A stretch of DNA of 63,415 nucleotides from Guillardia theta CCMP2712 (lineage: Eukaryota > Protista > Cryptophyta): positions 47,855 through 111,269 of the forward strand of contig NW_005434538.1 in the NCBI RefSeq assembly GCF_000315625.1, in the 5' to 3' direction. Both the position numbers and the translations under genes were made by a program. The notes beneath the pieces are model-generated. The model made no database searches. It was given only the letters and a program-made list of their open reading frames with translations, and had not been told where the DNA came from. Positions 1-63,415 of the stretch are shown in pieces. Every line of letters starts with the position of its first letter. Position 1 is the first letter of the stretch.

Positions 1-80
1 GAGGAGGAGGAGGAGGAGGAGGAGGAGGAGGAGGAGGAGGAGGAGGAGGAGGAGGAGGAGGAGGAGGAGGAGGAGGAGGA
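1..80. repeat. (GAG)n microsatellite, probably intronic in the kinesin gene
   Basis: Perfect GAG run from the window start to ~80, next to a putative minus-strand GT donor at ~87. Confidence 0.95.
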
Positions 81-87
81 GTCGACC

Positions 88-2544
88 TGAGTGGCGTCAT
101 GAAGAGGCTGCCATATCCTCCGTCATCCTGCCCGCTCGATCGCTGATCGTCTTGCTCGTACTGAACCTGCTTGGGCCAGTCAGCGACGTCTAGCAGAGCA
201 AGGAGAGGCAGTACAGGTTTGTGTCTCGAGCTCCAGGCAGAGAGGCTGCCTCCCTGTAGATGTCGCAAAGTCAACAACCCCCAACTCACCTCCTCCTCCC
301 AGTCCTCCTCCTCCTCAGGATCTCTCACTACCACCACCACCTCCTCTTCCTCCTCGTTCTTTCTCACCCTTCCTCCACTCCTTCGGAAGCAGTCGTCGTC
401 TACCATCCCCAGCTCCTCCCCACGTGGAGGGGTCCGCCTGTCCGGCGTGTCGAAGAAGTTCGCTGGGGTCAGGCGTCAGAGATTGACAGGCCCTGAGCCA
501 GCAGGGAGGCACCTGGGATGACACCGTCGAAGAGGCAGAGGGAATCTCCCGAGGAGTTCAGCAGCTGGCGAAGAGCTGGGGGTCAGCAGGAGACACAGGT
601 GAGCAGGAAGGGGAGATGACCTTGGAGAGAGGAGTGAGGGGAGTCATGCTCTCGTTTGACTTGCCGAGGGCGCTGGAGCACAGAGAGAGTCAGAGAATAT
701 GGAGCAAGGAGGAGGAGGAGGAGGAGGAGGAGGAGGAGGAGGAGGCTACAGATGGAGGAGGAAGGAGATTGAGTACCTTCCGAAGAAATCTCCTCCCTCG
801 CTCTTGCGCTGTGGCGTCTTGGCCAGTGAAAGTTCCATGGAGCAAGATAGGATGGTGCCTTCATCCCCCTCTTTCACCGGGTTTGTGTCAGCCTGAGGTT
901 CAGCCTGAGATCAGTTTTGAGGAGGAGGAAGAACTCGATCGCTACCTTGGTCATATGGTGAACCACCTCTGTCGGTCGAGGGTAGCTCGTCGTCCTCTCA
1001 ACCTTGGGCTGAACGGGTGGGGCTGGGGCTGCCTTGAAGGGATCGGCATGGTAGGGGATCAAGGATGGTTTCTTGTTGGCGGCCATCTTTGCCTTGCTGT
1101 CTTCCACCTTCCTCTTCTTCGAGTTCTGCAGCACACACCAGTCACACTCCTCCTCCTCCTCCTCCCCCCCCCCCCCCCTCATCCGCTTCTTACCTCCTTG
1201 TTCTGCTGCACTTGTCTGTTCATCATCACGTTGTTCATCTGCAGATCTCTCCATCCCGCCTGCTTCCCCATCGTCGTCCCCATCATCCCAGCCAGTGCGT
1301 ACGCCCGGGCGTCCACCCCGACCCTCTGGGTCCCCATCATCCCCCCCTTCCCGTACCCGCTGCCTACTTGGCTGTCGTTGCCGGTCTTGGCGGACCCGCG
1401 AGCCTTGTTGGCGTAGCAGAGGGAGTTGTGCGTGTCCTGGTAGAACTTGGGGTGGGGCGCTATACACGTCATCACCATCACCGAGGACGAAGGGTTCATC
1501 GAGTCCTGCAGCAGCTGAGTGATCTTGGTCTCCTTGTAGGGGATCTGTGCTGCGTGCGAGTTGAGAGCGTGGAGGACGGACCCGAGAGACTGGAGGGAGT
1601 GGCTGATGCAGTTGGTGTCCAGGTTCTTCGACTGGCTCCCTCCCTTCTTCCCGTCCTCGTTCCCTGCCAGATCCACGAAGTTCAGCTTGCCGTGATGTGC
1701 TTCTCCGTTGACGACCCTGACGGGCCGGAGGGTCACGAGCAAGTGATGCTTCAGCGAGCGGTTGGTCGACTTGAGGAAGGACATCCTGTCCTCCTTGGCT
1801 GTCTGATAGACCTTGAGGAAACTCTGGTAGGAGTCCACCCGGGCACGGCAGGGATCCGACGGCCCGTCCTGCCCGTCGAAGAGTTCACGAGCACCGCTGT
1901 CAAGGAGGTCGTACGCCGTGTTGTGGTGAACTTCGACGAGAGAGAACTCAAGGTATGAGTTGTTGGGATCGCATTTCATCTCGTTCAAACAGGCGCTGCC
2001 GCAGCTCCTGGCGTTCCCTTGGAAGAGATCCAGGAACAATTTGACGGATCGAACTAGCATCCCAGGATGGGCATCATTCCCCATCAGCGTGTGAGTCTTC
2101 CCTGATCCAGACACTCCAAAGGCAACAACAGCCGCGTTGTTACCTGCCAAGACTTGTTCGATCATCGGCTCGAGCTCCGTCTGAAAGATATCCTCCTGCG
2201 TCGAGGCTGCTGTGTACAACCTGAGAAACTCTTAGCAATCGATCGTGTGCAAGAAAGGAGTAAGTTTGAGAGAGAGAGCATCATGGCATATTGAACAACA
2301 ATCGAGAAGCTGAAGACAAGTTGTCTCACCCGTCAAACTGGTAGATCATAGATCCGCGACCTCCTCGTGGGTCATTCAGCTGAAGCGCCCTCACGCCATT
2401 GACGCTTGCAATCTCCGTGCAGCATCTTGTGCTCTCGGACGGGAGAGCAGGGCGAACTCTGCAGCAGACACGTGCATAGTTCCTCCTCCCTTCCCCTCGT
2501 CCAGCCTGCATCGCCGCTCCCTTCAACGTGCCGACGTTCGCCAT
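88..2544 (-). CDS. Kinesin motor protein, kinesin-10/KIF22(Kid)-like; multi-exon, 3' end probably outside the window
   Basis: Exon 1 (2544-2330) has RVCCRVRP. GT-AG intron 2329-2221 joins in frame (QFDG|LYTAASTQEDIF). Exon 2 has P-loop GVSGSGKTHT, LNFVDLAGNE, IPYKETKITQLLQDS and CIAPHPKFYQDTHNSLCYA, which resembles the KIF22 IAPE..FY.DT motif. Intron 1193-1126 and further low-complexity tail exons follow. Confidence 0.88.
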
Positions 2545-2931
2545 TGCCAGCCGGCCGTTAACACGCCAAATTGAATTCCACGCCCCTTTGAGCGATTATT
2601 ACTCAACTATCCTCACCCCTACCCCCCTACTAGACCGATAAAACACCCCATCAAAATTAACCCCTACCCCTACAGGCTCGTGCACATCGGAATGATTGTA
2701 CACCACCCCCCATATTCGCAGGAATTAGACCCCACCTTTCCGTGTTAGGTACCACGGGGCTCCATTTGTACCCCGACCCCACCCCTGCCCATCACTTCAA
2801 ATTCCTCTGTGAGTTTTTCGGTAGAGCTGCTAGTAGAAGTAGGTTGCTGCCTTTACTGCCTCCTATTTATCTTACCGAGGCGGACTCTTTGTCGGATTCA
2901 ATTCGTCGGGTAAAGCACAAGTCAGATGCCC

Positions 2932-3109
2932 GTTCTACAGCTATCATCGTGCTCAGTGTAGTCTGATGCTTGTTCTACAGTCATTATCGTGCTACTGTCT
3001 GTTCTACAGCTATCATCTTGCTCTGTGTAGTCTGATGCTTGTTCTACAGTCATTATCGTGCTACTGTCTGTTCTACAGCTATCATCTTGCTCTGTGTAGT
3101 CAGATGTCT
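2932..3109. repeat. 69-bp tandem repeat (~2.6 copies) of alternating 40-bp and 29-bp subunits, each starting GTTCTACAG
   Basis: Units at 2932-3000, 3001-3069 and a partial unit at 3070-3109, near-identical. Confidence 0.9.
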
Positions 3110-3657
3110 CGTATACAGTTTTTCTCTTGCTCTGTGGTGGGTTTGCTCGTCGTACGTGTCATGCCTGAGTTGATGCTTTCACGATGAAATCCTTCATTTG
3201 ATCATCGCGACCCACCTGAGGATCTTATTGTGCTGGTTGGCACACGAAGATGCTGATTGCGAGATTGTCAGCAGCGCTAGCAGCATCTCAATCGTCAACG
3301 GCGTGTTTTCTGCATTCCGTCATCAAACTAGAGCTTGCATTCATTTCGCTGAAGATTTCTCGCAATGTCGGCCATTGACGTCAAGAAAACTTGAACGGCT
3401 CTCCAAGATGTGCTGCTGACAGCAAACAGACAGTCAGAGGTACAACGGCCAGTCAAGTGTGAACCACCATTGCTTACTGTTGTACGAACAACTGAGCGTG
3501 GTTTTTTCCATTCATGACCGTGAATGGCTCATGGGAGCATTCTAGACTTCCAGTCAAACTCCAACAAATTCAAAATTCTATCACCGCGTCTGTTGCACAC
3601 ACCATATCACTTTATTGGTGAATCTGATTAATCCTATTGTTGGGAAACTCAGAAATA

Positions 3658-6600
3658 TCAATCCTTTTCTTGCTTCAAGAGATCGTGAACTGAAATAAAG
3701 TTCTTCCCATCTCTGTTGATATACACACTTCGCAGTTTCTGTCCTGGCGCTGACCCTGAGGCATCTCCATCATCGACTCCGGATCGGAAGAATTCCAACA
3801 CATCTGCGAATGTTTTGCCTTTCTCTTCTATTTTCCCCCCTTCAATCACTTTGCCTTCCCTCTGCTCAGATGTCACTTGAAGTTTCCACACACCTTCCTC
3901 TCCATGTTCAAAGCTCACCGCCTCTTGCTTCGCCGGACGGTATGATATGTTGTCACCCACCCGCACTGCTCCTTCTTGGAACTTCCTCTTCCACTTTTCT
4001 ATCCTCCACAAGTCTCCCTGCTTCTCGGCAGCTTTACCCTGCAACAAACGTCAGCAGCGACTGACTGACAGCCTCGCTCTCACCTTCTTCGCAGGACTCT
4101 CCCCTACCGGAGGTTCAGAGCTCTTCCTCTTCTCCGGCTCCTCAGTCTTGGGCTTCTTGGATGAGTCGCTGCTCTCCTCCTCAGCCTGTGGCTTCGCCTC
4201 CTGCTGCTTCGCCTCCTGCTGCTTCGCTTCATCTGCCTCCTGCTGCTTCGCTTCATCCGCCTCCTGCTACTCTCGTCAGCGAGCGACACAAGCGAGATGC
4301 AGGCTTACGGCTCGTAGCCCCTCCCCCTTGTCTTGAGCAGCCTGACACATTCTGATTAGGATCGACGCTTGTGAGACAAGATGGAGCTGCTAGACAGACC
4401 TTCTTCTCCTCCTCGCTACTGCAGCAGATGACGACAAAGTCCATCGTACTCTCGGCATTGTCTGATTGTGATGCCTCTATCATGTCAACATCGTCCTCTT
4501 GACTCGCGTCCTCCTTGCAAGGCAACACAGTGGTCCAAGTCTTGGTCATGTTTCCGATGCGAAGGTTTTTGATCTTGTCGTCTATCTTCTCCTTCATGGA
4601 TTCATACGCCTTGGCGGGGAGGATCAAGTTGATCTTTCTGATACATTCCTTATCTCGCAGCAGGTTCCGAACGATGTTAAAGAACGGTTTAAACGCTTCG
4701 ACGTCGTCCCACATGATATTTAACTCCTCGAGTTTGACTCTGTCGAGACTTTTATCTGAAAGCTCGTTCCACTTTCTGCCTGCAGGGACCTCTGCAAAGA
4801 AAGGCTGGTCACCTTCAGACTCGTCCAATGCACGCCTAGACGGAAAGTAGAAAATATTCCTTTGGCTCTCTACCAGGCTCACAAGGAAGGGTATCGAGGC
4901 CTTGGAAGTACTTGTCGTCACGATAGCTTCATCGACTTGCATTCTTTCACGGGCCTCATATGGAAACAATACATCCAAGTACACTGCCTCGCACATTTCT
5001 TGACCTTCCAGCTCTTTGATGTCCCTGTAACTCTCCTTGTAGGCAAAGCTGATGTCTCCGCCTTGTATCCTGCAAGTGACCTTCTTGATGTCTGACTGCG
5101 GATACAACCTTTTCAGCCTCTTGACGATAGTCTCGTACACATCACTCAGAGTTGACATGTCGCTACCACATGCAACGTTGAAGATCTGTCGACCATTCAC
5201 ATGCACCCGACAGACTACCTCGCAGGCCTCAGGCTGATCGTCAACCTCCAGCCTGTCATGAAGGCTGCGGTGCTGCTTGTGATGAAAGAAGCGGTTCACC
5301 TTCAGCACTGCCAGACCCGCCTCCTCGCACAGGTTGTTGAAATCCACGTCCTCCCACACCTTCTTGGGTGGAAACAAAACTCCCTTGCCAATCGTCGACT
5401 TGACATTCAGCAAGAAGAACGAGTAGACGCTGTGAGTTATCTTGAAGGGAACACTGCTGTTCATGAACACGTTCACATCTCGTCGCATCCCGATCACTGC
5501 ATAGCCGTCCGTGTTCCCGCGAACGTCCTGTATTGTAGAGATATCAGACGTGCTCTTGACTCCTCGCTCCATGGCAGCAGCTTTAGCCGCAGCTCCTCGC
5601 ACAGCCTGACAGCTCTTGGGTATCATGCTCGACTCATGATCGAAGAAGCCGTCTGTCTTCGGACACGCTTGTCCCTTCCCTTGCTTGTGGTGTTGGCGGC
5701 ATATCTCTTCAGATGACTTGGGTGCATCACTGATCATATCCTGCATCTGCAGCATTATCGTCGCAAACGAGCAAGCAACAGGCGGGTGAAGTAGCGGCGG
5801 GTCGCTTGCAAACATCTTGCTCAGGTCCAGCTGGTAGCAATCGAGAACGTTGTCGTCGATCATCCAGACTCTCTCCAGGCCCAGCAGGTGCGCGAACAGC
5901 TGGGCGAACAGCCTCGCGTATCCTATCCCTCCGTCCTGCGGGGTCAGGCGAAGCTTTCCGTCATCGGGCATCTGGCGCTCAAACTGCTCAAAGCGAAAGC
6001 CCAGCTCGCTTACAGCCTCGCTCAGAATCATCTCGTGCGACAGAGCGACCACGATGTACTCGCTTCCTACCTCGCTGACGTAGCTCGAGAACTGCCCGTC
6101 TCCCTCGCTGTCATCCGGTCGTACAAGCAACATCTGCCGTACAGGTACGTCGCGGTCTCCCTCTTTGAAGGCGCTCGATCGATCAAGAAATGCAGCTCGC
6201 CCTGTCTGGATGCTGCCGGCAGCGTCTCGCTTGTAAGAAGCAGTCATCACCCAGTTGCGGATAGCTTTCTCCCCTTGAAGCTCAACAGCGCCATTCACTC
6301 TCCCGTCCTTGAGCGAGAAATACCGTGACACTTGTTCTTCTCCGAAAGGAAAGGAAATCCTCGGCCATCGACGCTCGTCGTCTCCAAACAAGCGAGCTAT
6401 CCTCACGCCTCTCATCATCGGCGACAGTCGCAGCAGCTTCACCTTGGTCTTCTCTGGGAGCGTGTGGAGGCAGAGGCATCGCGCAGGGAAATCATTCTTC
6501 ACTTGCCCTGTCGCGAGTCCTTGAGAGGTCCCAGCCGTCGTTTCCCTGCCCTCCCATGCAATGTTCTGAAGGTCTGTTTTCGAACCCAAGGCAGAGAGAC

Positions 6601-9600
6601 TGAGCTCGCTCTTGTCCTGGTTTGATTGGAGCAGAGTTTCACCAGATCGAGTTTTCAATCCTGCTTTCATCATGTCTGCAACGATAGAAGGCATGCTGTC
6701 TTCCCTGTCCCACTCGACGATGTCTCTCAGTCTCTCAACGTCTAAGATCCTCAGCTTGACTTCAGCTCCTTCTGAGATGATCTCGATCGGACTGCTGTCA
6801 CTCTTCCACACTTTCTTTAGGAGACGAATGACTTTCTCCTTCACTTGTATGCACTCGCCCTCAGCGTTCTGGCTTGACGCTGGAGCCAGCAGCGCTTTAC
6901 AGTACAGCTGCTGCCATGACGACCGGCCACGACTGTCCCGCAGACACTTGGCCAGAAGCCTCAGGCGCTGAAAGATCACCATCTTGTGATATTTCCCCTC
7001 CTTCATCTTGAAAAGACCAAGCTTCTGCCCAGCTAGATCCCGCCAGAACGGCATCTCCCAGGCAAGGCGGGTTTGGAACTCAACCTTTATCGGGTAATCC
7101 TCTGGTCGTATTTGAGGTATGCAGGCATACTCACTGTCAGCTCTCAGACCAACTTCTCTCCTGAGAAAGTTGAGAAGGTGCAGATACGCTCCTGTCTTGC
7201 CGATCTGACACTCTGCATGTAAAAGAAAGCGAAGCTGATGCTGTCTTCTTTTCGTGTGGTCTTGACACCAGTCGCAATGATTGACTCTGACTCTCTTGGA
7301 GCCTTCTCCCTCAGCCTTTGCTCGCGTCACGGCCACGTGTTGGTTCCTGTAGTCATGCAGCTCGTTCTTCTGGTAGCTGATGACCAGCTGACCCCTGTCG
7401 TCTCTTCGCTTCATGTGCGTGTGAAGTTGTGGGCTGAGTCGGATGCATTCCCAGATCTCTTTGCTGCAGTATTCAGCTGTCTCCACTGCTTTCATGAGCG
7501 TGTCGTACAAGGAGGAGCTCACGAGGGCAGACGGGAGGTCATGCTCCAGCTCCTTCAGCACTCCTCCGTGAGGGCAGTTGTGCCTGCTAGCTAGCCAAGC
7601 CAAGCTTGCGCTGTCCCGCACGATTATGTACGTGCTATCTGGACATTTCTTGACTTGTGAACTGTCCTGGACTCTGATCTTCGTCTCATCGTCCTGTCTT
7701 CGAGACTCTGTTATCTTGAGACACTGAACGTCTCCCCATGATGGTGATCCTCCTATCTTAAACGTACTCGTGGGGAAGCGAATGAGCATACAGCCTTTCA
7801 GATCCTCAGCCATTGATGCTTGGGCGCTTCTGTCAACATTCCGATCCAGCGTGTACCAATCTTCTTCACCTCTCCTTCCAGGCGACAAGGTCTTGCCACG
7901 TTCCACGACCTGCAGAATACTTTTCTGAGTCCAGCTGGACAAGCTCCACGCTATCCCAATGAGTCGCTTCCCATCGAGACCTTGTGACAGATCCACTTCA
8001 TCGTCTGCAGCATTCGCATACACAACGATCGGCCGTCCCTTCCCTTCGAACCATCTCTTCTCCTTTGCTACCTGCACCGCCTCCTCCGATGTCTCGAAGC
8101 AGTGCTCCTCACGCAAAGTCGGGTAGCGACAGAGTCTGCCCATCTCCTGCGGCACGTTCAAGTCAGTAGGAGGAGGTTGAGGACCCCGCGGTCAAGTACA
8201 CGAGGCGACAAGAGGTCGCACCTGGATCAGCGTCGTCGTGTTGTCAGACGAGCGCACGCGCAAGTCAAGACAATCGAAGGAGTGCGGGAACGTGTCGCCC
8301 ATGCGGCCCTTCTCGATCAGGACCAAGATACACGGGAGTCCCTCCAGGTCCTTGTAGTTCAGGCTCGTCAACTTCTTTCCACGCGCTCTGCCTTGAATGA
8401 GCGAGTTGATAGAGCGAGGTGCTTTGTCCTTGTCGTAGGTCAGCGGCTCATCTCGAAACTGAGTTTCAATGCAGTCGTACAGCTCAGACCCTCCGTAGTC
8501 TTCGATGACCGCGAATACCGAATCTCCAAACAAGGATTTGCGTATTCGCTTCAGCTCCTCACAAACCTCATCGGCTAGCTTGATGCTAAACATTCCGACT
8601 ACTTTCATATGTCCGTAAAGACCCCCGTTATGCTTGCGCTGGCTTAGAAGATCCTTGACTATTCTGTCTGTCTCGTTGAATTGGAAGTAGTCGTCTGCCT
8701 CCATGAACGAGTCGTCATCATTCACTTCAACACTTTCTTCCTTCGCCTCTGACTTCAGTTTGATGTAGAACACCTCTGCGATACAATCCCGAGCCGCACT
8801 CCCACTTCTCTCCTCCTTCAGGGTCTCCTTGACTCGCTCCCGCAGCTTCGCACAAGCTTGTCTAGCTCCACTTGACTTGCACTTGTTTGCTATTGTCATG
8901 TATTCTTCCTCGAGCTTCAACTTCTCCAGATCTTTAAGAGTGATATTGTGCAAGTCGTCAGCAACACTCTTCAGCCTGCCAGTGCTTCGGTCCCAACGGA
9001 CTTTGTGAAAGTAGAGCATCGAAAGGATAAAGTCTGCGAGCCAGACATGCTCCCTGACGGCTTCTTCTTCTTCCTTCTTCTTCCTCGAAACTTTGACGGA
9101 CTCCATCAGCGTGCTGATCAGGTTGTTTTCTCGACGGATGAGTTGATTCCGCACGTCCTCTCGAGTTTGATCGTCTGCAGAAGCCTCTTCACCGGGTAGG
9201 ATACACTCATCTAAGACATAAGACGGCAAAGTTCGCAGGAAGTCTTCAAACCGAAAGTATATCGTCCGGTATCTCCGCGATCTCAGCTTCCACTTGATCA
9301 CGTGCAGCTCCTCATCAAACTCGCCAGTCTTTTGCTCCTTCGCTTCTTGCACCGGCTTGTAAGGATCATCCTCCTCGAACTTCACGTACTTCTCGGGTAT
9401 CCTACTGTGGAGGGTGAGGTTTGGGTACGGTGTAGCACTGACTTGCAACACTATGAAGTTCTTCTTCTCCATCAGGTTTGGATCATTGATAATCAGGTCT
9501 TGAGGGCTGCCTTTGTTCAACGCCCAATGCGACTCATCGGAGATCAGCACAAACAGCGTCTTGTCTGAAATGCTCAGAATCTTCTTTCTCAGCTGCTCCG

Positions 9601-12600
9601 CCGCAGGTGCTTGATGAGCAACGACCTTGTTACACTCTCTGTCTGAGGTCATATCGGAGAACAAGGTCTCGAGCATGCGTGCTTCGGTCTGCTGCTTGAG
9701 GGTCAAGAAGTTCGGAACAAGAATCGCAAAGTCAAGCTTCTCAAAGTCTCTCAGGCTCATCTTCTCTTCCTGCAACACAAACTTGAGTCGGTTCAAGATC
9801 CGGCCGGCTACCGCCTTCTGCTCCGGAAACACTCTCCCTAACGCACGAGCATCCGTCTCGATCTCTGAGGCGTCGAGCGGTCGCAGCGTCTCTAGAACAT
9901 CTTCAGATGACGGAAGCACCGACGCCTCGACCCTCATCTTGATCACCAGCTGAAGCCCGAGCTCAGGGTCTTGGTTTGACCTCTGCTTGTTGTATCGCTC
10001 CGATATGGCTTGAAAGTAACCCGTGTCTTGACGATCAAACGTCTTTCTGCCCCCAAACCCATCATCGAGTATCTCGATCTTGACGATCCTCTCGATTCCT
10101 CTCACTCGACATGGCTTGGTGAACTCCTCAGACTCGAAGGCTTCCTTCACACGCTTCTCAAACTCTTCTGGAGTGAGTTGCTCAAGATCCTGCTGGATAA
10201 TCTCGATCGCTGATTTATGTCCCTTACAGCCTCCTGCACCTTGAAGCTCAATCCTGCATGGTCTGTCTGAGACCTCCTGCCTCTGCTCAGCCTCGCTGAG
10301 CAGGTTGAGCTCTTTTTCCAACAACTCAATGTCTGCTGTTTGACGCATGATGATAAGAAAGCCAATGGTGCGATCTTCCAGCCTTTGTCCTTCATTGATG
10401 CGAATCATCTGTATTCTGCTGGGTTTACTATCTGCAGGAACGGAAGGGCCTTCGCCTTCACTTCCCACAAATACTTCTACGAACCTGAAACTGCCATCAG
10501 CGTTCAAACTCTGCCAAGTCCATCTTTCTGTCTGTTTTTGAGTCGACTTTGTCATACAGTCGTAGATTTGTTCTTTCCCTCGTGAAGGCAGCTTTTGACT
10601 TATCAGATCATTCTTTTCTCTCTGATTCATACCGAGTGCGCGCGCCATCATGGCTGCGCCTTCCAGCAACTCGCGCTTTTGCGAATCATTATTCTCGGAT
10701 TCTTTGGCTTTGTTAATGCAGCCGAGGACGTTGATTTCTTTGTTTTTAGTCAGGCGTTTTTGCAAGGCAGTCACCAGCTGGGGAAAGAACGAAATGTCTG
10801 TCATCATGCTCTGATGTTCGAGAGACAAGTCAGAGTAAAAAGCACATTCGTGAGCTTCAAGCCTCTTCAAGTCAATCTTCAAATCTTGACAAATCTTCTT
10901 CATCCATATGCTGGTTTCTTCGTCGACACCAACAGTAATTCCGATACCTGCCCCATCGAAGCTTTCTTCGATTTCCATTTTCACTGAAAGCATTGACCTG
11001 GCCAAGTAAACAAAAGTGTCAAAATGAATATTCGCAAACAAAGCTTCTCCTGAAGAATCCGTTGCTAAATCTGCTGGTAGACTTTGAAAATATCTAAGAG
11101 ATTATGATGATCAAATCTAAGAAAATTTCAAAAAACAAGCCATCTTGTTTTCTCACTACACTGGACCCATCTCTTGTGCTGTCCTCGCGTGAGATTTCTC
11201 GCCAGTTCCTCAGGTCATCGGCCTCTTCCACATTGCAAACAAAACAAAATGCTAGAAGGCATGAAAAAATGGTAGTTCTACAGTTCGCTTACCCTGCAAG
11301 CGGGGTTTCTTGGACCCCAGCAGAGTCAGCACTCAATTTCTTGCTAGTCTTGGCAGGAACTTTCTCTTCTCGATATGTCACTTTCTTCACAGGGTCGACC
11401 TGTTGAAACCAAAAATAAGAAAGAAAGTTATCCAGACAACAAAATGAAACGGCAAATCTTTACGCACCTTTTCCATTTTGATGTTTGGTTTCGAATCTTC
11501 AAGAGATTTTCGATCTGGAAGTTCAAGTCATACTCCTCTCGTTCAAGTCAATCAAACGCTTGACCTTTTCTTTGAGGCAAGATTGTTATCGATCCTGCCC
11601 CACATGATTTCAGTATGTTGATTGAGATGGGCAACGAAGAGGTTGTTTAGTACCTGGTTGCTCCAATTTCTTCCAATCAATGAATTTCGACACACCTCCC
11701 CCGACGGTGAGCAGCAGGGTCCGAAGCATCTCTACCTCCTTCGCTTCCATCCTCTCCTCCATCTCCCCGTACTCACGAGGTCCGCTCAGCCAACCGCTGC
11801 TGCTGATCCATGTTCGAAACAAGCCCTCTTTTCCATTCCCGCCTAGAACCTCTCGGACGCTCTTCGCAAGCATCACTGACATACAAGCGCTGCTCAATCT
11901 TGTCATCTTCAAGAACGCAACGCAGCTGCCGGTCTCGACGACTCGAGACAGAACGTGAACAGCAAGCAGAGGGCTCAGTCGCCCTTCTTGGTCAGCGGTT
12001 ATCTTGTCTTTGAGATATTCTTCCGCAAGGTCTAGTGCCTCCTCTTGTTCTTTTTCCCCCTTACTGTAGTGATCTGCAAGATAGTCGTTCCTGGTCCACC
12101 ATTTTATTTCTGCATTCGCCTCCTCTTCCATATGTCTCAATGAGCTTCTAATCTCCTCGCGCACTGTGAAATCAATAGCTGCTGTCACCATCTTCTTCCT
12201 GTCAATCTCCCCGTATCTCTCTCGTATCCATCGCTCCAGTTTCTCTGACCAGATCTCATCGGCAACCATGGCCTTCCCAACTGTTTTGATCAGCTCAGGC
12301 CCGACCATCTGCTTTGCAAAGGCATGAAAGAATCCTCGGTCACCTTGTTTTTTGTACGTCGTGCCCTTGTTGCTCAGGAACACCAAAAGGAACATCGAGC
12401 ATATTTTCCATCGTGGACCCTTATCTTGCAAGCTAAAAAGGCTTTTTCTTACGAGCTGGAGGAGACTTTCTCGGAAAACATCTGCTCCTGTTCGTGTTGC
12501 TGCAGGACTGTACGCTGCTACAACCTGCACCCCCGAGTCTGTACTGTCTGGCTGCATCCCCTCGCTTTGAATCAAGCTTTCCACTCCCATCCTTATCTGT

Positions 12601-13364
12601 TGCAGGTCTGCTGCTACCGTCTTATCATTTCTGAGACAGAGCTTGTCTGGAATGAGTTCCGTACACAATGTCCTTGCATACTGACCATACTTTCCTTGTT
12701 CTCTGTCGTAGCTCATCCGCACCGCGTATTCTATGGCGAGTTTGAGTCTTCGATTCTGAGCAAACATTCCTTGCTCGCTGTCAAGTAGATCTTCGAGGAA
12801 TGCTGATTCGTCCGATGCTTGTTGACCTCTGCTGCACGAAAGGCACAGCGACACTCGCATTCGTTGGATCAAGCTGGATCCTTCATGCTCCAACCTCTCC
12901 ATCCCCATCCACGCGCTTCTCTTGGAGTTTCGGCAGGCATCGATGATAACCAGCAAAGGAGGAATCCTGTCTGAATTCTGGGCAGCTCCATCTCTAAGGG
13001 CCTCCAACATATCCGCTACTGTTATCATGCTCTGCTTAGTCTCTTCAGATTCCTCGGCCCGGACGATGTCACTTGTTAGCAATGCTATATCTCCTTTACT
13101 TAGCTGCATCCCATGCCCAGCAAAGAACACCAATATCAGCTCCAGGCCCCTCGTCTTGCGATCCCTTACGAGGGAAGAAATCTGACTTGTGATCGCCGTC
13201 CTCGTTGAAGGGTTGACCAGAAGAGTTGCCTGGCATCCGGGGCTGCTTTCCAGCTGATTGTGAACGTCAGTAGCGTCACGAATGGCGTTGTCCAAGGTGG
13301 AAATATGCTCGTAGGCATCAATACCAATGCAGAGCGTTTTAATCCGGCAAGTATTCTCTCCCAT
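3658..13364 (-). CDS. Giant GREB1-like fusion protein: peptidase C14 (caspase-like) domain + circularly permuted SF2 ATPase + TAGT/GT-A glycosyltransferase + possible RAMA-like C-terminal domain (~3,000 aa)
   Basis: In-frame GT-AG model with exons 13364-11654, 11594-11565, 11514-11468, 11399-11293, 11093-8222, 8146-4400, 4341-~4309, ~4268-4083 and ~4038-3658. Motifs in order: CIGIDAY, FAGHG, IIDACRN (caspase dyad); ISDESH, VSATP, LEGLPCILVLIEKGRMGDTFPHSFDCLDLR, IQ|EMGRLCR (SF2 motifs II, III, V, VI); QIGKTGAYL (motif I, downstream); GGIGYAR, WMIDDN, YAVIGMRR, FFLLNV, EDVDFN, AGLAVLKVNRF (GREB1-type GT). The helicase-to-GT join is strongly supported; the caspase join is inferred from splice phases. 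Confidence 0.78.
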
Positions 13365-13997
13365 CTTGCTGCGACCAGTTTGGAATGGCTATACAACCTG
13401 CCGATATTACCAATAAACAATGTGAACAGGGGTTGAAAGAAAATCATGCAAAGCATGCAGCAAAACATATCAGTATCCAGACGTGCGTACCTGGAGATAG
13501 TATCCTCTTATTATTTTAGACTGACAAAGACTTAGTCAATAAAGGGAATTGAGGAACAATAACACTGTGCATAGAACGTTCTCAGTGATTTTCCTGTCTA
13601 ATTCTTTGCTAGGCATCTCTCGGACAACACTTGGTTTGTTAAGCACTTGTAAAAGATGTAACATTGATATATCATTCTCAAACAGAGCCTTCATCGGATG
13701 TCTGAAAGCTAGGAATCCACATTGTGCCAACATGATTGTTTCTACTGGACTTTTTCTCTCACCCCTTTAGACAAAAAGCAGAATTCAAAGGGATTCAGTA
13801 GGGGAATCGGTCAGGATATAAGAAGAAGAATCGGCAGCAGGAGAACAGGCTGGAGGAAAGAGCCAAGGCAGAACTATAAACAAAGAGAAAATCAAGATCT
13901 GTCAAGAGGAGATAGTGAGCAGAAGAAACCAGGAAGATAAAATGAAGCAATGATGAAATTGATGATTTACTGTGGATGGGGACAAGGAATTGGAAGC

Positions 13998-14046
13998 TGA
14001 TGAGGATGAGGATGAGGATGAGGATGAGGATGAGGATGATGAGGAT
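13998..14046. repeat. (GATGAG)n microsatellite
   Basis: About 8 hexamer units in intergenic AT-richer DNA. Confidence 0.9.
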
Positions 14047-14661
14047 ATGGATCATTTCCAACCAACGATTGGTTTCTCCGTGTGTCTCGTCTGTATCAAT
14101 TCCCCTGAAATACTGCCAATACCTGCTCAACAATCAGAAACTGTCTTCTCACATTCTTAATCCAAATAAAATTTGGCAGGGCGTTACCAGAACATGTGAC
14201 TAGTCTACCATAAGAGATGTCTCTTCCTCTAACATTCTAGTACCATCCTCTCCCTCACTTCATCTGCTTCATCTGCCTCTACCTCGCCTCGCATGTCTGA
14301 GGCGATAGGTGTCTCCAGCACTCCCTTCCTACCTCGCCAGCAACTATTCGCTACCCCTCCAATTACTCTGTCAAGAGGGGGTGGACAGCGTGTCAATCGT
14401 CTCCACCCCACCACCCTCTTCAACGTTCTCACCAAAACCAGCACCCCAGTACCACAAACCCTGCACGGTATGGTACTGGGTGGTGGAGTCCAGTACTTAA
14501 AACTTCACTTAATCCGGCCGCCAGTACCGGCGTAGGCTTTTATAATTTTTATCACTGCCGGGGCCCGAGCTGCCCGGACAACATCGGCACTGAGTGAGTC
14601 CTCAGTGACTCCTGGAGAACCCCCTGGAGTCACTGAAACTGTTTGGTACTACTAATTTACT

Positions 14662-14710
14662 TTTACTCAAAGTTTACTCGTACTGAGAGTATAACTTGAC
14701 TTTGAGTAAA
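14662..14710. promoter_or_regulatory. Perfect 12-bp inverted repeat TTTACTCAAAGT / ACTTTGAGTAAA upstream of a gene start; candidate cis-element
   Basis: Arms at 14662-14673 and 14699-14710. The same 12-mer recurs at 23713-23724 and 55831-55842, with variants at ~23946 and ~23994, all upstream of gene starts. Confidence 0.5.
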
Positions 14711-14787
14711 GAAATTTACTCAACAAGTTCGCTGGTTCAGTGGTACTGAGCGGGGATGAGGTCGAAACCTTTGGAGGCAATGGCAAA

Positions 14788-18511
<3,724 letters not shown>

Positions 18512-18650
18512 GTCTAACAAGCAGTGACAGGAGACGTTCTGCTCCTCCTCCTTTGTTCCTGCATTGGGAGCGTCTGAATGAGTTTTACTTCTGTCTTTTC
18601 TGCTTCATGTTGTACTATACAAACAATGAGAATGAATAGTCCCGCTGCTG

Positions 18651-23535
<4,885 letters not shown>

Positions 23536-25046
23536 TGAAGCTACTGCCCCAGGGACAACAAGTAGAACTAGGGGAAAGAGTAGGAGAGTGTTGCTGTCCT
23601 TCCTGGCATGTTCTCAGTGTCCGATCATGCCGCCGGGCCCCGGGTTGACCTTGAAGTCAGTTGACCAGTATCTCCAATATAAATTTTACTCGCCGTACTG
23701 ATCTTTCACTTAACTTTGAGTAAAGATATCCTTCTTTTACTCATTAAAGTTAAGCTTTATCACCAGTACTGCGCATCCAAGTAGTCGGAGCGCGGGGGAA
23801 TTGTCCTGCGCGCAGTTAAGTGAAGGTATCAGTTAAGTTTGGAGGACAGCAGTTTGCAGGATTAGGTTTGGTTCTCGCTTGTCCTCGTACTGATGTTTAC
23901 CTGGTTTTTTTTCCTCGACTCTCCTGATTTTTAAAACTTAATTGTCTTTGAGTAAAGAATCTCCTGATTGTCCTCGTACTGCTTTTTAACTTAACTTTGA
24001 GTGAAAGATTTTTAACTTAACTTGCCTTCAGTAAAGACGGAGCGCCGCCGGACCTCGGTCCGACCCGGCCCGGGAGGCACGGCAACGGGGCAACTCCGAC
24101 ATGCGACCTGAATGCGTCATGCTCCGGGTCATGCAGCGGGTGATCTGGCGGGTTGAGCTTGCTAGCTGACATTCTCGGTGTAGTCAAGCTCACTGAAGGT
24201 CAATAGCTGTTACTCATATAAAAGCTGTGAGTTTGTTGGGTAAGGATGTGGGTGGGGTGTAGAAGCTCACAAACACACATATTCTTCTTCCAAATACCAT
24301 GAGGCGCTGAGAAATAACAACGCTTCAGGACTGGTACAGCGCAATTCCTTCGAGCGTGGGGTAAATCAAGGGGTAGGGGTGATGATGCACCCTTGGAATA
24401 ACTTCCAAGTTCTGGTAAATGAGGGGGTAACCATGAAAAAAGTAAACGCGATTGACTGGTAGGGTCCAATTCGGAACATACCGAGATATGCCCCACCCCC
24501 TTAAAATCATATTCTCACCTACCCCACCCTCCTTTATGGGGCAGTCGCTACAAAAGAACCCTCGCATGCCCTACCCCCGTAAACACAGCTCTTTAAAACA
24601 CAATTGTTGTGTAAAATAAATACGTTTTAGTCATCATTTTTGACTACCCCTACCCTTCTAAGGAGACAACACGGGTGGTCCAGCAGCTCGCTTTCCCTCT
24701 ACTTTTGACTACCCCTTCCATCCTGTTTTATCACCCACCCGATACCCTGTTTAACCCCATGAAGTACTACCCCCACTTTCCCCAAGGAATACCCTCTTGA
24801 AAGTGTAGTAAAGATCACTCACCCACCCCCATCGCCCCTACCCAACCTTTCCCCCAAGACTCGTTCCACCCAGTCCTCTCTTCTCCCCAAAATCACCCAG
24901 ACAACCATAGAGTACCCCTCATTTACTATGGTATTTGCGATCTCGTTGAGGGGTACTCCTGTACCCAGACCTTTCTACCCCCCTCATCATTCACTCCACC
25001 CACCCACCCCCTGTTGAAACTGGCCCCGAAACCGGGTTGATCAGGA

Positions 25047-27020
25047 ATGGCGGGTGACATGGAGGAGGAACGATGGAGAAAGAGTCGCCTACAAACAGCG
25101 TCATGGTTTCCTCCGCCGAACTCTTCTCTTTCTAGCTCGTACAACCCGATTCATCACTCGTCGTCTTCCCTGAGCTCGCTTCCAGACTCTTCGCAAACAG
25201 GATACGAAAGCTCATATCAACACGCACAGCAAAACCTAACCGGCACAGCCCCTGCTAGCAGCGAACAGTTTTCCTCTATCGATACTGCGCACTCGCACTT
25301 CTCCTTCTACCGTCCTTCTTCCTCGTCTTTTGATGCTGCTTGTAGCTCAGGTCCATGGGATGAATTCGAAAGCGCTAAAGCAGAACAAGCAGGTGTGCTT
25401 CAGTTTGATATGCCGTTAACGCACAACGCTTCCTCTTTTGGATTCCTGGATGAGATTCCACAGCGGCAAAGCAACAGTTTCAACTTCGCACCGAGTGAAG
25501 CAAACAATTCAACACTCAACACAAACTTTGGTTATACAGGAGCTAACAAGTCAATGGGGCCGAGTGCCAGCGCAGCAGAAGCCATCACGGACGAGGATAG
25601 GTGGTTTCTTGAACAGTCTGCAGCGTTGAAGAATCTCAACAGCAGTGCGGCAAAGCAGCTGGCAGAAGCATTCACTGTGAATGCAGCGCCGACTATGCCT
25701 GTCGATGCGTTTGTCGAAATGTCGTCTCCTAGCAATGCTTCCAGCTGCCCGTCACCGAAGCTTGAGATCATCGGAGACAGCCAAGGAGTTTACTTGCCAT
25801 TTGATGAATCCTTGAATGTTGTTGCTACCAAGAAGCAAGCAAGGTCGAAGAGAGGGCAGTACACTTCGAACCCGTGTGCTGAATGCCGAATGAAGAAACG
25901 AAAGTGCACCAGCACAAGGCCTTGTGCGATGTGTATTGCATCTGGGAATGCAAGCAAGTGTGTCTCCTCGGACTCAGTGGGAAAGTCTTTTGTCGAAAGA
26001 ATCATCTCAGGTTGTCGAGAAGTGAGGTTCGAGCACGACGACAGGATGATTTCAACATTGATGTCCTTAAAGAGCGCCGCGGAGCGGACGGGAGTGAACT
26101 TTGCCTTGTTAAGGATCATGTGGGAGCTTGGTCATGATCCCTCGGCGCTGATACAAGCGTTCAAGATGCTGCCAACGGACGTCAAGTCCGCTATAGATGA
26201 ATCTGTCGATACCATGCAGTCTGTTGTGCGCATGAAGCTGTCAGCGATGAATTTGCACACAGACCTTAACGTTGTACGTGATCAGCAGAACCTCGGAAGG
26301 GTGAACCTGTTTCAGATGCGTTCCAAACAAGCAGGTAGCATCAAGGACGATGAATTTTGTGATGGAAGGTGGGGACATGGACGTTGGATAACCATGTTCG
26401 TAGATCCAGACACCCTGATGCGAACTGGTTTCAAGCTCGGGAATGAGATTTGTGAGCTTTTTGGATATCACCCGGAAGAATTTGTGGCCAGACAATGCAA
26501 TAACGAGCTGAATCTGTTGATGAGCGAGTACGATCTACTGTGGGCCCTGCTCAACAACCTTCTGAACGTGCTTCATCCCACCGTCACGTGGTACTGGAGG
26601 ATAGCCAAGCGGAACGCTACGTCGGAGCACGATGCTATCTTGTTCCTAAAGGTGACTGTGGAGAAGCACTTTGACTCTCTCAACAGACAAGTCGCCTTCA
26701 CCGTCCTGTTTGACCCTGTCGATGAAGCTGAGTTCAGCAACTTCATGTCCAAGGTCCCTGGCATGGACGACCACTCGCAGTCTAGTATGGCTGATCACAT
26801 GAAGGACGTGCAGTGTCGAGGGAAGATTGCCTACCTCCGCCGCTCGAGGACGAACGGATGCCAGAAGCTCTCTGCTCTTGCTTCAGGCTTACGAGAACGG
26901 GTCGCGCCGCTGGTTGGGATGCTGCATCCTTCGGACCCGAACAAGAATGTGCAGGAAGAGCTATCCCGCGTTCCCGAGGACACACCGAAGACTTTGAAAT
27001 ACTCTGCATGGAAGAGCTGA
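25047..27020 (+). CDS. Zn(II)2Cys6 (GAL4-type) transcription factor with a possible PAS-like C-terminal region; intronless, 657 aa
   Basis: Six-Cys cluster CAECRMKKRKCTSTRPCAMCIASGNASKC preceded by basic residues. Ser-rich N-terminus. GNEICELFGYHPEEFV resembles the PAS N..(F)...GY..EE signature. Confidence 0.85.
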   Translation: MAGDMEEERWRKSRLQTASWFPPPNSSLSSSYNPIHHSSSSLSSLPDSSQTGYESSYQHAQQNLTGTAPASSEQFSSIDTAHSHFSFYRPSSSSFDAACSSGPWDEFESAKAEQAGVLQFDMPLTHNASSFGFLDEIPQRQSNSFNFAPSEANNSTLNTNFGYTGANKSMGPSASAAEAITDEDRWFLEQSAALKNLNSSAAKQLAEAFTVNAAPTMPVDAFVEMSSPSNASSCPSPKLEIIGDSQGVYLPFDESLNVVATKKQARSKRGQYTSNPCAECRMKKRKCTSTRPCAMCIASGNASKCVSSDSVGKSFVERIISGCREVRFEHDDRMISTLMSLKSAAERTGVNFALLRIMWELGHDPSALIQAFKMLPTDVKSAIDESVDTMQSVVRMKLSAMNLHTDLNVVRDQQNLGRVNLFQMRSKQAGSIKDDEFCDGRWGHGRWITMFVDPDTLMRTGFKLGNEICELFGYHPEEFVARQCNNELNLLMSEYDLLWALLNNLLNVLHPTVTWYWRIAKRNATSEHDAILFLKVTVEKHFDSLNRQVAFTVLFDPVDEAEFSNFMSKVPGMDDHSQSSMADHMKDVQCRGKIAYLRRSRTNGCQKLSALASGLRERVAPLVGMLHPSDPNKNVQEELSRVPEDTPKTLKYSAWKS

Positions 27021-27190
27021 AGCGATGTTGAAATGTAGATTGTTTTGTAGAGATGATTTAAACTTCTTGGAATTCATAAATGAACGTGGTTATCAACATG
27101 TCTAAGGATGTCCGAGGGGAGGGGGGAGGTGGGCAGGGGGCCCGTCAGCCTCTCGAGTGCTGCCCATGGCGTCGAGACAACTCCTGTCGT

Positions 27191-29245
27191 CTACCCCTCA
27201 AGTGCCCATAGCGTTGCAAAGGTCAGAAGGAAGGTGATGGTAACCGACGTGACAGCCCGGGGATAGCTGGAAGACATGACCCAACAGCTTTCATTCCTGC
27301 ATCCCTTCACCCTCCTGGTGAGCGCCTGCTTGAGCGAGTCGAGCTTGTTCCCCGGTGAGGTACAGACCGACTGCACGAAGTTGTCTATGGAGGAGCAGCA
27401 GAAGTTGCACCCAACACCATCTTCTATCATGCACTCACCGTTTGTCTTCGTCGTCGCATACTGAGTGTATACTCCCTTCTTGAGCAGGCTGCCGGCGTCC
27501 AACGTCTGCCTGGTAAGCTCTGCCACCAGCCCTCCCGCCGACTTGCCCAACTGGAGGAGCTTCACTCCGTTGACCACCTTCATCTCGATCACGATGCTTC
27601 CAGGAGAGTAAGACAGGATCTGGAAGAAGCTCTTGTCCACTCCGAGAGCCGTGGAGAGGTCTTGCAAGACCTGATTCTCAAAGGCGACTTTGTCAACGAT
27701 GTTGCAGTAGTTATCATCGAGAATCATCGTGTAAGGCGCCTCCTCGATCGAGAACGATGCCTTGTTCGTCCAAGGACAAGTGCTCGAGGTGTACTTGGTT
27801 GGCGTGTCTAAGCAGGTCTGGTAGGAGTAGGAGAGCGGCTGGACTCCTGTCTGGTTGCCAGCGGCGAGGATGCCAACAACAGAGAGAGTGACGTCTTGTA
27901 GCTTGCAAGTGTTGGGATCCACATAGCACCAAGCCTCGCAGCACCATGTCCCAGGAGCAGACTGCCAGCCAAATCACCTCCCTCGGTCTGTCTCGACCAG
28001 CAACTCGCACCTCAGGCCACATCTGCACGCACGTCTTCTTCTCCCCGCACGCATGCGAGGCGCAGTCACCGTCTTCCCATGCCTGCGGGCATCTGGTCAG
28101 AGGAGCGAGGCTCTGTCTCTGCAAGTCTCCGCGTCACCGCGCAGTAGCTGCCGTAGTTGGTCTGGACCCCCAGGGAGAGGAGAGTCTGACTCGCCCACGT
28201 CTGCCCAGTGCAGGGGCACGAGGGAGACTTGGAGGTACAAGAGATCAGGATCTGCTTTCTCGACTTGCCCAGGATGTGGGTCCCAGTCGGGACAGCCAGG
28301 TCAGTGATGGACGCGTCGAAGTAGTCTGCTGATGTCAACGCGCCGCTCAGGGGAGGGAAAGTCCCCACCCCGAAGTTCCACGTCCCGCCCCTTGGACGAG
28401 CATGTCAGTGCCTATCGTTGGAGCTCATACCGGCCCATGCACCATGTAGTGTCGAAGTAGAGGTTCGCTCCCTCGGCATTCGCATAGTGCGGCTTCCTGA
28501 TTGACTCCTTCAGTACATGCGTGCTCTGATCAGGACAGAGCACACTGCATCACCCGTTGTACGTGTCGGGGGTGCTGTAAACGCCGTTGCAGGTGCTGGT
28601 GGGATGCCCGGACACCTCGACATTTTTGCACAGGGCCACAGAGCCAGTTCCTACGACGTTGACGCGGCTCTTGTCCACGCCTGCAGCAGCAGCTACTTCC
28701 TCTACCAGCGCCGCCAAGTCCTGTTGCCTGATCTTGCTTTGATCGAGAACCGTGGAGATGGCAACCTGCGAGATCGATCCTCCGTCCCTGATGATATCAA
28801 CAGCTCCGCTGGTCAACCGGTAGAGCGGGGTTGTGCTGAGCTTCGTGCATTCCTGGTCACAGGAGCATCCCTTGTCTGTCGCAAGCCCCTTGGCAACAGC
28901 CTCCAACCATGAGCACAGTGGTTCGCATGAGGCGAAGGAGTTGGAGGAGCCAGGACAAGCGGCTTCGTATCTGGGCGTGCATTGACCCCCGTATGCCGTG
29001 TAGTCCCCAACCTTTCCGGCAACAGATCCTTGCTTCATCCTCAAGACCCCCTTGTGCGTCGCGATTGCGATGTCCTTTTCTTGGGGCAGGGCCGGGTCGA
29101 AGCAACCTTTCCCTGTCACAGTGTAGGGGTGCGAGCAAGGAGGAAGCGCGGGCATGGTGAAGGAGTAGTCAAGGCACTTGAGAACTCCCTCCCCTCCCCC
29201 CATCAAACTCGCTGCCACCACCACCACTAGCACTCGTGCTGCCAT
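27191..29245 (-). CDS. Secreted or cell-surface Cys-rich protein with kringle-like and SEA-like segments and a hydrophobic (GPI-like) C-terminus; multi-exon
   Basis: Signal peptide MAARVLVVVVAASLMGG; many Cys; WCYVDPNTC (kringle-like); VNVVGTGSV and ILSYSPGSIVIEMKV (SEA-like GS[VI] motif); terminal hydrophobic stretch TSVTITFLLTFATLWAL. Middle exons not fully resolved. Confidence 0.65.
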
Positions 29246-29419
29246 GCTAACGAGTATGCTCGGGTTGAGTCAAGTTTTGTACCGCCCTACCAAGTTCTCA
29301 AAATTTGACTAGACCCGTCACGGTGCGCTGGACCGTTGAGTGAGTCACTCCGATGACGACCAGACTCGCGCGGCAGAGGGCGGCACCAGACCTGGCGTCA
29401 GTCCTCTGTCCAACAGCAA

Positions 29420-32400
29420 CCGGCCTCGTCCCCTTGGCAAGATCATGGTTCTCCACCACGGGCCTCAGGTTGTTGAAGAGGTCCTTGATGGGCACCAAGA
29501 AGGTGGCGGCACACTTGCTCGGCGTCTCGTTAGCGGTGTAGGAGGCGGAGCAGGCCTGAGTGTTGAAGGACTGGTAGAAGTCTAGCACCGTCTGAGTGAC
29601 GAGGAAGAAGTCTAGCACCGTCTGAGTGACGAGGAAGAAGTCTAGCACCGTCTGAGTGACGAGGAAGAAGTCTAACACCGTCTGAGTGACGAGGGCCTGG
29701 TTGGATATGCTGTAGACCGCAGGGTTGTAGAGGAAGCGCTGGTCGATGTAAACCCCCGCCGCATTGCAATTTGCCGCCTGAATGCCCTGGATGAAGTCCG
29801 CCACTCTGATGCAGAGGTTGTTCATCATGATGCCCTTGTTGGGGGCGTCGCTGGTGACGGCCTTGCAGGAAGGGAAGCGCTGGGCGGGGTCTAGCCAGTT
29901 CTGCTTCGAGATGGACCCGAAGCACTCGCGGTTGTACTCCCCGGTCTGCTCCCCGGTGGTCAGGTTGCGCTGTGTCTCCGTGCAATACACCCACTTGCGC
30001 AACCAGAACTCGTTGTCGTTGACCCCGTCGGGCATGGGAGGGATCACACTCCTTGCCGAGAGGGGGGAGTTGAAGAGCGAGGCGACGTCGCGGAGGTAGC
30101 CGGTCAGGAAGGTGTCGACCTTCCAGCTGTGCGTGTTCTTCTTGCCCGACAGGAGCCCACAGCTGGCGGAGTTGCCGCACACGGGGACAATAGCGGCGGT
30201 GAATGTCTGCGCCGAGGGCCTGTCCGTGAACTTCTCCATGGTGGGCGTCTTCTGGCACTGGGAGAATCTCCTCCGGAAGTTGCCGTCCATCTGCGGGTAG
30301 AAGACCAAGGAGGTGGGTCGTCGAGCGCATGGAAGGACCTCGTGGTGCTGACGGCGTAGACGCTGGAGGTCGTGACCGAGCACTCGAGATGGGAGTAGTT
30401 GTACCTGCGGCAGCTCCCACCCATGGGGACGATGGATGGGATCCCCAGGATCCGTGTGGCACTCCCCTCCCTCGTCCAGCCTGAGTGGTCTTGCCGGCAT
30501 CCCGAGTGATGTCTACCGGCAAGTACCTTAGCTCGAACCGCGGCACTCCCGCGGTCCGTCCCATCACGGAGGATGCCCTTGGTCTGGGGCCAGTCCAGGG
30601 ACCTCCTGCACTTGCCCGCGTTGGAGAAGCTTGTTTTCTCGTACCATGGGGTCTGAGAGGTCGGGCACCTCCTGCCCGAAGAGCTGCATCGGGTGAGACA
30701 TGCCGTTGCCGGCGTCCCTCCCCATGTTGCTCGCCTCCGAGAACATCATGGCCGCCCTGGGGCCGTAGGGGGCCTTGGGGCGAAAGGTCTGAGACGATCC
30801 TCCCCAGTTGTGCATCTCCCTCACGGGGAAGGACCAGTCAGAGACGCCGTTGCCCGAGGGGGTGCCAGCTCCTGTGAGTTCAGGCTGAAGTCGCTGCGGG
30901 AGTCGATGTCGTAGGTCCTGAGCCAATCCATGCTCCTCCCGGCACAGGGGTCGACGCCGGCGAGGGAGGGGTCGGTGCTGGCCATTTTTGGGTAATCCAG
31001 TGGCATGCACTTGGGGAGGAGATTGTAGATGACGTTATCCCCCAGGATCCTGAGCTCCATGACGTAGAGCCCCCCGCCGATGTCCATCAGCCCCTGCTTC
31101 AGGAGGCCAAGATCGGGGGCGCGGGAGTGGAACTTCGCCCCGCAGTGTTCACGGAGGGGACGCCGTTCTTGCATGTGCCCATGATGACGGTGGTGAGCTC
31201 GTCGGGCACGGGCATGGTGTCGCACGCCTCGAAGAAATTGAACCCCCCTCCCAGCCATGGGTTCAGCGATTTCACAAAATCGTCCCGTGACCGTGAGGTA
31301 GCACACGGCGTCGGACTGGCTGGCCTCCTGGCACCTGCCGTCTCCCAGCACCCAGTCTATGTAACGGTCCCTCTCCGGCCTCTCGCTGTCCACCCAATGG
31401 GCGGTGTAGGGAGAGAGGACCTGATCCGCGGAGAGGCGGGTGAGGACCGACTCCCCGCTCTCTGCCACGAAAGCGGAGAGCCGCTCGTAGTGGGAGAGGC
31501 ACTGCTTGAGCGTCTCTCTGTTGGAGTAAGGGAGGCAGTCCGTGATGGAGACGGGCTGGTTGATGCAGCTGCTCAGGGGTTGCTGCCTCATCGTGATGGC
31601 CTGGGACTTGTAGCTGTTCAGGTTGTAGAGAGTCAGGGTCTCGTAGCTGTACCGGTCTCCCGCGTTCATGAAGTTCTTGCTCACTACATCGGGGGAGATC
31701 CACAGCTGGTTGTACAAGTCGGGCGGGAGGTGGTGATCTGCTTTGCCAGCAGGTGGGGCACCAGCCGCAAGGCGTCCTTGTGCGTGTAACCCTGGGCCTT
31801 GCTGCTGGATGAGGTCAGCCCGATCGTGTTGCGGCCCGAGGCCGTGATGCCCAGCACCCCCTTATCGAGAGTGCGGTACCGGAAGTCCTGCTTGCCGATG
31901 TACTTGAATTCGCCCTCACGCAGTCGCTCTTGCACTGCCACATGTTGTTCCTGACCTCTATCAAGATGCTCTGGTTTGCCGACCTCAGGGGGCATTTCGC
32001 CAGCGCCTCGTCATAGTTGGAGGCGCAGAAGACCTCCGCCTTGTTGCTCAGCACCATGGCAATGGTATGCACGAGCACGCTCGCCATCTTCACGTTGCAA
32101 ACCCCTCCGAGGCAGACGGTGACATCGCCGTGGGTGCCCACGCACTGGGTGGTGTTGGACCAGTTGCTCATTCCGGTCGGACGGGGCGCGTCTGCCCATA
32201 TGGCCTCCTTGTTCAGGATGGAGAGGTCGGGCTTCTGCACGTATCTCGACTGGATGCTGCTTATGACCGACTCCACCGTGGGCACATCCCACCCCGTCTT
32301 GACCTGCAACTGGCTCTTTGCAATCCCGCTCACGTTGTAGCAGTCCACCCATGCCGGATACCAGGTCGTGGTTTGTTGTTTGTACAGGGGTCCGTAGAAC

Positions 32401-32740
32401 CGGTCCGCTGATAGGATATGTTTACTGACTTTTCGTCTTTCTTAAAGTAGGTGTCCTAGGCAGTATCGTTTCTTAGTATCTCTAACGTCGGTTTCACTCT
32501 CGGGATGCTCTCCGCTCACCCTGGTGCCCGTGCGATAGAATGCGTAGACGTCGACCCCCTCGACAGTCTTTACCTTGTTCACTATGATGGAATTGCCCAG
32601 CAGTCCGTTCTCGTGACGTGCTGAACTCGAATCCAGGATTAACCCTGATCTTCAGGGCCATGTTGAGAAACATTCAGCCTGGTGCCGGGGACGCCTTGCA
32701 CGTGAACGCGGCCCATCTCACTCGTCGCCACCTGCCATTG
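29420..32740 (-). pseudogene. Decayed, intronless, Cys/Asn/Thr-rich giant ORF fragment with multiple frameshifts
   Basis: Coding-like, high-GC3 reading passes through successive overlapping frames (32348-31815, 31995-31684, 31717-30821, 31010-30564, 30500-29298) with no splice signals at the switches. No clear start or proper end. Confidence 0.65.
29576..29693 (-). repeat. 30-bp tandem repeat x4 encoding LVTQTVLDFF
   Basis: AGAAGTCTAGCACCGTCTGAGTGACGAGGA repeated four times, one copy with a single mismatch. Confidence 0.95.
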
Positions 32741-33402
32741 GAGACTAGGCTACTAGTCTGGATCGATGGGCCAGCCAGCCTCGTCAACGGCGCAAGATTT
32801 CGTGATAGGTTTGGATCTTTCGACAGCGCTAAGAAATCTACTGATCTTTCATTGACTGAAAATCGAAATGCAAACCGGAGCAAACAAGGAGGAAAAGGAG
32901 AAACCCTACAAATCCGCCTCAAGAAAAACACCAGGAAACGGAGGAGGCAGCAAAACCGCTACTCCAACCACGCAAGCGACGGCAAGAGATCACTTCTTAC
33001 TGAGGCGGGTTGTTACAAGTCCTTGGAGCCTCTTGGTACAAATGTTTTGAGGGGGTTATGTTGTTAGAGAGGTATTCGAGATATGCTGACATCTGACGGC
33101 TACAACCCCACCCCCACCCACTACCTGGGGGCAAAGGTTTTTAGGGAGGTAGTGGGGTGGACTTTCGTTTCGAAACAGGGTGGTGCAGAGGGGCCGTAAA
33201 CTGCTCGTGAATCTCTACTCGCGTCCAGATGCAAGTGAGGGGAAGTGGCGAGGAGGGAGGAAGCGAGGATGGGAGATAAACGCAGAAAAGAAATAGCGGA
33301 CAAACAAGAAGGAAATCTGAGCACTAATGAGGAGTCACGTGTTGCGTGTCTCGAGTGAGAGTTGATACAAGTAAAACTGCTTGCAGGTGACAGGCATTGA
33401 GA

Positions 33403-35448
33403 ATGAAGCTACTTTCTCGCACGATTGCGAAACTCTTCCTTTTAGGATTTTTGGTCTTGCTGCCATCAGTCCAAGCTCATGACCATGATGATCATGATCA
33501 TGACCATGATGATCATGATCATGATGACCATGATCATGACGAGCTGTGGCACGGACACGTTGAGTTAGGTAAACAAACCTACACATTGAATCTGCAACGA
33601 CCAGCAGCAGGAGAGGTATGCTGCTTCTAGACTCTTCATGTCCTCATGCCCATGTTTGACATATCTCTTCGTAGGACTACGTCGACACTTCTCTCAAGAT
33701 TGCCATCGTCAATCCTGCGGACGTGAAAAAAGCGAACGTGACATCAGATGCGCTGAAGTCAGCGATCCACGCCAAGTTTGATACTGAATTGAAGAGGTTT
33801 GAGCAAGGATCTGTGGTTGGCATGGGGTCCACAGACACATCATCTACGTTGCTGACCTCGATCCCTGTTGACTTGTTCGTGTTGGTTCCTGACCGGGATG
33901 CTTCCAACACTGTGATCAAGTTGTCCGTACCCAACGCAACCACGTACGGGATTTTCGCAAACCATCCCTTGTCCGAGTGGGAGGGGGCTTTGAAGTTCAT
34001 GATGGATAGCCGTTCAAATGAGGTCCTCCTTGAAGGGTCGACGACCTGTCAATCGTCCTTGTCTTCCTCTGCCGTGTGGGGACTGTCGATCTTGGGAGCG
34101 TTTATCGGAGCAGCCATGTCGCTTTCCGGTGTGCTGATTATCGTCCCTGTGCTCAAGATGGAGGAGCTGTGGATTCTCAAGTACCTCAACTGCCTGGCTG
34201 CTGGCGTGCTGCTCAGCTTTGTTCTCATCCATCTCATCCCCGAAGCTGGCCATCTGCATGGTGACGTGCACGAGGAGGCTGATGAAAACCTTGACTCGCC
34301 GTACTGCAGGCAGTTTAAGCTGGGAGGTCAGCACAACCGTGTTGGCTGGATTCTTTGCTGGTAAGCTTCACTTTGAGGTGCCGACCTTGCAATGATTGAT
34401 CATCAAGGGCTTCTGGTCGAGCATGGTATACACCTCTACTTCACTGCCTTCGGGAAGGAGCCGGTGACCGCCGCTTGTTATTTGATCCACCACGGTCGTC
34501 CTGATCGAGTCCCCAGGCAAGGATTGAAGGTGGGACCGGGACATCGCCTAGGAAAGGAGAGCTGGTCTTTGTCGATCAAGAAGCTCAAGATCACATGGCG
34601 CTGAGCAGTCAGAAAGCGCTGGACGGTGACGCTGTGCAAGACAAGCCAGTCGCATGGGGAAGGATCGGAAACATCCTGCTCGGAGATTTCTTCCACAACT
34701 TCTTCGATGGGGTATCAACGGCGATTGCTTTCAAGTACTGCGGCTCTGGTTTGCCAGCTGCAGCCCTCACGTTGAGCACGCGGTAATGGATGTCGTCAGG
34801 ACTAGGATGGGTTGTCGTTGGAGCAGCCGTCGCTCACGAGCTTCCGCAAGAGCTGGGCGACTTTGTAGTGCTGTACAACTCTGGCATGTCCGTCTTCCTT
34901 TGAAGTCACCTTGAGGGAGCAGTCTCACGTCATGCGCAGGTCCATCAAATGGGCTCTGATCAGCAACTTTCTCTCTTCGCTCTCGGCCTGTCTGGGGGTA
35001 CCCTGCTGTGGTGCTGAGGCTTCTCGGGGGTCTGACGGCAGCACCAGAGCATCGTCATCCTTGCCGCCACGGAGAGTGCTCATGAGAATATCAACCAAGA
35101 CATGGGTATATGTCTCGCGTTCGCAGCAGGGATCCTCCTCTACATCGCATCAGGTACAGCAACCTTGTTGTACGTCTTGTGCTTTGACATCTCTGACAAT
35201 CTCCTTGCGACATTGAAGGCCTTGTACTGGACATGGTCAAAGTGGACGATGTGCGATCAGCTATGACATGCTGGCTGGTATGTGCTCGCATGAGCAAGAC
35301 GACTAGTGTGCAACACGGACTGACACGCTGGGTGGGCCAGATGTTTATCGTCGGGGCGGTTGCGCTTGGGCTGACAGCCCTCAATCATATCCACTGCGAA
35401 TGCTTCGGAGATCATTCGGGTCATGAGCATCACGGTCACGCTCACTGA
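33403..35448 (+). CDS. ZIP (SLC39, LIV-1-type) zinc/metal transporter, copy 1
   Basis: Signal peptide, (HDHDD)n ectodomain, CLAAGVLLSFVLIHLIPEA, GDFFHNFFDG (TM4), AHELPQELGDF (TM5), FAAGILLYIA, His-rich C-terminus; several short GT-AG introns. Confidence 0.92.
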
Positions 35449-35803
35449 TGGAGGAGGGTGGCGGACGCGGAGCCTCATGACCATCTGCTTGGCTGTGCTC
35501 CCACAAGCCTCTTGCAACGGCCGAAGACGCTGATCAATCACGACTGTCTGTCTGCCTATGGAAGATCTGCAAGTGCAAGCTGGCATCCCCGGCTGTGAAG
35601 CAATAGTGAGTGCGTGTGTTTATGTGTGTGCGTGTGTGTAGAGTAAGCCTCCTAGTCTTTATTCTTGTAATACAAGAATCAGGAGCCATGACTTCCATCC
35701 AGCATCTTACGTTGAGAGCCTCTTGGTACAGATGTTTTAGTTATCAAAGGGGCTCTAGCACATTCGAAGGTGGCAGAGGGGGTTATATGTTTTAGAGGGA
35801 GAG

Positions 35804-35955
35804 GGCTCACGCGAAATTACTATTGTAACCTTCTACATGATTGTACTTACAATACGTTGGAACCAACTCGGTATGTATCTGGTCTCGGATCAATTTAAGG
35901 ACTGCGCCCTACAAGACTGAGCCTGCCTCAGAACAAGCAGTACGCCGCAAAAAAA
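35804..35955 (+). mobile_element. ~150-bp insertion ending in A7 and flanked by GAGAG direct repeats (SINE-like or truncated retro-copy); present upstream of ZIP copies 2-4, absent upstream of copy 1
   Basis: GAGAG(35799-35803)-GGCTCACGCG...CCGCAAAAAAA-GAGAG(35956-35960). The copy 1 equivalent at ~33067 reads GTTAGAGAGGTATTCGAG with no insert. Confidence 0.45.
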
Positions 35956-36291
35956 GAGAGATACTCGAGATATGCTGACATCTGACGGCTACAACCCCAC
36001 CCCCACCCACTAGCTGGGGGCAAAGGTTTTTAGGGAGGTAGTGGGGTAGACTTTCGTTTCGAAACAGGGTGGTGCAGAGGGGCCGTAAACTGCTCGTGAA
36101 TCTCTACTCGCGTCCAGATCCAAGTGAGGGGAAGTGGCGAGGAGGGAGGAAGCGAGGATGGGAGATAAACGCAGAAAAGAAATAGCGGACAAACAAGAAG
36201 GAAATCTGAGCACTAATGAGGAGTCACGTGTTGCGTGTCTCGAGTGAGAGTTGATACAAGTAAAACTGCTTGCAGGTGACAGGCATTGAGA

Positions 36292-38316
36292 ATGAAGCTA
36301 CTTTCTCGCACGATTGCGAAACTCTTCCTTTTAGGATTTTTGGTCTTGCTGCCATCAGTCCAAGCTCATGACCATGATGATCATGATCATGATGATCATG
36401 ATCATGACGAGCTGTGGCACGGACACGTTGAGTTAGGTAAACAAACCTACACATTGAATCTGCAACGACCAGCAGCAGGAGAGGTATGCTGCTTCTAGAC
36501 TCTTCATGTCCTCATGCCCATGTTTGACATATCTCTTCGTAGGACTACGTCGACACTTCTCTCAAGATTGCCATCGTCAATCCTGCGGACGTGAAAAAAG
36601 CGAACGTGACATCAGATGCGCTGAAGTCAGCGATCCACGCCAAGTTTGATACTGATTTGAAGAGGTTTGAGCAAGGATCTGTGGTTGGCATGGGGTCCAC
36701 AGACACATCATCTACGTTGCTGACCTCGATCCCTGTTGACTTGTTCGTGTTGGTTCCTGACCGGGATGCTTCCAACACTGTGATCAAGTTATTAGTACCC
36801 AACGCAACCACGTACGGGATTTTCGCAAACCATCCCTTGTCCGAGTGGGAGGGGGCTTTGAAGTTCATGATGGATAGCCGTTCAAATGAGGTCCTCCTTG
36901 AAGGGTCGACGACCTGTCAATCGTCCTTGTCTTCCTCTGCCGTGTGGGGACTGTCGATCTTGGGAGCGTTTATCGGAGCAGCCATGTCGCTTTCCGGTGT
37001 GCTGATTATCGTCCCTGTGCTCAAGATGGAGGAGCTGTGGATTCTCAAGTACCTCAACTGCCTGGCTGCTGGCGTGCTGCTCAGCTTTGTTCTCATCCAT
37101 CTCATCCCCGAAGCTGGCCATCTGCATGGTGACGTGCACGAGGAGGCTGATGAAAACCTTGACTCGCCGTACTGCAGGCAGCTTAAGCTGGGAGGTCAGC
37201 ACAACCGTGTTGGCTGGATTCTTTGCTGGTAAGCTTCACTTTGAGGTGCCGACCTTGCAATGATTGATCATCAAGGGCTTCTGGTCGAGCATGGTATACA
37301 CCTCTACTTCACTGCCTACGGGAAGGAGCCGGTGACCGCCGCTTGTTATTTGATCCACCACGGTCGTCCTGATCGAGTCCCCAGGCAAGGATTGAAGGTG
37401 GGACCGGGACATCGCCTAGGAAAGGAGAGCTGGTCTTTGTCGATCAAGAAGCTCAAGATCACATGGCGCTGAGCAGTCAGAAAGCGCTGGACGGTGACGC
37501 TGTGCAAGACAAGCCAGTCGCATGGGGAAGGATCGGAAACATCCTGCTCGGAGATTTCTTCCACAACTTCTTCGATGGGGTATCAACGGCGATTGCTTTC
37601 AAGTACTGCGGCTCTGGTTTGCCAGCTGCAGCCCTCACGTTGAGCACGCGATAATGGATGTCGTCAGGACTAGGATGGGTTGTAGTTGGAGCAGCCGTCG
37701 CTCACGAGCTTCCGCAAGAGCTGGGCGACTTTGTAGTGCTGTACAACTCTGGCATGTCCGTCTTCCTTTGAAGTCACCTTGAGGGAGCAGTCTCACGTCA
37801 TGCGCAGGTCCATCAAATGGGCTCTGATCAGCAACTTTCTCTCTTCGCTCTCGGCCTGTCTGGGGGTACCCTGCTGTGGTGCTGAGGCTTCTCGGGGGTC
37901 TGACGGCAGCACCAGAGCATCGTCATCCTTGCCGCCACGGAGAGTGCTCATGAGAATATCAACCAAGACATGGGTATATGTCTCGCGTTCGCAGCAGGGA
38001 TCCTCCTCTACATCGCATCAGGTACAGCAACCTTGTTGTACGTCTTGTGCTTTGACATCTCTGACAATCTCCTTGCGACATTGAAGGCCTTGTACTGGAC
38101 ATGGTCAAAGTGGACGATGTGCGATCAGCTATGACATGCTGGCTGGTATGTGCTCGCATGAGCAAGACGACTAGTGTGCAACACGGACTGACACGCTGGG
38201 TGGGCCAGATGTTTATCGTCGGGGCGGTTGCGCTTGGGCTGACAGCCCTCAATCATATCCACTGCGAATGCTTCGGAGATCATTCGGGTCATGAGCATCA
38301 CGGTCACGCTCACTGA
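36292..38316 (+). CDS. ZIP metal transporter, copy 2 (His/Asp tract 7 aa shorter)
   Basis: Near-identical to copy 1; first-exon ORF is 70 aa versus 77 aa. Confidence 0.92.
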
Positions 38317-38912
38317 TGGAGGAGGGTGGCGGACGCGGAGCCTCATGACCATCTGCTTGGCTGTGCTCCCACAAGCCTCTTGCAACGGCCGAAGACGCTG
38401 ATCAATCACGACTGTCTGTCTGCCTATGGAAGATCTGCAAGTGCAAGCTGGCATCCCCGGCTGTGAAGCAATAGTGAGTGCGTGTGTTTATGTGTGTGCG
38501 TGTGTGTAGAGTAAGCCTCCTAGTCTTTATTCGTGTAATACAAGAATCAGGAGCCATGACTTCCATCCAGCATCTTACGTTGAGAGCCTCTTGGTACAGA
38601 TGTTTTAGTTATCAAAGGGGCTCTAGCACATTCGAAGGTGGCAGAGGGGGTTATATGTTTTAGAGGGAGAGGGCTCACGCGAAATTACTATTGTAACCTT
38701 CTACATGATTGTACTTACAATACGTTGGAACCAATATCCACGAACAAAGGAATACAAAAAGACTCTACGATAAGATTCCAAGGACAGCCGAGTTTAAGGG
38801 CTCTTGGTCTTTGTGCGTCGAATTGACAACGAGTTTGAAGGCTCTTTAAGTTATACTGTACGCTGTTACTCATTTTTTTTGGAACGGTATTGGTAACTCC
38901 AAGTTGACGATC

Positions 38913-40262
38913 ATGAGCATGCCAGATCTGCAAGAGGAGTTGAAACGAAGCCATGGTGATGTTCAGGTCGACAAGCTGAAGCATGGGAAGGTTACCTCCA
39001 AGGAAAAACTCGAGGACCTGTTCCTTCCTTTCTCAGGTGCCATGAGTCGTTTTCGTCCGAATCTTGGGGCTTGTTTCTTAAAACTGTTGGACTTGTTTCC
39101 GATTGACGAGACTGGATCGTTTGTTGGAGAATTTCATGAAATGTGGGAGTCGTCTCCAGAAGGTCTAGAAAAATTCTCTTCGCTGGAGTGGAAGATTCAG
39201 GTCACGGCGTTGTTTCTGCATGCTGGGTACATTTGGAAGAATGGGAAGAAATTCAAGGATGCTCTTGAGAAGTTTAAGAAGTTGCGAGGAAAATTCGAGG
39301 AGGCAATCGCAGCCAGCGAGGATGTGAATGATGGTGCTTCAGAGGATGGAGAGATGGGTAATCCACTCGATACATCTGTGGTTTTCTCTCCACACAAGTA
39401 CCAAATATCACCGAGGTTGTTCAGATCCTCAGCTGATCGACAGGAGGTGGAAGTCTTATTTGAGGATATTGCTGAGGTACTTGTCAGCACGAACAGTTAT
39501 TTTCGAGTTAAGCTAAAGGATGATTTCGACATAGAGTGGCAGATGTCAGGAGGAGGCAACTATCCTTTGGCATTCTTCAAAACTTTGGCACTGGTACGCT
39601 GGAATGTAAAGCAACGAAGTGGAGCTGAGCTTATCGAGCTTACTGAGGACGAAGGGAGAGATCAGCTCAGAGCGCTAGCGAAACAGCCACTTGAGTCTGA
39701 AGAAGCCTTCTGGAGGAACGTGGACAAAATCAAGCTACTGTTTAAGAATCTCAAGGATAGTATTCAAGGTGTTGTGGGGGCACACCAAAGGATGGGGCCG
39801 TTAGAGATCCAGATCGCTGAACTCTTGCATGCCAGGTGTAAAGAATCGACTTGTGAATCGTTGCAGTCATTGGCATTGAATAGAGAATTGCGAAATTGGA
39901 AGAAGAGTAATATGAGACCAGAAAAGATTTCTCTCGACGAAATATTCCACTGGGGGCGCATCTTAAAAACTAGAAGCAAGACGACTACGACCGTGACGCC
40001 CGCGATGGATGCGAAGGGAGACGTGTCAGTGGTGAATATCACTGTGGCAAGTGAACCGTTGGTACCGAATGAACCGCAGGCTGTCGGAGAAGTTGCAGTG
40101 GGCAAGAAGAGATCCTCGGGGTCAGGCGAAAATAGTGGTCAAGCGGATTCGGGAGAGAATTCTCACGTCGATCCCAAATGGTATGGTAATTACCCAGTTC
40201 GTGGGAGTATACCTCCATCATATCCCCAAGGTATCATGTTTCCCAGCCAAGACCCGTTTTTT
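38913..40262 (+). CDS. Gag-like protein (N-terminal part), continuing into the pol frame by a +1 shift at a T6 run
   Basis: Long intronless, helical-looking ORF upstream of and overlapping pol. The Pro/Gln/Tyr-rich composition continues across the frame switch at CCG TTT TTT CAA (40254-40265). Confidence 0.7.
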
Positions 40263-43200
40263 CAATTTCTATGCTCAAGGTCAACCCTCTTTGTATCCAT
40301 TTCCTATCCAAGGTCCGGTCGGGAACGTCCCAACGTTTTACCAGGCTTCTGGTCAAGCTCCTTCAGGACCTGGTAGGACGGGACAAGATCAGGCGGCGTT
40401 TGACCCTAGCTCATACCGTGGTGGTTTCCCTGGCCGCGGAGGCGAGGGGGACGGCGGACCTAACCATACGGGTTACCGTGGCAGGGGAAGGCGGAATCAG
40501 GATGGGTACCATAATGGAGGGAGAGGAAGTTTTAAAGGAGGCTATGGAAGAGGTCAGGGTGGACAGAAAGGACATGGAGGCAAAGGTTGGAAGGGTGGTC
40601 GAGGTCATGGAAATTTCAATCACAACCACAACTACAATAACAACAACTACAATCAAAATAATGGCAACTACAAAAATCAGCGGTTTAACCCTCGAGGGGT
40701 TGAAAGTGAACAACCGTCATCTGTCTTGCAGAATTTGTTGTCAGGGGGAGTTGTGGACGCTGAAACCACGCGCAAGATGGGGGAAGCGTTGATTCAGGCA
40801 GCTCAACGCATGGCAGCGAATGCTTCTTCAAGTTCACACAGTCACCAGCAGAAGGCTGACGCAGACGGCCAGCGGAATGAGTCAGAAAAGAAATCTTCTG
40901 TTCCTGCAAATCCATTTGAACGCTCATCGGCCCAGAATGCAACGGAATCTGCATCACAGGCTAATCGACGGCAAGGAGCGTGGAAAGCAAATTTCACATT
41001 TGGTCTCGATTCCACGTCTACCATCGAGGAATTGCAGGAAATTGCATTGCAGGTAAAGGAGAAAGAAGGAGCTGGAGGCCATACGTTCTTGCTGGACTCT
41101 GGTGCTAATATCTCCATGGTCAAGGAAGAGTCTATGTTGTTTGATGTCCAAGCTGGACCTGAATTTCAGGTGCTTACCGCTGGAGGTACTGTCGTCTGTG
41201 ATAAGGTTGGAAAATTACGACTGCAACTGGTTTGTCCAACAACTAACACCTGTCTGGACGAGATTATTGTCAACGTTCGCGTATGCCCGCTTGTCCCGAT
41301 ATCGTTGCTTAGCTTGGATGATGTTCTTGGGACTGACTACCACATGTTATCACGGGGCTCCAGGAGTGCCCTAAAGTCTTACATTTGCTCAGAAGATGGT
41401 GCATTGAAAATCGATGTATTCCAACGAGATAGGTTGTACTTTTTGCAGACGGTTCTCATGGGAGATGGGAAGATTAGTGTGGCGTGCAACAGTACAACCT
41501 CTTGCGCTGATACGAGCAATGGTGATAATTACAGTGGGGGTCCATCAAGTTTAGTGACTCTCAAGCCAGAGGAGAACATGTGTGAGCAGTCCCGATTGTC
41601 AGCTGCGACAGAATCGGCCATCTGGCACCTTCGGCTCGGACATCTGGAAGCAAAGATTCAAAAATTACTAGCCGATTCGGTGAAGTATATCACGTACGAC
41701 AGGCGCCTAAAGAAATCTCCTTGTCACACCTGTAGAATAGCAAAGTTCGTCTCACGGCCGATCCATCGACAGTCGGATTTCCGACAGGAGCGGGCATCAG
41801 AGGTCAATCAAGTCTGGCATATGGATTTGAAAGACATAATTGTACAATCCGAGCCTGGTGGTTATAGATATTTCTTGATCATTGTGGACGTCTTTTCGGG
41901 ATTTGTGCGAGTAAGACCTATGCGCACGAAGAGTCAGACGACTGCTATCCTCAAGGAAATACTGTTACAAGAGGATCGTGACAGCTCTCGTCCTAAGGTA
42001 CAGAAGATTGTATCTGACAACGGTTCAGAATTCAGCTCTGTGGAGCTGGAGAGCTTTTTCGTTGATCATGGGATACGACATGACAAAATTCCAGAGTACT
42101 CTCAGGTCTACAATGCGTTCGCTGAACGTGGAATCAGAAGCGTAATGTCCATTCATCGGACGTTACTACGTCAGAGCGGAGTACCCCGGAGCAAATGGGA
42201 ATATTCCGTACAGCAGGCAGTTTTACTGTACAACATTCTGCCTAGTGGACGAAATCTAGGGTATTCCTCACCATACTTGATATATACAACCGAGCAGTTT
42301 GACTATCGCAAGCTCAAGGTTTTTGGGTGCAGCACCTTCTTCAAGAATGAACTACGCACGTCAAAGGTGGATGATCCAGCAATTCATGGTTTAAATCTGG
42401 GAAACGCGTGCGCTTTCTCTGGATATAAGGTGGGGTATTTGGTTTGGGATATCGAGCATGATAGAATCGTCCATACGAATAATCTTACGTTTGACGAGAT
42501 GTATTTTCCATTACGTTGCCGACGTTTTCAGGCATCTAATGTGGAGGATGAATTGTTGAAGGAACTAGTACCTTGTGCACCAGTGGCATCTGACGACGAC
42601 GAAGACTCCTCGGAAAATGCGAGTGAAACAGAATTGCAAATTCCTGAGGAAGTTGCAACGTCTGGCAGGAAGCGACACTGTCAGGGAGGCTCTGGTCCTG
42701 ACGCAAGTGAAGTTTCCGCGAGCAAGCGCCTCCAATTGGAATTTCCACCTTCCTCGGTCCAAGGCCTGACATCTGGAGATCAACGGGAGGATACAGGAGA
42801 GCATCGGTTGAGGGATGATACCGAATATGTGCCTGACGGTGCAATGTCTCCAGTTCCTCCAGCAGGCAGAAGAACACGGAGGGATTTCAAGGCGGAGCGA
42901 GGGGTCTTGGAAAGCAAATATGTCAATCGAGATGTCGAAGTTCTTGTAAATGGTCAAGTAGAGCAAGGCAAAATTTTGCAGATGGTTTTCAAGGAGGGAA
43001 AGTTTCTCGCGCGGATTGTTTTCCCAACTCTCGACAATTACTGGGTGTTACGGTCTGTCACTGATCCTGACATCAAGTTTTTGGAACAAACCGAACAGAA
43101 GGCAATGGTGGTGCTTAGAAGTGGGGAGACAATATCAGAGGTCTGCATGTTAGCAGATTATTACTCGTGCAGCTTTCCACCGAACGTCTTTGGTGATATG

Positions 43201-45339
43201 ACCGACCATACCAAAGTTTTTAAACCCTGTCTTGATCGTGCAGCGGATGAGATCATGGATGTTGTCGAAGCTACAGTTGGGGGTTCGCCTGAAGTGGTTG
43301 TACTTTCCCAGCACAAGCAATTTTCGCAGTATCTGCAAGTTACACATATTGTGCAGGGGTCGACTGAATCTGAAGAGATCTTGTATGTTTGGGACAGGGG
43401 GGAAGACAGGACAAGCCTTCAGCCAGCATCCCAGCGTTTTGTTCCAGTATGGAGGGATGAGATGTACAAAACTCGTTTACAGCATGTCGATCCTGTGTCA
43501 TCTGCCCCACAGGTCAGTGCTAATGTGGACCCTACTTTCAGGGATACGCGTCTTCTTGTGGCGAATCTAGCGTTGGTCTCTCCCGTATGGGACGCGGTGG
43601 AGCTGGCGTCTGACCTGTTATCTCTGATGTCTTCCGACCGTGACAATCCAGCTGCAATGCCTGAGAATCAGGCAGATTACGCGATGACAGCGGCTTGCGA
43701 TGCAGGAGATGTGGAGAACGAAAGTAGTTTTGACAAGTTACCAGATCCCAAGACAAGGTCAGAGATGTTACGTCGTCCGGATCGGCATCTTTGGGAGCAG
43801 GCTGAAAAGGAGGAAATTGCGAAGATCGAAAGTCGTGGGGTCTGGGAAGTTGTTACGCGTGATCAGAAAAACAGGGAGTCAAATCATTCTGTACTTGCTC
43901 GCGCCTTGTGGGTGTATGCTTCAAAACGAGACTTGAAGGGCAAGATCTTGAAACGAAAGGGGCGGCTAGTTATCATGGGCAACTTACTTCCTTCATCTGA
44001 AGAATTGTTTGCACCGACTACATCGTTGGACAATATCCGGCTCTTGCTGAGCATCGCGGCAGGCAACCGTTGGAGAATCACATTCAGGGATATCTCTGCT
44101 GCTTTCTTGTATGGTGACTTGGAGGTTCCTGTGTATTTGATTCCTCCAGATATCATGAGTCTTCCTCCTGAGTGCCTCCTCAAAGTCTTGAAGTCGCTCT
44201 ATGGACTTCGCATTGCACCAAGGAGATGGTATCTTAAGTTCACGCAGGTGTTGAAGACGGTGGGAGCAAGTGGGATAGGACATGATGAGATCATCTACCG
44301 ATACTCCAACTGTGCGGGGGACGTCTTGCTTCTGACTGTCTTCGTGGATGACTTACTCATTGTCTCTCAAACTGAAGCAATTAAGATTGAGTTTCTTGAG
44401 AAGCTCAACACAGTATTCGACTTTTCGGGGAGTGAGGCAACAGGTACCTTCTTGGGCATTAAAATAGAACAGAATGACGATCAGGGTCGGATAACTTTGT
44501 CACAACAGCATTTCATTGAAAAGATTGTTGAACGCTTTGAAATCGTTGCCAGAGGTGTCAAAACGGTATTACCTGGTCACTATCTCAAGACTTATCACTT
44601 GGAGGGTAAGTTGTTGAACAAGAAGGAAGTCCGCACTTATCTGAGTCTTCTGGGGTCCATTCTCTACGTGGCAAATTGTACGCGGGTTGATATCGCATTC
44701 GCGACGAGCGTCCTTAGTCGCTTTGCTCGGGCTCCTAGGCAGTGCGATATGGATGCCTTAATTCATCTTCTACAGTACCTTTACACTACTCGGGAGGTTC
44801 AGATCGTATACCATTGTCACGGAGTATCTTACCACCAGGAGTGTTTTGTCAATGAGATGATTGCATTCAGTGATGCTGGTTGGGGTACCGAGATTATTAC
44901 GAGACGGAGTCAAAGCGGATATGGAATCGTTCTGAATGGTGGGGTAGTCGTCTTCGGTTCAAAAATGCAGAAGGTTGTTGCCCTGAGTTCTTCAGAAGCT
45001 GAAATTTATGCTGCCACCACATGCGCGAAACTAGTCAAGCTTTATAGAAATCTCTTGGGTCAGATGGGATTTACGCAGACTCGTCCTACTCTCTTGCTGA
45101 TCGACAATGAACCATGTCTGAGGCTTTTGTGGGACAAGCGAAGTTATAGTCGACTCAAACACATTGATATTCGAACGAAGTATGCTGTTGATTTGGTAGA
45201 AAAGGACGAGCTCTATCCAGAAAAGATTCATACTTCTTATCAGCCTGGTGATTTGCTGACGAAAGTTCTGCCTTTGAATCGGTGGAGGCTCCTTGGTGAA
45301 TTTCTCTTCGGAGACCCCTTACCGGATATGCTGCTCTGA
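40263..45339 (+). CDS. pol: Gag C-terminus + Pol polyprotein (aspartic protease, integrase, reverse transcriptase, RNase H)
   Basis: FLLDSGAN (PR); WHLRLGH...CHTC (HHCC); WHMD, SDNGSE, NAFAER (DDE); RDISAAFLYG, LKSLYGLR, FVDDLL (RT); AFSDAGW, SSSEAE, IDN, KHIDIR (RNase H). No internal stops. Confidence 0.97.
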
Positions 45340-47891
45340 GGATGCTCGCCTGTCATGCTCTCTGCGCTTCTGTCAGGGACAGTGCTACTCTGTTCCCATG
45401 CCGTCAGTCGCCAAAGTTGTATGCCCCGTGTGTGATTGACGGTGATCCGAGCTCCAGTCTCCGACAGGGAGATTCAACCGATCCTGCTGCGGTGGCTTCC
45501 AGGCTTTATCTTCCGTCTTTTCTCCGATTCAGGGAGGGTGTCTCGGACCCTTGCCACCGAGTCCGTGTCGCTCGAGAATTGTCAGTCTTCCGTCTTCTAT
45601 CCGATTCAGGGAGGGTGTCTCGGGTGATGTCACCGAGGAGACTCTCATGGAGAACGTGAAGGAATCGGATGAATCGGAAGGAGGATAAAGACAGACACGT
45701 CTTCCTCAAGCCTGTGGCTAGCTGCAACCAAGACATCTGTTCTAGGTTAGTATCTTAGAAACTCGCTCATCCTGATCTATGGAACCCATGACGGTAGTGA
45801 ACGATGAAATTGAATGGCCAAAAATGAAAATTGAGAAAGAAATGACGGATGAGTCGAGATCGATAAGTCATGTGGTTGAAATGAAAGCGCTGACGTCAAA
45901 AATGATTGTGCCTTGGCAAAACAATGATCCCCGGGGTAGATAGGATAGAAAGGGCCCATAGATTAGAAACGAGAAAATTGTGTTCAAAACAATCAGAGAT
46001 CAATCAATGCATTGCAAGAATTCTGAACCTGATCTCTGGAGCTTGATTGGAATCCAAAATTCTTGGCATCATCAATGGGTGGAGATGTCTTCATTGCTCA
46101 ATGCGCAAGCTTCAGAGAGGTCACATGATGACCAATCCCATCATGACGATCAGGTTGAAGAGGAGGAGGAGCTGTCTGACTTGAAAGATGCAGATGTGTT
46201 CAGGACTTAGTCTTGAACTGACACTGCAGGCAGCTGGGAAGAGTTTATGATGGAAGGTGAGGAGGAGCACAGGTGCATGCGGACAGCGCAGGCGGATGAG
46301 GAGAGTCTCTAGTGGCATGCGGATGGTACAAGCTGAGGAACCCGAGTGCACGAGCATCAGGATGCGCTAGAGGAGGACAGCGCAGGTGCTGCAGGAGTGC
46401 TGCTGAAGCGCAAGCGCTGGAGGAGCAGCGCAGGCCCCGCAATGGTGGGGAGCAGCCGCAGCGCAGGTGGAGGAGCAGCGCAGGTGCTGCAGGAGTGCTG
46501 CTGAAGCGCAAGCGCTGGAGGAGCAGCGCAGGCCCCGCAATGGTGGGGAGAAGCCGCAGCGCAAGCGGAGGAGCAGCACAGGTGCACTGTTGGCGGGGTG
46601 CGACCGCACTGCATCCGCAGCGCAAGCGGAGGAGGAGCGCAGGTGTCACAGGAGGAGAAACGCAGGTGCACCAGGGTGCACACTTGAACCGAAGGAGGAG
46701 CGCAGGAGGCATGCAAGATGGGGGATGAGCCTGTGCAGAACGGTTGATGGAGTGGTAGCAGCAAGATGACCTTGGAGAGGAGAGCAGCATGGAAGTCAGC
46801 TTGGGAAAGATGTTGATGGTCAGGTGATGGAAGCAGCTGACAACGCTGCAAGAAGCTAGAGCGATCGTTGGAAAGGAGGACATCGCAGGGGACAGCTGCT
46901 TAGCTGTCAAGCAGATGATTTTGACAAGCTGAGAAGGTTGCAGACTTCTGACTTGCTTCCCAAAGGGAGGGTGTAAGAACTCAGGTTCTGACAAACCTCT
47001 CAGAAGTTCTTTCAGACGCGATAAGTTCAAGGGATGCGTCTAATCAGGTTGTGAACCAAGTGAAGCCTGCAGGTCCAAGCTAGTGGGCTGGAGCTTAGTC
47101 TGTGACTTAGAAGATCCGGTTGGTTGGAGCCTGGGGAAGCTGAGGCGGCGCCGGAGGAATCAAGAGGCACCGGCGGTCGAAGAGGCAGCACTCGTACAGT
47201 GGTGGAAGTAAGGCGGTGGTGTGTGAAGGGAAGCTGTTTGGTTGGTCTTGCTGCTACGAGTGTTGGGAATAAAGTGCTGGGGATTGTTGGGAAGTTGATC
47301 TGAGTTATCTGAGGTGTTTGGTTGGCTGTGAAAGTCATTGGTGTCTTCGTGCGCACATCATCTGTGAGTCTTGGTCTTTGGACTTATCAGTCAGCTGTTG
47401 AGCTGTTCTACTAGTCATTCATCTGTGCACAGACTCTAGGAGTCAGGAATTGATTCCAATACCAACTCGGTATGTATCTGGTCTCGGATCAATTTAAGGA
47501 CTGCGCCCTACAAGACTGAGCCTGCCTCAGAACAAGCAGTACGCCGCAAAAAAAGAGAGATACTCGAGATATGCTGACATCTGACGGCTACAACCCCACC
47601 CCCACCCACTACCTGGGGGCAAAGGTTTTTAGGGAGGTAGTGGGGTGGACTTTCGTTTCGAAACAGGGGTGGTGCAGAGGGGCCGTAAACTGCTCGTGAA
47701 TCTCTACTCGCGTCCAGATCCAAGTGAGGGGAAGTGGCGAGGAGGGAGGAAGCGAGGATGGGAGATAAACGCAGAAAAGAAATAGCGGACAAACAAGAAG
47801 GAAATCTGAGCACTAATGAGGAGTCACGTGTTGCGTGTCTCGAGTGAGAGTTGATACAAGTAAAACTGCTTGCAGGTGACAGGCATTGAGA

Positions 47892-50020
47892 ATGAAGCTA
47901 CTTTCTCGCACGATTGCGAAACTCTTCCTTTTAGGATTTTTGGTCTTGCTGCCATCAGTCCAAGCTCATGACCATGATGATCATGATCATGACCATGATG
48001 ATCATGATCATGATGACCATGATCATGACGAACTGTGGCACGGACACGTTGAGTTAGGTAAACAAACCTACACATTGAATCTGCAACGACCAGCAGCAGG
48101 AGAGGTATGCTGCTTCTAGACTCTTCATGTCCTCATGCCCATGTTTGACATATCTCTTCGTAGGACTACGTCGACACTTCTCTCAAGATTGCCATCGTCA
48201 ATCCTGCGGACGTGAAAAAAGCGAACGTGACATCAGATGCACTGAAGTCAGCGATCCACGCCAAGTTTGATACTGAATTGAAGAGGTATGAGCAAGGATC
48301 TGTGGTTGGCATGGGGTCCACAGACACATCATCTACGTTGCTGACCTCGATCCCTGTTGACTTGTTCGTGTTGGTTCCTGACCGGGATGCTTCCAACACT
48401 GTGATCAAGTTGTCCGTACCGAAGGCAACTACGTACGGGATTTTCGCAAACCATCCCTTGTCCGAGTGGGAGGGGGCTTTGAAGTTCATGATGGATAGCC
48501 GTTCAAATGAGGTCCTCCTTGAAGGGTCGACGACCTGTCAATCGTCCTTGTCTTCCTCGCCGTGTGGGGACTGTCGATCTTGGGAGCGTTTATCGGAGCA
48601 GCCATGTCGCTTTCCGGTGTGCTGATTATCGTCCCTGTGCTCAAGATGGAGGAGCTGTGGATTCTCAAGTACCTCAACTGCCTGGCTGCTGGCGTGCTGC
48701 TCAGCTTTGTTCTCATCCATCTCATCCCCGAAGCTGGCCATCTGCATGGTGACGTGCACGAGGAGGCTGATGAAAACCTTGACTCGCCGTACTGCAGGCA
48801 GTTTAAGCTGGGAGGTCAGCACAACCGTGTTGGCTGGATTCTTTGCTGGTAAGCTTCACTTTGAGGTGCCGACCTTGCAATGATTGATTATCAAGGGCTT
48901 CTGGTCGAGCATGGTATACACCTCTACTTCACTGCCTACGGGAAGGAGCCGGTGACCGCCGCTTGTTATTTGATCCACCACGGTCGTCCTGATCGAGTCC
49001 CCAGGCAAGGATTGAAGGTGGGACCGGGACATCGCCTAGGAAAGGAGAGCTGGTCTTTGTCGATCAAGAAGCTCAAGATCACATGGCGCTGAGCAGTCAG
49101 AAAGCGCTGGACGGTGACGCTGTGCAAGACAAGCCAGTCGCANNNNNNNNNNNNNNNNNNNNNNNNNNNNNNNNNNNNNNNNNNNNNNNNNNNNNNNNNN
49201 NNNNNNNNNNNNNNNNNNNNNNNNNNNNNNNNNNNNNNNNNNACATCCTGCTCGGAGATTTCTCGCACACGTTCTTCGATGGGGTATCAACGGCGATTGC
49301 TTTCAAGTACTGCGGCTCTGGTTTGCCAGCTGCAGCCCTCACGTTGAGCACGCGGTAATGGATGTCGTCAGGACTAGGATGGGTTGTAGTTGGAGCAGCC
49401 GTCGCTCACGAGCTTCCGCAAGAGCTGGGCGACTTTGTAGTGCTGTACAACTCTGGCATGTCCGTCTTCCTTTGAAGTCACCTTGAGGGAGCAGTCTCAC
49501 GTCATGCGCAGGTCCATCAAATGGGCTCTGATCAGCAACTTTCTCTCTTCGCTCTCGGCCTGTCTGGGGGTACCCTGCTGTGGTGCTGAGGCTTCTCGGG
49601 GGTCTGACGGCAGCACCAGAGCATCGTCATCCTTGCCGCCACGGAGAGTGCTCATGAGAATATCAACCAAGACATGGGTATATGTCTCGCGTTCGCAGCA
49701 GGGATCCTCCTCTACATCGCATCAGGTACAGCAACCTTGTTGTACGTCTTGTGCTTTGACATCTCTGACAATCTCCTTGCGACATTGAAGGCCTTGTACT
49801 GGACATAGTCAAAGTGGACGATGTGCGATCAGCTATGACATGCTGGCTGGTATGTGCTCGCATGAGCAAGACGACTAGTGTGCAACACGGACTGACACGC
49901 TGGGTGGGCCAGATGTTTATCGTCGGGGCGGTTGCGCTTGGGCTGACAGCCCTCAATCATATCCACTGCGAATGCTTCGGAGATCATTCGGGTCATGAGC
50001 ATCACGGTCACGCTCACTGA
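47892..50020 (+). pseudogene. ZIP metal transporter, copy 3; 1-bp deletion frameshift (or sequencing error) and N gap
   Basis: TCTTCCTCGCCG at ~48551-48562 versus TCTTCCTCTGCCG in the other copies splits the 213-aa exon ORF. Also ATG>ATA at ~49807 and an altered HNFFDG next to the gap. Confidence 0.65.
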
Positions 50021-50858
50021 TGGAGGAGGGTGGCGGACGCGGAGCCTCATGACCATCTGCTTGGCTGTGCTCCCACAAGCCTCTTGCAACGGCCGAAGAC
50101 GCTGATCAATCACGACCGTCTGTCTCCCTATGGAAGATCTGCAAGTGCAAGCTGGCATCCCCGGCTGTGAAGCAATAGTGAGTGCGTGTGTTTATGTGTG
50201 TGCGTGTGTGTAGAGTAAGCCTCCTAGTCTTTTTTCTTGTAATGCAAGAATCAGGAGCCATGACTTCCATCCTTACGTTGAGAGCCTCTTGGTACAGATG
50301 TTTTAGTTATCAAAGGGACTCTAGCACATTCGAAGGTGGCAGAGGGGGTTATATGTTTTAGAGGGAGAGGGCTCACGCGAAATTACTATTGTAACCTTCT
50401 ACATGATTGTACTTACAATACGTTGGAACCAACTCGGTATGTATCTGGTCTCGGATCAATTTAAGGACTGCGCCCTACAAGACTGAGCCTGCCTCAGAAC
50501 AAGCAGTACGCCGCAAAAAAAGAGAGATACTCGAGATATGCTGACATCTGACGGCTACAACCCCACCCCCACCCACTACCTGGGGGCAAAGGTTTTTAAG
50601 GGAGGTGGTGGGGTGGACTTTCGTTTCGAAACAGGGGTGGTGCAGAGGGGCCGTAAACTGCTCGTGAATCTCTACTCGCGTCCAGATCCAAGTGAGGGGA
50701 AGTGGCGAGGAGGGAGGAAGCGAGGATGGGAGATAGACGCAGAAAAGAAATAGCGGACAAACAAGAAGGAATCTGAGCACTAATGAGGAGTCACGTGTTG
50801 CGTGTCTCGAGTGAGAGTTGATACAAGTAAAACTGCTTGCAGGTGACAGGCATTGAGA

Positions 50859-52904
50859 ATGAAGCTACTTTCTCGCACGATTGCGAAACTCTTCCTTTTA
50901 GGATTTTTGGTCTTGCTGCCATCAGTCCAAGCTCATGACCATGATGATCATGATCATGACCATGATGATCATGATCATGATGACCATGATCATGACGAGC
51001 TGTGGCACGGACACGTTGAGTTAGGTAAACAAACCTACACATTGAATCTGCAACGACCAGCAGCAGGAGAGGTATGCTGCTTCTAGACTCTTCATGTCCT
51101 CATGCCCCTGTTTGACATATCTCTTCGTAGGACTACGTCGACACTTCTCTCAAGATTGCCATCGTCAATCCTGCGGACGTGAAAAAAGCGAACGTGACAT
51201 CAGATGCACTGAAGTCAGCGATCCACGCCAAGTTTGATACTGAATTGAAGAGGTATGAGCAAGGATCTGTGGTTGGCATGGGGTCCACAGACACATCATC
51301 TACGTTGCTGACCTCGATCCCTGTTGACTTGTTCGTGTTGGTTCCTGACCGGGATGCTTCCAACACTGTGATCAAGTTGTCCGTACCGAAGGCAACTACG
51401 TACGGGATTTTCGCAAACCATCCCTTGTCCGAGTGGGAGGGGGCTTTGAAGTTCATGATGGATAGCCGTTCAAATGAGGTCCTCCTTGAAGGGTCGACGA
51501 CCTGTCAATCGTCCTTGTCTTCCTCTGCCGTGTGGGGACTGTCGATCTTGGGAGCGTTTATCGGAGCAGCCATGTCGCTTTCCGGTGTGCTGATTATCGT
51601 CCCTGTGCTCAAGATGGAGGAGCTGTGGATTCTCAAGTACCTCAACTGCCTGGCTGCTGGCGTGCTGCTCAGCTTTGTTCTCATCCATCTCATCCCCGAA
51701 GCTGGCCATCTGCATGGTGACGTGCACGAGGAGGCTGATGAAAACCTTGACTCGCCGTACTGCAGGCAGTTTAAGCTGGGAGGTCAGCACAACCGTGTTG
51801 GCTGGATTCTTTGCTGGTAAGCTTCACTTTGAGGTGCCGACCTTGCAATGATTGATTATCAAGGGCTTCTGGTCGAGCATGGTATACACCTCTACTTCAC
51901 TACCTACGGGAAGGAGCCGGTGACCGCCGCTTGTTATTTGATCATCCACGGTCGTCCTGATCGAGTCCCCAGGCAAGGATTGAAGGTGGGACCGGGACAT
52001 CGCCTAGGAAAGGAGAGCTGGTCTTTGTCGATCAAGAAGCTCAAGATCACATGGCGCTGAGCAGTCAGAAAGCGCTGGACGGTGACGCTGTGCAAGACAA
52101 GCCAGTCGCATGGGGAAGGATCGGAAACATCCTGCTCGGAGATTTCTTCCACAACTTCTTCGATGGGGTATCAACGGCGATTGCTTTCAAGTACTGCGGC
52201 TCTGGTTTGCCAGCTGCAGCCCTCACGTTGAGCACGCGGTAATGGATGTCGTCAGGACTAGGATGGGTTGTCGTTGGAGCGGCCGTCGCTCACGAGCTTC
52301 CGCAAGAGCTGGGCGACTTTGTAGTGCTGTACAACTCTGGCATGTCCGTCTTCCTTTGAAGTCACCTTGAGGGAGCAGTCTCACGTCATGCGCAGGTCCA
52401 TCAAATGGGCTCTGATCAGCAACTTTCTCTCTTCGCTCTCGGCCTGTCTGGGGGTACCCTGCTGTGGTGCTGAGGCTTCTCGGGGGTCTGACGGCAGCAC
52501 CAGAGCATCGTCATCCTTGCCGCCACGGAGAGTGCTCATGAGAATATCAACCAAGACATGGGTATATGTCTCGCGTTCGCAGCAGGGATCCTCCTCTACA
52601 TCGCATCAGGTACAGCAACCTTGTTGTACGTCTTGTGCTTTGACATCTCTGACAATCTCCTTGCGACATTGAAGGCCTTGTACTGGACATGGTCAAAGTG
52701 GACGATGTGCGATCAGCTATGACATGCTGGCTGGTATGTGCTCGCATGAGCAAGACGACTAGTGTGCAACACGGACTGACACGCTGGGTGGGCCAGATGT
52801 TTATCGTCGGGGCGGTTGCGCTTGGGCTGACAGCCCTCAATCATATCCACTGCGAATGCTTCGGAGATCATTCGGGTCATGAGCATCACGGTCACGCTCA
52901 CTGA
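50859..52904 (+). CDS. ZIP metal transporter, copy 4
   Basis: Intact and near-identical to copy 1. Confidence 0.92.
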
Positions 52905-53643
52905 TGGAGGAGGGTGGCGGACGCGGAGCCTCATGACCATCTGCTTGGCTGTGCTCCCACAAGCCTCTTGCAACGGCCGAAGACGCTGATCAATCACGAC
53001 CGTCTGTCTCCCTATGGAAGATCTGCAAGTGCAAGCTGGCATCCCCGGCTGTGAAGCAATAGTGAGTGCGTGTGTTTATGTGTGCGCGTGTGTGTAGAGT
53101 AAGCCTCCTAGTCTTTATTCTTGTAATATAAGAATCAGGAGCCATGACTACCATCCAGCATCTTACATTGTAGCAACTCACGACTTGAAGCATTACTTGT
53201 AACTCTCTGGCCCACAAACCACCTCTGTCAGTTCATTTTGCATACAAACAGGCCTTAACGGTTACTCAGGCTACCTGTGGAGGGCCTCTTTATTAGTAAG
53301 AACTCTTCAATCGCAAGAAATAGGGTACTTATTCTGAACTAGTTGCATGTTCCTAGCTCAGTCCTTCGTGTTCCTGTTCCGAGGTTTTTCGTCTTGGCAA
53401 ACTGAAGGACAGCAGCAGTCTTCAGGATACTCTAAAAGATTCGGCGCAAGAGAATGGACAAGTGGAAGAGGAAAACCTCACGGCCAAGAGGAGGAGGAGG
53501 ATCTTGTTCATACGCTGAGGCCTTGTATTGATATCATTCAATGCAAGCTTAGCTCCTCTGTCCTCTCAAGCGTCTCATCATCAAATCATGCTCCTCCTTC
53601 CCTCCACCCCTTCCGCCTCCCTTCTTGTTACTCTCTACTGGCT

Positions 53644-54780
53644 TCATACCCCTTCCTCCTCCAGTCCCATCCCCATGTACCACTCGATCCACCCTGCCTC
53701 AAGCCCCTCCCACAACCCTTCCCCCTCCGTGTCCCCCTGCCCCACCCACCCCCCTTCTCGTGCCCCTCCCTCCAACCCCTCCGCCTCCTCGAGCCCTACC
53801 TCCCACTCTCCTTCATACTCCTCCTCCCTCTCATCGCCCGCCTGCACAGCCCTCTCCCCTCCCCCTGACGCTGTTGGGACGGGAGGACCCGGCAGCGATG
53901 GCGCGCTGGCGGCGCTGACAGCGACGGGCTCGGTCTCCCTCCTCCTCCTCGCGTACGGCCATCGCCCTAGCCCCAGTGACCGGCAAGCGTTCTTGAGGGC
54001 CGACAGCGAGATCCCCTGCGCTCGCCCGTCACATGGAGGGGGAAGGGGGGGGGGGGGGGGGTGTGCAGGGGGGGGGTGAGAGGTANNNNNNNNNNNNNNN
54101 NNNNNNNNNNNNNNNNNNNNNNNNNNNNNNNNNNNNNNNNNNNNNNNNNNNNNNNNNNNNNNNNNNNNNNNNNNNNNNNNNNNNNTTGTCATGCTCTTGT
54201 ACATGTCCTGCAATCACCGACTCGATTGCAATCGTTGCACCCAAGTCAAAAAGGATTTCACAGCTCTACCCCTGTCTCTCATAGCTCGGCGACTTTGACT
54301 AGAGATCAAGAGATCTTTGTCCTCTTTCTGCAAGCTCCCAGCATACAAAGAAAGCCATATCGACCAGCATACAAACAAAGCCATATTCACAGATTCTCAG
54401 GTGCACATGTGTCAAGTTTTAAGCCTCCGCCTCCCCCATCTCCACGTCTCCCGGGCTCACAGGAGGCAAAGGCAGAGGGCTAGTACCAGAAAGAGCCATC
54501 TGCTCTAGCTGATCATCATCGTCATCCAAGTTCGCCTTCATCTCCTCGGCAAGGTGCAGCAACAACAGCATCTGCTTCTTTGGGGTAGAGGGGAGGGGGA
54601 GGTCGCTTACCAGATGACGGGCAGCGTGAGTTTGGGAGAGGTGGGTGAGGGAGCGGAGGAGGTCGAGGGTGAGTCTGCGGAAAGAAGGGGAGGGTCCGGG
54701 GGATGGAGAACCATCGAGTGTCTTCTTGATCCTGGGGTACACGATACGGACGGTTTTGACGGGAGGGGGAAGGGAAGGGA
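53644..54780 (-). CDS. RWP-RK domain transcription factor (5' end unresolved; intron spans an N gap)
   Basis: TVRIVYPRIKK...LTLDLLRSLTHLSQTHAARHL| (donor 54610) joins in frame to acceptor 54016 |GISLSALKNACRSLGLGRWPYARRR, followed by an acidic tail. Confidence 0.82.
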
Positions 54781-56349
54781 AGGGAAGGAGGAAGGAGGAG
54801 AAGGAAGGGAAGGAAAGGAGGAAGGAGAAGGGGAGGGAGAAGACTGTGGGGAGGAGGAGGAGGGAGGAGTAGAAAGGAGGGTGGTCATGGGCAGGGTGTC
54901 TGAGAGAGCATCGAGGAGACAGGGAGGGTATGGCTGGCTATCGCTGACTGTTCTCGAGGGTGAGCAGCATCTTATGACATATCAGGCCTCGGAGCCTGTA
55001 GGTCCGGTCCCGTCGGCGGCTGTTGAGGGGGTGGGTGTATCCAGGGGGGTGGCAGGAGCTCTTGAGGGTGTGCTTCTGACCGCTTCCATCTACTACCCCC
55101 CAGGCCTGAGCGGGCCCTTCAGTTACGGTTCACGGTTCCTGTAGTAACTTCGGCTTCAGTGCTCAGCCTGACCGGGTCCACTCTATGTCAGAAGAATAAC
55201 AGTTAATTGTAACTTGGGGCCTCTGAGGCCGCGGAGTCCATCTGATCACCCCGCCGGTGCCTCAATACCTCACTCGAGTCCGTCGGTCTGTATCCTCCGT
55301 CCGATCCCTTTACCGTACCCCGTCAGGAAACAGAGAACTAGAGCGGCACCCGTACGGTACAGTGAAGGCCGGGCATCAATCATACGGTAGGCTCAGACAG
55401 CATGTCACTGGGTCCGACTGTTAAAGCCACCTCGACTCTAAAAAAAGGCTTGCTAGGCTCATTGACTTTCGGAGTAAACCTATGGATCATCATCGGCCGG
55501 GATCATCCGACCGTCGAGTGAGACTCGGAGGCTCGCCCGATCAGTCCGGTGACCGTTAGTGCAACCGTCGTGACTGAGTCAGCCGGGCCGGCCGCCTCCC
55601 GGCGACTCCTAGTCACCGAGTCACTCAGTGGGCCGCCGGGCCACACTGGCACATCCCCGTACTACGCGGCATTTTGTTGCCGGATGCGCCCTTCGGACGC
55701 GGCGTACCCGGCGGCCCGGCCCGGTCGGATGGCTGAGAGGCCCGAGGCGAGTCTTCAACTTACGGCCGCCCTCACTCGGAGCCCGGCCCGCTAACTAGCA
55801 GAGTTCAATGATTCAATGTTGGCCCGCTTAACTTTGAGTAAAGCAGCCTTACGGTGCACCGGGACCCGGACATTCAGTTCAGTTCCGGCGAACAGGCTTC
55901 AAGGTTCAGGTTCCCAACCGTGCCGGCGGCCCGGGCCCCCGGCCCGGTCGGCGCCGGTCCCGGGGGGCCCCCCGGGTAACTTAAGTAAAAAATAGTAGTC
56001 AGTTGACCGAATTTTTATGCGGTAAACAGATCCTCGAGATATTGGTGTGAATATTGGCTTTTTGAGTGCCAACTGTGATCTATAGAAATGAAATCAGTAA
56101 GTGTTTCTTCAAATAACATTTCAAATACACAGTTTGGACTGGTATGTGCGTTCATCGTCCGGCATGGCGAGAGTGAGCGGGAAAGCAACTTGCTGCTTCT
56201 TCCTTGCAGCCTCAGAATGCAAGTGAACACGTGAGTGTTCTGAAGGAGGAAAACAACTTCCGCCTTCCTGAAGCAGCTGCGCGCTGATCGACGTCTGTGG
56301 CGGCTCGGGTGAAGGTGGGGAGGAGGATCACGGTTTCAAGGGAAGGAGG

Positions 56350-59300
56350 ATGAGATCGAGGATGTTGAGGATCATGATGAGAGCACTCCTGACTGCAGGG
56401 ATGTTACTGAGGACCCAGCTTGCTGCAGCAAGTGATCTCTACCTCTACGATGGCGGATACAGGGAGGGGGCGAGTACAGGCCCTCTGTTTGGAAGGGACA
56501 TCTACTCTCCATTGCTCGGAGGCACTTGGGCAGGAGGAGAAGATGGAGTTGTGCTGAGGGATCCAGGCGGTGGCTTCGAGGTCTTCACCGAAGGATGGGG
56601 AGGGGAAGACAGAAGTGTGGCCGACAATGCTCTCTATGCTCCACTCCTGGGAGGAAGATACGCGGTCGGAGAGGGGGGAACGATCTGGAGGGACGTTGGA
56701 GGAGGTTGGGAGGCGTTTCTGGATAACGAGATTCCGAAACAGCCAACTGGGCCTTCAGATCCTCTGCTGCTGTATTCCGCAGGGGCTCCGTTGAGGGGCG
56801 GGAGCTTTGCTGTGGGAAGGACCTGTTCGTTCAGGAAATCAGGGTTGAAGTGGATTGAGGTAGAGCAGAAGGGACTGAATGTAACTGCTGTGGTGCGCAC
56901 CGGAGGAGAGTACTTTGCAAGCGCGCTTGATGGCAAGCTGGCTCGTTGGAACCGTTCCTCGCTGTCCTGGAACGTGATGCTGGCCTTGGAGGATGGAGTG
57001 GACCTGCTGTGCATTGACGCGGATGACGTGACTAGGAAGTTGTATGTAGGAGGAGAGCGGGGAAGGGTATTCGAGATCTCCTTGGCTTCTCTAGCAGTGA
57101 AGAACCTGTCTCTTGACGGATCTCTCACCGTACGCGGGATCTCAGCGCTGAACGGGCAGTCCGTCTGGGCCGTGGGCTCGGAAGGACTAGTGGGAAAGTG
57201 GAATGGAAGCTGGTACACACATCGCCTACCTTCCTCTATCGGCCTCAACGGGATCACGACTTCATTCTTAGACGTTGCAGTGGTTGCGGGGGACTTGGGT
57301 TCCTTGTTCCAATGTACATCATATGATGGGTGTGTTTCGTACAATGTGGCGTCGAATAGCAATTTCACGTCCGTGTCGTCCGACGGCAGTCGAGTCTTTG
57401 TGGTTGGGACAAATGCCACGGTTTTCAGCATGAGCAAGGTGAGATATCTCTCCTCGTTTTCTTCCGTTCCACCTTCCCGGCGTTTTCTTCCCTTCCACCT
57501 TCCCCACCTTACCTTCCACCTTCCCGTTGCTTCCTCCGCTTCACATTCCTACTCTCCTCCAGTTGCTTTCCCCCATCTCGCTCTGTTTTCCTCTATTCCA
57601 CGTGATAGTGAGCCCATGCTTGCAGGACAACTTGCAAGCAGGTTTTCGGAGGGTGAGCGTGAATGCCAACACAAACTTCACTTCCGTCTACGTGGGCAGC
57701 AACAACAACCAAGGCATCCTCATTGGAGACGAGACCGGGCAGATCTTTTCTTCCACAGACGGACTGACTTTCGTCAAGGAAAGTCTCCCGAGGAGCTGCG
57801 GCAAGATATCCTCTCTCTTCACCGTCGAGCGATGCTTGTTTTACGGGGACGAGATCATGGAGGATGGAGCGCCGCTCCTGAGGCTGCAGCCGGACTTCTG
57901 GCACTCTCCCTCCCTCAACCTCTACTGCGACGGAGGGGTCAGGACGGACTTTCGGATGGGCTTCCAGACGTTGGAGTTCCTCGTGCGAGCAGGAGCAGGA
58001 ACAGACGTCTGGCCGACCTTCAAGCTCTCCACGTGGGATCGATCCTCGGAGCAGGTGTCGATCGCCTTGTTCGTGGAGGGGGGCAAGGTGGACTCGAGCT
58101 GGAGAAAGGTGGTGATCCCTCTCACGGACCTGTCCAACGGCTGGGACCTGGGAAATGTCGAGCGGCTGATCTGGGGGAACATGACCAGCGGGAACTTGTA
58201 CGTCAAGAGCTGCTTGCTACCTGGGACCCAGCAGGTTGTCACCTCTACGGCCTTCGGCTTCACTGGGATCAACGAGACCTTCAACGACGTGATCGTGTTT
58301 GACACGACGGTTATCTCCTGCGGTCAGCTAGGGACGATCTTCAAGGTTGACCTCCTGGACAACTCGTGGTCCTCCTCCCGCATCCCGTCCTCCCCTCGCC
58401 TCAACAAGATCTCCGCCTCCTCCTCCCTCAAGTCCCTCCACGTGGTCGGGCACGGCACCACATTGCTCAGAGGTGACAAGGACAGCTGGAACTGGACCCC
58501 AGTGCCTCTCCCAGCTGAGGGCGACTTGTACTCGGTCTCCTTTGCGGATGACATGCACGGATGGGTCGTGGGCCAGCAGAAGTCCAGCAGCGGGGGGATC
58601 ATCTTCTTCTTCGACGGGGCTAGCTGGACTGTGCAGTTCGTGACTTCGCAACCACTCTTTGACGTACATGCTCTGAGCACGGAGAGCGTGCTCGCGTGTG
58701 GGGGAGGGGGAGGGATCTACCGGCTGGGCTCCGGAGGATGGGTCACTCTTGCCAGCTCAACCTCGTCCTCACTGCGCGGCATCGTCGCGCTGAGCTCCAC
58801 GGAGCAGTGGGCTGTCGGGGACGACGGTGTCGTGCTCAAGTCAGACGGAGCAGCATGGAGCCGGTGGAGCTTCGCTAGCACCAGCAGCTTCACTTCCATA
58901 TCTGCCTCCCCTGACTCTGACGTCATCATAGGAGCAGCCGACGGCTCTGTCCTCCAGGTTGGCCCTAAGGTGAGCGGGAGGACGGTAGTGATGAGCCTCC
59001 CCCGGGCCCAGCGCCTCCTCGGAGTTCACACGAGCGGCGTGTGCCTGTACAAGGGAGACGAGGTACCAGGAGAGGGCGGGGGGAGCACTCCAGCCCTCCG
59101 CTTCCGGGGGGACATGTACTACACGCCCTCCCTCCGACTCTACTGCGGAGGGAGGGGCCGAGTCAACATGTGCTCGTTTGACACCCTCCAGCTGGACATC
59201 CGTAAGGGCTCTGCTGGGGGGCCCGCGTACCCTACACTCAAGTTCTCTTCGTTCTCGAGCCAGGGGCGGGAGGTGGCGGTAGGAGCGGTGGACGGGACGT

Positions 59301-62300
59301 GGAGGCAGGTTGTCATCCCCCTGCTGGAGTTTGCGGTGGGTGACTGGAGGCTCTTCGACGTCGAGCTGTTGTCCATCGGCAACACATCGACCGCCTGCTC
59401 GGTCGCCCCGTCCGGCTATCGGCCAGCTGCGTGCGAGGACATTCTGGTGAGGAACGTGAAGCTCTCGGCTCGCTCCTCCCCATCCAGCCTCTGCAGCGAC
59501 ATCCTCCTGCTCAAAGACGGGATAGCTCGCAACGTCTCTCAGGTGACTGTTGCCCCTTTCACACCCTTCTCAGCTCACAGCCCAGCAGGCCTCCTTCACC
59601 CCCCTGACCTTCCGCTCCATGACGAGGCCTCTGCTCGCCTCGTGCAGCGCAGTCCGTCCCATGTTCCACCCGTTCTGCATCTCCGATGCTCAGCTGTGGG
59701 GATGCGGCGAGCGGGGACTGATCGCCAAGCTTGACCCCCACACCTTGCAGTGGAGCGTCGAGCAGCACGGGCTCACCAACGCCACCCTCAACTCCATCTT
59801 CGCCATCACCGCCAACACCATATGGGCGGTCGGGGCTAGAGGCGTCATTCTCAAGTACTCTCCGGGTACAGGCTGGCTCTCCTCCTCCTCCTCCTCCTCG
59901 TCTTCACACCCAGATTTACACGGCGTGACAGCTACGGCCGACAATCGAGCGTGGGTAGTCGGAGCAGACGGGACGATCTTGATGTTCGACGGGTCAAAGT
60001 GGATACAGGAAACGTCTCCGGTCTCCTCTCTCCTCCTCTCTGTCGCCAGTTCTGTGCCCGACGACTTCCTTGGCATCGAGGAGATGGTGTTTGCTGTCGG
60101 AGTACACGGCACCCTCCTCCGAAGGCTCACTAGCGGCTCGTGGTTGGAGCTTCGCCCCTCAGTCTCCCATACTCTCTTCGGCGTATGGGTCAAGGGGCCC
60201 GAGCAAGCGTTTGCAGTGGGAGGAAATGGCACCGTGCTGCGATGGAACGGAAGCGACTGGCTCAAGGAGGAGGTACCCACCAAGGAGGACTTGTTTGCTG
60301 TGGACGGGGACAAGGTGGGGACGGCAGTGGTGGTAGGAGCAGGTGGGACTGTGCTGAGCTGGCACTGGAGCCATACTTTCATGGCGGTGGAGAGCGGGAC
60401 GTCGAGGAGGCTTCTTGCCGTCAATGCGCGGGCAGGCTGCGCGTTCTTCGGGAGGGAGGTGCAGCAAGGAGGATACGGAGGAGGAAGGGCGCTTCTCTTC
60501 TCTCCTGACCACTGGCATGTCGGCTCCCTCCGGCTCTACTGCGGGACGGGAGTTGGTAGGAGGGACCTGTCGAAGCACGACGCTCTCTCCTTCCTCATTC
60601 GAAGTCCCGACAGGGACCCAGCTCAGCCCGTGCTCCGGCTGTCGACGTGGGACAGGTCCAGCAGGGACGTCAACTTGTCAAAGTACGTTGCTGGAGGCCT
60701 GGTGGACGGAGAGTGGAAGAGAGTTCGGATCCCTCTCGACGACCTGCGAACTCCTGACTGGAAGCTGGGAGGAGTGGAGACTATCGTCCTGCTGAACACG
60801 TCGGTAGGGTGTAACTTTGCATACCCGGGCTCCTACGGGAAGTGCAACCACTACTTGCTCGGTATGTGAATCGTACAGTGTTTAAGAGGGAGAGTGGGAT
60901 TATGATGGTGGTGATGGTGATGATGAATGTGATGATGATGATGAATGTGATGATGATGATGATGATGATGATGATTGGATGATGTGACGAAGACGACGAC
61001 GATTATGAGAGGAGGAGGAGGAGGAGGAGGAGGAGGAGGAGGAGGAGGAGGAGGAGGTGCTGAGTTCTCCTGCAGACGACATCACCGTCCTCGACGAGAC
61101 AGCTCCTTACCCAACTAAGGTCCAGGTGGAAACCAGCTCGATAATCATGATCCAGATGAACGAGCCGTATGACATCGGGCAGGTCAAGAACTTGACAACC
61201 TACAAGCTACAGTCCTCCTCCACCTCCTCGCCCAGCTGGTCCGCCCGGCCCTTGGAGGTCGGAATCTCCTACAGCTTCACCGGGTTCTCCCCCGGCAGCC
61301 TCTCACCTGAGAATGACTACCTCATCTACCTGCGCTTCAACCTCTCCCTCCCGGAGCTCGAGAGGGTTGATCTCTCCATCTCGGGACTGTCGGACGAGTC
61401 CGGCAACCGCATGCTCCCGTTCACGAGGACGCTGACGTGGAGCCGGACACAGAGTTCAAGGATGGTCAAGGTCAACATGCAAGGTTACCTTCCCGTCTCC
61501 CGCAAGATCGGGTATGTGGGGGGATGGATCGGCGACCTTGGAGGCCAGATCTTTGCGGTCAGCAGGTCAGGTGCCGTCCTCCGCTCTCCTCGACCCTCCT
61601 TGCCCTTCGCTCGGACGGAGTCGTCGCACGCCCGCAAGATCTCTGCAGTCGCTGCCATACGGGAGGACCATGCTGTGCTGGTGGGGGAGGGAGGGCTGAT
61701 TCTCGAGCTCCACGATGAGGTATGGGAAGCAGCAGACTCTCCCTCCTCCTCCGACCTCCTCGACGTCAAGTGCGGCATCTCCGGCTTCTGCTTTGCGATT
61801 GGTCGAAACTGCACCATCCTACAGCGTCCTCCGGGAAGGAGGAGGACGTGGAAGGCGATGGACGTCGGATGCAGCGAAACCCTGCTCGCTCTGTGGGTGG
61901 GACCACTACCCGTACATGACAAGACGCTGCAGATGGTGGCGGTGGGGGAAGGAGGACGGGTGGTGTGGTGGACCGAGAACGACGGGGTCAGCTTCCTCCA
62001 GTTGGGCAACGAGACGCTGAGAAGCATCGACTCTAGGATGGGGCAGGTGATCGTAGGAGGAGACGGTGGCTTCGTCTCCTTCCTAAGCTACGGCAAGTGG
62101 ATCTCTTGTCGCATGTTGGAGCTCCGGCACACGAGCATCACCAGCCTCTTCTCCCATCCCGTAACGAGGGACATCTGGGCTGGAACAGGAGACGGTTCAA
62201 TCGTGCTCCTGGTGCCCAACGCCGCTGACGAGGCCTGCGTGACGGTCCAGTCCTGGCAGCGGAAGGCTGAAGGGATCGGAGGTAACGGTGCGATCCTCTC

Positions 62301-63191
62301 GATCTCCCCAGTCTCCATGGAGTACTGCGGCTACTACCCCATGAGGAAGGGCTGCGTCTCCCTCCTCGCCATCGGGCAAGGAGGAAAGCTCCTCTCCTGG
62401 CCGGGGGACGTCGCCTACCCCTCGTGGACTGAGCTCTCCCTGTTCCCCGACGACCCCCTCATTGCCCTCTGCACGGTGCAGAAGGGACCGGTTCGCCTTC
62501 CTCTCGACCCTCCCACTGCACGGGTCGTGCGTAACGATACGCTCGAGACGGTGCTGGAGGTGCCGCTGAAGCTCGTAGCGGCGAATTGGCACCTGTCGGG
62601 AGAGGACGTGTACCAGTTTGATTTCTCCTCCCTCTCCTCCCAAGGCTTCTTCCGCGTCCTCGTCGACCATCTCGGCTCTTCCGAGGTCTTCTCCGTCAAC
62701 GTCAACTCCCTCGACTTCGCGGCCTACACCACAGCTCGAGCGCTCTTCTACCAGAGGTGCGGGCATGCAGGAGGGGTCTCTCCTCCCTTTGCGGACCCTA
62801 GGTTCCAGCGACCCGCCTGTCACCTCCACGACAGCGAGGAGGAGGGAGCTCAGGTCAGCGACGGAGTCTACCACGAGTCTATCGCCTCCTCCCCACTGTA
62901 TGCTGGGGAAGAGCTGACGGCAAGCTGGAAGGACTGGAGGACGACGCCGCTCACTCGGGACATGCATGGAGGGCACCATGACGCCGGCGACTTCAACAAG
63001 TACATGCCGTCAGCTGGAGAGATGCTGTGGTACCTCCTGCTCGGGCTCGATCTCGATCCTCAGAGGTTTGCTGATGACGTGTGGGACATTCCGGAGAGCG
63101 GAAACAACGTCCCGACCTGCTGGACGAGATCAAGTGGGAGACCGACTTCTGGCTGAGAGTGATGGCTGATGATGGAGGGATGTACCACAAG
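56350..63191 (+). CDS. Large secreted multidomain GH9 glycoside hydrolase (beta-propeller repeats, three CBM-like modules, Ig-like, CelD_N-like, start of GH9 catalytic domain); continues beyond the window
   Basis: Signal peptide; many W(A/V)VGxxG propeller blades; three repeats of ..LYC.G...L(K/R)(L/F)S(T/S)....W(R/K).V.IPL; KVNMQGYLP and SGEDVYQFDFSSL (CelD_N-like); ALFYQRCG and DMHGGHHDAGDFNKY (GH9). Introns at ~57439-57626, ~59543-59589, ~60862-61076; donor at 63192. One apparent 1-bp frameshift at ~63112. Confidence 0.85.
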
Positions 63192-63357
63192 GTAAGAAGG
63201 GGGCAAGGAGGGAGAGGATGGGGAGGGGGAGGTGGAGGGGAAGGGAAGAGGAGGAGGAAAAAGCGAAGAGGAGCGGGGCATCCAGTGACAGAATGCTTAT
63301 CAAAGTTGGAGAAGTTGTCGAGGAAGAGAGAGGAGGGGGAAAGACGGACGACGATGA

Positions 63358-63415
63358 AGGAGGAGGAGGAGGAGGAGGAGGAGGAGGAGGAGGAGGAGGA
63401 GGAGGAGGAGGAGGG
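63358..63415. repeat. (GAG)n microsatellite, intronic in the GH9 gene
   Basis: Perfect run to the window end, downstream of the GT donor at 63192. Confidence 0.92.

Follow-up and report, generated by a model that had tools for sequence, protein, structure and literature searches.

In the canonical SF2 enzymes, including the RIG-I-like, DEAH/RHA, SNF2, HsdR/ResIII and FANCM/Hef proteins, two RecA-like domains carry the catalytic motifs, and a unit consisting of a strand, the P-loop and a helix opens the first of them (RecA1). In JBP2-type enzymes, an SF2 ATPase and an enzyme that modifies DNA bases form one fusion protein. The GREB1 family arranges its SF2 domain differently, and Pfam accordingly names PF20692 'Circularly permuted SF2 helicase found in GREB1 proteins', which agrees with the statement in an earlier, sequence-only reading of the locus described here that the permutation is the hallmark of GREB1. 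The motifs of the PF20692 family run in the order Ia, II, III, IV, V, VI and I, and a TAGT-type glycosyltransferase region follows downstream. Iyer et al. 2013 is reportedly the source of the cpSF2-GREB1 domain definition. The helicase-like domain of human GREB1 is catalytically inactive, and Cryptomonada are among the lineages with GREB1-like proteins (PMC7968844).

The window analysed here is a stretch of 63,415 nucleotides from the cryptophyte Guillardia theta CCMP2712. It encodes a circularly permuted SF2 domain of a cryptophyte GREB1-like protein, whose membership in the family is nearly certain, and it has the same motif order and probably the same kind of downstream glycosyltransferase region as the PF20692 family. 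Pfam and the literature already record this domain, the permutation and the occurrence in Cryptomonada, so the novelty implied by the sequence-only reading was overstated. A literature search returned no paper linking GREB1 with Guillardia, no enzyme assay for any family member and no report of a GREB1 ATPase or structure.

Gene layout and family membership

The region belongs to a long minus-strand gene and comprises two exons, which are open over 2237 codons in total (Table 1). Direct reading of the sequence places the donor GT of the intron at 8221-8220 and its acceptor AG at 8148-8147. Exon A ends with CTG ATC CAG at 8222 and exon B starts with GAG ATG GGC AGA CTC TGT CGC at 8146, and the spliced reading over the junction is LIQ/EMGRLCRYP, which gives the QxxGRxxR pattern. 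An intron with GT..AG borders is found at the identical LIQ/E junction in all four paralogues in the genome, and homologues lacking introns run colinear with the two exons over this point. The sequence-only reading had assembled motif VI across the intron 8221-8147, and this assembly is borne out by the splice sites, by an in-frame stop inside the 75 nt of the intron and by the PF20692 profile, which continues from position 420 to position 421 exactly at the proposed splice junction.

Table 1. Positions of the gene, its domains and its motifs within the window.
Feature	Position	Strand	Remarks
Exon A, open frame	11041-8222	minus	940 codons
Exon B, open frame	8146-4256	minus	1297 codons
Phase-0 GT..AG intron, 75 nt	8147..8221	minus	splits motif VI after Q
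cpSF2-GREB1 part 1	8222..9835	minus	exon A residues 403-940; PF20692 positions 2-420, E 3.7e-131
cpSF2-GREB1 part 2	7151..8146	minus	exon B residues 1-332; PF20692 positions 421-705, E 1.8e-63
Motif Ia-like strand and helix, FAILVPNFLTLKQQT	9686..9730	minus	conserved column block in family alignment A1
Motif II (Walker B), DESH, GAT GAG TCG CAT	9527..9538	minus	sequence read, alignment A1
Motif III, SAT	9431..9439	minus	sequence read, alignment A1
Motif IV-like, first RecA2 strand, GHMKVVG	8594..8614	minus	last residue Gly
Motif V, EKGRMGDTFP	8285..8314	minus	sequence read, alignment A1
Motif VI remainder, EMGRLCR	8126..8146	minus	with Q at 8224-8222 gives QEMGRLCR (QxxGRxxR)
Motif I (Walker A), AECQIGKT	7193..7216	minus	exon B residues 311-318
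TAGT-like glycosyltransferase region	5093..5935	minus	exon B, downstream of helicase; context feature

The matches to PF20692 score 439.5 bits in exon A and 215.7 bits in exon B against a gathering cut-off of 26.2, and the two exons together cover positions 2-420 and 421-705 of a profile that is 716 positions long. Part 1 is composed of RecA1, which here lacks its first strand, followed by a long insert of helices and by RecA2 as far as the Gln of motif VI. Part 2 contains motif VI, then about 300 inserted residues and finally the strand, P-loop and helix that have been displaced. The segment from motif II to motif III gives a weak ResIII match, which covers only positions 93-162 of that profile; a match confined to the second half of the profile is expected if the first half has been relocated. 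BLASTP comparison of the helicase with cod GREB1L gives E values of 2e-11 and 1e-10, and the best match outside the genome is a transcript of another cryptophyte, Hanusia phi. A PADLOC and NCBIfam search yielded nothing for the helicase exons, and a sequence search of solved structures with exon B residues 1-349 and with the profile of alignment A1 gave zero matches at E 1 and E 10. All fish GREB1/GREB1L proteins carry PF15782, PF20267 and PF20688, whereas exon A, exon B and the upstream open reading frame give no match to any of these three families at E <= 0.1, and so the protein is GREB1-like and not a GREB1 orthologue.

The putative glycosyltransferase region encoded further along exon B scores 25.7 bits against Pfam PF20691 (TAGT), below the cut-off of 27.5. 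BLASTP comparison of the C-terminal region of the window protein with the TAGT region of cod GREB1L gives an E value of 2e-4, and the homologues P0002-P0011 carry PF20691. A genome-scale search gave no match for TAGT and none for Tet_JBP, a result that falls short of proving that they are absent. Tet_JBP is the usual substrate-making enzyme, and because of the missing Tet_JBP match in this search a role on hydroxymethylated DNA bases is without local support. The arrangement resembles that of JBP2 in that an SF2 motor is joined to a catalytic domain that modifies nucleic acid or protein in one polypeptide, but the motor of JBP2 is of the SNF2 type and not permuted, and its partner enzyme is different. 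An open reading frame with a caspase domain lies directly upstream on the minus strand. Where animal GREB1 has an N-terminal PF15782, a caspase-like open reading frame lies upstream here instead.

Motif order and predicted fold

The protein order on the minus strand is the Ia-like motif, DESH, SAT, the IV-like motif, motif V, QEMGRLCR and then AECQIGKT, and the distance from motif VI to the Walker A motif is 310 residues. A hydrophobic strand, LRFLLH, precedes the Walker A motif and a helix, GAYLHLLNFL, follows it. The cod counterpart of the Ia-like block in family alignment A1 is FLVLVPPSHALMHQT, and this block corresponds to strand E324-331 in the structural model of homologue P0012. The DNA sequence and its translations confirm the order given by the sequence-only reading, in which the Walker A-like loop comes last, after QxxGRxxR. 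The loop QIGKTG itself exists as that reading described, but it lies at 7207-7190 and not at 7208-7191, a displacement of one base. A true Walker A motif upstream of DESH would have spoken against that reading; a scan of every minus-strand frame from 13500 to 3600 for a second [AG]x4GK[ST] found none, either upstream of DESH or elsewhere in these frames. The Walker A motif therefore stands after motif VI with none before motif II, as expected for a permuted order. The SF2 catalytic set is complete, with the Lys and Thr of Walker A, the Asp and Glu of Walker B, SAT and both Arg residues of motif VI.

When the residues of both exons are shuffled, the DExH pattern arises in 22% of the shuffles, QxxGRxxR in 3% and the Walker A pattern in 12%, and the last figure would suit the view that the downstream GKT is there by chance in an ordinary SF2 enzyme, or that the order is an artefact of the assembly or of the gene model. 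All three patterns occur together in 0.12% of the shuffles. Since single motifs can occur by chance in a protein of such length, the case rests on homology. The identical motif order is found in the independent intronless proteins P0010, P0011, P0012 and P0013, in cod GREB1L and in the four paralogues; moreover, the 66-residue segment around GKT by itself matches the end of PF20692 (E 6e-20) and is preceded by no Walker A motif. An origin by chance or artefact has a negligible probability, being refuted by the independent intronless proteins, by the paralogues and by the PF20692 coverage of the GKT segment. As judged from the sequences, chance alone is without the power to explain the motif pattern; every motif falls in a conserved column of the family.

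Like the canonical SF2 enzymes, the window protein has two RecA-like domains, and it has in common with them the DExH motif, SAT, a motif V of the GxD..P type and QxxGRxxR. In contrast to the canonical enzymes, in which the strand, P-loop and helix open RecA1, this unit comes last in the chain of the window protein. A further difference is that the window protein has two links between its RecA domains, both with large inserts.

The placement of the displaced unit was examined in AlphaFold models of P0012 and P0013, two homologues that lack introns and are 24-28% identical to the window exons; the models were built with the family alignment. The P0012 model has 1143 residues with a mean pLDDT of 63 and a pTM of 0.65, and the P0013 model has 947 residues with a mean pLDDT of 56 and a pTM of 0.50. 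The GKT segment is modelled in both homologues as strand, loop and helix with block-mean pLDDT values of 72-93, and linkers of low confidence lie on either side. The P0012 model aligns with 113 of the 116 residues of 2b4a_A (rmsd 3.3, model residues 323..1089), 122 of the 124 residues of 3hdg_A and 114 of the 125 residues of 6xeh. The P0013 model aligns with 4c6t_A over 128/141 residues (model residues 182..851) and with 5ucv_B over 138/186. The model range matched by these one-domain alpha/beta proteins begins at the Ia strand and extends into the helix that follows the P-loop. Such a near-full match of a compact domain implies that the C-terminal unit shares a sheet with the Ia, DExH and SAT strands. 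Judged only from the ranges of these alignments, the displaced P-loop unit would thus fall in the DExH domain of the P0012 and P0013 models. The order of strands usual for this class of P-loop NTPase is Ia, DExH, SAT and P-loop, and the order implied by the models would fit it.

SF2 helicases, among them RIG-I, HrpB, Prp43, DHX36, CHD4, HsdR, FANCM and Cas3, align to the models in VIA-align over 220-349 residues with Z scores of 5.6-6.8. A Foldseek search against the PDB gave zero matches at E <= 0.001, and its best weak rows are RIG-I-like helicases mixed with ClpB/Hsp104. Since all structural matches have Z below 8, no SF2 subfamily can be named; the structure searches with these predicted models are consistent with an SF2 core.

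Catalytic residues in protists, fish and paralogues

Family alignment A1 contains non-animal relatives from haptophyte-like and other sources together with cod, and the animal side was sampled in fish only, as 120 GREB1/GREB1L sequences. Every non-animal relative that carries the motif in question has DE[CS]H at motif II (4/4), SAT or SAS at motif III (6/6), [KN][GA]RMG[DN]TFP at motif V (11/11) and QExGRxxRYP at motif VI (10/10). AE[CT]QIGKT is found in 12 of those carrying Walker A, and over all non-animal members having the region this column reads AE[CT]Q[IA]GKT, with GKT in all. The fish proteins, in contrast, have DN[SA]H at motif II in 117 of 120 sequences, GKDPLGETFP at motif V in 120/120 and QEVGLAC[TS] at motif VI in 120/120, so that both Arg residues are lost; GKT is kept in 120/120, within GPPQVGKTGAY in 118. 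Cod has DNSH at motif II and SCF at the position of motif III, where the window protein has DESH and SAT. Fish GREB1/GREB1L have therefore lost the catalytic Glu (117/120) and both motif VI Arg residues. The degenerate motif VI that the sequence-only reading gave for vertebrate GREB1 is thereby seen in all the fish sequences, in line with the catalytic inactivity of the human domain (PMC7968844), and the alignment to animal GREB1/GREB1L and non-animal homologues that it had proposed reveals catalytic motifs that are kept in non-animals and degenerate in fish. At the strongly conserved columns of the family, the window protein matches 60 of 61, and cod deviates at 28 of 78. The combination of a full catalytic set in protists with the loss of Glu and Arg and the retention of the P-loop in fish was not found stated in the papers examined, although Iyer et al. 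2013 may already describe it.

Since all SF2 residues for NTP binding and hydrolysis are present, a working NTPase is the most likely reading. The locus probably encodes a permuted SF2 NTPase of a GREB1-like protein with a glycosyltransferase region attached. A real NTPase activity of the domain in the window, as predicted from its residues, is moderately likely.

The persistence of GKT in all 120 fish sequences, none of which has the motif VI Arg residues and 117 of which also lack the catalytic Glu, implies that the fold can be selected without hydrolysis. This raises the alternative that the window domain is a nucleotide-binding scaffold and not a motor, one that binds NTP or nucleic acid and only holds or regulates the glycosyltransferase, as assumed for vertebrate GREB1. 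In agreement with this alternative, the paralogue on contig C280, the fourth in the genome, has DQSH, a classic change that leaves binding without hydrolysis, together with GRMGETFP and AECQAGKT. Vertebrate GREB1 likewise functions although its catalytic residues are missing, and the scaffold therefore has uses that are independent of hydrolysis. The window copy lacks the otherwise invariant Arg of the motif IV-like strand, and nucleic-acid binding has been suggested for the inactive human domain (PMC7968844). However, all non-animal members and three of the four genome paralogues have the Glu, SAT and both motif VI Arg residues, a pattern that is difficult to account for unless hydrolysis is under selection. 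We therefore regard a pure scaffold as rather unlikely, and a working NTPase remains the preferred reading.

The four paralogues were found in a search of 87.1 Mb in 669 contigs, and three of them keep the full set of catalytic motifs. One lies on the same contig as the window copy and is 95% identical to it, with dS of 0.03-0.06 and a fairly relaxed dN/dS of 0.48-0.65. The substitutions that separate the two avoid motifs I, II, III, V and VI, and only one falls at a conserved site, G816 of the motif IV-like strand. The codon of G816 is gga (8596-8594); 14 of 14 other members, cod included, have Arg at this position, and the neighbouring paralogue has CGC. Motif IV of other SF2 enzymes touches the backbone of the nucleic acid, and for this reason the Gly in place of Arg is a real caveat for this copy. 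A Gly at a family-invariant Arg could, from what the sequence suggests, weaken nucleic-acid binding or coupling in the window copy.

The high identity to the neighbour, the low dS and relaxed dN/dS, and the fact that the single deviation from the family hits an invariant Arg that the neighbour retains are compatible with the idea that the window copy arose by recent duplication and is losing its function, which the neighbouring paralogue would supply. Against such a drift, both exons are open over their full length with intact splice sites, 60 of the 61 conserved columns agree with the family, and motifs I, II, III, V and VI are untouched, so that a decaying duplicate seems very improbable and an NTPase encoded by the window copy itself continues to be favoured.

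Proposed mechanism and biological meaning

According to the favoured NTPase reading, the first strand, the P-loop and the helix of RecA1 have been relocated behind RecA2 and the insert of about 300 residues, where they close the domain. On folding, the displaced unit is predicted to return to RecA1 and to lie next to the strands of SAT and DESH, and NTP would bind between RecA1, with the P-loop and DESH, and RecA2, with the arginine fingers of motif VI. Hydrolysis of NTP may then drive movement on nucleic acid or its remodelling, and this motor action may position the glycosyltransferase encoded further along exon B. As a result of the permutation, the RecA domains are joined twice. The first tether is helical, about 290 residues long, and connects motif III with motif IV; the second, of about 300 residues, connects motif VI with motif I. 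With two such tethers, the usual opening and closing of the RecA domains may be restricted or retuned.

ATPase activity of the window protein is plausible, and the protein may, as the sequence-only reading proposed, show the ancestral role of GREB1. A wider proposal would be that protist GREB1-like proteins are NTP-driven motors that move a glycosyltransferase, and perhaps a caspase-like protease, on DNA or RNA, that ancestral GREB1 was an ATP-dependent machine for nucleic-acid modification or surveillance, and that vertebrates later kept only the scaffold and the sugar transferase; we consider this proposal doubtful, though conceivable.

The finding offers GREB1 biology and studies of protein topology a modest, testable lead and does not represent a new kind of system. 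Since the protist versions keep all of the catalytic residues, they are natural material for studying the original role of the permuted motor, and they offer a way to find out whether hydrolysis is possible with a P-loop that comes from the opposite end of the chain.

Paralogues in the source genome

The window gene and a near-identical paralogue on the same contig are oriented tail to tail and share 95% amino-acid identity, with a dS of 0.03–0.06 and a dN/dS of 0.48–0.65. The differences between them are patchy, forming clusters at residues 99–170 of exon A and residues 126–136 of exon B, and motifs I, II, III, V and VI are free of them. Family comparison has shown that Arg occupies one position of the second RecA-like domain in 14/14 family members, including cod GREB1L and the neighbouring paralogue (codon CGC), and that Gly is found in the window copy alone. 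Across 61 conserved columns, this is the only site at which the window copy departs from the family.

The C280 paralogue carries GRMGETFP and AECQAGKT and has an additional intron ahead of the Walker A exon. Its motif II reads DQSH in place of DESH, a natural Glu-to-Gln change in Walker B. Judging from the sequence, this copy may by nature be deficient in hydrolysis.

Features in the window and in the source genome G000
Feature	Location	Strand	Remark
Near-identical paralogue (L003/L006)	contig C136, about 27–30 kb before window start	opposite	
Gly codon gga	window 8594–8596	minus	first strand of second RecA-like domain
Fourth paralogue	contig C280, L004 340–3177 and L008 2430–3266		
Caspase-domain ORF	window 11613–13364	minus	Pfam Peptidase_C14, E 9e-16; PADLOC caspase, E 3.8e-12

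Hanusia phi relative and gene surroundings

The closest relative outside G. theta is P0001, a transcript-derived protein of Hanusia phi, in which unrelated sequence begins exactly after LIQ and the EMGRL portion of motif VI is missing. It appears that an intron was left unspliced there, at the position where G. theta has one too. The caspase-domain ORF lies upstream of the GREB1-like exons on the same strand. TAGT-type glycosyltransferases usually have Tet_JBP (PF12851) as their partner enzyme; since six-frame searches of the whole G. theta genome gave no match to it, this partner was not seen there, although it could still be present.

Walker A in fish GREB1 and GREB1L

A perfect Walker A is retained in all 120 fish GREB1/GREB1L proteins (P0014–P0133), 118 of them with the form GPPQVGKTGAY. 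Both arginines of motif VI are substituted in 120/120 and the catalytic Glu in 117/120. Because Walker A is intact despite replacement of these catalytic residues, the sequences suggest that selection in the "inactive" vertebrate domain still maintains either the binding of nucleotide or a structural function of its P-loop.

Follow-up and report, generated by a model that had tools for sequence, protein, structure and literature searches.

Background

The fungal GalEa elements are Copia retrotransposons without a tRNA primer site; they have a 'Conserved Hairpin Site', a palindrome of 10 nt that starts with the final A of the 5' long terminal repeat (LTR) (Donnart et al. 2017, PMC5445492). Self-primed elements of the Tf1 type, a possible analogy only, take their primer from the element RNA itself, which is nicked inside an RNA duplex adjoining U5. 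As regards integration, aberrant second-strand transfer in retroviruses gives rise to proviruses with incomplete 5' LTRs (PMC12657518), and where integrase inserts one end only, host enzymes can finish the insertion, short homology and a non-canonical target duplication then being frequent (PMC5041404).

The window analysed here, a stretch of 63,415 nucleotides from the cryptophyte Guillardia theta, contains an insertion in which an earlier note saw a Copia element with an intact pol and no LTRs, possibly from an LTR-less lineage. We conclude, with a probability of about 0.95, that positions 38735-47461 are a single copy, young and defective, from an ordinary Ty1/Copia family with two LTRs; the copy has its polypurine tract and a complete 3' LTR and lacks the 5' LTR and a 22-nt core next to it. 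The family agrees with Ty1/Copia (Pseudoviridae) in the order Gag, protease, integrase, RVT_2, and in having 490-bp LTRs, a polypurine tract and 5-bp target duplications. It differs in its termini, which are TG...TA rather than TG...CA, and in having no tRNA-complementary primer-binding site. Two terminal direct repeats are found in the family, whereas the copy itself has the 3' LTR only.

The insertion and its empty site

38735-47461 (38735-47460 in an alternative reading): insert, within one unit of a 2.87-kb tandem array
38731-38734: left target copy, CCAA (ACCAA with 38730 included)
47462-47466: right target copy, CCAAC under the family rule
35863-35867 and 50429-50433: empty target sites in sister units, from flank BLAST and exact-pattern searches

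The same searches found the flanks 38717-38734 and 47462-47481 joined without a gap in sister units at 35849-35882 and 50415-50448; these two array units without the insert read GGAACCAACTCGG, which is the empty site. The contiguous flanks confirm that the ends are fixed by the sister units, as the earlier note had claimed, and both of its readings of the target duplication stand: CCAA (38731-38734 and 47462-47465; 4 bp), or ACCAA (5 bp) if the last base of the LTR is counted as target. The rule that holds in the rest of the family predicts CCAAC at the left target copy, where the final C is absent. The start of the element would shift to +24 if the left target copy had undergone a C-to-T change, which is unlikely at a private divergence of only about 0.1%.

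The target CCAA is also the four bases that precede the terminal TA of the LTR. Had the copy been born in its present form by concerted integration, this match would be a coincidence of roughly 1 in 256, and a deletion at microhomology explains it directly. A second insertion of the family also lies in a CCAAC target (5' flank of copy C228, 3' flank of C60), so the match to the LTR end may in part reflect a target preference.

Since the array region holds scaffold gaps of 100 N (49143-49242 and 54086-54185), the left junction might be a false join in a poorly resolved tandem array. We regard this as very improbable: both junctions and the entire element lie inside 27 kb of gap-free sequence (21848-49142), a 24-mer across the left junction occurs once in the genome, and a chimeric join would not place both junctions in the same target site with a duplication of 4-5 bp, as is the case here. 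A full-length allele of the insertion (GGAACCAAC followed by TGTAAG at the array unit) was not found in the assembly.

A complete right end and a family with paired LTRs

46962-46971, plus strand: polypurine tract AAAGGGAGGG, directly upstream of every 3' LTR in the family and conserved in all copies
46972-47461, plus strand: complete 3' LTR of 490 bp, TGTAAG...CCAATA, from comparison with genomic copies

These two features form the right end of the element, contrary to the earlier claim that it has no LTRs; the 3' LTR was overlooked because its 5' partner is missing. The LTR differs from both LTRs of copies C30, C1, C10 and C137 by 2-4 mismatches in 489 aligned bases, and the right junction is canonical, CCAATA followed by target. 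Several observations behind the earlier claim are nonetheless sound. Self-comparison found no terminal direct or inverted repeat inside 38735-47461, there is neither a poly(A) nor a TG...CA pair at its two ends, and the leader of about 178 bp before the gag ATG at 38913 (given earlier as roughly 180 bp) has no match in the 2.1 kb 3' of pol.

The search of the genome with the element ends, which the earlier note had proposed, returned 11 sister copies with normal paired LTRs (96-99% identity). This is an outcome that the note had named as refuting its reading, and it makes the insertion a one-off rearrangement in a normal family. All 11 carry the same LTR plus 22 bp immediately upstream of the base that matches 38735, and within C30, C1, C10 and C137 the two LTRs are 99.4-100% identical. 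Every copy with pairable flanks has a 5-bp target duplication (GTTAA, CCGCC, AGGCT, CGTGA, TGATC, GTATC, TTAGC). Read as CCAAC at the right and only CCAA at the left, the duplication at our locus is unlike this invariant type, an observation that speaks against birth in the present form.

A genuine LTR-less Copia lineage replicating without terminal repeats, with a different mode of strand transfer, would have the missing 5' repeat of this one copy as its sole support. It is refuted to within a trace of probability by the complete 3' LTR and polypurine tract, by the paired LTRs of the sister copies and by the fact that the left end at 38735 is not common to any other copy. The presence of a DDE integrase, the LTRs of the sister copies and the lack of poly(A) likewise set aside the truly LTR-less retroelements (LINE, Penelope, DIRS). 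The idea of a one-LTR circle opened inside the LTR does not fit in the form given by the note: on the right the LTR ends normally, and on the left the copy begins 22 bp beyond the LTR.

Among the 11 other 5' ends, none begins like 38735. The 5'-truncated copies C93 and C2, considered as comparable events, have no matching target duplication. Copies of the family often have kb-scale internal deletions, and yet they keep the 5' LTR, the 3' LTR or both; the many deletions have junction homologies of 0-13 nt, and those on the kb scale are compatible with frequent template-switch errors in reverse transcription.

Coding region

38913-40376, plus strand: gag frame, 487 aa from the ATG, no Pfam match, ending early in this copy
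39477-39534, plus strand: intron-like 58-nt GT...AG segment in gag, missing from copy C1
40257-40262, plus strand: run of six T, five in nine other aligned copies, C30 included
40051-45339, plus strand: open pol frame of 1762 aa with protease, integrase zinc finger and core (aa 512-681), SH3-like domain and RVT_2 reverse transcriptase
45340-46961, plus strand: non-coding 3' region with a 98-bp tandem repeat (46364-46585) and a 38-nt direct repeat (45509-45546 and 45586-45623)

Pfam matches in pol are gag_pre-integrs (aa 512-565), rve (583-681), SH3 (749-820) and RVT_2 (1285-1500); an antisense frame at 46245-47030 has no Pfam match. The protease motif DSG lies at aa 349 and FVDD at aa 1431, and KGRLVI is also present. 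KGRLVI and FVDD match exactly neither the fungal set (KSRLVI, QTDD) nor the metazoan one (KARLVA, YVDD), and the likeness to GalEa is drawn from the hairpin site.

The description of pol as intact holds for the PR-IN-RT frame, which is open over 1762 aa, and fails for its link to gag: the private extra T at 40257-40262 shifts pol to the +1 frame and separates the two, unlike in C30 and C10, where one uninterrupted frame runs over 2164 and 2179 aa. This T is one of only 2 private differences in 2 kb, and the copy has otherwise no deletion. With these 2 changes and the 2-4 LTR mismatches, the copy is, by its sequence, very young.

The left end and the palindrome

38735-38912, plus strand: 5' leader, its first base being +23 after the 5' LTR of full-length copies
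38751-38762, plus strand: direct copy of the 12-mer AATACAAAAAGA, which in full-length copies covers the LTR end together with the upstream arm of the palindrome

The left end is truncated by 512 bp, which is the whole 5' LTR and the 22-nt palindrome core. Full-length copies read LTR end, 22-nt core and then TATCC or TATTC, and at the position usual for a tRNA primer they have a perfect palindrome of 28-30 nt; a tRNA-complementary primer-binding site was not seen in the family, whereas distant Copia families of the same genome have one of the initiator-tRNA anticodon-loop type, GGTTATGAGCC. The palindrome runs from -2/-3 to +25/+26 in this family, and two sister families have it from 0 to +23 and from 0 to +22, which makes +23 the pairing partner of the last LTR base; 38735 thus coincides with a symmetry point of the hairpin. 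Between families the palindrome is preserved through a compensatory A:T to G:C change, and within 112 nt of context it is predicted to fold with a stem of 12 bp (z = -3.8 for the fold of all 112 nt). The core is kept in 11/11 other copies, with two substitutions in one of them and a deletion in none.

The likeness to the GalEa site as described (PMC5445492) extends to the sister families: the palindrome includes the final A of the 5' LTR and replaces the primer-binding site, the base just past the palindrome core is the partner of the last LTR base, and a second related motif follows a few tens of bases downstream. The differences are the length of the palindrome (23-30 nt in the cryptophyte against 10 nt), the host, and the lack of the palindrome in 38735-47461 itself. 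The 12-mer that the earlier note had found at both ends exists and is marginal as a shared word, one of equal length occurring in 6/300 shuffles of the 3' region; since in full-length copies it spans the LTR end and the upstream arm, the copy at 38751-38762 is a competing partner for the downstream arm.

Owing to the palindrome, ATA/CAAAAAG (the slash marking the end) is read on its own strand at both the genuine LTR end and the mirror site, and the bottom strand at the +23 end finishes ...ATA-3' like the genuine right end, a match of 3 nt (ATA) only. Retroviral integrases have been reported to cleave palindromic LTR-LTR junctions. Integrase might have cut a one-LTR circle or a full-length DNA at the genuine LTR end and, 22 bp away, at the mirror of that end on the opposite strand, the two recessed 3' ends then being inserted in concert; such a product would run exactly from +23 to the LTR end. 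The opened circle of the earlier note comes near to this, except that the opening would be at the palindrome instead of inside the LTR. We think this unlikely, because a concerted reaction should yield the 5-bp duplication of the family, which is not cleanly seen, in this lineage the two ends resemble each other over no more than those 3 nt, and endonucleolytic 3' processing by the integrase of the element is putative.

In the sister palindrome families no copy starts at the mirror position (about 12 5' ends in the 63% family, 8 in the 48% family); this lack of a second such start is a further observation against birth in the present form. A match there in copy C44 seemed to differ and proved to be a diverged LTR end rather than a truncation.

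How the copy may have arisen

The likeliest origin, to which we would give about even odds from the sequence, is that the copy inserted already in its present form through an aberrant cDNA or an aberrant integration, and later deletions come next. The aberrant cDNA proposed in the earlier note is still part of the leading explanation, though it is not proven. The second (plus-strand) transfer, which builds the 5' LTR, would have been left incomplete in reverse transcription, and the DNA that integrated would have stopped at +23 on its left side, the point which mirrors the usual right end across the palindrome. Three routes to that end are conceivable: synthesis running off an RNA that had been nicked between +22 and +23 to allow fold-back self-priming, removal of a palindromic 3' tail at an ATA/CAAAAAG junction like that of the right end, or bypass of the folded hairpin. 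Integrase would have attached the right end in the normal way. At the left, either integrase would have accepted the look-alike end as well, or host repair would have made the joint, primed by the 4 nt that target (CCAA) and LTR end share; each would leave a 4- or 5-bp duplication instead of the canonical CCAAC.

The canonical right junction, the left end at exactly +23 and the lack of a full-length allele in the assembly count for this origin, and so do the few private changes, which leave little time for two independent deletions. A single simple deletion was rejected, its junction being without microhomology. Aberrant retroviral proviruses (PMC5041404, PMC12657518) offer a parallel, with one end normal along with its junction and the other truncated, short junction homology, a non-canonical duplication and an incomplete 5' LTR. 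The canonical right end, 512-bp left truncation, 4-nt CCAA match and 4-bp duplication seen here would fit a one-ended integration product, and later deletions can give the same product. Host-mediated retroviral events usually leave larger duplications, deletions or rearrangements, whereas the duplication at this locus departs from the canonical length by at most one base; unlike in those proviruses, moreover, the truncation point coincides with a structural landmark.

The strongest competitor, clearly less probable and still to be taken seriously, is a normal two-LTR insertion with a CCAAC duplication that lost its 5' LTR afterwards, in two steps or in one compound repair event. A deletion of 490 bp would come first, with its two CCAA endpoints in the left target copy and at the LTR end; then 24 nt of palindrome would be excised between the flanking TA repeats. 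On this view neither the CCAATA at the left junction nor the C lacking from the left target copy would call for a coincidence. Because TA stands on both sides of the palindrome core, such a symmetric 24-nt hairpin deletion gives an identical left junction, and the mirror position is not unique evidence. Symmetric excision is a common tendency of perfect palindromes, the family is rich in deletions with 0-13 nt of junction homology, and the tandem array supplies abundant templates for double-strand-break repair. Against this course of events, two rare losses must have struck the same end of a copy with only 2 private changes in 2 kb and otherwise free of deletions, the 22-nt core is undeleted in all 11 other copies, neither the intermediate nor the full-length allele is in the assembly, and a single simple deletion would have zero microhomology.

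Within the preferred origin, insertion in the present form, we speculate further that the left end is a fossil of priming, a reading that we hold only tentatively and consider doubtful. A nick in the RNA between +22 and +23, within the palindromic duplex, would have left a 3' OH on +22; with +22 paired to +1, this end would prime the minus strand exactly at the last LTR base, and the copy would be the run-off product without second strand transfer. In Tf1 the first 11 nt of the RNA pair with a non-palindromic primer site; here the partner would be immediately adjacent (fold-back or dimer).

Significance

A Copia lineage that replicates without LTRs is the claim that would have mattered, and it is false: the locus holds a single defective copy of a normal family. 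The copy is a clean natural one-LTR retrotransposon insertion with a near-canonical target duplication; such products are known from aberrant retroviral integration and are rarely documented alongside the empty site. If the palindromic primer site acts by fold-back self-priming, a single nick site is predicted, and the left edge of the copy falls on it. The +23 position is a concrete coordinate, which alone cannot separate fold-back self-priming from hairpin excision. If the left end does record priming, it would be the first positional evidence on how reverse transcription is started in GalEa-like 'Conserved Hairpin Site' elements.

The insertion and its host array

By BLAST, the flanks of the Copia element match sister units in a tandem array (period ~2868 bp) with 98-99.6% identity. 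The 18 bases up to 38734 and the 20 bases from 47462 run directly into one another in two units that lack the insert, at 35849-35882 and 50415-50448, both of which read GGAACCAACTCGG. Because the flanks adjoin each other there, the insert is real, and the two uninterrupted sister units bear out the earlier note, which had claimed a genuine insertion with an exact empty site. The insert spans 38735-47461 with CCAA on either side or, if base 47461 is counted as target, with ACCAA flanks. No gap interrupts the element or either junction, the closest 100-N gaps being at 21748-21847 and 49143-49242, and a search within 38735-47461 found no terminal direct or inverted repeat.

The array itself has at least five near-identical 2.87-kb units (33000-38734 and 47462-53200), each with a ZIP zinc-transporter-like reading frame (Pfam PF02535, E = 1.6e-9) that contains a His/Asp-rich microsatellite of the ATCATG type; it is incompletely assembled, as the gaps at 49143-49242 and 54086-54185 (100 N each) indicate.

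A defective member of a two-LTR family

Decisive for the identity of the element was a genome-wide search that used 500 bp from each end of this copy. Its last 490 bp are repeated at many loci, and in eleven other copies the same 490-bp sequence also lies upstream of the equivalent of its first base, with 22 bp between them. Since the sequence also precedes the leader in these eleven copies, it is a standard LTR, and the family is of the ordinary kind with two LTRs.

Features of the window copy and its family
46972-47461: 3' LTR, TGTAAG...CCAATA, with the polypurine tract AAAGGGAGGG just before it
38803-38814 and 47370-47381: 12-mer TCTTGGTCTTTG, in the leader and in the U5 part of the LTR
Family copies with matched flanks: 5-bp duplications GTTAA, CCGCC, AGGCT, CGTGA, TGATC, GTATC
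Solo LTR of the family: 5-bp duplication TTAGC

LTR pairs within four other copies (C30, C1, C10 and C137, numbered by contig) are 99.4-100% identical, and the LTR of the window copy differs from theirs by 2-4 mismatches in 489 aligned bases. Every copy in which both flanks could be matched has a 5-bp target duplication that directly abuts TGTAAG and CCAATA. The window copy alone in the family has a leader without a preceding LTR; its left junction occurs once genome-wide, and the assembly holds no full-length allele at the insertion site. The description of the element as having no LTRs thus gives way to a complete 3' LTR, and the idea of an LTR-less Copia lineage falls with the normal paired LTRs of other copies, which the earlier note had itself named as evidence against it. 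A second family insertion apparently lies in a CCAAC target, with flanks that differ from those in the window (5' flank in contig 228, L013; 3' flank in contig 60, L020); the shared 5-mer may reflect target preference or chance (~13% for some pair among ~17 sites).

The element's domain order and polypurine tract, and the LTRs and duplications seen at family level, place it in Ty1/Copia; the missing LTR pair is a defect of this copy and not a trait of its lineage. Its 1762-aa frame includes integrase and RVT_2 domains, arranged as in Copia (Pfam), and protease and FVDD motifs were also found. The first 2 kb show only two private differences against nine other copies, one of them an extra T in the run 40257-40262, which puts gag (38913-40376) and pol in different frames; in C30 (2164 aa) and C10 (2179 aa) a single frame runs through both. 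The pol frame is therefore open, as had been claimed, but no longer joined to gag. Otherwise the copy is collinear with C60, another member of the family, across its entire internal length. A 58-nt GT...AG segment in gag (39477-39534) is precisely missing from C1 (contig 1, ~1214060), which may have descended from spliced RNA; the loss shifts the gag frame, as 58 is not divisible by three.

A palindrome at the primer site

In full-length copies the LTR end, CCAATA, is followed by CAAAAAGAAAATTTTCTTTTTG and then by TATCC (C30) or TATTC (most copies). The final 3-4 LTR bases, CAAAAAGAAAATTTTCTTTTTG and the first bases that follow it make up a perfect palindrome (28-30 nt), which is predicted to fold into a 12-bp hairpin within a 112-nt context, and no tRNA-like complement was found at this site in the full-length copies. 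Two sister families (63% and 48% RT identity) have different palindromes at the same position, both starting exactly at the last LTR base, one of them with a compensatory A:T to G:C change relative to the window family. Because distant Copia families of G. theta (31-33% RT identity; contig 46, L062/L063; contig 29, L060/L061) keep a conventional copia-type primer site (GGTTATGAGCC, GGTTATAAAAGCC), complementary to the initiator-tRNA anticodon loop, the palindrome is confined to one clade. The "Conserved Hairpin Site" of the fungal GalEa elements is likewise palindromic if the A that closes the 5' LTR is counted in, its mechanism being stated as unknown (PMC5445492); to place the window family with these elements is a functional grouping, not a clade assignment.

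Counted from the first base after the 5' LTR, the window copy starts at +23, the position that pairs with the last LTR base, so that its left end and the normal right end mirror each other: at the left edge the bottom strand ends in ...GGATA-3', and the genuine right end in ...CCAATA-3'. The 12-mer noticed earlier at both element ends is indeed present and, in full-length copies, roughly symmetric about the palindrome, though marginal against chance (its length was reached in 6 of 300 shuffles).

Three variants were seen elsewhere. The contig 137 copy (L010) has identical LTRs, yet its palindrome core carries two substitutions and reads CAAAAAGAAATTTTTTTTTTTG; both may date from the copying of the primer region. 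In the 63% family, one diverged copy (contig 16, L075, ~205060-205100) has CTTCGG inserted within the upstream palindrome arm. A short element (contig 44, L079, 239500-240800, minus strand), possibly a non-autonomous derivative, has the palindrome of the 48% family and a 158-nt leader after a diverged LTR end, with a polypurine-like tract (TCAGGGAGGG) only ~230 bp beyond the leader.

Origin of the truncated copy

Any origin must jointly account for a canonical right end and junction, a left end at +23 and a left target copy that reads CCAA, not the CCAAC expected under the 5-bp rule. CCAA also immediately precedes the terminal TA of the LTR, and therefore both junctions read CCAATA. A single simple 512-bp deletion was rejected, as it has zero junction homology and would place both breakpoints on landmarks only by chance.

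We put the probability at about 0.5 that the copy inserted already without its 5' LTR; a variant involving a circle seems very improbable. A reverse-transcription product that had not undergone plus-strand transfer would have the 3' LTR and lack the 5' LTR. The palindromic nature of the primer site offers three routes by which the left end of such a product could be set at +23: run-off on an RNA with a nick between +22 and +23, trimming of a palindromic tail at the junction of ATA and CAAAAAG, as on the right side, or bypassing of the folded hairpin. This end might then be joined by integrase using the look-alike ATA-3' end, or by host repair, primed from the nicked target after a four-base fill-in on the CCAA match. 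Both joining/transfer routes have retroviral precedents (PMC12657518, PMC5041404), beside which Moreau et al., as cited in PMC2857682, may be named. The argument from coincidence against insertion in the present form is weakened by the second family insertion in a CCAAC target. No second copy starting at the mirror position was found among the 5' ends of the two sister families, and two other 5'-truncated family copies are without target duplication.

An ordinary insertion followed by deletions is possible, if doubtful: a 490-bp deletion between the two CCAA motifs would have been followed by symmetric excision of 24 nt of the palindrome between its TA flanks. This sequence of events needs no coincidence, but two rare events must then have hit a copy whose private divergence is ~0.1%, and the 22-nt core is kept by all other copies (one with two substitutions, none with a deletion).

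Internal deletions on the kilobase scale are common in family copies that still keep the 5' LTR, the 3' LTR or both; their junction homology is 0-13 nt. Such deletions fit error-prone reverse transcription, but may also be genomic. Two independent ones, in the contig 309 and contig 228 copies, each have one breakpoint within 3 bp of the other's (~42866-42868; element 4132-4134), which may mark a hot spot of template switching or breakage.

As first framed, an LTR-less Copia, the finding is not novel biology. Its remaining interest is that the truncation point coincides with the predicted nick site of the fold-back priming model, a coincidence that supplies an exact testable coordinate and nothing beyond.
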